Shown here: piece after piece, positions 1-64,000 of the stretch
How the letters are laid out: every line of letters begins with the position of its first letter
Position numbering within the stretch: the stretch's first letter is position 1
DNA from: Oculina patagonica
Taxonomy: Eukaryota
Reading direction: 5' to 3'
NCBI RefSeq assembly: GCF_052425735.1
Contig: NC_135759.1
Coordinates: forward strand, 930,001-994,000
Length of the DNA: 64,000 nt
Made by a program: the position numbers and the translations under genes
The notes under the pieces: model-generated
Seen by the model: only the letters and a program-made list of their open reading frames with translations
Database searches by the model: none
What the model was told of the DNA's origin: nothing

Positions 1-279
1 TCTGAGAACTGTCCAATTTGGGATTAAATTTGGATAGTTTCGAATAGGACTTTCAGGTAAAATGCACAAACTGTCCAATTTAAGAAAAATTGGACAGTTT
101 TGTCTCAGCCAATCAAATCAAAGGAAAAGCGACATGTGACGGATATCAGCCAATTAGCATTAAGAATAGCGTCAGCCCGGTAAACTTGTCGCATTGTTAG
201 TCGACAATGGCGGAATTTTTAAGGCAAGTTTGCTACGTTTTTCCATTCCTTTTGAGCTTTCCAGCAATAGTAACAACAA

Positions 280-500
280 AGAGAAATTTTCTACGTTGTC
301 AGAGGAGGAGCTAGCTACACTAAGAAGCAAAAACTAAGAGCAAAACGCCTCTAATAGTACAAAACTTGGGTGAACGTTAGTGCAGCGAAGGGAAGCAAGA
401 AATCTGTCAGATATTCATCGCCACGAGCTGGATGCAATTCTTTGTCGTTTATGCTGAAATTCGAAAAGAAAACACGGCCATGAAGTATGAACGAAATAGT
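280..500 (+). mobile_element. Degenerate Crypton-like (DUF3504 tyrosine recombinase) N-terminal coding relic within a repeat spanning about 1-955
   Basis: Broken frames read FSTLSEEELATLRSKN*EQNASNST and LDAILCR/YAEIRKEN..KYE. These resemble the 'F..lseeel..l....kNT..sT' and 'LD..L..FY.e.Rk..G..Y' motifs of CryptonA/DUF3504 proteins. Stops and frameshifts are present. Confidence 0.45.
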
Positions 501-1348
501 GGAAAGGAGTATGTCAGATTCAAGAAGTTGTAAAGCTCTTCGGACACTTTGTTTACGACTTTCGTTGATTGATGCAGTGTTTTCACTCACTTTGTAGCAA
601 GCTTCGCAAACTCAGGTGAATAAAATTGCACTGTTTTGTTTAATTTTTATTCGTGAAGACAATGCTTTGAGTGAGTTGCATGTGCTGTGTTATGCCTACT
701 ATTGTTGAATGCTTTTCCTGTTCTGGACATAAGTTTATTGTTTACGCTGGATTGACTGACTACAAGCTATATAATTAATATGTAACCGGACTACATGCTT
801 GTCCAATTTGGAAATAATTAGATTCAAAAAATTCCTCTGACAGCCAAATTGGACTCGGCCTCTGGCCTCGTCCAATTTTGGCTGCCCTCGGAATTTTTTT
901 CATCAAATTATTTCCAAATTGGACAGCATGTAGTCCAATTACGTATACTAATTTGTACATTTGTACACACAGCCTGAATATGAAAATGTTTACATGCTTG
1001 CTAGCCTCAACATTTTAAGGCATATTTTAAGGCTGAACAGTGGCTGATACAGAGATGATTATAGGGGCTGGGGGAAGGGGGCGGGGTATCCAGAGGCAGA
1101 GTGCAGGTGGACCCATTTTTCGCCCAATAAGGGGTGTGGAAGGCCCAGAAAATATTGTGCCCTTTAATTTTACAGCAAATTTAAGAGGGGAGAGGGTTGG
1201 GAGGTATGAAACCACTGGGTCTCTTGCCTAAAACCACCACTGTATAGACAAATCACAATAATTTATTTTTAATAGGAAAATTTGCCAGGAAAATGATTTA
1301 ATTGTTATGAAATAACAGTAAATATAGATTCATATTCCTTTTAAACAG

Positions 1349-3939
1349 AATACTGCCAAAGCTTTCTCTGGAGATGTTAGGGCCAGGACCATTGCTAGAA
1401 AAGTGAGTCACTTTGTTAAGTCCTGCAATTTGAGTTATTTCTGCAGGCATCTTGTAAAAAATGTGGAACTTTTCTTTTGAAGACTCACCTACAAGTGGCA
1501 AGACAAATCTTACAAATTATTAAGTATGGAGCTTTTACTTTTGGGCAACACCATACATATCATCCTCAGAGACCCAGGCCGGCAAAAAATCGGTGAAGAT
1601 CGCTCTTGACTTTTCTTCGCCGATTTTTTCGCCCATATACTAGGCTTTTCCCTGCCCCCACTAACTGCCCCTGGGTCTCTGAGGATGTGTACATATTGTC
1701 ATGAAAGATCTGTTGATTAACAGACTCTAACCACAACTTGGGGTGATGCAAAAAGATTTCAATACACCATACAATTTTTATCAGACCCTAGCCACACTAC
1801 ACCATATAATTTTTATAATTTGATGGCATCGAAAATGGTGGATCTCACAGATTTCAAGATGTGGCTGCATGGCTATATAGCTAGGGTCCTTTAATGCCCT
1901 ACAATTAAATCACACATTTTTAAGTGCCTTAGTGGGAGCAACTGAATTATTTCTTTCACATTAAATTTTGTTTTAGTTTATTGAAGGAAAAACTCACAAC
2001 CATTTGGATCTACCTTATGCTGAAAGAAGCTTTACCTATCTGCCATTTGAACACAGTGAGGACAAGAGAGATCAGGTGAGTGGTGTTACTGTGCAACTGA
2101 TGGACACCCCACAGGGAACCCACCATGGTTTTGGTGGAATGCAGGACTGCTGCTGGGAAATACTGTTGCCCAAAGAGATTCTTCACAACTATCATGTTTT
2201 CCAAAACTTGTGTAGAATTTTTATACATGCACTGGTGTACCTGATGGGAAGTTTTTCCTTATTATAGGAAATTAACCCTTGTGTTAATTAAGGTATCTGA
2301 AATTAACGGGACTTAAATTAACGCGAATCGAAAGAAAAATTACTTCCCAATAAACACGAAAGAGGAGGTAACATTTCAATATGAAGGAAACGTACACAAC
2401 AAAAAACATTTGTTGAGACAACAGGAACAAGTTTATCTCAACACTTGGCGTATACCCTTTACCCAAGCGTAGGGGGAATCTGACCGCTTTGATCATTCTT
2501 CGCAGTTTCGGTGATACTGGTAGATTTTCACCATGATGAAATAATGCCTTTTCCTAGAACGGTCTGTTCTATATCAAGAAACTGGAGTCAAAATAATGGA
2601 AATTAAGGTCACGGAAATGTATGCTTCACTTAATTAACAGCGTGGGGATTAACGTTAACAAAAATTAACGCGAATTTAAAAAATTCGCGTTAATTTCATG
2701 GAATGTTAATTTCCTATAATAAGTTGTACAAATTCTACACAGTTTGGAATGGCCAAATGTTAGTCTGGGATGATATGACTCATAGTTGATTTCTTATTTT
2801 CTGGCCCTTATAAATTTCAATGAAAATGCACTTCCCGAGATTAAAGCCATGACTTATTATTCCTTTAGGAATTGTCAGTGAGTTTAACATCCAGTTTGGT
2901 AGAAGACTTCAAGGGCACAGATCATGAAGAAATGGCCAAGATGAACCTGGAGTTTGCCATAAGACACAAGGTAAACAAATCAGTTGTTCATAAATTAAAT
3001 TTCAATTGATTTAGTGGTAATGAATGGGATAAAAAAATAACTTGTGCATTTCTGGTCATGGGTGGGGTAAAAAAAAGTGGTATACCGTAAATTCTGGTTA
3101 TAAGCTCCCCCCCCCCCTGCTTATAAGCCCCTCTGGTTATAAGCCCATCTACCTGGAAACAAAAGAATACATCCCATTATAAGCACCCCCCCCCCCCCGG
3201 ATATAAGCCCCCCTCTCCCAGATGACAGTACTAAACTAAACAGGGCTAAATGTTGCTTTATTATTCCTTTTTAACTTAAAAACGTATTTCGATCAACACT
3301 CCCGAGGTTCGTTTCGAAACGTTTTTTTCATTCCACTTATAAGCCCTCCCGGATATATGCCCCTCCGCTTATAAGCCCACCCAAAAACTGTTATGGAGTT
3401 GTATAAGCCCAGGGCTTATAACCGGAATTCTATGGTATTTTTAAGTAGTTCAGATATGGCATTATTTTTATTTATATACCTGATGAAATGTCTTGTCTTG
3501 TCTAGCTGTTTTTCATGTAGGTCTTGGGCAAAATGGAGTAACCTCCCTTCCACCTTGACTTCCAAAGCACTGATGCTCTGCAAATGACCGAAACCACTTA
3601 CAGTCCTGTGCATGATGAATTTGACAATAAATTGCCAAATTTCTACGTTTTGGTGTGCTCTCCTACAGTGTATGGGCCAATAAATTATTTTGTCTCGTGG
3701 GTGTAAAACCCGGTCACAGTAGACCCAGTCCATAGGGTGGGGCCTGACTGCTGGCATTTTCAGTAATTGTGCCTGGTTCTTAGACTTTCTCAAAGACGCT
3801 TTATCAAAAATGTTCTTCTTGACAGGAAGTCATAGACAAGTTTGGAAGATATCCACAGCGGAACAAACCTTTAGGAAGAGAAAACACGGCAGAGGAGGAA
3901 GAATTTCTTAATAACATTCCTGATCGATACAAGTGGTAA
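1349..3939 (+). CDS. DUF924-family protein, 3' part (last 4 exons; 5' exons lie upstream of the window)
   Basis: Phase-0 GT-AG exons 1349-1402, 1977-2075, 2869-2970 and 3826-3939 join to NTAKAFSGDVRARTIARK-FIEGKTHNHLDLPYAERSFTYLPFEHSEDKRDQ-ELSVSLTSSLVEDFKGTDHEEMAKMNLEFAIRHK-EVIDKFGRYPQRNKPLGRENTAEEEEFLNNIPDRYKW*. The motifs ER.F.YLPFEHSE..DQ and H..VI..FGR(F/Y)P.RN..LGR..T.EE..FL are characteristic of DUF924. AATAAA follows at about 4128 and 4167. Confidence 0.85.
2258..2723. mobile_element. MITE (non-autonomous DNA transposon) in DUF924 intron
   Basis: Terminal inverted repeat (TIR) CTTATTATAGGAAATTAAC ... GTTAATTTCCTATAATAAG, with internal TTAACGCGAA repeats. Confidence 0.6.
3085..3435. 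mobile_element. Tc1/mariner-pogo-like MITE (same family as 38503-38838)
   Basis: TA|CCGTAAATTCTGGTTATAAGC ... GCTTATAACCGGAATTCTATGG|TA, with repeated internal TATAAGCCC. Confidence 0.75.
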
Positions 3940-4319
3940 ACACAGACAGACGGTGAACATTACATGTAAGGCAAATTTATGTACAGGACACCACGGTGAA
4001 CAGTAGCCATATATTATACAGGACACCTTGCTGCTGGATACCCTGTTTTGCAAAGAGACCCTGCTTTTATGAACACTGAAGTCCTGGTGGCTTTCATGTA
4101 ACAGGACGGTGATCATGCAGTTTATTTAATAAATTGTATTTTATGTACTGTATATAAAAACATTGAATAAATTGCTGCAAAATTGTATTCACTTTAGTAA
4201 TAAAAGATTGGTCCAAAAGAATAGACATGGTTATATAGTGGACAATAGTTATCATTGGAATTTTTTTGCCAAAGGAACAGAAGCCTTACTTTGTTCCCAA
4301 AAACGTTATTACAGTATTA

Positions 4320-4815
4320 CAGTGGAACCCCGATATAAAGATATGCTAAGGGAGCAGTAAAATATATCGTTATATCGAAGTATCGTTATATCGAAACTCC
4401 CGATATAACGATATGGCCGTGTAATAGCCGAAAATATCGTTTTATCGGGGTAAAACTAACATGTACTTTTTCACTGGATACAGAGGTTTAGAATAAAGTA
4501 TCATTTTTGTATACCATCGTACAAAGCTGTTATCAGAAACGTTAGAGATTACTCGATTACTGTTATGCTACTGGATTAAGTTCGATGTTTTGCTAAATTG
4601 TTGACTGTGTACTGATAATATCGTTATATCGGGGAAGATTTTCCGTTCGGTACGCTAAATTCTCATCGTTATATCGGGAATATCGTTATATCGAAGATCG
4701 TTTTATCGCGGTTTTGTCCCATACATTTTACTGTAACTTTTGCCGGGACATAGAATATTCATCGTTGTATCGGGAATATCGTTATAGCGAGGATCGTTAT
4801 ATCGGGGTTCCACTG
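4320..4815. mobile_element. Tigger/pogo-like MITE
   Basis: TA|CAGTGGAACCCCGATATAA ... TTATATCGGGGTTCCACTG|TA, with many internal ATCGTTATATCG repeats. Confidence 0.8.
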
Positions 4816-5980
4816 TAGTACTGAACAGAATATAAATAAAAAATTATACATCAGAATTTTCTAAATTCTCTTGAGTGTTGCCGTGTAATGTGAAAATATT
4901 TTTTCACCCATGAATACCATTCCCACAGCCAAAGGAGGTCTGTATTCTCATAAGAGGTTGTAATTTTTGCAGATATTTTCAGCTGTGTTTTGAGGTGAGC
5001 AGCAGTACTAACAATGGGCTGCATGGCGGGTGGTGGGGAGAAATGTAGGGAGAGTGTAGCCTGCTCTCAGAACTAAAATCCCACAAGTAAACAAAAGTGA
5101 ACTGCTAGTATGTAATCAGCTTATACACAAGGATTGCATGCCAAACTCAAAACTTGATAAATGTACCGCAATTGGTTATTGTATGATAAAGACACACACA
5201 GATACAGGCAGACACTCAGACAAAATTATATAAGTTGAAAGAAAAAATACTTGGGTCATTAAAATCTTGGTAAAGTTGGAAAAGGACAATTTTGAAAAGG
5301 TTTCCAAAACTAAGACGGAGGGTCCGACAGACAGACAGACATAATGATTCTGTTCCTGCTTCATTTATTTGGATGGTTTCAAGCTCCTACACGATTTATA
5401 AACAGTCCTTCAATCTGTTGTTTAATTTATAATTTACCTCTCTTAACATACTAGAGTCTGACAATAGAAAATATCAGTAAAGTTAAAGTTTATCATTATT
5501 AATTTTTTTGTTCAAAACAATGTTTCAGCAACTGTTTCCAGGAGGATTTGCTGGAAACTGTCTCTTCAACACCAACTTGAAATAAATAAATATCCTCACT
5601 CTCTCATCAATCAGTCAAGGAACAATTTTTGTAGTCAAATCCTTGCAGAGAAGATAACTAAGCAATTTCATCCAATTAGTGAATAGTTTGAGCATTCACA
5701 AAATGTCCTACTAGAAGATTTTTTTCTGGCTTGTTGTCATGAGATGTTATGCGACACTTAGCAACTCCTTACATAGAATTATGTTCAAGCACTGTTCGGT
5801 GACTGAAATGCTAGATAATAGATAATAGCTAGGTTTACTCTAATTTGATCTTTTATAAAATGTAGCTTGGCTTTTTGCTCTTGAAAAAATAAAATTGATA
5901 GTTACTACTTGTTATGTGACGAAATCTACAACCATGCTATGTAATACAGAACAGATGATCAACGTCCAAGATGAGTATGT

Positions 5981-8900
5981 CTATTTAGCCAGAAGTGACT
6001 GCCCGTCCATCTCCTCTGGAATGGGAAGTCCCATGACATCTAACACAGTATTTGCTACATCACAAAGTGCCGCGTTGTGAGTTATTTCCTTAAACTTGAG
6101 TCCACCAGTCATGATGAAAGGAACTAACAAAAAACAGAACAAATCAAAGTGATGCACTGTGTATCACATGAAAGCAACTACAAGTTTAAGTTTAAGTTTA
6201 ATAATACTTTGTCATGCTAATACAAGGTAAATTAATTACAGAAAAAAAAATAAAAAAGTGCACGACTGGAAAAAAATTGGGAGAAACTAAATTCCACTAC
6301 AAAGAATATTCTCCAATATTAAATATACTAAAAATTAAGAAGTATGATTTAAACACCTTATTCACGCCAAATAGTGTGAGGAGAACATCGTCAACTATTT
6401 TTGATTCTTAACATTCTGTTTCTGCTATACAGGTGCAACTACGCACATTTTGCTGTGTTTTTTTTTTGTGGGAGGGGGAGGGGAGGTCAACAAGCAATAA
6501 CATATTCACTGACACACAAAAATGTACCTCCTATTAACACCCCTCAACAACAATTAAAACACAATCACTGTACTATACCTCTGTTAGTAGTGTGTGCTGT
6601 ATGAGGACCACCTTCTTCACTGATCATCTGTTCAGCATTGCCATGGTCAGATGTTACCATCAGTACATAACCCATCTCTTCACAGGCTTTGAAGACTTCA
6701 CCAATTGCTTTATCTAAGAAACAAACAGGAAATGAGCTGGTTAATCGATTTCCTCAAACTCTGAAAAAGAATAATTCTCTGTGGCTTCCAGGTGTCCCCA
6801 CCCCACAAGAGTGTCTCCCACACCACTGCATTCTGCCTTCATGAAAACCTCCTAAAAATCTCATCATTTCCTATTAAATTTTGAGCAAAAATTTCTGCTC
6901 AAACATTATAAAATGTCCTAAAGTTTCCAGTAGTGAATGGAACCATATTTTCCAGTTGACTGCACTGTACTGGAAAATGTTTCTGAAATTTTAAAAAAAA
7001 ACAAAAACAGACAACCTCTTGCTCAAGATTTACGCAGTTTTTTGAAAATTTATTTTTGGAAATTTGTGCTCCATTTGAGATTGCTCCTGGAATTTCTGGT
7101 TAAAGGGTTTGAATCTCAGAAATTCAACATTTTTTTGGGTTTTCTGGAAACTTCCCAGGACATTTTTGAACCATTTGCTCTTGTTCCAAAATTTCCAGAA
7201 CTTTATGTAACTGTAAGTAACTGCTGACTTACCTGTTGCTTCACAGCCCTTGATTGCTGGCTCGTATTTTCCAGTGTGACCGACCATGTCAGGTGGAGCA
7301 AAGTTACACATTACAAATGGGTACTGACCACTCCTTATGGCTTTACAAACCTGTAACAATACATTCAAAAAAAAATTATTGCAATGTGTAAAAGCCTGTT
7401 TCAGCTGGAGAGCAGCATGTAAAAAGGTGTGGTAGCCTACAGCGTGGTAAGTCTAGAAGTGTGACCTGTGCTAATGGTAGTTCAGTTGGTCAGGCAATCG
7501 GCCGGTTGGTCGGTCAGTCTTTATATTACAAAGGTGACATTCGACAGTCATTAAGAGATAAGACAAGATAAGATAGATATAAAGTTACTTCATTTATACT
7601 CAAAACAGATGAACCCATGGCCCTTAAAATACACAAATAGCCAAAGTAAGAAAATATAAAAAAATAATAATAAAAGCGCACACAGAGAGGTCACAACATT
7701 ATTAAAATTTTAGGTCAAGTTGGCTCACTATCCCCCCACAAGAAAAACTTGCATAAAATTGCATAATTATATTGGTCATTGTAAAGAACAGCTTGACAGT
7801 TTCATCAGTTACCCATATATTTAGGAAATTACCTCTTCACCGACACTGCCCGCGCTCATCTCAGGTTTCAGGTCATATGTTGCTACTTTAGGTGACGGCA
7901 CCATGAATCTAGTTTCCCCTTCAAACTGCTTCTCCACTCCACCATTGAAAAAGAATGTTACATGTGCATACTTCTCAGTTTCTGTCACAAAAATAATATA
8001 GTGGGATGAGGGATCTTACTATATAGAGGGGGGATCTGAGGGACCCCCCTTCAATTACAGTACTAACTAGTGGATGTATAGGAAAGCAGTATAACATTAA
8101 AAAAGTCAGTGGCAGATCTAGAGGTGCTCAAGAAGGGATAGGCCCTTGTGAAAAAGGTGTTGGGGGGGGGGGAGGCTTTTCTTGCTCCAAAACAGCAAGG
8201 GGAGGGGTGTAGGGGAACCTCCCGTAGATCTGCCAATGGAAGTTATTATTTTTTCAAAGCAACACCTACCAGCACAGTGGAACTGAGGGACACTGTGAAC
8301 AGATAGCCATTCTGCTAGGACATTCTTTGGAGTAACAGGAGGGAACAGAAGAGGGAAGGGAAATTCCTTCTTGTACTGCGTCATGGTTATATGGTGCTGA
8401 AAAACAGAACAAACCCATACCTTAATATAAGCCAAAGTAATATTACAGCTGTGAAAGGAAGACACAAAAGAACAATGGATTTTTTAGTTCACCAATCAAT
8501 GACACTCGAAGAAAGGTACACATACTAAGGGACGAACCATTATTTTTTTGGAGGGGGGGGGGGGGATGAAAAATATTGAAAAAATTGTTTGCAGGGCCTG
8601 GAAAGACAAAATAAATTGTTTGCAAAAACGATATGTATAACAAAAAATAGTAAGAATTTCAGAAAAAAATGTTTGCAGAGGTGTATAAACTAAAAAAATG
8701 AGTTTGCAGAGGAAAATTTTTCATCACCCCCCTCCAAGAAAATAATGGTCCGTCCCTAAGAGGGGTCTGAAGGGGTAAAATGGGAACTGGGATTTGGGCA
8801 AATTTTTATTAGGAAAATGGGATAAACTTGGGTTAATGGGACTTCGATTGGGTCACTGGGAATGGGAATCAAAGACAGAAAAACAATAAAACTGGGACGG

Positions 8901-11900
8901 GTAATTTGAAAATTTGGGAAAATAATAGGCTGGGAAATGGGATTTGGGCAAAATTTGGGCTGGAAAATCACAGGTTTGTGTCTTAAACTGGGTCAGGGTT
9001 TAGGAGGCCGGGATACACCCCTCTACCCATTGGTTGGACTTAACATAATTATTCCCACCTTCCGTTTGATACTTACAAGATCTTTGGGAATAACATCTGT
9101 TGGAAAGGGGGGCTTTATTCCAAAAGCTTCATTGATTTGTCTCATTCTATCAGCACGGAAGTCAATAAAGCAGAGAACATCTCCATCTGTGGAAATTAAT
9201 AATATTTAAAATCACAAACATGCAATACATGTAGTTGATGATGTCCTTTATTCACAACACTTTTATTCTTGATGACATTTATTAAAAATATATTAAGAGA
9301 TTAATAATAATAATAGATTTGGGTCACTGTTAGCACAAACCTTTGATTCTTCCTTCAGGATCAACAATGATAGGTTTAAGAAATTCATCTGTCTCATGCT
9401 TGTCTCCCTTGGCTTCATATCGACCCTTGATAACCTGTTGATTGACAAATGACAAAAAGAATTAATTCTGTTAAGAAAGCCCAGGGATTTTGTTAAAAAT
9501 ACTATTTAATTTGTGGGTTTTTTATTCTTGGATTGGGGTTGTGGGTAGAGGGTGGGGGGGGGGGGGGGCTTGGAAGGAATTCTAGGCTTCAAAATATTTA
9601 GGTTTATATTTTATAAAATTTTGGAAAGGATGTTGCATCTAAAAAATTTAGGTGTTAACATGTACATGTACAAGAATTACTGCAAAGTGAAGAAAACATA
9701 AAATACCGGTACACTACTGGCTTTTTAAATAAGGAGCTTATAAATCCAAATCTTAATCTTAATCTGAATAGGGGGAGGGGGGAGGTTAATAAGAATTTCA
9801 CAGCAAATGAGAAATTTACAAATACCAATTTATTATACATGTCAAGGTGCCAACATGTATGTACACTGTACTACACTGTTAAATCAAACACTGATGTTAA
9901 AACATACATGTACCTCAATAACTTTGTCTTGTGTTGTTACTTCACCCTTTCCCTGAACCAATGCTTCAAATGCAATCTTGATTCTCTCCCAGCGCTTGTC
10001 ACGGTCCATGGCATAATAACGGCCAACAACAGTTGCAAGTGAGCCATAATTGACCTCTTTAAGCTTTTTCAAGACCTGGTCCACATATGTAACTGCAACA
10101 TACCATTGTCATTAGTTTAAGGACTCTATTTCAGCTTCAAAAACAAATTACCATTATTTTGAATTGCTAGCGGTTTATTAACTGCAATTACACAATTACA
10201 CTAGCTATAGACACTGTAGAAACCCCTTTTTTTCTTTGGTTAATGGGGGTATGTAAACACTTTTCTTTGGGTTTGTACATCGTCGTCGTCGCACGCGCCC
10301 GCGAACCATACCGCTAGCCATGATGACCAAGAAAAACCAAAAACATGGGTCTGTTAATTTTCAATGGGTATGGGGCTCTGCTCTGCGGCCCTTCGGGCTG
10401 CTGGGAGCTCCGCTATGATAATAAATTTGAGACTCAAGTAAAATATAATTTTCAGTCTAACATGTTTTTCTCATAAGGGCGAATGCTACCTTTCAGTAGT
10501 TTACAGTAAACAAGAACACATGATTAATGTTATTCACCTCCACTGGTTGGTGATGTATCTCGCCCATCAGAGAAAAACTGAATGTAACACTTTGGAACAC
10601 CAAGTTCTTTAGCTGCGTCAATTAATGATTCTAAATGTGTAATATGCGAGTGGACACCGCCATCACTCACCTGTGAATATTAAACAAAAATGTTACAGTT
10701 AAACCTTAGTAAAGAATCTTCTCTCATTGCAATGATATCTAAACTAAAATCAAGATTTTGCAGCAGGAAACATACACCATGTACATGTGATAAAGTATTG
10801 ATTATTATTATTATCATTAACCACCGTACTGTTGCACTGATGCAACCCTTTAGAAAAAATTGTAAATGTGACGTGGCCTCACTGTACCTAGGCCAGATGG
10901 GTTGATGAGCTATGAGCCATCCAGCCCTGGAGATGTCAACAATTCATTTTTGATGTGCAATAGCCCTTATGCGTGTTAACGTCAGACTAGCTAGTTTCAC
11001 CACCAAGCCTCGCTTTCGAAGTGCAAACTTGTAAATTTTATCATGAACCTACAGTATATTCCCAAAGCAGCAAAGTTGAAAAGAATACCCACGTAAAAAC
11101 TGCATGAAGGTGGCACAGGGTTGAGAATAATTCGCGTAAACGAGGCTTGGTGGTGAATTTTGAGCATATGACGCTATCATGCATAAGGCCTATTCAGAAC
11201 TTCACAATGTTCACCAGGACATTTTTAGAACTTTTTAACAAATTCAAGCTTCATAAATGTGTCATGATAGAAATACTTATTGACTGAGCTGGAGCTCTTA
11301 ATGGGACAATATTTGGCTTGAGGTCATGTTGAACAGACCTTGCTGCTCTCAGTCTGTACACAATAATCTCAAGTCAAATATTTCTCTGTTCCACCTTTCT
11401 TCTTGGTCAATAAGATCATAGCATTCCCAACAGGTTGCACAAGTATACTGGACTCTGAATCAATAGGTCTGGATTTAAGCCACATGCAACATTGCCCTTG
11501 GATAGTTTTCTTGGGCAAGAATCTACTTTACTCTCACAGTGCTTCTCTCAAGACCTAGTTGCTTCATGCCACAGCACCTGGATTGTACTGTATTGACTTA
11601 CCGTATTTACTCGAATAAGCGCCGGGACGCTTATTAAATTTTTCGCGCCTCAAGTGCGGCGCTTATTCGAGGGCGGCGCTTATTTCAGGGCGGAGCTTAT
11701 TTAAAATTTGGACACCACAGCGAATCTCATCTTTTTACAGTAATTGAAAATAGCCTCTTTTGATTGTCGGTATTCGTCTTTTGCTGAATAGAGATGTGGC
11801 GCTAGCTGTCTTGGAAAAGTTCGCGGCCATTACAACATTTACAGCACTTATACGTATTGTAAGAATGTTGGATATAAAACTAATGAACGAGCGGTAAAAC

Positions 11901-14451
11901 AGTCACTTTGAACTGCAAAACATCGCTTTTGATAGAAATTAAGAATGTCCAAGTTTGTTTTAGAGTTGCTTTGTAGTGCTGTTTTAAGTTAAAAGGAATA
12001 CCTCGAATAAGCGCCACATCGGGACTGTGGCGCTTATTCGGGGGCGGCGCTTATTAAGTTTTTTGTTCCAAATGCGGCGCTTATTCGAGGGCGGCGCTTA
12101 TTCGAGTAAATACGGTAAGCACTGAAACTGGCGAACATCCAGCTTCTTTGATTACTATAAAAATGGAATGGACTCAAATCTGATAACAGCATGTCACACT
12201 GACTCACCAAACCAAGGAAATGAAGCCTTCCATTGGTAGCTTTTGCCTTTTCTGCTGCTTCAGCAAGAGTTTTGTTTTTTGCAAACTCCTTCTTTTCTGA
12301 GGTCATGTTAATTCTTACAATATCCTGTGCAAAAAGACAAGCAAGACTAATTTAGAATGACCCATTACTAATCTCATACATGTACGTGGCCTCAGTTGTG
12401 GTCATGCTGACTGTGACCATATAATTTTAAAATGTAATTATATACATCTACAAGCAGTCCAGGTCCAAAGATTGTGCCGTTTTCTTGAGAAAGTCACTTT
12501 TAATTGTACTCACGCAGCGCCTCTCTACAGACTGTACATCCAGGATTTTAAATGGGTACTCGTCTGGTATATTTTAAGGGCTAACTGATAATAAAAGTGC
12601 TGAGAGTAACCTGCATGCGATGGACTACAATCTTGGACAAAACTGTTGAAACACTTAGGAAATTTCCACTTATTTAGCTAACAGAGTTGCAACCCTCTCC
12701 CTCCATTTCAATGTTGTTAATGCTGACGGTATTTTCAAAACAAAGCCTGTCGAACCGCAAACCTCAAGAAACAACATTGAGTAGGGGGAGAGGGGGATAA
12801 AGTCTTTTTACCCGCTTGAAGGTCTGGACATTTGTGAAAAATGCATGAAATGTGTTTGTTTCAACTAGTTTTGTCCAAGATTGTAGCATCCAATCCAGGG
12901 GGAGTAGCAATACATCAGTTGCTTCATGCTATGCAAACTGGGATAAGTTTCGGTGCTGTGAGCCACTTTGGTTCGGTGCAGGCTATACGATTTGATATAA
13001 TACATGTAGGTAATCTATGTTGTTTTCACCTGGTAAACAACTCTTCCAGCTCCAATATTCAAATGTCCTACTTCACTATTACCCATAAGTCCTGCAGGTA
13101 AACCAACTGACAAACCAGACGCATCAAGGGTGGTGTAAGCGTTCTTTTCTCCAGCACAGAAGGCATCCATAACTGGAACTGTGGCATTGGCAATGGCATT
13201 ACCTGTAGCAGCAGGGGATTGATAAATGAAGGTATTCTGCCATGTCTCAGAGACACTTAAATTTAATAACTCAACACGTCATTACAAAGTTTTGCCCCTA
13301 CTCAATCCTTCAGAATCCTAACATCTGAAAACTACAAAAAGTACTGATACACCTGTTTGACTCATATCAACCATGTGGGAATCTAGTTCCAACATTCTTG
13401 GTTCAACTCCAATGTTCCGTTGCATATGTACGACATAAGTAACGATAATTCCTTCTTTCACAGGTCAGGAAAGGTGTTTTGACTTCCAGCCAATTATTAC
13501 AATCTATTTTTTTTTTCAATTTGAATTTCGATTCATCGCATTTAAAAGAAAATGCACACAAATTTACAGGTATTTGGCAATTTCCTTTTTGGATACAACA
13601 TGAACAGTCACCCTTATCAATAATGTCGTCACCATAAACAGGTGAAAGGTGCTGATGTACATAACCTCAAGCAGTGACTAAGGGATGGACCATTATTTTT
13701 TTTGAGGGGGGGGGGGGGATTTTTCTCGGCAAGATATTTTTTTCACCTTCAGGTTGTGCAATATTTTTTGTAAAATATTTATCTTATCTTGCGCGATTTT
13801 TTTTGTGCAGGATTTTTTTTGTGCAGGATTTTTTTTGGAAATTGCCTACCCCCCCCCCCCCCCCCCCTCAAAAAAAAATTAATAATGGTCCGTCCCAGTC
13901 CTTATTATTCAAACTTCTTTCGATGTTCGTGACCTCGTAACAAGAGGTGTCACGCAACGCTACGACTGTGATATTACTCAAGCTACTACTTTGCAAACAA
14001 AAATGAACCAGAAGACGTAACTATTTTAACTATCGCTACAAATGTTAAAAAAGTTGAAAAGATAAATTAGCAGGTTTTCTGACATTTTGGTGCAAGGTGG
14101 CAATATCACAGATCATTTAAGAACGTGACATTTTCGATCGACTGCGGACATCAATGAGATTTACCGCAATAACATGCTTAAAAGTAATGAAGGACGATAA
14201 TAATTTCTTGAAAAGCATGTTCTGCGATTAAACAACATTTGATCAACAACAAAATTTAGTTTAAGAGGAACATTAACCCTAAGCTTATTTTAAACAGATG
14301 CAGAATAGGAAATAATTTATTAGTAATGACAGTGCGATCCACAAACAATCATTGTTTTGCTGTGAAATATAATCAAATTACCTTCTTTGTTTTCAGAGAT
14401 GCCCCAGCCATCAATGACAATCAAACAGACCTTTTTCTGTACCTGAGCCAT
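5981..14451 (-). CDS. gpmI: 2,3-bisphosphoglycerate-independent phosphoglycerate mutase (iPGM), 12 exons, 515 aa
   Basis: Exons (minus strand): 14382-14451, 13030-13202, 12208-12324, 10538-10670, 9914-10092, 9341-9434, 9077-9186, 8270-8396, 7833-7981, 7233-7350, 6579-6713, 5981-6123. Total 1548 nt, all GT-AG, phases consistent. Motifs: [23 protein letters not shown] (catalytic Ser), [69 protein letters not shown]. Confidence 0.97.
8529..8756. mobile_element. PIF/Harbinger-like MITE (related copy at about 13682-13896)
   Basis: TAA|GGGACGAACCATTATT ... AATAATGGTCCGTCCC|TAA. Confidence 0.7.
11601..12115. mobile_element. pogo-like MITE in iPGM intron 3
   Basis: TA|CCGTATTTACTCGAATAAGCGCC ... 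GGCGCTTATTCGAGTAAATACGG|TA, with internal GCGGCGCTTATT repeats. Confidence 0.8.
12628..12883. mobile_element. TA-targeting MITE nested in an older SINE-like repeat
   Basis: TA|CAATCTTGGACAAAAC ... GTTTTGTCCAAGATTG|TA. Removing it restores GATGGACTAGCATCC...GCTTCATGC..AAAC.GGGATAAG, a repeat also seen near 56880 and 61620-61690. Confidence 0.7.
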
Positions 14452-14794
14452 GGCAAATTAAAAGTTAATTCACAAAATCCTTCTCTTACACAATCTTTTC
14501 CGAAGTTCAAGGGCCGGCCGGTATCTCCGCAGTGCATGATGGTTAATGACACGCGCGCACACTGGGAACGAGGTTGCGCGTCGGTTGCGCACAGACCTCT
14601 GGGGAGTTCGCATTTTCCGCCAATTTTCCGACATCAGTTTTAAAAAATACACCTGATTTTTAAAACATTAGCATTCTGCAAACTAAAGACAGCTGGCAAG
14701 CTATTTTACCAATTAATCAAATGCCGGGACCGTAGTTTATCCTTTCTCGGCCTGAAATCCTCAAAATTAATTCCGTCAGGAAGAGGCCTCATAT

Positions 14795-15252
14795 CTCAGG
14801 GGGGGGGGGGGGGGGGGGGGGTACTCCGGCCAACCTCGTTCCCAGGGCTTTTCCCTTGGTGTTTGAAATTTTCGATTCCGGGATTTTTTTAGGTTGGAAA
14901 ATTTGGCAAGTATTTTTTGGGTGACTTGATTTAAATAGGGGATTTTTGGGGGGTATTAAAAAACGAACTTGGCGCGGCCTTGGCGTAATTATGGTATGAT
15001 GAATAAACAAACGCGAGCGTTCAATCATGTTCAATTTTTTATGGTTTTCTTTGTGTTATTGCTCCTCCTGGCAATTTAGGTGTAATTTGACAAGGGTTTT
15101 TTTTTTGGGGGGGGGGGGGGTCATTTTTGGTCCAGGGATTGTTTTGGGTAATGTCGGAAGACTAAGGGATTTTTTTGGGTCCTGAGTTTTGCCTCCATTC
15201 GATCATCCCCGTCATTTAGAAGCCGGCCTACCCCCCCCCCCCCCCTCTGGGC
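14795..15252. mobile_element. Poly-G/poly-C-ended DNA element with 8-9 bp TSD
   Basis: CCTCATAT flanks both sides (14787-14794, 15253-15260). Ends are CTCAG(G)nTAC ... TA(C)nTCTGGG. It is inserted in a GATCG-rich repeat that extends to about 15527. Confidence 0.55.
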
Positions 15253-15823
15253 CCTCATATGATCGTCCATAAGCGATATCGGAGTTTTGAAAAAACACAT
15301 GTGCGTCGATCGGAATAAAATCGAATATTCATATGCGGGAACAAAGAAAAGATCATGAATTATTATCTTGATTGATTAACCCTATTTTGCATATACCAGA
15401 CGATCGGGGCGATCATATAAGAACCCCGGATCGCTTCCAATCGCTTCGATCGCCTACGATCGCCTCAGAATTTGCAAACGACAGAAGAGACAGAGACGAT
15501 CGGGGCGATCATATGAGAACCAGCCTTTAGCTTACGTCCTCGTTCTTCGAGTCACGTTTGATCTGTTAATCAGCATATTTTTTTTTAAAAAAACTTATCT
15601 AATCTGGCAATGTAGAGACCTTAATAGCCAGCAACTTTGCCATTTAGTGACCGAATTAAATATGAGAGAAATACGTTGAAAACTTAACAAATATTGTTAT
15701 ATAAAAACGTCAAATTTAATAACGTTTGTGTGGTTGTGTTAGGGTTGCCACCCAAACATACAAACTATCTTGAACGGGCTTTGAATCACGTGGTCTGCCA
15801 AAGCCTGTCAGAATGTGATAAAT

Positions 15824-17983
15824 CACAGGGAGCCCAGACAAACTGTTTGTGTATGGACTGTGCACATTTACATTTTTATAGAGAATGTATGGAATTTACC
15901 GAATGGTTTGTAAAATTGCGTAAAATGGTGCAAAACATTAACAAATTTGTGCTGAATAAATGTTAAGTTTCCTACCTTTTGTGTAGTGTCGTTCTTTTGG
16001 CTCGAAATGGCGAATTTGAGTCGATTGAAGGGTATTTTGCTTTCGCTGTTTACTATACATCTAATTATATGGAAAGGGTGGAAACTCCAACAGCTCCAAA
16101 GTAGAACACTTCCAGCGCCGAGCCGATTTTCGACCTGATAATCCCATCGCACAGCTTTCAAACTACGCACCAGAAAAGAGGAAGGCTTGACGAATCTTCA
16201 CGTATCATTTGATCGAAAATTTATCCAAACGGTCCGGAACAAGCCCTCAAACGAAAACGGGTATCCAAAAATTTTAAGCCGTCCGAATGCGTAGCACCAA
16301 TTTGTGGTGCCGAAGGGAAACGCTATTCCCCAACCTCTTTGTGATTGGATACAATTGAACAATGGTCGTTCAAGATTTTGTCTCGTGGATAGGGAGGCAA
16401 AGGCAAAACCAATACTCAATAGTATAGGGAGTGATATCAATAGTGCGACGCAACCTTAGGACCCTCGCTCAAAATATGGCAATTACGATGGCGATGCCGG
16501 AAGCGATGCAGTATCATTTAAATATGCGTCATTGTAACTTGTATGCGTCGAAGTAAAAGGAGTGCGCCATTGACGTCTGTTTATTTACTTCCAAATACAC
16601 TCTTCCCGAAACACAGCTCCCACAAACAATGAAAACCTTTTTCCCTTGCTTTAGCAGTCAACTGTTGATAGCCCTCACCACAAAAGATTTCCCTGTTCCT
16701 CCCTCTCCAGTTACAAGAATATTGTGCCCAGCTTCGGCTATGTGTAGGATTTCAGATTGTTCAGAAGTTAAGGTTTCGAACCTAGAAAATGAGGACTATT
16801 TCGGTGATTGCAGCCATAAATGTTTAAAACATCAAAAACAAAAAGAAAAATAAAGGAACTCAAACACGAGTACCTTGCCATATTCGTATGTCGCGAAAAA
16901 ATCCCACTTTTCCGCAAACTCGCGATCGCCTACATTTTCTGCGCTACGAAAGTCGTGATGGAACTTCGCGGGGTTTTCCCCATACAGCTGGACCTTAACA
17001 AAAGAATAGCAAATCACAACAACGGTTTTGCACGAGAGTTTCACATGTGGGTGTATTGTTTTGCAATCTCTGTAAAACAACTAGGTGAGATGACTAAAGC
17101 CTGATATTTTTTAGGGCTGTAAAATATTTTTTTTCGTTGAAAAATGAACGCTGACTTCTATTTGAAGCTAGCTAGCTTTAAAAATGAACTCATACCGACT
17201 AGATGTAGGTACTTACTCGTTTCTTAAGTCAGTATGAATATTTCATAATTACTTCGCCACACTGACAAGTTACAACGACGCATATTTAAATGTTAATGCG
17301 TCGCTTTCGGCATCGCCGTCATAATTGCCATATTTTGAGCGAGGGTCCTAAGGTTGCGTCGCACAATTGACGTCACTCCCTATACTATTGAGTATTGGTT
17401 TTGCCTTTACCTCCCTATCCACGAAACAAAATCTTGAACGACCATTGTTCAATTGTATCCAATCACAAAGAGGTTGGGGAATAGCGTTTCCCTTCGGCAC
17501 CACAAATTGGTGCTACGCATTCGGACGGCTTAAAATTTTTGGATACCCGTTTTCGTTTGAGGGCTTGTTCCGGACCGTTTGGATAAATTTTCGATCAAAT
17601 GATACGTGAAGATTTGTCAAGCCTTCCTCTTTTCTGGTGCGTAGTTTGAAAGCTGTGCGATGGGATTATCAGGTCGAAAATCGGCTCGGCGCTGGAAGTG
17701 TTCTACTTTGGAGCTGTTGGAGTTTCCACCCTTTCCATATAATTAGATGTATAGTAAACAGCGAAAGCAAAATACCCTTCAATCGACTCAAATTCGCCAT
17801 TTCGAGCCAAAAGAACGACACTACACAAAAGGTAGGAAACTTAACATTTATTCAGCACAAATTTGTTAATGTTTTGCACCATTTTACGCAATTTTACAAA
17901 CCATTCGGTAAATTCCATACATTCTCTATAAAAATGTAAATGTGCACAGTCCATACACAAACAGTTTGTCTGGGCTCCCTGTG
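15824..17983. mobile_element. Foldback DNA transposon with ~720-bp inverted arms and 7-bp TSD (P/Galileo-like, non-autonomous)
   Basis: Arms about 15824-16545 and 17262-17983 are reverse complements (an identical 100-aa ORF appears on opposite strands in the ORF track). Termini CACAGGGAGCCCAGAC ... GTCTGGGCTCCCTGTG. GATAAAT is duplicated at 15817-15823 and 17984-17990. Confidence 0.88.
16589..16881 (-). pseudogene. 5' fragment of an intron-containing PIF1-family (SF1B) helicase gene inside the foldback spacer
   Basis: Exon 16874-16881 (ATG GCA AG), GT-AG intron 16782-16873 and exon 16589-16781 give MARFETLTSEQSEILHIAEAGHNILVTGEGGTGKSFVVRAINS*LLKQGKKVFIVCGSCVSGRVYLE. It has a Q-motif LT.EQ, GHNILVTG, Walker A GEGGTGKS (16685-16708) and a motif Ia-like segment. 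In-frame TGA at 16658-16660. Confidence 0.8.
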
Positions 17984-18724
17984 GATAAATCTGATGATTT
18001 GAGCCGTCATTTGCAACGATATAGCATGCAGGGAATCCACAAAATTTGAAAATGTATAAGATAAGTTAAGGTACTTTATTTACGTGAAATATGCTAAGCT
18101 ATACGGCTAGTTTACAGATATTCCACAAATATATCCAGGTTTGTATCTGCTACAGCTACAATAGAAGGTGACAGACGATGCCAATTTTCTAAACCACTGC
18201 AGGGGTTAGAAAATTATATATGTTGGGTAACTAATAAATTATAAAACAGGCACGGCGAGAAGGAACATGAACAAAGAAAGAGGTCAAAACTTTCACATAG
18301 CAATGGTAAAATCGCGAAATTAAGTACACTTTCATTCACTTTTCAGTTTCTGACACCACGCCAATTTATACTTGCGAAATACAGCTCCGGAATTTTCGTC
18401 AAGTTTTTAGTGCACTCGAACGTAAAAAGAATAAGGAATATATTGACTGGAAAGTTGTTTACTTAAAAGAGTGTCAGCATACTTAATGTTTACTCAGTGT
18501 TTAGAAAAAATAGGTGTGAATTATTTAATAGGACTTTTCAAGGGGAGCTTTGAGTTAATTGAGAAAAAGCTAATCATAGGATTGCCATAAAAGAACTCTC
18601 AAGGGGGTTATAATCATTGCTTAAATTATTATCAATTATTCATCTTAATTCGAGATCAAAATTTACCCACGTAATTCAGTTGACTTCAGTCTGTACATAA
18701 TCCTTAACAAAGTTCAGTTAGAGG

Positions 18725-21700
18725 ATGTACATGTATGCACTTGTAGCGTTTTCCCTTGCAAACTATGTGCAAGGCTCAAATCGTATCACGGAGCCTCACT
18801 TCAAAGCAATCAATTTTGCAGAGGCTGTAGGTGGCCGAAAACTCGATGGGAACGTCATAAAAAACTTGGAAGTGACATCCGAAAAATCTTGTCAATTTGA
18901 ATGCGTCAAAGAAACTCGTTGTTTGTCGTACAACTTTCATTCCATCCAAGGGAAATGCCAGCTAAGTGACTCGGATCGTTTTGTTGGTCACGTGAACTTT
19001 ACACAGGAAGACGGAGCGTTATACAGAGGAACACAGGTAAAATATTAAGATTTACAGGTTTAAGAAGATGGGGAAGTAAGATTTACATAACGCTTTGGAC
19101 CTTGAGGAAAAAGGGGAACAAGATTGCACATTATTACAAAGTATTTGGTATAACTCGATATAACTCGAGGACTATTTACATATCTAGATGTAACTTAACT
19201 GAGCTACTAAAAAAGACTATTCCTATTATTGTCCTGCAAAGAGTAAAAATAATAGTGTCTTGTGCAAATCATGTTGGGTTTTAAAATGGAAAACATGAAG
19301 TTATGTTTTATTTTTCTGTTTAGAGCATCTGCGAAAGAGACAATCCGTGCAAAGAGAATGAAGTATGCACTGCGGACTACGAAGCAGGCACTCACTTCTG
19401 CAAGTGCTTTAAAGGTAGGTTTGCGCGGACATTTTCACGAGTAGGTTTCTACACTTGAAGCTTCAGTGTACGGAAATCTAATGAGTAAAGACGCGTACTG
19501 AACAAATGAAGATGTTTTGAAAGAATGTTTGAAGATTTTATACCGAAACCTAGCAATTCAGTTTATTTGATTAAATATTGTAGGTAAGTTTTTGGAGAAA
19601 GTTGTATTACAAATTCAACCAATTTTTAACATGCATAATTAATACAGTCATTGTTTTGGTATTTATTTAGAATGCCCCAGAAACAATTATAAACATTATA
19701 AAGGCAATGTCTTGGTATTCTTTTTTTTCCGTGTTAGAATGCTCTAGAAACTGTCGTGATCATTACCAAAACGGTTCCACATTTGACGGTGTATATTGGG
19801 TTTATCCTGACAAACAAGAACCCATTCAAGTGCTGTGTGACATGACAACTGACGGTGGTGGTTGGACAACTTTTCAAAGGCGTATGGATGGATCCGTGGA
19901 CTTCTTTCTCGACTGGGCATCGTACAAACAAGGTTTTGGAAATCTTAATGGAGAGTTCTGGCTCGGAAATGATAATCTTTACCGCCTGACCGCGTCTGCT
20001 AACATGATGCTTCGAGTTGATATGGAGGATTACGATGGTGACCGAAGATATGCCGAGTACACGACCTTCTCCGTTGCCGACGAGAGTGATAATTATCGGG
20101 TGACGATCGACGGATACCAAGGCACGGCGGGAGACTCGCTGATATCTTTAAATAAGCCCATCAGGTATGTTACGAGCATATCACTGTTTAGTCAGCAGTG
20201 TATAATCCAGTTATTAAATGGAAAAGATAAGCTTATTGAAAGAATGATAAAAGGTCGATTTGGGTTTGATCGTGATGTGGGATGAATGATGGGCCGCTAT
20301 TGGGCCGATGTTGGATCGACTTGGGGTCAATGTAAATATTCTGTTTATAAATTTCATGGAGCGTTGATTTCTTCCGGTAGTGGAAATATGATTTGTAGAA
20401 TAATGCATGGGTGTGAAGAGAAATGAAATTTCTTGAGTGTTCAACTCGATATCTCACGAGTGAGCGCAGCGGACAAGTGAGACATAGCGTTGAACACTCG
20501 AAGAGAAATTTCATATCTCCAAGCAAACATGTATTATTTTGCTTAATTTATAGAATTACTGATTATGAAGCTTTTGGTGACTTTCCCAAGATTTCCGAAG
20601 ATTCTATGAATAATGTCTGAAGGTAATACAAACGTTTCCGGACATTTTGAGTAAAACTTCCGAAGATTACAGAAGATCACCTAAATTTCCGAAGTTTTGT
20701 CGAAGACTTTCGAGGAAGTTCCAAAGATATTTAATCTATAGACCGACAAATTTAAGTAAAGGGTAAAACATGGCATCAAACATAATTAAAGTAATCGATA
20801 TCACCACAGTAAAATTACAGTAGAATCTCGATTTCTCGAACCCTCAGTTTCTCGAAACTCCCGATTTCTCTGAACAATTTTCGTTCCCCTTGGATAGTAC
20901 ATCTTTGTTATTTTACCCCCGATTTCCCAAGGCAATTTTCGTTTCCACTTGATATTCGAGAAATCGGGATTCGACTGTCTATTTTTTTACCTGTGTTCAA
21001 ATTAGGGTTTTTCTTAGGGCTGGAAATCTTTGCATTACACAGCAGTAAATATACCATGGATGTACAATATCCACGACGTTTCGAACTCATCTTGAGTTCA
21101 TTATCAAGTAGATAAGAATAAAATAACCGTTATTTTATTTTTATCTACTTGATAATGAACTCAAGATGAGTTCGAAACGTCGTGGCTTATTTTCGCTTAT
21201 TTTTATACTTAATTGTATATCGAAATGTTCTCTCATTAGAATGTACAATATCAAAGATCTTAGTCATTTACATCACACATTTCTGGTTATCCAAGGAGGA
21301 ACAAGATTGTCTCCCCCTGGTTGGGTTGCCTTGGGACTCCCCTCCCCCTCCCCGAGAGTCTGTAGGCGCGGGCGGGCGTACGCCACCAAATTTTTTGGCT
21401 TCATGGGTTTACCAAAAATCCTTACCCGTGGTGCTCCGCTGGCGCGCATCGCGCGCAGGAGCTCCACGGATAAGAAATGTTTACCGTTTCCCCTTTTATG
21501 TTGTTTCAGTAATATGCAGTTCACAACCAAGGACAGAGACAACGACGTTAATAGTAATGCCAACTGTGCAGTGAATAATTATGGAGGCTGGTGGTATAAT
21601 GGATGCCATAACGCCAATCCCAATGGTTTGTATCAAGGAGGAGGACATGCACAAGGAATCACATGGTCGTCATTCAGAGGCCAGGAATACTCCTTAAAAC

Positions 21701-21729
21701 ATATTGAGATCAAAGTTCGACCACAGTGA
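18725..21729 (+). CDS. Secreted PAN/apple-EGF-fibrinogen C-terminal domain protein (FReD/ficolin-like), copy A, 349 aa
   Basis: Exons 18725-19036 (signal peptide + PAN: CQFECVKETRCLSYNF..GKCQLSD), 19324-19414 (EGF-like), 19738-20164 (CDMTTDGGGWTTFQRRMDGSVDF, GFGNLNGEFWLGND) and 21510-21729 (FTTKDRDND, GGWWYNGCH.ANPNG). Total 1050 nt, phases consistent. Confidence 0.93.
21068..21114 (-). ncRNA. Minimal type I hammerhead ribozyme motif (U3-A8 variant)
   Basis: Minus strand reads UAUCUAC UUGAUAA U GAACUC aagau GAGUUC GAAAC GUC GUGGAUA: 7-bp stem I, 6-bp stem II, palindromic ACGU stem III and GUC cleavage triplet. Confidence 0.65.
21142..21188 (+). ncRNA. Minimal type I hammerhead ribozyme motif (inverted partner of 21068-21114)
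   Basis: TATCTAC TTGATAA T GAACTC AAGAT GAGTTC GAAAC GTC GTGGCTT. Stem I is reduced to 4 bp. Sense orientation in intron 3 of FReD gene A. Confidence 0.55.
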
Positions 21730-24489
21730 CTGACTTTGTTAAAGCATTTAGTACAGTAAAAACCCGCGAGTAACAACCCCACATTTAAGAACCTGTTAGG
21801 CTAAAATTTTCCAATTAGAAGAACCTCTTTAGCCTAAAATTTGGACACAGGTTCTTATTTTCTAGAATGGATAAAAAATGTTTACTTTAAGGGAAATGAG
21901 ACAATTAAGCCAAGATCCTGGATCCTCTTTGAGGACGCCTAGGTGCCTTATCACTCCAGTTGCAATGTAAATGCCAATGTTGAAAACCATAAAATATTAT
22001 TATTGATACAATGACATAAATATAAATAAAATAATTTGCAATTTTAATATAAGGGAAAGGCTGAATAACACTAACAATTCTATTAGCAACAATGAAAATG
22101 TTTCTTCAGAAAATAAGAACGTATTAAGACACTGCATTGGCCTAAAATTGTGTTATTACTATTTATGCAAGAACCTGTTTAGGCTAACCTGGAAAAATTG
22201 GGTTCCTACCGCGGGTTTTTGCTGAACTGTACTGAACTGGGCAACATATATTTCAAAAGCAAACTGCCTCCAGCTATTATTGCTAGTGTAGGTAATTGCA
22301 TTGTTTCGCGAGCATAACTAAGAAAATTCTATATATGATTAACAGGGTACAAGAATTGACTTGTACGTTTAAAATAAAGCCTTCCTTAATAACTTGGGAA
22401 GAAGGCTTTTTCAGTTGGCAAATCGTCGTTAAAATATGGCCAACGAGTTTTTAATTGTAATTGTCAAATTAGGACAAGCACAAGCACTAAGCATAACGTC
22501 AAATCACATGATGTCATGTTACTAGGCAACACGTCTGCAGCCGATTCTTCCCAACTCATCATTTTACAACATACTCCGCAATCTGAGAATACAGTTTATC
22601 AACGATACAAGAAATGTACTGGACCGTAAATATGCAGAGTTTTAACTTTGCAAGTCAACACCCGCATGAAAGGAAGTGGATCAATGGAATATATTGTAGA
22701 GAAAAAGAACATAACTTTGTGTTGTTATCTTTATTCCACAAGCTTCTTTTAATACCAATTTAGAACTCTAAAACCTGTGGCTTTAGAGCCAATACAGTTG
22801 TTTTCCGAAATCATCTCTGAATAATATAAACATAAATATAAACATAAATATAAGTACAAGCATAAACATATGCTTTTATTCAAGATGAAACAAAAAGTAC
22901 ACAATGTTTAAAATTCACCTTGAAAAGGATAACACGAGGTTGACCCTATAATGTTTCCCTATACAGAAATTTTCAAAATCATGGAATTCTATATACACTT
23001 TTAAAAATAACAGAAACTTTGTACAAAACATTTGTACAAAGTTACTTTTTGGTTAAATAACTTTAATCTCATTTAAAGACTCGCATTCTTGGACAAGCTC
23101 TTATTTAGAAAACGTCCATTGGATTCAACTTAACTTTCCTTTTTATATTAACAAGCTGTTATTTATTATAACTGTACTAGTAACCAAGAGTTTTTATTGT
23201 AAGTTCATGATTTTAGTCCACTTACATGTACAAGTGAATCTCGATAACTCGAACCCTCAGTAACTCGAACCCCCCGCTAACTCGAACCTTTTTCGATTCC
23301 CCTTCAGGTCATTTTCTTACTAATTACCCTCGACAACTCGAACTCCCGATAACTCGAACCTTTTTCAATTTCCCTTGAAAGAAGGTTCGAGTTATCGTGA
23401 TTCAACTGTATATTCTATGTACTTTTATAACTTTTTTAGATCGTATTTTTTAAGCAGAGCCCATGTTGATATCAGTTTCTTTTTATAACTGAAGTGGTTT
23501 CACTGTATAAAGAAGGACTTTTATCTTCATATTATTATGATTTGAAGAACGCAAATTTACAGACATTGTATGGTTGTGTGTCAAGGGTTCAACAACTGTC
23601 TGTAAAGACTCCAAAATTATTGTGTTGATATACCGATCACTTGCTGCGCGCAAATGAGTTACTTAACTTATTTACAAAATCAATTTTAACCGCCGGAATG
23701 TCAATTCTTTGAAGGCCAACTAGAAAAGGTTTCTAGTCACTAGAACCAAACCATACAAATTATTAACTAACTAATAACATTCTGCAAGAATAAAGTTATA
23801 CACCAAACACTTGTAAATGATACCTCAATATATTCTAAAACGGAATATTCACAAAACTATTTTCAGCCTAAAACCGGTCGATAAATAAGAATTTTCAGCA
23901 TGAGCCATTTTAACTCAGATCCGGACGACATAGCGGAAAGAGAACCCATACAAATTGAAAATGTATCTGCTAAAGCTACAATAGGAAGTTATAGATGATG
24001 CCAGGCTTGCAGTGGTTAGAATGTTGTTTATATTGGGTACTATAATCAGTTAATTAAAACACCGCGAGGAGCAAAATTTGCAAAGAAAGAGATGAAAACT
24101 TTTAATTAAAGCTGTAGCAAAATCGCGAAATTAAAAAAAATCGCGAAATACAGCTTCCGAATGTTACCAAAGAATATGGTATGTATTAACTGGATGAATG
24201 TTTACTTACAAGAGTATCAGCATACATAATGTTTCATAATGTTAACTAGGTGTTTAGAAGAGAAAGGTGTGAATTATTTAATGGGACCTTTCAAGAGGAG
24301 CTTTAAGTTAATCAAGAAAAAGCTAATCACAGGATTGCCAAAAAAGAGCTCTCAAGGGGGTAATTATCATTGCATTATCAAGGGGGTAATTATCAATTAT
24401 TCATCTAACACCGAAAACAAAACTTACCCACATATTTCATTTGACTTCAGTTTGTAAATTATCCTCAACAAAGCTCTGTCAGTTAGAGG

Positions 24490-27324
24490 ATGTACATGTA
24501 TGTACTTCTATCGTTTTCCCTTGCAAACTATGTGCAAGGTTCAAGTCGTTTTACGGATCCTGACTTCAAAGCAATCAATTTTGCAGAACCTGTAAAAGGC
24601 AGTAAACTCGAAGGGAACGTCATTAAAGACTTGGAAGTGTCATCCGAAACATCTTGTCAATTTGAGTGCGTCAAAGAAACTCGTTGTTTGTCGTACAACT
24701 TTCATTCCATCCAAGGGAAATGCCAGCTAAGTGACTCGGATCGTTTTGTTGGACACGTTAATTTTACAAAGGTAGACGGTGCGTTATACAGTGGAATACA
24801 GGTAAGAAATTGGGATGTAGATGTTTAAGCTTCGCCAGGGAAGAGATGCGGTAGAACGAAAAAGGAATTGAACCTAAAGGAAAAAAAAAAACGATCAGGA
24901 CGGTACATTTTACAAAGTGCTCGATACAACTGCAGTACAATCCCGATTTCTGGAGCCCTCGGTTCCTCGAGGTACTTCTCTGTAACCTTACACACGATTT
25001 CTCGAAGAAATTTTCGTTTCTCCTGGAGGTTCGACGTAAAATCAGGATTCTACTGTACTCGAAGAATTCTCATATTGTTTAGATGACAGAGCTGGTAAAA
25101 AGATTATTCTTTTTATTTTCCTGCCAACTGAAGTCAAGTAATGACAATGTTTTGTGCAAATCATGTTGGGTTTAAAATTGAAAAAATGAAAAAAGTTATG
25201 GTAATCATTTTAGCTGCCTTTTTCTTTTTCTGCTCAGAGCATCTGCGAAAGAGACAATCCGTGCAAAGAAAATGAAGTATGCATTGCTGACTACAAAGCA
25301 GGCACTCACTTCTGCAAATGCTTCAAAGGTACAAGAACTTGTTATAACCTGTCAGGTTTCCACAGCCATTTTCAAGCTAAAGTGTCTGGAAAATTAAATA
25401 TTAAAGATGCCTTCATAAGATGTTTCGAAAAAAGGTTTGAAGATGTTATAGTAAATCCCAGCAATTTAGTTTAATTCGGTATCACTCTTTCAACATATTT
25501 CAGGGAAGTTTTCGAGAAAGTTGTATTACAAATTCAACCAATTTTTTAACATGCATAATTAATACAGTCAATGTTTTGGTATTTATTTAGAATGCCCCAG
25601 AAACTGTTATAAATACTTTAAAGGCAATGTTAAGTATTCTTTGTTTATTTTTTATTTTTTATCTCAGAATGCCCTAGAAACTGTCGTGAGCATTACCAAA
25701 ACGGTTCCACAACTGACGGTGTATATTGGGTTTATCCTGACGAACAAGAACCCATTCAAGTGCTGTGTGACATGACAACTGAGGGAGGTGGTTGGACAAC
25801 ATTTCAAAGGCGTATGGATGGATCCGTGGACTTCTTTCTCGACTGGGCATCGTACAAAAAAGGTTTTGGAAATCTGAATGGAGAGTTCTGGCTGGGAAAC
25901 GATAATCTTCACCGCCTGACCGCGTCTGCTAACATGGTGCTTCGATTTGATATGGAGGATTACGAAGGTGACCGAAGATATGCCGAGTACGTGACTTTCT
26001 CCGTGGCCGACGAAAGCGACAACTATCGGGTGACGATCGACGGATACCAAGGCACGGCGGGAGACTCGCTGTTATCTTTAAGTAAGCCCATCAGGTATGT
26101 AGCAAGCATATCATCTCTCAATTAGTTTGCAGTGTATAATCAATAAATGAAAGGAAAAGATAAGCTTAGTGAAAAATCTGTGAAGGGTCGATTTGGGTTA
26201 GTGTTGGACTTACGTAAGGCCGACATTGGGTTGATGTAAACTGAGTTTAATAGGCCTTATCATGGTTTTCGACGCCATCTTGACGAGTAGGCAAAGTGGT
26301 TAATAATTTTTCCCGAGAACCGCTTCTATCATGCGAAAAAAAATACAGACAAATGTATGGGAAATTAAAAACGTAACTGAACGCTTTCTAGCCAAGCTTC
26401 ATCCTTCAAACTCGGCGAATAAAACTTTTGCCTAGTATCTTAACTTTACAATTCAGAAGCTGTCCAGAATTCAATTTTTGTAAAAGATATTTGCCGTCGG
26501 ATTCCCATACAAACACTGTAATTTCTACCCGCTTTGCCTACTCGTCAAGATGGCGTCGAAAACCGTAATAAGGCCTATTGCGGAGCGTTGATTTCCTTCA
26601 ATAAAGCTAAGTGGAATGTGATAGATAAATTGTTTATTAACAAAGTGAATATATGAAAGACATACATGTGATCTGCGGATAAATAATGAAATGAATGAAA
26701 TGATCCTCGCAGTGTGTGAGCAATTTAAGCAATTGCTTTTTTTAGCCTGAAAAAAAAAAAATGGCTAAAAAATGCAATTGCTTAAAGTGCTAACACACTG
26801 CGAGGATCATTTCATTCATTTCATCATTTATCTGCAGTTCGCATGTATGTCTTTCATATATTCACTTTGTCATCTACCCCACATACGGGACATAAGCACC
26901 CACAATTAACCAGCTCCCAACATATCAAGGCTTCATAGCTCAGTTGGTAGAGCAACGCACCGGTATCGCGGAGGTCATGGGTTCAAATCCGTTGTGGCCT
27001 TGAGTTTTTTTATGCTAAAAAATGCAATTTAATTGCTTACACACTGCGAGGATCATTTCGTTCATTTCAAAATGTTTATTATTTCCTCTTTTTTACCGTT
27101 TTAGTAATATGCAGTTCACGACCAAAGATAGAGACAACGATGTAAATGGTAATGGCAACTGCGCATTCCATTTTAAAGGAGGCTGGTGGTACAATGGCTG
27201 TCATAATGTCAATCCCAATGGTTTGTATCAAGGAGGAGGATATGGAGAAGGAATCACATGGACATCATTTAGAGGCCAGGAGTACTCCTTAAAAAACATG
27301 GAGATCAAAGTTCGACCCCAGTGA
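24490..27324 (+). CDS. Secreted PAN-EGF-FReD protein, copy B, 349 aa
   Basis: Exons 24490-24801, 25238-25328, 25668-26094, 27105-27324. Exon sizes (312/91/427/220) and motifs match copy A. Confidence 0.93.
26250..26579. mobile_element. Hairpin-type MITE with AATAGGCC...GGCCTATT ends (similar ends at about 10959-11194 and 50281-50482)
   Basis: About 45-bp TIR AATAGGCCTTATCATGGTTTTCGACGCCATCTTGACGAGTAGGCAAAG and its reverse complement. Confidence 0.65.
26640..27069. repeat. Composite repeat: ~110-bp inverted repeat + tRNA-like segment + direct repeat
   Basis: 26640-26737 is the reverse complement of about 26773-26870. A tRNA-like segment lies at 26929-27000. Segment 27014-27069 directly repeats about 26764-26823. 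Confidence 0.65.
26929..27000 (+). pseudogene. tRNA-like (Thr-GGT-like) repeat segment, probably SINE-type rather than a functional tRNA
   Basis: GGCTTCATAGCTCAGTTGGTAGAGCAACGCACCGGTATCGCGGAGGTCATGGGTTCAAATCCGTTGTGGCCT. A and B boxes are present and a T-run follows, but stems are imperfect. Confidence 0.55.
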
Positions 27325-28000
27325 CACTCTGTAAATGCAATGCTTTTTAGTATTGTAGTGAACTAAGCAAATGAAAAGTTGTCTTAACGATTATAACTAT
27401 CACAATTAATCACATTGTCCCGTGATAACTTTAAAGTAATTAATGAACATAATAAGATTCTTGAAAGTCTAACAAAATCGCACAAACTCACCGAGTGAAA
27501 TTTAAAATAAATTTCCAGTTGCAGTTAATTTACACTTTGAAGTTTTTGAAAAATTTATGAGATCAAAGGAAATTATTTCCTGAACTATTTTACTAGCTAT
27601 TGGTAATAAAAAAGAAGAAGACAGGGGAAAATGATTAATCACAAGCAATTTGTAAATGCCTTCGTGTTGCAACTTTACACTGATGTTTCACCTTTTTACT
27701 GGCACTCACGTAAGGAATGTCTAATCAGAACTAACACGAACACTTTGCAAGTTGTTACGTCAGATTACATTATGTTACTTAGCAACAACTTCGCATAAAA
27801 CGACTTTTTCTAGACTGCTCTTGTCTACAGAGCATAAGTGAAGAAATACGGATTGAATCTTTCAGAGGAAAAAGAAATTAAACCATATTTATTATTATTA
27901 TATTTGTTTACACCAAAGTAAAATTTGCATGACACTATTCAGTTTAGTGTTGTTTCATCTCTAATGCAACTAAAATGCAGCTAAAACAACTAAAATGTAA

Positions 28001-28043
28001 AGCCCTATATTTCGGTTTGCAATTCAAACCTTCCTTAGGGGCT
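28001..28043 (-). ncRNA. Degenerate hammerhead motif (G5A core mutation)
   Basis: Minus strand reads AGCCC CUAAGGA A GGUUUG aauug CAAACC GAA AUAU A GGGCU, with perfect stems I and II. A partial inverted copy lies at about 28061-28092. Confidence 0.4.
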
Positions 28044-29167
28044 GGGCGGAAAAAAAGAAGAAGGAAGGTTTGTATTGCAGACCGAAATATACGCCGGTTT
28101 TTTCTTTACATTTTAGCTGTTTTATCTATTCTGTTTATTTTTGACCGCTTACGCCGTTAGGATCAGTTTGCCGTCTATATTTTCCATCTATAACAGGTAT
28201 TATTATACAACTCCGCTTCGTCGAGTACAAATTAAGGGCGAAACGACTACAAATAGGTTTCAAAGGTCCCGTATTCTCCTTGACTGCGCGTATTATTCAA
28301 CAAAGGTGGATAGGCAGCATTTTGGAAAAAGAAACCGTTGAATAACAAATCTCTTTTTAGACTTTTTTGTGTGTGGTATCGCTGCTCATTTTTACTCTTC
28401 ATTTGCATTTTGAATTGTTTTTTGGGCTCGGCGCCAAAATACTGCAAGACTCGTAAAAATATACAGCGATACTACATACCAAAATGGCTAATAAAATATA
28501 TAAATCTGATAATTTCAGAAATCAAAATCTTCAGATAATTAAACCTCGCTTTTAAACATAACATAACATCAACTTAATTGTGTGTCGAATTTTAGAGTAG
28601 TTAACAAATATCAGTAGCTAATACACTGTATCTTTGAGAAATACACTTAAATTGACTAAAGGGAATATATAAATATTACACAATTTACAAAGAAAAAAAT
28701 GTATAAATAAGCAAAAGCGTCTAAAGGAAGGTAGAGCTCTCGAAGCTGCTCTTGAACTCAGTCACTTGTTCTGATAAAGTTTGGCTGTGCGTTCCATTGT
28801 TTGGCTGAAAAGAAAGAAAACGAGTAGTTGAGTCCATTGCCAGTTGTTTTCGGCTTACTAAGTGACAAAATGTAATTGCCTTGAAGATCATTGGAAGAGC
28901 ACAACAGTAGGTAGGTTAAGAAAATTTTTTTTTATTCAAAACAATTCCCGTTTGAGCACAACAGCAAGTTGAGTCTGGTGTAGTTTTGCTCGTCTGTATG
29001 TGCTCAAAAAAAAATAAATTAGAAACTGTATTGTTATATCTTGTTGGCATTCATATCGTCGACTTTGACAGAAAACGTGACTGAAATTTTTTTTATGAAG
29101 TCGCTTCGTTGTAACGAAGCCTAAACTGATGTAAAATAAAACGAGTAGAATTTCTATTGAATAACAG

Positions 29168-29630
29168 CAGAAACCCATAAGGGTTGAAACGTGTAACGCG
29201 CGCACACAGCGTTTGAATATTCATTTTGCTTAGTACCATATCTGGAAACACGAAAACTTTGTATGCGAATGCTTTATACACGTAATGACACACGCAACAT
29301 AATTTTTGATTTTGCGGTAAGTTGCTAGAATTTCGACCTAAACGCGGTATATTTCTTACAGAAACTTAAGAAATACATTGAGTGTATGGAAGCGAAGTTC
29401 TCCAGACTACTTCATGAAGATGAAACAGGAGAATTTAACCAAATGTAACTTTATTCAACCGAACTTCTTCAAAAACAAGATTACACCATCGAGCGCGAGC
29501 TATAGTGCGCGCTGTGAATTTAATTTAATCTAAATATAGCAATTTGAAGTGTAAATGAATGTGCAAACGCTTTGTACAATGCGAATCATAGGGAGTTACA
29601 CGTTTCAACCCTTATAATTATGGGTTTCTG
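29168..29630. mobile_element. Non-autonomous DNA transposon with 7-bp TSD
   Basis: ATAACAG|CAGAAACCCATAAGGGTTGAAACGTGTAAC ... GTTACACGTTTCAACCCTTAT(aattat)GGGTTTCTG|ATAACAG. Confidence 0.75.
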
Positions 29631-30487
29631 ATAACAGTAAAATTGAGCATAGCAAATATTGCAATATCGCCTTGATTATGACGTCATGTGGAGAAAGTGA
29701 AGGAATAATTTAAATGGATTTTTTAACTTCATAGACATGACCTTTTTTAGGACTCGATTCAATCTTTTATTAATAGTTATTTTCTTTTTCATTCTTTATA
29801 AAATGTGATGTAGGACTGGCACGCCTAGATTAGCCACTGCTACCTGCGGGCTGTCAACTAGATATTGTTAACATTACAAAGAAAAATAAAGTTTAAGTGT
29901 CTTGGAGTACTCGGTGTATTGTTTTCTCCAGTACAAACAGATACTGAAATCCTAAAGGGTGACCTTTCGTACACGTCAATATTTACATAGTTACTCAACA
30001 AACCTATTCAAGGAGCATGAAGAATTTCATGCAAGTTAATTACTTTCAAGGTGTCCGGCACAGTAAATCCACATCTCGGTCAAGTTCATATCTCGCGCTA
30101 CAAGTCAAAATCTCGCGTTATAATCAAGATTTTTCTTATAAGTCGAGATAACGCGTTATTAATCCTAATCTGGCAGATTAAGTCGGGAAGTTGCGTTAAA
30201 GACAAGGTTTTTAAATAGACATTGGTCGAAGTATTTTGGTTAAAAAGAATAAATTCAAATTTTTAAAGACGGCCCTTAAGGAACACAATACAATTCATTG
30301 AAAGGAAATAGTAATTGATTTATAATAAGAACTTTCCTGAAGGAGAAAATTTAATTAAAATGATCTTTGTTAAGATACCTCCAGGGAATTATCGTTCTGG
30401 CTTGATTAAATATTAACGTTATGTAGAAATTTAGTTTTCTTCACGTCCGTCTTAAACAAGATTGCAAATAATACATAGCAACACTTA

Positions 30488-33400
30488 ATGAAAAAGATGT
30501 ACATGTCTGTAATTCTTGCGTTTGTTCTTGCAAACTACGTACATGGTTCAAATCGTTGTTCGGAGCCTGACCTTGAAGCCATTAATTTTGCGAAGGCGAT
30601 AAGGGGTAAAAAACTTAACGGAAGCGTCATAAAAGACTTGGAAGTGACCTCCGAGATTTCTTGTCAATACGAATGCGTCAAGGAAACTCGTTGTTTGTCG
30701 TACAACTTTCATTCCATCCAAGGGAAATGCCAGCTAAGTGACTCGGATCGTTTTGTTGGCCACTTGAACTTTACAAAGGAAGACGGAGCGTTATACAGAG
30801 GAATACAGGTAAAAATACTTTAGACAGAAAACGCAAGCTTTTTAAGTCCAAACATTTCCGTTTCTTAATTAATTCAAGCAACAAAACCTTTACAACAACG
30901 AAACCCAAATGACAACAGATAAGGAGAAAAAATGCGAGTAACCGGGTACGATGTGTCATTGTGGACTTTTAATTATATTTTTTGGCATGTTTTTAAATTT
31001 CTATAAGTTTTATAAATTCATTATAATTTTATAAAGATGATCTAAAAGCTTTCACTACCTGAAAGTAGTGTGAAAACTGAGGTGTATAAAAGATAAGGAC
31101 AACTTTCTTGTGAAATTAAAGTTTAGGAAAACCCGAAGTAGCTGTAAAAACGCAGCATTACTCTGAAATTTCCCATGTAATAAAACATGGGAAAGACTTC
31201 CACTTCCTTATAAACAAAGAAATGGCGTTTGGAGGAAAAAAATATGGAAACGAAAAAGACAGTTTGTTTTACCGTGATAACAATATCGTACTAATTGTTT
31301 CAAGGCTGCCTATAATTCTTTAATTATTATTGTAATTTGAATTTGTTTGAGTTATACTGACTTTGAATTGCACGTGTTGTGCACACAACTATGTCAAGCT
31401 TTAGAATGAAAAGTTTAAGACGGAATCCGCCAGGACTTCGAGTATTAACTGGACAAAATTATGTACCAAAATTATTTTCATTTTATTGCCAATTTTTGTA
31501 TTAATGTTTCAAATATCTTATCAAAAGAAATCATTTCAACAACACCAAACATCGAAAATAAATTTCGAAGCTCTTCTGAATTCCAACGATTGATGTTTAA
31601 AAGACGATTTTAAACTTTCATGTTTTTAACGATTGTAAACTTTGAAATTCGTTTTCTCAGGCTCTGAAAAGAAATTGCAGAAAATAACGTAATAAGATTT
31701 TAAATTATTCTAGTATTCAATTTTTGTCCTATTTAAATTAATACTACTCGATTTCCTGATGGATTCCGTCTTAGTGTTGCTTTTTAATTCTTTTTCTCTC
31801 CGGCAGAGCACATGCGAGAGAGACAATCCGTGCGACGAGAATGAAGTATGTATTGCTGACTACAAAGCAGGCTCTCATATCTGCAAGTGCTTCAAAGGTA
31901 GACGAACTTCAAATATACAGTTCAGCGACAATTTTGATGACTAGGTAGATATAGTTCAATTAAAGCTACTCTGTGTGGGAAACAGGGCAGAAGACGCCTT
32001 CAATTTCGAACGTAGTGTTTGTTTTAAAAACCTGCAAATCCCCTCATAATGTTTTTGAAATATATGCATGGAAGGGACCTCAGCTCGTAACTTTTTAGTA
32101 GGGACTCTCAGTATTGCAATTGATCAACGACTTGACACGTTTACTTGCAGCCTTGTCTATGAGTTTCCAATGGGATGTATAATAACGACTTACATATAAA
32201 GAAAGTGGTAATTTCTTAGTGTTTTTTGACAATTTCTCTTTGTTGGAAAAACTTTATTTTCTTAGTTTTATAAAAGCAATTTGCTCTTGAATCGTCTTCA
32301 AACTAACTTCAGTGGTATTAAATGAGAAATGAGGTTAATCAATTTAAAAGCTTGGTTAAAGGTCTCCTACCCTATTTTACATTTTAATACGAGTTCGATT
32401 TGCTGAAGATGAGGAAATATAAATGTAACAATATAAATGTCTTGGTATACTTTTTGTTCACTTTAGAATGTTCCAAAAACTGTCGTGATCATTACCAAAA
32501 TGGTTTCACAACTGACGGTGTTTACTGGGTTTATCCTGACAAACAAGAACCCATTCAAGTGCTGTGTGACATGACAACTGAGGGCGGTGGTTGGACAACT
32601 TTCCAAAGGCGCATGGATGGATCTGTGGACTTCTTTCTCGACTGGGCATCGTACAAAAAAGGTTTTGGAAATCTAAGTGGAGAGTTCTGGCTTGGAAACG
32701 ATAATCTTCACCGCCTGACCGCGTCTGCTAACATGATGCTTCGATTTGATATGGCAGATTACGAAGGAGAGCGAAGATATGCCGAGTACACGACCTTTTC
32801 CGTGGCTGACGAGGGCGACAACTATCGGTTGACGATCGACGGATACCGAGGCACGGCGGAAGACACATTGGCAGATGTTAGTAAGTCCATCAGGTATGAA
32901 AAAGGCACATTGCTGCTTTATAATAATTTTTTGTTTAAACTTGTTGATCTCCTGTTGGGCCTTTACCTTTGGATCTGATCATTACAAAAGATTACCGTGT
33001 ACCTTCTTAAAATGCGATGAATTGTATCCATGGAGCTGGAGAGAAGCAATGTCTTTAAGTCGCTTCATGCGATGACCTGGAAAAAGCTCCGATCGTCTGG
33101 GCTATTTGGCCCGAAGACAGACTCACCTTACTTTCTTTATAAAGACACTGTAATGTAATTTCGTGCAACTGTACATCTCTTATCAAGACTTTTTCTGACG
33201 TGGCGACGTGAGTTCTAATGTTTGGAGCTATGCCAAAATCAAAATAGCAACGGCATAAATAGTAGCCGCACAACAGTTGTTATTCAGGGGGAAGCCAAAA
33301 AATATCTTTCGAATTCCTTCGAAACCATTTCAATCACCCTGTAAAGTTGTAATATCTCTATCAGATACCTGTTACTTGTTCTATAAATAGCCGGGCTCTG

Positions 33401-34020
33401 TTGATTGAAGAAAAATATATTTTTTTCCACACGATGGGACAGGATACCTAGGAAAGGTCACTTATTTAATCCAGGCTCTCATAAATCTATGACGGGTGGA
33501 GTTGTTGAAGGCAATTCCAGGATTTTGTTGAAATATGATTGTTTCTCTTAAATATTGCGCACATTATTGCATGCAATATTTCGAAATGGTCACAAGGCTC
33601 AAAGAAATTCACTGCGCTGAAAAACTACTGTGTGTTCCGGCCACATTGATTCACTTCAAATTTAACGTAATACAGTTTGATGCATACTAAAGATTTACCA
33701 AAACTGTGCGCGCCATAGCCATTAACTACCATTATGACGGTCTTTTGGTAATTAAAATGCAATAGTAGGTTCACTGTTTGCTCATTTCTTGTCGTTTTAG
33801 AAATATGATGTTCACGACCAAAGATAGAGACAACGACGTAAATGACAATTTCAACTGTGCATCGCAGTTCAAGGGGGGCTGGTGGTATCAAAATTGCCAT
33901 AACGCTAATCCCAATGGTTTGTATGAAGGAGGAGGAAATGCACAAGGCGTCACATGGTCGAAATTCAGAGGCCAAGCATACTCCTTAAAACACATGGAGA
34001 TCAAAATTCGACCTATGTAA
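30488..34020 (+). CDS. Secreted PAN-EGF-FReD protein, copy C (349-352 aa depending on start ATG)
   Basis: Exons 30488(or 30497)-30808, 31807-31897, 32467-32893, 33801-34020. Same structure and motifs as copies A and B. Confidence 0.93.
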
Positions 34021-34022
34021 TA

Positions 34023-34528
34023 CCTTATTACATGAAATTTTTGCGACATGTTAATTTCGCGATTTTGAGGTGCACATATTTCGCGACACTTAAATTTCGC
34101 GATTTTGCGAAAATTTTGTGTTTTAAATCACTTTGACACAATTTACATTTCCTTGGCAATATCATTTCACATGCCCTTGAATGAAATAAAAACGACTTCA
34201 TTAATGAAAAAATAACATCAAAATTAACAAAGAAGCAAGAGTGGGATTAAATCTCGGCAATAGCTTCAACAGAGCAGTTAATGTCTACAAGTAGGTTATG
34301 CTTGTACGTGCATGAGTTACTGTTTTTGAGTCAAATGACGACACCATCCGTTTAAATTGATAATTCCTTCCTTCAGTTGCACTAAACTTATTTTTTCTTA
34401 ATTATTAACATAATGTGAGTCACTTAATTTTCGCGTCACTTATTGTTCGCGTCACCTTAATTTCGCGATTTTTTTGGAATCGCGAAATTCGCGAAATTAA
34501 CGTGTCGCGAAAATTTCATGTAATAAGG
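34023..34528. mobile_element. TA-flanked MITE inserted immediately after the stop codon of copy C
   Basis: TA|CCTTATTACATGAAATTTT ... AAAATTTCATGTAATAAGG|TA, with internal TTTCGCGA repeats. Confidence 0.8.
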
Positions 34529-35238
34529 TACCTTGCAAAAGATGAGTCGTGGCAAACCGGGTATCGAGACTTTCTTTATAACTATGACCTTATAAAAGTA
34601 GATAAATGTTTATATAGGAGAACATAAACAATCATGTAAAAAATTTATTCAACCGTTAAAAATGCCAATATGTGAATTATTTAATAGGGCCTTTCTGCTA
34701 CAGTAGCTGAAACAGATGTTACAGATCTAGATACTAGGCTTGTAGGGTTATAGCAAAAGTAAAAACAGTTAAAATAAGGATCGCGAGGGACAAAATTTTT
34801 AAAGAGATCAGAACTACTATAAAAACCAGTAGAATTAGTTATGGAACAAGTCACTTCTGCATAAATTTATTTGTCTCTTGTTAAAAACGTAGTTTGAATG
34901 AAGCTGCGATTGTTCCACTTTCCTTAGCTACTCTAGGTAATTTTCACAGGTACTTTGTTTTGCACCTCTTAAACAACCAAAATTAAATACCATTTAAGAA
35001 AATATTAACAATACATTAATTCTAAACTGAATGTTGCAAGTTAATTGCTTGGTGATAACTGTTCTGAATTTAAATTGTTACTTTCTGTCCTTATAAAAAT
35101 ATCTTTCTGGTCTTGTTTTCGACAACAACCTTCTTTTGATTTAGTGTACAGTACCCAGATTTTTAATTTATACAACTCTAAGAACATTTGTTATTTATTT
35201 ACGCGGGACCCTTAGATCAGGGTTTGGGAGATTAAAAC

Positions 35239-35607
35239 AATTAACAGCAAAATCGCGAAATTAAATACTGCAGTTTCCTTTTCTTCCGATCGCGAAAATT
35301 AATAATCACAAACTACTTGGAAACATATTAACGCTAAGGTATATAATATTGGGTAGCATGATTACTCAGTCTTCAGGAAAAATACATCTGAATTATTTAA
35401 TAGAACCTTAATTTAGGACCTTAAAGCTAAGTCACAATTAACAGCAAAATCGCGAAATTAAATACTGCAGTTAATAATCACAAACTACTTGGAAACATAT
35501 TAACACTAAGGTATATAATATTAGGTAGGCTTATTACTCAGTCTTCAGGAAAGATGCATCTGAATTATTTAATAGAACCTTAATTTAGGACCTTAAAGCT
35601 AAGTCAC
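35239..35607 (+). repeat. Tandem direct duplication (~197 bp and ~172 bp) upstream of copy D
   Basis: CAATTAACAGCAAAATCGCGAAATTAAATACTGCAGTT ... TTAGGACCTTAAAGCTAAGTCAC occurs twice in tandem. The second unit has an internal deletion. Confidence 0.8.
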
Positions 35608-36038
35608 GGGGATCGATTTCGCAGATTTTTGGTCTAACCTGTTTTGAAATTAGTGGTACGAAGGCAATGAAAATATTATAACAAAGGAAAACATAACCAT
35701 AATTTGCGATAGAAATCAAACATCGGCTATAAATATCGATTTTTTTTAAGACGCGCCGAAACAACTTGATAAGTTTAGTCTCAATGTTCAAGTTGTATTC
35801 CATTCCCGTCCTAGCCATTCGCAGCCTAAGATGCTTGTTAACAGTTTCAGTGCTCTAGTACAGCAATTGTTAATAAAAATGGACCATCAGTTTTAGGTTT
35901 CCTAGGACACAAATATAAATTTTAGCTGTTCAAAAATCTGTTGAAATCCGTGACAAAACTTAAGCCCCTCTTATGATGAGGGTAACCATAGGGTAACCGT
36001 GAACAGAGCTCTAAAAGCGGCGAATTAGCACAGCTTAA

Positions 36039-36828
36039 GGGCCCACTGACGTATATATTTGGACCCGTTGCTACGGACATTCACGGTTATATAGTTTTAG
36101 CAATTTTTCTTGTTTAGTTATGGTTGAATCTTTTACTCAGTCCATAACGTAAATATGACGTCATCGGGCCACGCCCATGATCACGTGACCAATAAAGAAA
36201 AAGTCTAAAATTTTTGATGTTTTGCATGTTATCAGAAAATCATTCATGGTGTCATGATCTTTATTTGTTTTTGTATCTTGGTAAGTATGGGTTTCATCTC
36301 ATTATGGAAAATAATTTTTTTAGAGAGATTTAAAATATTGATTTGTCCATAAAATTTTTATTAAAAATGATTTAAGCAAATGAATACTTAGTTATGTTCC
36401 CGACCCAGGTTGGAAAAATATAACGTCGAAAAAAAGTGAATCAAATTAAAGACCGCCAAGTATTTAGATTTTTTCTGCAAACCGGAAATCATTTTGTTAA
36501 CGCATGCGTAATTCATCTGACAAGAGAACAGTGCGCGCGCTAGTTGTACGCGTACGCTTTTGAGATTATTTGCATGTGTAAAAAAAACTGCTTTTCCTGG
36601 TTCAATTTAATCTGACTGATTCTCAGATGTGAAGTCAACTATTAGTCAGGAAGTTTTTCGGTAGTTCTTATTGTTTCATCTTAATATTTGGCGAGTTTGA
36701 AGAAGTGCTCGAAAGGAAATTTTTTTGCACATCTGGCGCGTACAGATAGCGTGAGTAACCCGTACACGCAATACAGCGCGCGCTCTTTTAGCACCTTAGC
36801 AACGCGCGAGAAATCCGTCAGTGGGCCC
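36039..36828. mobile_element. TTAA-flanked DNA element (Kolobok- or Harbinger-like) about 95 bp upstream of the copy D ATG
   Basis: TTAA|GGGCCCACTGACG ... CGTCAGTGGGCCC|TTAA. Confidence 0.75.
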
Positions 36829-36922
36829 TTAAAGTATTATCAGTTATTAATTTAACACAGAATACCATTATTATTTGGTTTACTTCAGTCTGTAAATAGT
36901 CATTAACTACGTTGAGTGAAGG

Positions 36923-39900
36923 ATGTACATGTATGTACTTCTGGCGTTTTCCCTTGTAAACTGTGTACAAGGTTCAAATCGTATTACGGAATCTCAATTC
37001 AAAGCAATCAATTTTGCTGAGGCTGTAGAAGGCCGAAAACTCGAAGGGAACGTCATAAAAGACTTGGAACGGACATCCGAAATATCTTGTCAATTTGAAT
37101 GCGTGAAAGAAACTCGTTGTTTGTCGTACAACTTTCTTTCCATCCAAGGGAAATGCCAGCTAAGTGACTCGGATCGTTTTGTTGGACACGTAAATTTTAA
37201 AAAGGAAGACGGAGCGTTATACAGAGGAATTCAGGTAAAATTTATTGGGGAATAAGAGGTTTGTATCTTATAATTATAGGATGAAGAGATGGGGAAAACG
37301 AGCACACTGAAAGGAAATTGAATTTAAAACAAGAAGATAACAATTGTTTTGTAGAAGCATTGATATACCTTGCAAACTATTTTTCAATATTTTACAATGT
37401 AAAAGCCTTTAGAAATCTCATCTCAGTGCAATATTTCTAGTTCACTCTTGCTTTCAGAAGAGCGGTTTTCGACATCTTTTTTTTTTAACTACAGCCGAAA
37501 TATATTTAGAGACATCCCTTATCGCGTAATTTTTTTTTTTTCATCGATTTTAAAATTTGGCCCCGTTTTCCCCTTAAAATTTAAGTCCCGTTAATTTCAA
37601 AGACCACATTTTACTGGAGCGTCAATTTCCTATAATAAGACTATTATCTTCAATGTTATGCGAAGAGTAATATTAACCATCTTTTTGCAAGGAACAGTCG
37701 GGTTTGCTAATGAAAAGTGAAGAAATCTGTTCAGCATCTTAGCTTTTCGTTTGTGAGGGAAGAAACTACGGGAACAATATGTATATATTAAAAAAGAATA
37801 ATTTTAGTTTTAACGTAGTTTTCAGTTAAGTTAACTGTATAACTTTGGAGTTTTGTTGCGGATCATAACTGTAATAGGCGTAACTGTGTAACTGTAACAT
37901 GCACTAGCTTTCTGATTAACTGTTATCCACCTGCATCGTGTTAAAAGTAATCAATTTCAATAGTCTTATAAATGATTGTTTACACCTTGTAATTAGGTTT
38001 ATTCTAGTTAATACTGTAATCTAGCATCGCGTCTTGTGTTCGTCTTTTCAATAAAGTTGTTAGGGTATTGTGAAATATTCTTGGTTAAGAATTAAAGTCT
38101 GGAATGGAGCCAAGTTCTATCTGCTACTCTTGACCTCTCCGAAGATTGCACTTACAGACGCAACTCTCTCGAAGCGAGTGACTATTTCCCCAGGTTTGCA
38201 ATGCTGTCCTAAAATTGAGAAAAAAATGACCAGCCTAACAACCTATTATCACACTTTCATTTTTCTGCTCAGAGCATCTGCGAAAGAGACAATCCATGCA
38301 AAGAAAATGAAGTATGCACTGCTGACTACAAAGCAGGCACTCACTTCTGCAAAGGTAGGTGAACGTTTTAGGTTTCCGCAGCCATTTTGACGACTGTAGA
38401 TATTTAACAACTATTCATCGAAGTGGAGATGGTTAGTGGTGGATTAGGTAAATATCCAGCTCTAGCCACCGACACTGAGGTGAATAGTTGTTTTAGCATA
38501 TACCGTAAAATTCCGGTTTAAAGCCCACCCCCGATTATAACCCCCCCCCCCCCCCGGTTATAGACTCATCTACCTGGAAACAAAAAAAATACATCCGATT
38601 ATAAGCCCCTCCAGATATAAGCCCCCCTTTCCGGATGACAGTACTGAACAGGGAACTTAGAACTTATGCGTTTCTAACTTAAAAACGTATTACGATCAAC
38701 ACTCCCGTGGCTCTTTTCGACACGTTTTTTTCATTCCGCTTATAAGCCCTCCCGGATATAAGCCCCTCCGCTTATAAGCCCACCCAAAACCGCTTACAAA
38801 GTTGTATAAGCCCAGGGCTTATAACCGGAATTCTACGGTACTCAAACAGTGAGATCATATAGCCCGAAAGGATGATTTTTGACTAGTTTATTCCTGTCAA
38901 CAAGTGCAGTTTTCGCGCGTTAGTTGCTCGTAGGTGAACAGCAAAGGATATACGGAGTTTGAGAGACCAATCAACGCGCGCCAAAAACGCTATCCACTGT
39001 TTGAGTATATACAAATATAAAATATACTTGAAGGTACAAAATTCAATGACTAAAGACGCCTATCAATTAAAAAATGGAATGACGTTTAAAGACCGTATAC
39101 TTAAACCCAGAAATTTTTTTCAAGTTCATTCCGACCTCTATTAAGCGGCCGACTATTAAGCGGCCACCCTCCATTAAGAGGCCACTTTCCAAAATCCCGA
39201 TTTATTTGTCACTGAACTGCTGTATTTGATACCTCTATTCAACGGCGCGCCACCTCTATTTAGCGGCCGCGGCCACCTTTGTGCTGTCGCAAGTATATTA
39301 TTTATATGGGTTTTACCTCCATTAAGCGGTCAGCAAATAATCGTTCCAAGCGAAAGGGTGACGGATGATACATATCATACTAACTGTTGATGCAAAAAGG
39401 ATTTAGAAACTTGTCAACGATGTTTTGCATATTTTTCTGTACATTTTCAACCAGAAGAAATACTGTACATTTCAACTACGCGCCCTCTGTGTTAGAGCTA
39501 GAACTATGCATAGGCTGGAAATACACTTGATGTTTTGTTACAATGAATTTTGAATCTATCTGCATATATGCTCCCTTTTAAAAAGCAGTTTGCTAAATAT
39601 AGTCAATAAAATCATGTTTACTGCCATTCCTATCCGATTTATATTGTACCTCTATTAAGCGGCCACTTTTCAAAGTCCCGAGGGTGGCCGCTTAAGTTCC
39701 AAACTTTGGCATTTTCGGGAAAGAAACATATTTAAATTAAACAAATCTTTTAAAATTCATAATTCAAACAGACTTTTTTTTCATTTTAGAATGCCCCAGA
39801 AACTGTCGTGATCATTACAAAAAAGGCTTCACAACTGACGGTGTCTATTTGGTTTGTCCTGACAAACAAGAACCCATTCAAGTGCTGTGTGACATGACAA

Positions 39901-41241
39901 CTGAGGGCGGTGGTTGGACAACTTTTCAAAGGCGTATGGATGGATCCGTGGACTTCTTTCTCGACTGGGCATCGTACAAAAAAGGTTTTGGAAATCTGAA
40001 TGGAGAGTTCTGGCTCGGAAACGATAATCTTCACCGCCTGACCGCGTCTGCTAACATGATGCTTCGTTTCGATATGGAAGATAACGAAGGTGACCGAAGA
40101 TATGCCGAGTACACGACCTTTTCCGTGGCCGACGAGAATGATAACTATCGAGTGACGATCGACGGATACCAAGGCACGGCGGGAGACTCGCTGGTATCTC
40201 TTTATCAACCCATCAAGTATGTTATAAGCATTTTGTTTCACAATAATTTGCAGTGTCCATTACAGCGGATTCAGGTTGTGCGTTTAACGGTCTAAGTTGT
40301 CGTGTTCGTTGTCACGGTTGATTAATTGCGTTTCGAGGCAAAATGTTGACGTTGCTACGTGGGAATGACAAAGCACGTTGTCACTTGTCCAGCGACTGTT
40401 ACTATAAGGGATATTCGTGTCTTTGGCCATTATGGCGATTGAAATCAAGATAAAATACTCCAACTATTCTACAAAAAGAACAACTCCAGTATTTTTCACA
40501 ACCCGCTTTTTCCTAGACAGAACAGTGTCATTTTGCCTCGGAACGTAATCAATCAACCGTGACAACAAAAGCGACAACTGAGATCGTTAAACGCTGAACC
40601 TGAATCTAATCAGTAAATATTTAGCAATTATTGGACGAGGCTTGGATACGGCGGATAACACTCACCGAGATCTGCATCATTCTTCATTTCATACGAAAAT
40701 GGAATCCAATAATTGTTTTATTATTCATTCAAAATATTTCCAGAGCTCTAACGAAGAAATTTATTTTGAATAAATGAGCATTGCAGAATCACTAAGAAAC
40801 GATGGAGCTAGACTGAGTCGTGTAGTATCTCTCGTAAGCTTGTTATTCTACTGGTCCGTTAGTGTTGCAGTGACTATTGGTTCGGGCATGGTTATTATGG
40901 TTCGGGGGATGGAGGCATTATCTCTGTTATTTTTTATCGTTCTCTCTATGGGCAGCGAGCCATTCATGTAGCAGCACCTACACCCCTTAATAGATTTACT
41001 TTTTCCTCATTTTTGCCCTTTTAGTAAAATGAAGTTCTCGACTATAGACAGAGACAATGACGGCAGTGCAACCAACTGCGCTTTGGGTTATAAAGGAGCC
41101 TGGTGGTATAGAGCATGTCATGATGCTAATCCCAATGGTCTGTATCAAGGGGGAAGAAAAGGAGAAGGAATCACATGGTTGTCATTTAGAGGCCAAGATT
41201 ATTCCTTAAAGTACATGGAGATCAAAGTTCGACCAATTTAA
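36923..41241 (+). CDS. Secreted PAN-EGF-FReD protein, copy D, 345 aa
   Basis: Exons 36923-37234, 38273-38354 (9 nt shorter), 39790-40216 and 41025-41241 (3 nt shorter). Total 1038 nt, open frame. Confidence 0.9.
38503..38838. mobile_element. pogo-like MITE (same family as 3085-3435), nested in another repeat (about 38400-39012)
   Basis: TA|CCGTAAAATTCCGGTT ... AACCGGAATTCTACGG|TA. Colinear with 3085-3435. Confidence 0.75.
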
Positions 41242-42285
41242 CACTTTCGGTACTGAGTGTTTTAGTATACAGCTTTTTCAATTATTGAACGTTGTCAGAT
41301 CCAAGCCAAAAGCTTAAAGACAAGACAGAATAGTGGTGTGGGTATCATGACTGGAATTTTGCATATCGTTCTAAAGAAAATATACAATTTTGTATTTTTG
41401 CACGCGAATAATTCTTGAATTTGTTGAGTTTAGAAAAGTCTTCTAAAATTGAGTGAGACATAAAGTTCTTTGTTTTTACATGTCTGCAGAAGAAGAATAA
41501 GTGCAAATTGCGGTCTTGTCTTTAAGCTTTGGTTGGACAACGTTAATTGAAATATACGAGCTGTATAGTAGAGCTCCGGACCTTGTAGATAACTTTCTAA
41601 AGCAAAGCTAACCCAACTATTGACTCCAAATCGTGCCAAAAAGGGCCAATGGTCCTTGTACCACTTTTTACGACATTTTTTGTATAATTAGCTGTTACGT
41701 ATTGCTTCGTACTTTAGTATGAAAACATGAACTTCCTTCTTCAAAGAAAGCGTTGGCCGCACAACAGAGTGCCTTTTGGGAAACCACGTATTGCAGATCT
41801 AATGTTTACGACCTTTTTAATTGTCATTTAAAAATTTAATTCTTGATAAAGGTTTAAAGTTTTCCAAAAGTCCTTCAAAAAAGACCTGAAACTATTGTAA
41901 AAGGGTCTTATAAGAAAAATGGAATATTAAACGATTTTAGAACTATGCGTGTTAGGCCATTGTAAGGTACTGTATAAGTAATTTAGATATCAAAATATTT
42001 GGATAATTTAGTATCACTTTTGAAACCCACCTCTGTGAGTCCTCCGCTGTCAAAGGTTTTTAAATTGTTTTACAATTAGCTTGTAGTTTTAGGTATCTAT
42101 GTAACCTTACTTAATTATTATGTTGTTTTTTTTGTGGTACCATAGTTAACGTGTTTTTCATGTATGTGTTACCTCGTTTCGGTCATGTAGTAACTACAAT
42201 ATAGTACAGGACCAACCTTAAAGACTAAGAGACAGTCTTGGTGGAACAAAGTGGCCACCCCTGGGCATTACGTGAAGGACATTAA

Positions 42286-42786
42286 AGGGACTGTGTCACG
42301 GATTTAAGCCAAATTAAGGCATGAGAAATAAGCATCAAATTTAGAGAAAATATAAAAATAACCTCTAAAAACAGTGAAGGAACATTTCAATGACACAGCA
42401 AATGCAAAAGAAGGTACGGATGGCCAAAAGTGACGAAGATGGAAACGGATTGCGATATGGGACTTTGAAATGTTGTTGGGCTGAACAGTTTTCAATGTTA
42501 ATCTCGTTTGCTTGTAACTTTATTATATATAATTCCCGGGAGGCACATTTTTTTTGCGATGAAGCTATCGTTTTGTCATTGGCATCCACAGGGGTAATTC
42601 CTTTGCAAGCATTAAGTTTGCAATAATAAACTTAACTTTAAATTATAATGCCGGGAGGCACCTTTGGTTGCAATGAAGCTGTAGTTTTGTCATTTAGATC
42701 CAGATTCTTTTCAAAAGGTAAGTTTTATAGCAAATTTGTGGCAAAACTTTATAAAATAAACTTTACTCAGCCATGACACAGTCCCT
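42286..42786. mobile_element. Kolobok-like non-autonomous transposon
   Basis: TTAA|AGGGACTGTGTCACGG ... CCATGACACAGTCCCT|TTAA. Confidence 0.75.
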
Positions 42787-44641
42787 TTAAAGGCTGTGCC
42801 AATTGGCACTGATTATGAAAGAGAAATATCGTATCCATGCACGTGAAGAAACTATGAAAAAGTTCACATAGTTACACATATCTTTTAAAGTAAATTTTTT
42901 GGGGGAATGAATGAGTCAAATTACTCAGAAAATAACATTTTATTTCGTATTTTCTGTGTTATTTGACTTGTGAACGCTTCTGAACGCTATGCGGGTGAAT
43001 GTGTGATGTAATTTGGGTCAGATGATATTTTTTATTAAGGGCGTATTTATTTGCAACATACGCGTATAGCCGTTTCATTTACCCTTTGAATTTTTTTTAT
43101 TTTCGCGCTAAACCGCAAAAAAAATTTCAACGGGAAAATGCGACGATTACGCGTATGTTGCAAATAAATCCACCCCAAAAATGCTGTGTAAAATTTTTTT
43201 TTTCACTCAGTTGTGCACCTAGGTACCTTTTTTTCTGTATTAAAATTAATTTTAATAAATCTCGAACTCTTTTTCTTTTACACCTAACATAAGAAACGAA
43301 ACCGATAAAGAAGACTCTCGCGGTATAAGAAGGTCAAGAGATGGCAAACCAAAGTTGTAACTCGTTGCCATCAAAGATAGAAATAAAGCTTCCGTTTATT
43401 GTTTTTGGACTAGTCTATTTTTCCAACGCCAACATCAATTCAAAAATTTCTTTTAGTTCCTTTTTTTTTCAAACATTTCCTTTACTTCTTAGCTTGGGTA
43501 GGCTCTAATTTTGTCAGAGTCTTTAGGGTCCTCGGTCAGCGTCTTGTACCGAAGAGGCCGAGGACTGGTTACGAAATTGGGTAGCCTCAGTTGCAAGCGG
43601 AGGGTGATTCTATGGGCCAGAAGAGAATGATCGCGGGCGCAACGAAACAAACAAGGCTACTTGTTATGAGAATCTGACTTATGATCAAAGAATATTTTGT
43701 GAAATTAACAGGTCCTTCTTGTGATAACCTGCTGACTGAATTTATTATTTGTAAAGGATTGAACATAAGAATGAACATTCACAATACAACGCTAAAAAAG
43801 GAACGGATTCCAATTGATTATAATTCATTTTACTTAACGTCACGGCTGGTGTATTGGTGTTTCTAAACAATGAAACTTCCTTCTTTTGGAAAATTAGTGC
43901 TTTCTTCTGAAAACATTTTACATTGTTTCAGAAAACCAATATGGCCGCCGTCAAAACTTTGTTTCTTGCACTGTTGATTTGCTAGTGCTGACACTTAGCA
44001 TTTATACAACCTTTTTTCACGTGCTTTTTTGTCTTTGTAAATAAATTTCGACTTTTACGTTAACCACGGGCGTATTTATGTTATCTTATTCGTTTTTGGT
44101 TTTAAATAAAAAGTCAAGTAATAATCCTCGCGGCCAATAAATTTAATGATTGGCACTTGCCAAAAAAATTGATTTGCTTAATAGCTCTCGTTTAAATCTG
44201 AAATGTGTGCTTCTTGAACGTAACCCCAGCAAATGAATGGAGGCTAAAATTTCAAAACCGAGAGCTACACCTGCAAATGAAGGCAAAAATCTCTTCGCTA
44301 GTGACAAAGACCTCTGGTGCCTCACACGGTACTCAATTGAAAACCTGCTTGCTTGCTTGTCTGCGGGGCGAGTTTCAATAAATAATTAGCTCAAAATAAT
44401 AGGCTATAATCTTTGCAATGTTTCACTATGGAATATAGAAAATATTGTTTCGGAGTTTAAATTTTTGAGAATGTAAAATGAGAAATAATTGCTCATTTTG
44501 GAAATGTGCTTTGGAGTCAGTGTCGAGTGATTGCAAATGCAAGGGAACAACGGGTCACACGACACCACCGAACGTGCCAAGGAGACTTTAGTGCTTGTTA
44601 CCGTTTGCATCGAAAATTGTTTAATGTTTATCTAACGTGAA

Positions 44642-47600
44642 ATGCCTGTTTACGCTCCCCCGAAACGCTATGTGTTGTCTGGAATGATTTTCATTGGATT
44701 CTTTGTTATGTCTGGTTTGAGGGTAAACTTGAACGTAGCTATCGGTGCCATGGTGAACAATCACACTGCTGTAGTCGACGGACAGACAATCTGCAGGGTA
44801 AGACGAGGTACAGTCAACTCTCACTATAACGGACACCTTCGGGACCACAATTTGGTGTCAGCAATAGAGAAAGCCCGAAGTAGCGGGAGTTATTTTAAGT
44901 AATTCTTATAATTATTAGCTGGGACTTCAACTCCTGTCCGTAATAGCGAGGTGTCCGCATAGCGGGAGTTGACTGTATTGTATAATCAATATAAGACATC
45001 TAACCTTGAGGTAAAAATATATTTTGCCTTTTAACCTCAGTGAAAATTTTAAAACATTATATAAGAAATTATGACAGTTATAAACGGATAGAAATGTCAT
45101 TAGCCACTGATTATGATTACGGAACATAATATCATTTTCCTTAATTGGGTGTTTAAGACGCTAGGACGCACTAACGCACTACTTTAGCAATATTTGCCGC
45201 ACTAAATTAAAACAAAACTGACACAATTTTTAAAGTAACTTATAATTTACGGAGATGAAAGATTATTTCATAAATTTAACAAAGGGGTTTGTCGGGACTA
45301 TTATTTTCACAAATAAAACTGATGAAAATAGGTTTGAGGCAGACAATTATGAGACATTTCATGATAAATGCGTTTGGTTTAGTTGGCTTGAATCACAAAA
45401 AGGTTTTAAACTTGTAATAGGGCTTTAGGGATTTTGTAATAAATCCTTCTGACATTGGTTTCCAAGACAACCCGCATAATTATAACGGTCGGCTCTGTTT
45501 GAAATTATGGCAAGAATTCTTTCTTTAGTCGACGATCTGACACCATCTTAATATTCATACCAGTTTTTCAGCTGAATGTATTACTTACATTTGGTCATAA
45601 ATGTTTTCAACAGGAAGCAGAATTCAAATGGGAGCCTGAACTAAAAGGTTAGAAAATAACAAATAAATATGATAAATTTGTAAATATGACATAATTCAAC
45701 CTTTTAGGTTGCGAAGTTGTATTAATAAACTATCTATCTATCTATCTAATAACCAAAAAAACTTCTATAAATCCCTTTTTAACACCACGTGATTCAGTCA
45801 CCCCTGGTAGATATTTATGTCTCACCAAAGTTGCTTGGTGGCTTCTCATCCGGGGGGGGGGGGGGGGGGGGGTTCTCCCATAAATTTCGGATAGGGGTGT
45901 GCCGCCAAGGTTCTTAAACCCTGACCCTATTTAAGGATAAAGAAAGCGAAAATTGATACCCTTTTTAAGGCCCAAAACCGAAAAATGACACACTATTCAA
46001 GGGGAGGAGAGACGTTCCGTGACGACCCAAATAACGGCTAACCGCGCACGGCAAGACACAAATCTTTATAAAATCGCTTTTCTAATACCTGAACTGAAAA
46101 TTCAGTTTTCAGATATCTTTTTTTCGTTTAGCTGGGCATTTATTTTAGCTAATAGAATTTAGGTACCCTATCTAAGGATCACAGCGGGAACAAATTGCCA
46201 AAAGGAGCAAAAATGATACCCTATTTAAGGACCGAGAACCTAAAAAACCATACCCTATCGGGCGGCACATACCTATATAGGCCACATATGGGAGTACCCC
46301 CCCCCCCCCCCAGGCTTCTCATTGGCGAGCTCGAAGTTCCTGGGAATATATGAGTCCGTAAAAGTCCTTTAACGTCAAAATCGTGACGTCAAGATCAAGC
46401 AGGATTGGTACACCTAGCACAGCGCTAGTAACCGACTGTAATTTAAGTAAGGTGCAGTAGTTAGAATGGCAACAATGGCCGTTTTAACACCAGAGATGGA
46501 CAAATCATCTTAGTGTCAGTGCAAACGGGACGGACACCATTTTGGACGTAGAAGTCGTCTAATTTTGTTCGTCGATTTGGCCGTCTGGGAAGACGATTTT
46601 TTTGAGGACGACTTGGCCGTCTGGACGGACAAATCGTCTAAAAGCCGTCTTAAATTCACACTAGACGAACAACTCGTCAGACGACTTGTCCGTCTTGACG
46701 ATTTGTTCGTCTTCTAGTGTGAAAACAGCCAATGTCATATCATTACGCACAACAATGCACAGAACTGATCATAACAAGACTACATGGCCAAGAGACGACT
46801 TATGTAAAAATAACCTTGATAGATAGTTTCTCGTTACCGCTCTTGGAAGCAGTTGTATCCATTTATGGCTCTGCATGTTGTATAAATTAATATTATTATG
46901 TTCTTTTCGTTAGGCGTAATTCTAGGTGCATTCTATTACGGTTACATGGTGTTTCAAATCCCTGGTGGATGGTTAGCGTTACGAGTAGGCGGGGCGCGTC
47001 TTTTCGGAGCAGCAATTCTTACTGCATCTGTGTTTACTTTGTTAACTCCCATGGCAACTCGCTGGAGCCCGGCTGCTCTTATTCTGTTGAGAATATTAGA
47101 AGGCCTCGTGCTGGTAAGACTATTCACTTTAACTAATAGATTATTGAAAACGTGGAAATCCTTTTTTTCTGATGTGTTGTCAAGTACAACTGTAAAAAAA
47201 TTCTAGCGCGCGATTAACGCCATAATATAAAAACATCAATAATTTATCCTTGTCTAGCTATGGAGCCAGGAAATAACTTCGTCGACCTGACTTTTGAGTA
47301 AATCGCGATATTATAATTCCTGTGTTTGGTGTTGCTAGGGTGTTTTATTCCCGTGTAACCATGCTATGTGGAGTCGTTGGGCGCCGTCGGCTGAGAGAAC
47401 AACGCTGGTGACCGTGTCCATAACAGGTTTGTTTTTCAATTTTACGACCTTGGGGGTTTAGCTCTTTAGACAATATAAGAGCCTTGGCATCGAGGTTGGT
47501 TTGATTTGGAGCTTTATCACACTGTGCGCTACGATAAATACCCTTTCTGCATACTAGTATAACCTTTTAATGTATAAAAAACAATCCCATCAGCTCATCT

Positions 47601-50162
47601 CATAGCATAGTGCACCCTTAACCAGAGAAGAGAGGAAATACAAATACTAGTACTATACAAAAATTAGAAGTATATACGCCATGGTTTGAACAAAGGTTAG
47701 ATGCTGTCTACAAATTTTTCGATCAAAGCCTTAAAGAAGAAGCAGTGATTAGAAGAAAGCTGATAATGACGCACAAAGGCCTCGCATAACGCTTTTAAAA
47801 AATGTCTTTTAAGCACTATTTGTGTGTTACACTTCCGCAGGAGCGAGTATCGGCTATTTACTTACCATGCCCGTTTCCGGTCTATTGACCAAATATGGCT
47901 TCGACGGAGGCTGGGCCTCTGTCTTTTATTGCTTTGGTAAGTTCGTGTGTCCCTCCTAGATTCATCGTTTTTTGTAAATTGTGTTAGCAAAAATAATAAC
48001 GTATTTTTTAAACTGATCATGACAATAACTATAACATGACTATAACACTCTTTTATCGCATCTATATGTGTTCTGTATGGGGTTGGTCTTGCAATCAGCA
48101 ATACTGAATGATTATCCTGCAAAATCGCACGGAATATCCCCTGATAGTTGGCTAAAATCAGATGATTTTCCACAAGACTACGCAGGATAATTGTTTTATT
48201 GTCAACGAAAATATTTTTCAGCTCAATATACTGCAGTTATGCAGCGCTTTGTAAGACTTCGGACGAAACTTGGCTCTGGCTACGCATATCTGTTATGTAC
48301 GGATGACAGATAACAAAGATTCTGACCATATATGGGCATCGAAACAATTTCATTTTTTCATTTTATTTATTTATTCCATTTCAAAATAACAAAGATAAAT
48401 ATAAAGTGATACAAGTAAAGAAGAGAAATGGAAAAGGGCAAAGTATAGCTAGCTAATTGGATGCCCTTGTTTAAATTTGTTAAATATTCCCGGGAATAGT
48501 AGATAGTAACGGAGGCTTTCGTTATACAATTTAGAATAAAAATCAGCGAAAATAAATGACGTTTCGATGACTTTTTTAGAATTTGATAATGATGAACCGC
48601 GATTCATCGAAACGTCATTTATTTTCGCTGATTTTTAATTCTAAATAGTAGATAGGACCATTGATTTACAGGTTAAAGAGTTACCAATAGAGTATATTTT
48701 TTTGCATTTGCTGATTACCACACTCATTTAAAGAACTAATCCTAGCAGTATGCTGAAATTGAGTGTTTTACATTTTAACCTAGGAGTAGCATTGCCACAA
48801 GCTTCAGGTCGGTTATCGGAAGGTTATGGGTTCGACTCCTGTTAAGAGAGGGCGGATTTGTTTTGCGACTACCTTGAATGATTAACATCTTTTTTCATTG
48901 TTTAGGTGTGTTCGGTATTGTGTGGTATGTTGTCTGGGTGATGGTGGTATATGAATCACCTGCATTACATCCTACGATATCAAATGAAGAGAAAAATTTA
49001 ATACAAGAAACTGCCTTGGATCTATCCAAGGTAAACTATACGCAACAGTATTGTGTTTCCTAAGAATTAAGTAAAAGAAACGCCTAGTACAAGTTACGTT
49101 GATAAAGTTAAATCACGCCATAGCAAATTTGTTAAGCTGACGTTTTGAGAATAAGCCCTTATTTGGAGCAACATCAGCATGAGTGTGTTAATTAACTAGA
49201 TGTTGAGTTATACTTTAGTAGTTTATAATGAGTTTTAAAAGCCTAATACACGTGTTTTTTTTTATTATCTCAGGTGGACAAGATTGTTATTCCTTGGAAA
49301 TCTATTCTACTGTCACCACCCGTGTGGGGAATAATTGCTGCTAACTTTGCTTTAGACTGGGCATTTTATATTTTGCTTATATCGATGCCAATTTTTCTAT
49401 TAGATGTCATGAAAACATCCATCACCAAGGTAAGCTCATTAAAAGACGGCGGTCCTTTTCAACTTCTTTTTGCATAACTAGAAATTGTCTTGTTTTATAG
49501 ATAATAAAAAGTTAAACGATTATAAACACGCTAACGAAAACAGAACTAGATAGGGTCGCTGGTTTAGTGTAAGAACTGTTTATTTCACATGTAATTTTCT
49601 AGTGCCACACAGTATTTGGAACTATTGTTCTTTTTATAAAAATTCCACATATGATTACTTATTTCGTTTTTTATATTTTTTAGATGGGTTTCTTAGCTGC
49701 GACACCTTTTCTCGTCAAAGGGCTGTGCTCTCCAATGTCGGGACTAGCCGCAGACGTTCTTAGAAAGAGCACAGTGTCAACAAAAAATGTTAGAAAAGTG
49801 TTTTACGCTGCAGGTAAGCTACATGTTTGAGTCTTNNNNNNNNNNNNNNNNNNNNNNNNNNNNNNNNNNNNNNNNNNNNNNNNNNNNNNNNNNNNNNNNN
49901 NNNNNNNNNNNNNNNNNNNNNNNNNNNNNNNNNNNNNNNNNNNNNNNNNNNNNNNNNNNNNNNNNNNNNNNNNNNNNNNNNNNNNNNNNNNNNNNNNNNN
50001 NNNNNNNNNNCGTTTGTCGTTCGTTCGTTCGTTCGGCCGGTAGGTCGTTCGGTCGTTCGGTTGGTCGTTTGGCCGTTCGGTTGGTCGTTTGGTCGTTCGG
50101 TCATTCGTTCGTTCGTTTGTTCGTTCGTTCGTTCGGACGGTCGGTTGGTCGCTTGCTGCTCA

Positions 50163-50229
<67 letters not shown>

Positions 50230-52145
50230 CCTCGGCCTACATTTCCTTATTACTTCAAGTTTTATACGGGTATAATAAACAATAGACCTCTTTAGCTTCG
50301 TTGTTTGTTGTCCCATTTTAGACCACGTGATGTTACCCTTGAGAATTACCTCTTTCAACTTCAAACGGATCGTGGAAATGAATGAATAATTTCCAGATCA
50401 TGATGGACAAAGGAACAATTCTCTGGAGAGTATCACATGATCTGAAATGGACAATTTACATACGTAGCTAAAAAGGTCTATTGCAATAACTGATGTTCCA
50501 AAGTGCCTCACCATTGTTTCTTTGTCTTATTTCCTAACAGGGGCTGTAGCAAGTGGGTTTTTAGTTCTGATAGCAGGTTACTCTTTAAACGTAACAGTTG
50601 TTGTTATCTGCATGAGTCTTGCTGGATTGACTACGTCACTAGCATTCCCAGCATACACTGTGAACATGTTGGACATAGCTCCGCGCTACTCTAGTATCAT
50701 TATGGGAGTATGCAACACGGTTGGAACAACAGCCGGTTTTGTTAGTCCAACTATTGTGGGCTTTATCACGCAGGAGGAGGTGGGTGTCTTACAATATATG
50801 CCTAAGGACTCTTTTTTCATGCGATTAATTCCTCCCCCTCCCCCCCATCACAAGGGACCAGTTTGAGGTTTGATCAGATGGTGTGCTCTAAGGAATGATT
50901 TTAATTTCCGCGCGCATGATACCGCAAATAAGAGACATTAAACGGGTTTCTGTAGTGCTACGTTACCACTATGAAATATATCTAGTTGATCCCCAGACGT
51001 CACTTGAGCCGCGGGAAGAAGTAAACACAAGAAGAGAGACGGCTGCCTCGTGCGGAGAGGGGGGCGGGGGGGGATTACTTGGGATAGTTTGGGTGGGGGT
51101 GCTTCGCTGGGGTCTAGGAACCCCTACCATGTCTCAGACCAAAAAAGGCCCAAGTTTGCTACTCCATCTCAGGTTGAAGAGTTAAGACTACTGATAACCT
51201 TTTTGGGTGCCTTTCAGAAAATGTTTTGTACGCGCGTCATTTTTGTTGAAAACAAGGCTTACCATATATCTCTAGAAAGGTAATGAAATGCAGAATCCAA
51301 ATTAAATGACATTTAAAAATTTTATGGCTACGGTTAGTGTGTGCGGGCCTTCAAACTCGAAACCGTCACCCGCCTTCGCATTTTCACTTACAACAAAACA
51401 AACTGCACTATATCATCAGCACTTGATAGGCTACCAAAGTGTGTGGAAGGATCTTTCTATTCGCTATTGAGAAATTAGGATTTGTAGTTGGCCAATAGAA
51501 TATTTTTCGTTTCGCGTCACGTAAAGAGGTGTCACAGTAGAAACATTTCGAATATTTTAAAAGCCCGACACAATTTTGTGGACCAATATCCTATGATCAT
51601 TTGGCCCAATTTCGTAAAAATCCGACAAATCTACATACCCTATTAATTCAGCGAAGTGAACATCGATTGTTTCGAATTTGAAGGCTTGTGTGCGCTATCT
51701 GATGTTAATGTTAATATGTTTGGATTCTATATTTCATTACCTTTCCAGAGTTATAAAGTTAGCCGTGTTTTCAAAGAAAATGATGACCAAAGATTTTCCG
51801 AAAAGGACCCGAAAAGGTGATAAGTAACGTTAAATTGTACCCCAGTCTCAGACTGGAATAGAAGTGGATATTTCTATTTTAAATATTTTCCCAAAATACT
51901 TTAACATCCGCTATTTATTTAACTCATTCTTAACCCCTTAAGCTAAAAGTGAGGCATTTTTGTTCCTTTTGTAGACTGCAGAAGAGTGGCAAACAGTGTT
52001 CTGGTTGACTTTTGCAATTTTAGTGGGAGGAACCGTAATATTTTGTGCGCTGCTGTCAGGAGAGCGCCAAGAGTGGGACAAAACTGAAACAAACTCGGCC
52101 ACGGAGGATGACACTATGGAATCACAAAGCGCTGCCGGCAGCTAA
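44642..52145 (+). CDS. SLC17-family (sialin/VGLUT-like) MFS transporter, paralogue 1, 10 exons, 464 aa
   Basis: Exons 44642-44797, 45614-45647, 46914-47113, 47339-47426, 47841-47936, 48906-49030, 49274-49429, 49684-49813, 50541-50779, 51975-52145 (1395 nt). Motifs [77 protein letters not shown]. The assembly gap in intron 8 need not hide an exon, since phases and the paralogue match. Confidence 0.93.
44811..44975. mobile_element. Short TA-flanked MITE
   Basis: TA|CAGTCAACTCTCACTAT ... ATAGCGGGAGTTGACTG|TA. Confidence 0.7.
45850..46314. mobile_element. Poly-G/poly-C-ended DNA element with 8-10 bp TSD
   Basis: (GG)CTTCTCAT on both sides. Ends CC(G)nTTCTCCCATA ... TATGGGAGTA(C)nAGG. Confidence 0.65.
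48579..48620 (+). ncRNA. Minimal hammerhead motif (U3-A8 variant) in an intronic palindrome (about 48530-48645)
   Basis: GAAT TTGATAA T GATGAA ccgcga TTCATC GAAAC GTC ATTT. Same core as 21068-21188 but with a different, fully paired stem II. Confidence 0.55.
49836..50010. other. Assembly gap (175 N)
   Basis: Run of N. Confidence 1.
50011..50228. repeat. Compound microsatellite (TCGT/TCGG)n followed by (GTCT)n
   Basis: Tetranucleotide repeats directly visible next to the gap. Confidence 0.95.
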
Positions 52146-53235
52146 TATGGATCTGCATTGCGTGGTCCCGCGAGTGGATTCTATCAATGGTCTATTAGAA
52201 GGGACCATTTAGGACGAATTTGACAAGCTAAGAGACGCTTTGTTTATATAAAAACCATCAGTGATGGTTTGATTTTGTAAAAGAGTACTCGATGAATGAT
52301 AGGTACCCATTTTGGAGGTGAAGATGAATAACGATGGAGAGAATGGGACTGGGTTACAATTAGGTGGACAAACTTCGAAACACAAACGCAAGCTAACGTT
52401 TTCAATTTGCCTATTTTTTGAAGTTTTGCTAGGATAAATTATATTTGACTTTCAACTAGACCATTTCAAACAAATTAAAGCGAGATTCTATTCACCTTAA
52501 AATGATTACACGCAAACAGAACACGGTCAACGAACGGATGCATCGAAGAAACTTGAACGCGAACGCGCGTAGAGAAATTTAAAATAACCGACCCGCAGGG
52601 CTTTAAAATCGAGGAATTATGGTTGTTTATTATTTTTGAAGATGATCATGTCATATTCACTGCCCTGCCGTGAAATAATTGTTAAAGAGTCACAATAACC
52701 TGTTACCACCAAAAGAATCGGAAAATAATAAACAAAGCTTCTGCGAATTGGTAAAAGATAACTTTTGATAGAAGACTTTAAATTGTTCTCTCTTCTTTTA
52801 TTCTGCTCTACCGAAATAACCTTTAACGCAGAGCATTCTTTCAGAAATAAATACTTTCGTTTTACTTGTTTATTGGATTTTGCTAAGTTGATATTTAATT
52901 AATAGCCACATTTTCTTTCCCTAAGACTACAAGAAACAATCGACACTTGCAGGTATATTGTGTATGTCAACAATGGTTTGGTTTACGGCGCACAACAATT
53001 GAAAGTTCTGGGTTATTTGATCGCATCTTTACTACAGTCACCGAAAATGCAGCAAGCCTTACGAAAGCACTGGACATATGTGCGATTTTATAACGTTTAG
53101 AAGAAAGGCGTTGATTGTATACAAAGAGTATGGTTTCACTCGAAAATATTACTACAAGAAAATGAAAATGACGCGGTAAATATTTTCACCGAAGTCCCTG
53201 ATTTAATTTCGAGATTTTTAACGGAAGGTACGACA

Positions 53236-55818
53236 ATGTGTTCAAATGGAATTCCGAAACGATACGTTCTGTCCATATTGGTGTTCTGGGGATTCTTTAC
53301 TATGTACGCATTGCGGACTAATTTAAACGTAGCCATTGGCGCAATGGTCAAAAATCACACTGTGGTTATCGATGGAGTGGAGACTGATAAGGTAGGTTAG
53401 ATATTTAAGAATAAACAGTTTATTTGTAATGCGTTATATAATTACTTAGAAAATATATGAGAGTTCCCGGAAGCTGGAGACCTTTTTAGAGATGTTAATC
53501 AAAATGGTTTTCAGTGGTTTGTTAAGATATTTCTTCTGTTAACGATTAACTGAAGTTACATATGAATCGAAAACATTTAAATATTAGGTAAAGAAAAAGG
53601 CCTTAATCTCGCTGGCGAGGTGTTTTCAATGGCCTAGCTCCACCTGGAGCGAAGGGCCCAAGTAAGTACTAAGTTAGGGCCTTTTGAGTCCCGAGCTTAT
53701 TCCGGTTTCCGTAGCAATACTCGAATAGGAGTATTTTTTCTCCCCCTGGATGAGATGTTAATGTTATTCTATTGCAGGGTTTCCCCTAGCATTTAATTTG
53801 CTGGTGCCAATTTATACACCTGGGTAAATAGAGGTACTGTAAAAGTAAAGTATCTTGCCCAAGAACACAACGCCATAAACCAGGCCAGGGCTTAAACCGG
53901 ACAGCTCGATCCGCAAAAATTAAACAAAAATATTGTTAATGCGCTGAAATACAAAATTTTGCGGACGTTTCGAGTCTTCTGTCTATTCATCAGCGTAGAA
54001 ATGCCGATCGGAAGTCCTTCTCGATCCACAGTCCAGTATACTTATCATTTAAAGGGCCACTACACCTACCGTACTGGATAAGAAAAAATATGAGAATTTA
54101 ATTTTTCACCCTAGCAAAATATAAACTTAACAGGTGTTTATGTCACAGCAGTAGCTATTAGACGATAGTCGACTATTATAACCATTACGGTTCTTGAAAT
54201 CCCCCCCCCCAAACAAAAAAAAAAAAAAAAAAAACACAATCTTTTAAATCGGTCCAACTTCAATGGCAGACAAATTTATTATATGGTAATTAGCCACAGC
54301 TTGACAAACTGAGATGTGTTAAAATGTCCTGTTGATCTACTCAGTAGGAATCGCGGTTGTTTTGCAATTGTTTTGTCAATGTTAAAACATCACCTGTCTT
54401 CTTGACAAAATATAAGGGAGCAAAAATTTTGCGGCGTTCTTGCGAAGCGTGTCATGGTTGACAACCGGAAATTGATGTTCTTGTATTGTGGGGCGCTTTG
54501 ACTGCTGACAATGAGTTAGAAATCTCTTGATTTAGAAGTTATAACTTGACATCTGGCCACTATCGATGCATTTAAGTGAACTTTGCTCTTAAACACTCTT
54601 AAATTAAATAGAAAAAAAAATGAATATGTTAGTGTTCAGTCTAATTTGGTCGACCGTAAGAATTTTGGAAAACGACAGAATTCAAAATCCTTCCTGAGAT
54701 TGCAGGTATATAGATAAATCGGAAATTTAATAATACACCTAGAAGCACCGGGATCGAGTAAGGCTGTGTTCACACTTGGTGCCTGAGCACGATTCTGAAT
54801 GAGTACGTATGTGAACACACTACTTTTTCAAGTGCTAGCGCCAGATTCATGTGCCCAGTGTAGGTCGAGTCTTTGTACTGGGGCACTTAAAGCTTTCTTA
54901 GTTAGTGTAGTTAGTGTTTTTATCCTTTGTTTGTTTGTTTTTTATCTGCAATTTTTACCTGACCGGAAATACCGTGTTTTAAATAAAGTTTTGCTTACTT
55001 ACTTGTAGTTTACACTTAGTGCCCGAGCACTGGTACAGGCGCACCGGCAAAAATTAGCGTCGTGTTCACACACGGAATACAAGTGCGAATACAAGGTCTC
55101 GTCCTTGTACTTGAGCTCGGGCACGGTACCCGAATTATGGCGTGTGTACTTGAAAAAATAGTATGTTCACATTAGTGCCCAGCGAGAATGGTACTCGGGC
55201 AGAGTGCCCAGGCACCAAGTGTGAACATAGCCTAAGGGTACTTGGTTTGGTTTCCTGTGTCTGAACACGGCACTGTTCTTTCTTGCCAATACCCAGGTGC
55301 CAGTGCTCGTGCACTAAAGGTGAACGTGGCATTAAGTTGAATTGCACCACGTCAGTTATTTGCTACATGGGTAAATGAGTCGGCAATAATTAATTTGGAA
55401 AGACGAAACTGTAAAATAGATTGAAACCCCTCATAAGAACAAAAATGGTGCAAAATATGGTCATTCATGTAGTGTATAATGAATCCTTTTTGAAATTTTC
55501 TTCCAGGAAGCGGAATTTAAGTGGAGCTCAAAATTGCAGGGTAAGATGCAGGGTTATAAACATCGCTATGAAAGCAATTTTTTTGTGATTGACTTGTGGT
55601 TCTGGCACTGTCCTGATAAATTTTATACAACGACAAAAATTATACAAGTTCTAAAGTTTGTATACTTTCTACCATTCAGCTTTCACTATTGTACCGGTAG
55701 ATCACGTGAAAATTGAATAAAAACAGCATACATGCACCACGCATCTTGCGATTTACTGCATATAAATTAACATTAGAACGCTGGAAGAGAAGTGATAAAG
55801 TTGTGAGCACTCACATTT

Positions 55819-55852
<34 letters not shown>

Positions 55853-58800
55853 TTTTTGGTTTTTTGCGTAATAAACGTGTTGTTTACTGCGTAAGTTAAT
55901 GATCAATTACTCTCTACCCCAGCATGTCTTTTCTAACGACTGCAGTAGTCGAGTAAGATAATAAGTTAGGCTGTGTTCACACTTGGTGCCTGAGCATGGT
56001 GCCCGAGTACGATTCTCGCTGGGCACTAATGTGAACATACAATTTTTTCAAGTACCTACGTCATGATTCGGGCACGGTGCCCTTGCCCGAGTACGGGTGC
56101 TACTTGGGTACTTTGGTTTTCTGTATGTGAACACGACGCCTTTTTTTCACTGGTGCTCAGGTACTACTACTCGGGCACAAAGTGTGAACACTGCCTTATT
56201 TTATCTTATAGGTGTGGTGCTGGGATCGTTTTATTACGGCTATGTCGCGCTACAAATCCCTGGGGGCTGGCTTGCACTCAAAGTAGGAGGAACTCGCTTG
56301 TTTGGTGTGGCGGTGCTGATAGCTTCAACATTAACATTACTAACTCCTGTAGCGTCGCGAACGAGCGTGGTACTACTGATAATTGTGAGGGTTGGAGAGG
56401 GCCTGGTACTGGTGAGTATCGAAGACATTCCATGGAGGGGACTTATTATCTTTTCCGATCTTCGACCCGATTTAAAATTTCTTTTTGTTGTTGTTTTTTT
56501 CTTTTCTTTTAGAAAACGAATCAATTGTCGTCACTATCTGTGTAACGCGAAACCATCGCGCGTCCCATAACGCGTCCCTTACCGTTCTCTGAATCCCTGT
56601 ACCCTTCTTTCTTTATGTTGCAGCTAGATATACCTAGCTCATTACTATGCCGCCATTCTGCGCTACTACTGACCTTTTTCTACTGTAAGGGGGCCGTGTT
56701 TTAAGGTGGTTAAATGCACGGTGGTTAGAATACAGGACCCCTGATTGAGCGACCTTGGTTCGAGCCTTGGTCGAGTCTTTGTGTTGCGTCCTTGGGCAAG
56801 ACCCTTTATTCTCATTGTTCCTACCTCGAGTCAGGTGGGTAAATGTGAGTTACCCCAAGGATTTTGTTCGTCCACACCATGATGACTAGCATCCACAGGG
56901 AAATAGAAATATTCATAGTAGATGAGCGACGGCCTGCCATAGGCCTCTAGACTTGTAGGCATACTAATCTATTTTATGATAAATTTTGAAAAACACCTCA
57001 CTTATCTGTAGTAAATAATAAAGATGGTAGATTTTTAAGCTCGGTGATAAATAGTGACGAAATTATTCTACATGACACGAGCGTGGGACAAAGAGAAAAT
57101 CTGAATCCCCGACGGGAATCGAACCCATGGCCTCCCAGTGAGGTACCGGTTGGGCGCTCGACCACATTGAACGTGTAGCTGTCGTTTGGATGTTTAATAG
57201 CTGATATTGTGAATGCTTGCCCCTTAACGTTTGTTTAAAAAGAAGCCTGCAGTAAATGAATGGACAAGATAAGAAATACACGTCAAAACACGTGCTTTGC
57301 AAACCTTTTTGACAAAAAAACGGAAACAGATATCACTGTGGTGCTAAATCAATTTAGTGGACTCTAAACGTTTTCACTAAATCTCACATTCTTAGGGAGT
57401 GCTGTTTCCCTGTAACCACGCTATCTGGAGCAAATGGGCACCGAGCATGGAGAGAACTATTCTAGTTTCAATTGCAGTTACAGGTAATTCATCATTAGTG
57501 CCCTTATATTAGCTCGTCAACTCATTAGTTGATCATCAACTTGGAACAAACAACTGTTAACCATGAAGGTTTTGGACAGAACGCTTGTTTTAGATTTTGA
57601 AAAGATAATGTCAGCTCGAGTTGTGCACAAAGTACCTATGTTCAGCCTGGTGAGATACAATGAGAAAATATTCATGAGTAAGTGATGAAAGCTCCACCGA
57701 ATTTTCTAATTTCTCCCAAAACAAATCGAACCCATGACTTTTCGCGCACCACCCGGACACTCAAGTTTTATCATAGAAATTCAGTTTCCAACGACAGATC
57801 TGATCTGAATCTGAATTTGTTTTCACTGTCTATTCGCAGGCTGTACTGTTGGCAGTATCGTTACAATGCCAATTTCAGGTTTGTTGACAAGATACGACTT
57901 TGATGGAGGTTGGCCGGCTGTGTTCTATTCATTTGGTAAGAGTCACTTTAATTACGCATGCTTGTTGAAATAAACGACATGTAATCTGATTTCCAGTAAT
58001 CTCCTCCACGGCGTCTCCGAGTTTGTGTCTTCATGCACTCGATAAAAAATAATTCAATAGTTACTTGAGTATTGAGGTCAGCGTGCAAGGAGAAGTCGCT
58101 GACACTTCGATTGACGCCAGAATAAAACATGTAATAAACTCGATATATTTGATTCTGCGCATGCAGGAATCAATCAACTAATCAATATATCAATCGTTTA
58201 TTTACCGATAAAAAAGATCTTATAAAAGATCTTATAAACGCCCACTCTCAAATAAACGCCCCGTTTCTTATGAACGCCCCCTCATAGGTGTTAAGTTTGT
58301 AACAGACGCCCCCTCTAATAAATTAAGAGTAAATTCACGTAATAAATGTTATGTGGTTTCTTGCTTGACTCGGACATCGAAGAGGCCAACGATGCCGACA
58401 TGGTTCACCGCAATGACAATAAAGACATCGATATCGCACTATGAACATCTCTAGGCTATGCATTAGCGCAGAATAGAAGTGTCTCCTACTCACAAACTCT
58501 GTTCTCTATCTTACTCCGCGAGCAAACTACGCGTCTTAATTTTTAGTTGCTGTTGTTGCAGTTCAAGTGAAATAAACGCATCATATTCTTTTAAACGCCT
58601 CTCCTAGGACCCTTAAAATTTAATAGACGCTCTGGGTATTTAATAGATCATTTACGGTATCCACGTAACGTCTTGTGAGCTGAAAAGCTCGTTCAAAATA
58701 CGTACGTGCAGATAAAAAAAATGAAAAAGTGTTTGGAATTTGGTGGTATAAAGCGTGGTATGTTTTGGTATACTTTACATTTTTTATTCACAGGAATGTT

Positions 58801-61800
58801 TGGCATTCTGTGGTATGTAGCATGGTATGTTTTGGCGTTCGAGTCACCATCTGTTCATCCAACAATAACAGAAGATGAACGATCCTACATTGAACTATCT
58901 GCAGTTAATATGGCCGAGGTACGTAAGCGCTATAATTAGAAAGCCGTTTTGGCTTTCGTACCATCTAACTCACTAAATCTCAAAAAAAAAAAAAAAATGA
59001 ACAATGCTTGTAGATCTAGCCCTGACACCTGACAAGCAACCAAAATTGCTTTTTCACAAATAAATTATTGTGTCTTTATTTCGCAATACAAACAGACAGT
59101 TTTTTGTGTTTATCCAATCATATACACTGACAACTTATAACCAGTAAATCGGGTTTCTCCGTCATCGTTAAGTTAAAACTGATCACTGACAAGAGACTCG
59201 AGGTTTTTTTGATGTCATACATTTATAATTCCATTTAGAATCTGTTAATAAAATGCCAGTTTCAATGACGTCACAAAGATTGGCAACATATTTAGTTCAT
59301 AACACCGAATTTGGAATTGTTGTCTTAAATATCCTTCTATTACCGGTCAGAACATTCACTTAAGGTCATTTCCCTGAAATAGAACTGAACACAATTTTTT
59401 AACCAAACGTCGCCTACTGGTTTATTACTTTAAAAACTTAAATTTTGAAATAAAAAAGGGGGGTCACCAGATTCGTTTAGGAGCAGGAAGACCATGTATA
59501 TTCCATATAATTCCTTTATAATTCATCTGCGAGTACTGGCAAAGTACACTTTTTAGCGATAAATTATTTTTCAAACATAGGAATTGATCTGTTTTCATTT
59601 TACAGAAAGAATTTGATCACTACACCCTAAATATGAGAAAAAATTGATAGGTCACCAGACTCGTTTAGGAGAAAGTGACAATTTACTTCTCACGCGGACT
59701 AAGCTGCATAGAAAAAAGCTGCCATTTTGTTCATGCGCGCGCTAATTACATGGAAAATTCTGCGCAGTAAGGATGTGCAATGCAATACATGGCAATGACC
59801 TTAAACCAGGCATGCACACAGGTGACCTTCTATATTGTGGAACACAATCACTTTATGCCATCAGTCTGAGAAATTACCATAAAATATCGCCACTTGTATT
59901 CACATTCAGTAAAAATTCTCTCCACAGGTAACTCAAGGCACAGTTCCATGGAAATCTATTATCACCTCAGGTCCTGTCTGGGGCATAATTGTGGCGGCAT
60001 TTGCTTCAGATTGGGGCTTATATGTACTACTTATTTGTGTTCCATTGTTTTTAATGGATATTCTACACTACGAGGTTGCAGCGGTGGGTAAATTCTTCTG
60101 ATTATTATTAGTGAAGGTGAATTTTTCAATGTCTTATTTCTTAGCTTCCTTTTCTATCGGTTCTGTATACAAACTCATTCATAAGATAGTTTAAACTTTT
60201 TGGTAAAATTATCATGTGATGGGAAATTGCCTTCCTTTCTTGTAGTTGGGTGCTTTTTTCCTGTTTTACTGAATTAAAAGAATTAAACGATTATGTCTAT
60301 ACAGGTATACGCCTTACTCCAAAATGGCGGAAAAACAGTATTCTTTTGTAAACATGTTAATTGGCCCTTATGGCCTCGTTTCAAGCCAAAAAATTTTTTT
60401 TAAAGTTCAGCAGATGCGATCGAGGGCACAAGGGCCATTTAACATTAACATTACAAAATAATAATGTATTTTCGCCATTTTGGAATGGTGTATGAGGTTG
60501 ATTTAATTGTTACCAGCGGAATATCATCTTTGTGAACAACATTACCAAGCTAAAAACAATATCCTTTAAGTACACTGTATATGAAGGAAAAAATACGTTA
60601 ACATTTTATTCTTCCTTCCAGATGGGATTTGCAGCCGCTGCACCGTTTGTTTTTAAATCTCTGTCCTGTCCCATCGCAGGTCTCACCGCTGACCTTCTCA
60701 GGCGGAATATTCTTTCTACGAAAACTGTGAGACGCATGTTCTACACAACAGGTAAAAGAGGTTAATAAATATGCCTTTTGCGCATGCGTCTCACGAGTTA
60801 TAGTTTTCACTTTTCAACGCGAAGCATCATAAAAATAAAACATGAGTAGAATTGTGTGGTTAATTAAAGGTAAAGGTTTACCAAATAGCTATTTACTTTG
60901 CGTGGTGAAGGAGTTAAACTCGGGACTACCAAGAATAAAACCCGATTCTTTCGACTTCCAAGATCGTCGCCCTGACTAATCGGCAATGCTGTCTTCCCGC
61001 ATTGGACCAACAACAAAAACGCATGGTATCTTAAAAGTTAAGGCAACTGTGGCATCGAACAAATACATTTTGAACATTACAAATCGTCTTTGACTGCTCG
61101 TTTCCTTCCTGTAATGCTCACATATTTCATTTTCTCATTTTTCTTGTAGGTGTACTCACTGCGGGCCTGTTCATTTTGATGGCAGGATATTTCAAAAAAC
61201 CTGATGCCGTCATAAGTTGTATGTGTGTGGCCGGGGGTGCGGCGGGCATGGTGTACGCGGGCTTCCAAGTTAACATGTTAGATATCGCCCCACGAAACGC
61301 CTCCGTTGTCATGGGAATAGTCAACGCTGCCAGTAATACTGCAGGGTTTCTTAGCCCAATGTTAGTTGGGTTTATAACCCACAACAAGGTACGATACCCA
61401 ACTTAAACGGTGTGTGCCAACCTTTTCCTCAAGGTTCCAAACAACGAATGAAGTAAAATCAGTAAAATACAGTTAGACTTTTGTCAACTTGGGTCCAAAC
61501 GTGGGTCCGGATCAAGCGCTGACCGGGTCATTGGATATGTGTTGTGTTCTTGTCGCATGTCCTCTTCATGCAGAAGTATAAATGGGTACCCTGTCAAAAA
61601 ACTAAGGGGTAACTTGTGATGGAATAACAGCCTATCCTGGAAGGGTATTAACACTTCTAGTCGCTTCATGCTGCGGAAACCGGGATAAGCTCAGGGAGTG
61701 TGTGGTAAATGAAACCGAAGTGATTGCAAGCAGGTACCACGGAATAATAAGGGCAAATGATATTAATTAGCCAAATTTCAACTTTCAACTACCAGAGCTA

Positions 61801-62089
61801 GTCTCCTTCAGAGTTATGAATTTATTTGTAGAACTGGCTCGTGTGAGAATGTAGCTTGATTTGATTTATTTATTGACTGATTGATTGATTTAATTCTACC
61901 ACATAATACACTTGTTCACTTATTCAGACCGCAGGTGAATGGCGTACCGTATTTTGGATAACATTTGTGTTCTATCTGATTGGTTCAATTGTATTTTTCA
62001 CACTGATGACAGCCGACAGACAGAAGTGGGACAAGGTTGAGGGCGTGTCCAGAGAACCTACAACAGACGGAATCGTAACACCGAGATAA
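53236..62089 (+). CDS. SLC17-family transporter, paralogue 2, 10 exons, 461 aa
   Basis: Exons 53236-53391, 55507-55540, 56212-56411, 57396-57483, 57840-57935, 58794-58918, 59928-60083, 60622-60751, 61150-61388, 61928-62089 (1386 nt). Exon sizes equal paralogue 1 except the last. Motifs [44 protein letters not shown]. Confidence 0.93.
54762..55232. mobile_element. Harbinger-like MITE
   Basis: TAA|GGCTGTGTTCACACTTGGTGCCTG ... CAGGCACCAAGTGTGAACATAGCC|TAA. Confidence 0.75.
55969..56195. mobile_element. Harbinger-like MITE, same family as 54762-55232, ending 16 nt before exon 3 of SLC17 paralogue 2
   Basis: TTA|GGCTGTGTTCACACTT ... AAGTGTGAACACTGCC|TTA. Confidence 0.75.
57067..57172 (-). mobile_element. 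tRNA-derived SINE-like fragment
   Basis: Minus strand has GTGGTCGAGCGCCC...GGGTTCGATTCCCGTCGGGGATTCAGATTTTCTCTTTGTCCCACGCTCGTGTCATG (A/B-box-like). Confidence 0.5.
59364..59800. mobile_element. Kolobok-like non-autonomous transposon
   Basis: TTAA|GGTCATTTCC ... GGCAATGACC|TTAA. Confidence 0.6.
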
Positions 62090-64000
62090 CATCTGTCTGC
62101 TAACAGAATTTTCTATTTTTTTTTCACATTCAAAACGGAAATAGTATAAAGGCGACAGAATTGCGCTCTAATTATCATTGTAAAAAGCATCAGTATTTTG
62201 TATTCTTTTCATTGTCGCTAAGTAAAAGATCACTGTTGGTAGAAATTGACTCTGAAAATAATTACATCTGGTTTAGAAAAGTGTCAATCAATTGAAGTAC
62301 CAATTTTTATTAGGCTTGTATTCGGAATGTAAGAGACATGTTTTGTATTTATATTTTGTATGCATCTCCTAGCATTGTAAGACTGAAATGTACGTACATA
62401 GGATACCAAAGCTTGAGAGTACTTTCAGCTTGGAAAATGTTATATCTTGCAATGGAGATCAGACTGCTTTTAGAAGCCAACAACACTAATAAAGCGTTCT
62501 TAGTATTTTGGGGATATGTACAGATAAGACTATGTATTTTATGTTTCTTACAATAAACATGAAACTCACTATTTGGGGTTGGTGTATATACTCCTTAAAA
62601 ATTCGTTAATTATATTCGTGATCTCTTTTACCTTGATTGCTTACTCCAACATTTTCCTTTTTGTTTAAAAGAAAATGATCTAGAGGTTATTTATTAAAGC
62701 TCAAGAAATATTTGTTTGTTTGTAGCCGTTAGTCCATTACAATAGAGTGAGACATTTTTTGTAAAAATATTTTAGAAAAATGCGTTAAAAAATATTTGTG
62801 CTAATTTAAAACATTGCGCTATGGAAAAACGAACAAACAAAAAAGAAACAAAACAAACAAGAACTTTCTGTGTCAGTAACACCTCTTGCAGATAATACAT
62901 TATTTGGTTGCAAAACAACTTCATGTTATTGCTAAACATACAAAAGAAACATCTCCACAGGCGAGCAGAACACGAACAAAGATATTCGACTTTCAAAAGT
63001 TATGACATTGACTAATATGGGAACGCCAAGCTCAAGGTAATCCGTAGCGAATTGAATTACATGTGTCATTTTCATATATAGTTCATTGAGTTGAAAAGCT
63101 TTTTAAACCTATTCATTCTGCCCATTTAATTATGTATGGCGGTCCAAACTTATTACAAAACGCCTTTGTCCTTATTCACATGATATTTTTTTAAGGAGGA
63201 AAAAAGATTTTTAGATTTTTCTCAAAGAGTTCATTTCTGCAATGTAAATGGAAAATATTTTGGAGTTGATTAAAACTTCCGAACAATATTTTGTTAATGT
63301 TGGAGAATACCAAAGGTGGATATAAACTTTTTCAAAGCGGCGTAATCAGAATGGTTAGGGCAGAATTTGGTTGAACATTTTCTCAACATTAAATTCCCAT
63401 CTGCAATTTGTTTGTCGGTTCGTTTGTTTTTCATTGATGGACTACCACGACAGTTGGCAGTGATCCCAGTGTTTTGTTTGGGACATGTTTATTTCTAACA
63501 TCCAATGCCTGCAGGGACATATTCCACTTTTCACATATGCCGGAAGATAAATTACGTTTGTTTACTTTTACTTCTTATGATTCGGCACTAATTGAAATTA
63601 ACTTTTGGAAAGTAAGTTTTCGTTAAAGAAAAAAAACTTCTCTTTGCTTAGTACAATTACCCATGTAGGTAAAGTATTAAGAAAAAGTGAATATCGAATA
63701 GATCGAATATGATCATAAGTAACTTTACTCGTGTTTGAATTCTCGCTTTTATTTGTAGGGATTAGGTGTTCCTTAATTACGAACTTCAGATGATCTTCTA
63801 ATAACATATCACATCTTTCTTTTCTCCCAGCATCAATTATTTACGCGACTTTGCTGAAAGGACTTTAAGAGCGACGTGTACGGTTTACTTTAAGTCAACT
63901 TACGGGAATTTAATTTGCCACCTCTTTTCTATCAATATCAAGGAAGAACCTGACTTATCTAAAAATATGGCTTTTACGCTCTCACGAAATAAGGTTCAAA

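Follow-up and report, generated by a model that had tools for sequence, protein, structure and literature searches.

The window (the whole 64,000-nucleotide stretch of Oculina patagonica DNA that was analysed) contains a 2,160-bp foldback element. This element is, in our judgement, probably a non-autonomous transposon that has lost internal sequence and belongs to a cut-and-paste family with long terminal inverted repeats (TIRs), a PIF1-family helicase and a P/THAP9-type transposase. A coral transposon family which pairs a P-element-type transposase with its own PIF1 helicase is apparently undescribed, and we found no published PIF1-bearing P-like element in the literature.

The foldback element in the window

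A repeat search found two inverted arms of 719 nt each (15824-16542 and 17265-17983), 98% complementary and separated by a 722-nt spacer. Gapped BLAST stretched the inverted repeat to 16556/17249 (735 columns, 97.6%). A 719-nt inverted repeat at 98% is impossible as a product of chance. The foldback is flanked by an exact duplication, GATAAAT, at 15817-15823 and 17984-17990, and the odds of such a 7/7 match between flanks arising by chance are about 1 in 16,000. The element starts with CACAGGGAGCCC and ends with GGGCTCCCTGTG. A sequence-only reading of the same DNA had described arms and a spacer of ~720 bp, a 7-bp GATAAAT duplication and CACAG ends, and each of these is confirmed. It had also kept in mind that the arms could be an assembly artefact. 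This is ruled out, because the two arms differ at 13 sites across their 719 nt (scripted count) and independent long-read assemblies show this architecture again.

The features of the element are as follows:

15817..15823, no strand: left target-site duplication (TSD), GATAAAT, identical to the 7-mer at 17984-17990
15824..16542, plus strand: left 719-bp TIR, beginning CACAGGGAGCCC; the distal arm relative to the helicase gene
16553..16781, minus strand: truncated exon 2 of the PIF1-family helicase (Pfam, tblastn, alignment A1)
16782..16873, minus strand: 92-nt GT-AG intron, phase 2 (direct sequence reading)
16874..16881, minus strand: micro-exon 1, ATG GCA AG (Met-Ala plus two bases of Arg), conserved in relatives
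16882..17264, minus strand: unique 5' region from the proximal arm to the helicase start, collinear with loci L002 and L007
17265..17983, minus strand: right 719-bp TIR, ending GGGCTCCCTGTG on the plus strand; the helicase gene's 5' arm
17984..17990, no strand: right target-site duplication, GATAAAT, identical to the left 7-mer

The spacer holds the start of a minus-strand gene: an ATG (16881-16879), GCA, the donor junction AG|GT, an intron from 16873 to 16782 (92 nt, GT..AG) and an exon from 16781. The sequence-only reading had recognised this ATG-GCA-AG start, intron and PIF1-like exon, all of which stand, with one in-frame stop. The exon translates as ..FETLTSEQSEILHIAEAGHNILVTGEGGTGKSFVVRAINS, meets a TGA at 16660-16658 and continues as LLKQGKKVFIVCGS..AHSFYF. 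It includes only motif I (Walker A, GTGKS) and motif Ia, and its helicase homology stops at 16553, where the left arm begins. When a 40-aa piece of it was compared with Pfam, the best family was PIF1 (E 2e-5; 24.7 bits, below the cutoff of 25.9), so the best match was not to a non-PIF1 family. The nearest proteins are P0122, which has a Pfam PIF1 domain and is 63% identical over 83 aa (tblastn, E 7e-29), and P0179 (57%). A search of representatives with the 40-aa piece returned mostly short fragments and became useful once the matches were re-ranked against the window. An Atlas search with the same piece gave nothing informative beyond PIF1/AAA.

The region from 16882 to 17264, presumably the promoter and 5' UTR of the helicase, is collinear with L002 9259-9750 (68%) and L007 9942-10042. 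No functional protein is made from the window copy, which is a dead derivative with no function of its own beyond being a palindrome. This 2.2-kb palindrome has a fibrinogen-domain exon ~1.7 kb downstream.

Within the arms, we found no internal tandem or direct repeats, including transposase-binding sub-repeats. Elsewhere in the 64-kb window, there was no second copy, helicase part or transposase exon. The sequence CACAGGGAACCC at 2110 has no arm homology and was taken as a chance occurrence.

Other copies, long TIRs and the transposase of relatives

Foldbacks with the window's termini occur at different sites in ERZ25067872. Their TSDs, which the sequence-only reading had proposed as a check, are CTGACGG in L001 (7 bp), AAAGCAC in L002 (7 bp, unambiguous) and GTTTGTAT in L004 (8 bp), giving lengths of 7, 7, 7 and 8 bp for the four copies including the window's. 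The left arm is 68-81% homologous to the 5' subterminal regions of L001-L005, L008, L018, L019/L020, L023 and L026. Internal breakpoints vary: L002 retains the sequence ahead of the gene, exon 1 and a portion of the intron and has lost the helicase exon, so its breakpoint differs from that of the window copy. L029 and L060 are further copies with the form arm, helicase fragment, inverted arm.

Some loci contributed less. L007 is a transposon mosaic with an internally deleted helicase and was set aside as a copy, L008 and L009 are haplotigs of a single locus and not independent copies, and L019 and L020 are orthologues. A single locus found in several samples probably accounts for L010-L017, which were therefore not used for element ends. 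An exact-pattern scan of JGI metagenomes for the 27-nt terminus produced no match, and neither did a helicase profile search of viral contigs.

Long TIRs are natural to the family. In L062, a full-length two-gene copy, positions 1-274 pair with 9812-10212 and the repeat runs on to the contig end. At least 0.68 kb of this TIR lies inside the contig, and comparison with L044 puts its length at ~0.8 kb. An inverted repeat of 555 bp is present in L064, whose outer 3' terminus is truncated, so it yields no TSD. None of the loci recovered was a complete two-gene copy showing both termini together with a TSD.

It is possible, though we think it a good deal less than even, that the window's second arm is not a natural 3' TIR but a duplicate of the 5' end, inverted in the course of template switching or hairpin repair, i.e., that the element is a palindrome with two 5' ends. 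The window's helicase homology runs to 16553, the inverted repeat begins at 16556/16542 and no unique sequence from the 3' side is left; copies of the L001 type are nearly pure palindromes (arms of 610 and 642 bp); and L019/L020 has a short, imperfect candidate 3' end, not a long TIR. However, natural long TIRs flank both genes in the full-length L062. A fixed TIR boundary also predicts that inverted-arm depth will be equal in the window, L029 and L060, and it is ~700-735 bp in all three despite their differing helicase breakpoints. This question bears only on the element's origin; its mobilisation is unchanged.

In relatives of the window copy, the helicase is followed by a convergent multi-exon gene (L010, L031, L039, L050, L051, L053, L058/59, L062, L070 and L088), and in L088 the terminus, helicase and transposase are all on one contig. 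The last exon of this gene scores 26-31 bits on PF21789 TNP-like_RNaseH_C (cutoff 24) in L039, L051, L062 and L088. The top PDB match of its profile (A3) is 6P5A, the P element transposase, at residues 515-551 (E 0.022). The aligned stretch of 6P5A spans the motif NQDIVEHFF and by residue numbering includes E531, which we take to be the catalytic glutamate of the P element transposase. Atlas neighbours of the transposase (score 0.97) have TNP-like domains.

Other parts of the gene were less informative, and in exon-wise searches only the C-terminal RNase H motif was significant. The motifs GGF.IDEMKIQ and MDGAD.NRQFIK are invariant, and single exons had no RNaseH_N or GTP-binding-domain match in Pfam or PDB. 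PDB phmmer searches with exons e136 and e76, and profiles A4 and A5, gave nothing useful. The sequence-only reading had suggested looking for a THAP/Tnp_P transposase in long copies, and this succeeded in part: the TNP-like RNase H exon is present in sister clades, and a THAP domain was not found. The 433-aa N-terminal ORF (L051:7708-9006) and its counterparts in L062 and L010 had no Pfam match at E <= 0.1-1, in a search by ORF/exon which an upstream exon could have escaped. Atlas linked the N-terminal ORF only weakly (0.6-0.76) to THAP/Tnp_P_element clusters.

The window's own helicase clade has 15 members, and neither tblastn nor a profile HMM found transposase exons in any of their contigs, which are short or hold derivatives. 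The transposase is seen in sister clades only, so we infer the P assignment of the window's subfamily from those relatives. CA termini and 7-8-bp TSDs had earlier led to a placement in the P superfamily near Galileo, and this is supported both by the four TSD lengths and by the relatives' P/THAP9-type transposase.

The lack of transposase exons in the clade (0/15 members) could instead mean that the window's subfamily is a helicase-only lineage, the longest members of which encode PIF1 without a transposase and move by means of two-gene relatives. This agrees with L019/L020, where 3.9 kb from the terminus to the candidate 3' end holds the helicase gene alone, and with the exon-2 ORF being intact in many clade variants (P0228, a cluster of 122 near-identical members). 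We nevertheless find it rather doubtful. Most contigs of the clade end within or just after the helicase gene, and L019/L020 is its sole member with long downstream sequence. The candidate 3' end of L019/L020 has 20/28 matches and no matching TSD, and homology between subfamilies ends at the helicase stop. Furthermore, the transposase is present in every well-sampled sister clade.

A third possibility, a Mutator/Foldback-superfamily element mobilised by a MULE transposase, is highly improbable. The foldback shape would suit it, as would a Mutator-like ORF (PF20700, E 3e-15) in L008, 1.8 kb downstream of its helicase stub, and another Mutator-like ORF, with a C48 peptidase, in L009. However, the two Mutator-like pieces represent distinct elements, sit in a haplotig pair rich in transposons and are absent from other helicase loci, the TSDs are 7-8 bp and not 9, and the arms have no FB-type tandem repeats. 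The Mutator-like and C48 genes of L008/L009 were accordingly assigned to other elements and rejected as part of the family.

The helicase gene is native to the family

The PIF1 helicase is a native, ancestral component of this transposon family and was not captured. More than 12 independent insertions, found in five ENA assemblies and in JGI coral metagenomes, have a CACAGG[GC][GA]GCCC terminus 0.8-1.6 kb upstream of the PIF1 gene. Of 27 independent loci whose upstream sequence exceeds 1.7 kb, 12 have this terminus ahead of the helicase, and the flanks differ each time. The stub's nearest proteins, P0122 and P0179, are encoded in L018 and L019/L020. A CACAGGGGGCCC terminus precedes them by 0.96-1.6 kb, and the arm DNA of these loci is homologous to the window arms.

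The opening of the gene is conserved as well. The start ATG-GNN-AG|GTAA is kept in L018, L019, L008, L021, L022, L023, L026 and L029, and eight copies besides the window's keep the intron's GTA donor, pyrimidine tract and YAG acceptor. The split codon is Arg in translated copies (AG|G in the window, AG|A in L018 and L008). The order of terminus, arm, micro-exon, intron and PIF1 exon is thus kept in many independent, diverged insertions. Together with the long TIRs and the relatives' transposase, this order supports one of two origins offered by the sequence-only reading, i.e., deletion from a larger TIR element with a PIF1 helicase and a transposase.

The other, Pack-type capture, in which an unrelated TIR element acquired the 5' end of a host PIF1 gene, is rejected as scarcely credible. 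The window does have only a fragment, with its intron included as in genomic capture. But the position of the gene start with respect to the terminus is constant in over 12 independent insertions whose helicase identity ranges from 79% to ~31%, longer copies carry full-length helicase ORFs, and a helicase tree groups the element helicases as a transposon-specific clade.

Least likely of all is a decayed Helitron/Helentron fragment lying by chance between inverted repeats: PIF1-family helicases of eukaryotic transposons are classically Helitron Rep-Hel proteins (PMC8788227), but this gene has its own conserved ATG micro-exon 0.9-1.6 kb from the TIR terminus, Helitron_like_N is absent from Pfam scans of the helicase ORFs, TSDs are present, and the family helicase profile matches human PIF1 at E 1e-47 and Helraiser only at 4e-7.

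Proposed mechanism, known systems and significance

Our preferred reading is that of an internally deleted member of a two-gene family. Complete relatives have two genes transcribed inward from the two TIRs: a PIF1-family helicase adjoining the 5' TIR and an intron-rich, convergent P/THAP9-type DDE transposase adjoining the 3' TIR. The window copy has kept both TIRs of ~0.72 kb, the presumed promoter region of the helicase and its first 8 + 229 coding nt, a stub which now carries a stop codon and terminates after motif Ia. Insertion by DDE transposition would have produced the 7-bp duplication, with the transposase provided in trans by an autonomous relative able to recognise CACAGG..CCTGTG termini. 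For the window's subfamily, this is presumably the P-type transposase of its relatives. The deletion probably arose through interrupted gap repair, and the element-borne PIF1 may help the 10-kb parent with long-tract repair synthesis after excision or with handling its long inverted ends.

A bolder idea, which we consider unlikely, is that the parent is a "split" P-type transposon whose PIF1 helicase is a required transposition factor, which might dock on the transpososome via its tail. The transposase ORF ends shortly after the glutamate motif, so the C-terminal domain of P transposase is apparently missing, and the helicase has a conserved, all-helical tail of ~400 aa. This tail has no Pfam match and no Foldseek match in PDB, and the VIA-align score of part of it against 6P5A residues 617-714 (the P transposase C-terminal domain) is Z 5.3, the noise level for helical folds. 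Such a helicase might drive the long-tract repair that re-copies the ~10-kb element into the excision gap, or might open the 0.7-0.8-kb ends, and derivatives like the window copy would be products of failed repair. If true, dependence of a DDE cut-and-paste transposon on an SF1B helicase would have been found for the first time.

The closest parallel is Galileo, a P-superfamily element of Drosophila with TSDs of typically 7 bp and occasionally 8 bp (PMC4168063). Two Galileo papers describe TIRs of hundreds of bp, mostly non-autonomous copies with two TIRs and short spacers, and complete copies encoding a P-type transposase (PMC4168063; PMC3688188). The coral family likewise has TIRs of several hundred bp (719 bp in the window; also L062 and L064) and 7-8-bp TSDs. 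It differs in having a second gene, the PIF1-family helicase, beside the 5' TIR, in arms without internal tandem repeats, in four TSDs which do not fit GTANTAC, and in an intron-rich transposase with no THAP detected in its N-terminal ORF. Its hosts are probably cnidarian-type, judging from the coral metagenome sources and one sea-anemone protein.

P elements have 31-bp TIRs and one gene, and internal-deletion derivatives are their commonest copies. The coral family resembles P element/THAP9 in its 7-8-bp TSDs, in its internally deleted derivatives and in its relatives' RNase H motif, NQD.VEN.F..R..G.....P, which aligned to 6P5A residues 515-551. However, the coral transposase ORF ends ~40 aa past this motif, and the ~200-aa C-terminal domain of P is not evident. 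Foldback (FB) and MuDR-related foldback elements share the long inverted arms and short middle. Drosophila FB has a 9-bp TSD and tandem-repeat arms, whereas the coral elements have TSDs of 7-8 bp and arms of unique sequence.

KolobokH and AcademH are cut-and-paste TIR elements with a helicase besides the transposase, and Kolobok-1_CCri encodes it on the complementary strand (PMC9587614). Theirs is a RecQ helicase (superfamily 2), whereas the one here is PIF1 (superfamily 1B). They also belong to different transposase superfamilies and have different TSDs. Helitrons and Helentrons are, like the coral family, eukaryotic mobile elements encoding a PIF1-family helicase. In Helitrons it is part of a Rep-helicase fusion in rolling-circle elements with no TIRs or TSDs. 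The coral helicase has a gene to itself and resembles cellular PIF1 far more than Helraiser.

A PIF1-family helicase in a eukaryotic transposon is read as a Helitron signature (PMC8788227), so annotation pipelines tend to label such fragments as Helitron-derived. Here, the PIF1 gene is a conserved, ancestral part of a Galileo-like, P-type cut-and-paste family that is widespread in coral-associated assemblies. Definitions of its termini, TSD and TIRs are now available for cataloguing. In this family, mobile DNA recruited PIF1 a second time, independently, and the question whether a transposon can carry a repair helicase of its own becomes concretely testable.

The window copy and its helicase stub

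The sequence-only reading had proposed a foldback element with two ~720-bp inverted arms, a ~720-bp spacer and an exact GATAAAT duplication, together with a spliced gene fragment on the minus strand. Both were borne out in every detail:

15824-16542: left arm, 719 nt, 98% complementary to the right arm (repeat search)
17265-17983: right arm, 719 nt, 722 nt from the left arm (repeat search)
Before the intron, minus strand: micro-exon ATG-GCA-AG
16873-16782, minus strand: 92-nt GT-AG intron
After the intron, minus strand: PIF1-like exon reading FETLTSEQ..GHNILVTGEGGTGKSF.., TGA at 16660-16658, then onward to ..AHSFYF

The arms differ by 13 mismatches (script count), and the inverted repeat reaches 16556/17249 when aligned with gaps (BLAST). 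The element starts with CACAGGGAGCCC and ends with its reverse complement, with GATAAAT at both flanks. BLAST found no second copy elsewhere within the 64-kb window, and no sub-repeats were found within the arms, which are unique sequence. The intact ends and target site duplication (TSD) show that this copy was inserted by staggered-cut transposition, and because it encodes nothing functional, it was mobilised in trans.

Two features lie nearby. About 300 bp to the left is a 28-nt direct repeat (15398-15425 and 15494-15521, 96% identical, 96-nt spacing) with a 20-nt inverted match close by, possibly the relic of a different small repeat. About 1.7 kb downstream of the foldback is the first of three plus-strand Fibrinogen_C exons (19707-20282, E 4e-52; 21166-21726, E 1e-20; 32400-32975, E 3e-51), which indicate at least two tandem fibrinogen-related genes in the window.

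By sequence comparison, the encoded peptide is PIF1-like, as had been claimed. The 40 aa that precede the stop have PIF1 as their best Pfam family (E 2e-5; 24.7 bits, just missing the cutoff of 25.9), and the piece after the stop pairs with motif Ia of relatives in alignment A1. When database proteins were searched against the window (tblastn), similarity covered 16795-16553, ending exactly at the left arm's inner edge. The best protein was P0122 (63% identity over 83 aa, E 7e-29), which contains a Pfam PIF1 domain. The family's helicase profile matches human PIF1 (E 1e-47) far better than Helraiser, a Helitron transposase (E 4e-7).

Other copies and the origin of the helicase

A chance ORF of 100 aa within the arm gave access to gene calls on other assemblies' contigs, from which the surrounding DNA was fetched. 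ENA assembly ERZ25067872 contains copies, ~80% identical and sharing these termini, at unrelated insertion sites: L001 (TSD CTGACGG), L002 (AAAGCAC, unambiguously 7 bp), L004 (GTTTGTAT, 8 bp), a solo arm (L003) and a rearranged copy without a TSD (L005). The 7-bp TSD recurs, and the lengths of 7, 7, 7 and 8 bp (window, L001, L002, L004) reproduce the published pattern of Galileo, where 7 bp is usual and a few copies have 8 bp (PMC4168063). Internal junctions vary among these copies: L001-type copies form almost perfect palindromes (arms of 610 and 642 bp); L002 lacks the helicase exon and retains 36 nt of the intron together with exon 1 and the region upstream of it. L029 and L060 consist of arm, helicase fragment and inverted arm, with helicase breakpoints unlike those of the window copy. 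The window foldback is therefore a member of a real transposon family.

Long inverted ends also occur in larger relatives. L062 is a full-length element with a helicase and a transposase gene; its positions 1-274, on the upstream side of the helicase, form an inverted repeat with 9812-10212, which lie past the start of the transposase. Its 3' arm runs on to the contig end and, inverted, matches the 5' arms of L044, L064, L053 and L036-L041, implying terminal inverted repeats (TIRs) of ~0.8 kb. L064, a deletion derivative, retains a 555-bp inverted repeat and has lost its outer 3' tip. Long TIRs are natural to the family; it is rather unlikely that the window copy arose by inverted duplication of the 5' end.

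The nearest helicase ORFs, in L018 (ERZ25067556), L019 (ERZ25071797) and L020 (the orthologous locus of L019), each have a CACAGGGGGCCC terminus 0.96-1.6 kb upstream, and the intervening DNA is homologous to the window arms. L008 has the same order of terminus, arm and helicase at lower identity. A helicase profile scan of JGI metagenomes gave 80 loci, many in coral samples. Among 27 independent loci with >1.7 kb upstream of the helicase, 12 carry CACAGG[GC][GA]GCCC 0.8-1.6 kb upstream, with different flanking DNA each time (we estimate a chance expectation of ~0.01-0.02 per such stretch). The gene's start is conserved in L018, L019, L008, L021, L022, L023, L026 and L029: an 8-nt micro-exon (ATG-GNN-AG), a GTAA donor, a ~90-110-nt intron and a pyrimidine-rich YAG acceptor. 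The split codon is arginine in all translated copies (window, L018, L008), so the gene model has comparative support. The recurrent terminus-helicase order and conserved micro-exon and intron mark the helicase as native, and we reject Pack-type capture, one of two origins previously offered.

Several contigs of relatives hold other rearrangements. In L007 (10112-10398), the helicase 5' exon is fused straight to sequence with homology to the 3' end of the helicase (L019 11764-11885), an internal deletion within the gene amid Harbinger-like and other transposon fragments. L008 and L009 are haplotigs (99% identical) which differ by insertion polymorphisms within one sample: L008 has a 5.5-kb insertion (14186-19708) with a piggyBac-type DDE_Tnp_1_7 ORF, and L009 has ~0.97 kb extra. 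Mutator-like transposase (PF20700) ORFs and a C48 (Ulp1-type) peptidase ORF adjoin the helicase stub (L009 15591-16091 and 19195-20118; L008 11924-12238), seemingly a MULE with a C48 protease in a transposon-rich region. L019 1-1358 is the end of a 1,446-aa ORF, ~7 kb from the element, whose DNA_pol_B_2 domain is typical of protein-primed polymerases of the Polinton/Maverick or a similar type. Five contigs from different Tara/Logan samples (L012-L016) leave L010/L011 at one point, matching L010:3927, and continue into AATCGAACTC-like satellite, suggesting a polymorphic junction or an insertion just past the helicase gene.

The transposase partner

Beyond the helicase of L010 (a 176-aa ORF plus a 640-aa ORF) comes a series of short ORFs on the opposite strand. 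Used as tblastn queries, these revealed a convergent gene past the helicase in nine further loci or pairs (L031, L039, L050, L051, L053, L058/59, L062, L070, L088), and it is present in 6 of the 13 loci that extend >6 kb past the helicase start. L088 has a terminus and both genes on one contig: terminus at 2713, helicase at 3670-6066 and transposase exons at 7545-12216. The two-gene layout is supported independently by public assemblies.

The sequence-only reading had suggested searching long copies for a THAP/Tnp_P transposase. A transposase of this type was found in sister clades of the window's helicase: its last exon passes PF21789 (TNP-like, P/THAP9, RNase H C-terminal) in four loci, scoring 26-31 bits where the cutoff is 24. 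The THAP domain was not, as Pfam and Atlas searches detected none in the transposase ORFs. The last exon has a conserved motif, NQD.VENHFCQ.R..NGQNNNPT, and its best PDB profile match is the Drosophila P element transposase (6P5A, E 0.022). That alignment spans residues 515-551, across NQDIVEHFF, and by residue numbering includes E531, which we take to be the catalytic glutamate. Atlas neighbours at 0.97 are clusters with TNP-like_RNaseH_C, TNP-like_GBD and THAP9_C. GGF.IDEMKIQ and MDGAD.NRQFIK are invariant in other transposase exons, which had no database matches when searched singly.

The NQD.VEN glutamate is replaced in L010 (5029-5436, minus strand; V) and L088 (7545-7949, minus strand; K), so these copies are probably inactive. 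Downstream of the deep-branching helicase of L063 (37% identical to P0122) is a weak last-exon profile match (4260-4472, minus strand, E 2e-5), which hints that the two-gene layout is older than the main clade.

A maximum-likelihood tree built on the N-terminal part of the helicase places the window fragment (long-branched, only 76 columns filled) within a 15-row clade (support 95/82) with L018, L019/L020, the L008/L021/L022/L029/L060 group, L023-L027 and L090. The terminus is present in all members whose upstream sequence is visible. Profile HMMs and other searches found no transposase exons in this clade, where most contigs are short or derivatives and L019/L020 appears helicase-only (a weak candidate 3' end, no TSD). 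Sister clades pair the terminus with the transposase, from which we infer that the two-gene model extends to the window's subfamily. TSDs of 7-8 bp, long TIRs and the sister clades' P-type transposase favour the earlier P/Galileo-like placement, and support the window copy as a deletion derivative of a larger TIR element encoding PIF1 beside its transposase.

Mobilisation and a possible role of the helicase

No P-like or other TIR element with a PIF1 gene came up in full-text literature searches. In a survey of the PIF1 helicases, Helitrons are the sole rolling-circle transposons credited with a domain of this kind, and TIR elements go unmentioned (PMC8788227). KolobokH carries an accessory RecQ helicase, on the complementary strand in Kolobok-1_CCri (PMC9587614).

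The family's helicase has a tail of ~380-440 aa, found solely in proteins of the PIF1-plus-tail type, which include an NCBI entry from the sea anemone Actinostola. It had no match in Pfam, or in the PDB by Foldseek, and is predicted to be all-helical (pLDDT 71, pTM 0.46). VIA-align ranked 6P5A 617-714 sixth (Z 5.3, within noise for helical folds by the tool's calibration), so a proposed likeness to the P transposase C-terminal domain is a lead, not support.

The family's P-type transposase would be the enzyme mobilising the window copy. A long parent probably gave rise to this copy via interrupted repair of an excision gap, the classical origin of internally deleted P elements. More speculatively, the parent's helicase may aid long-tract repair synthesis or the handling of long inverted ends.
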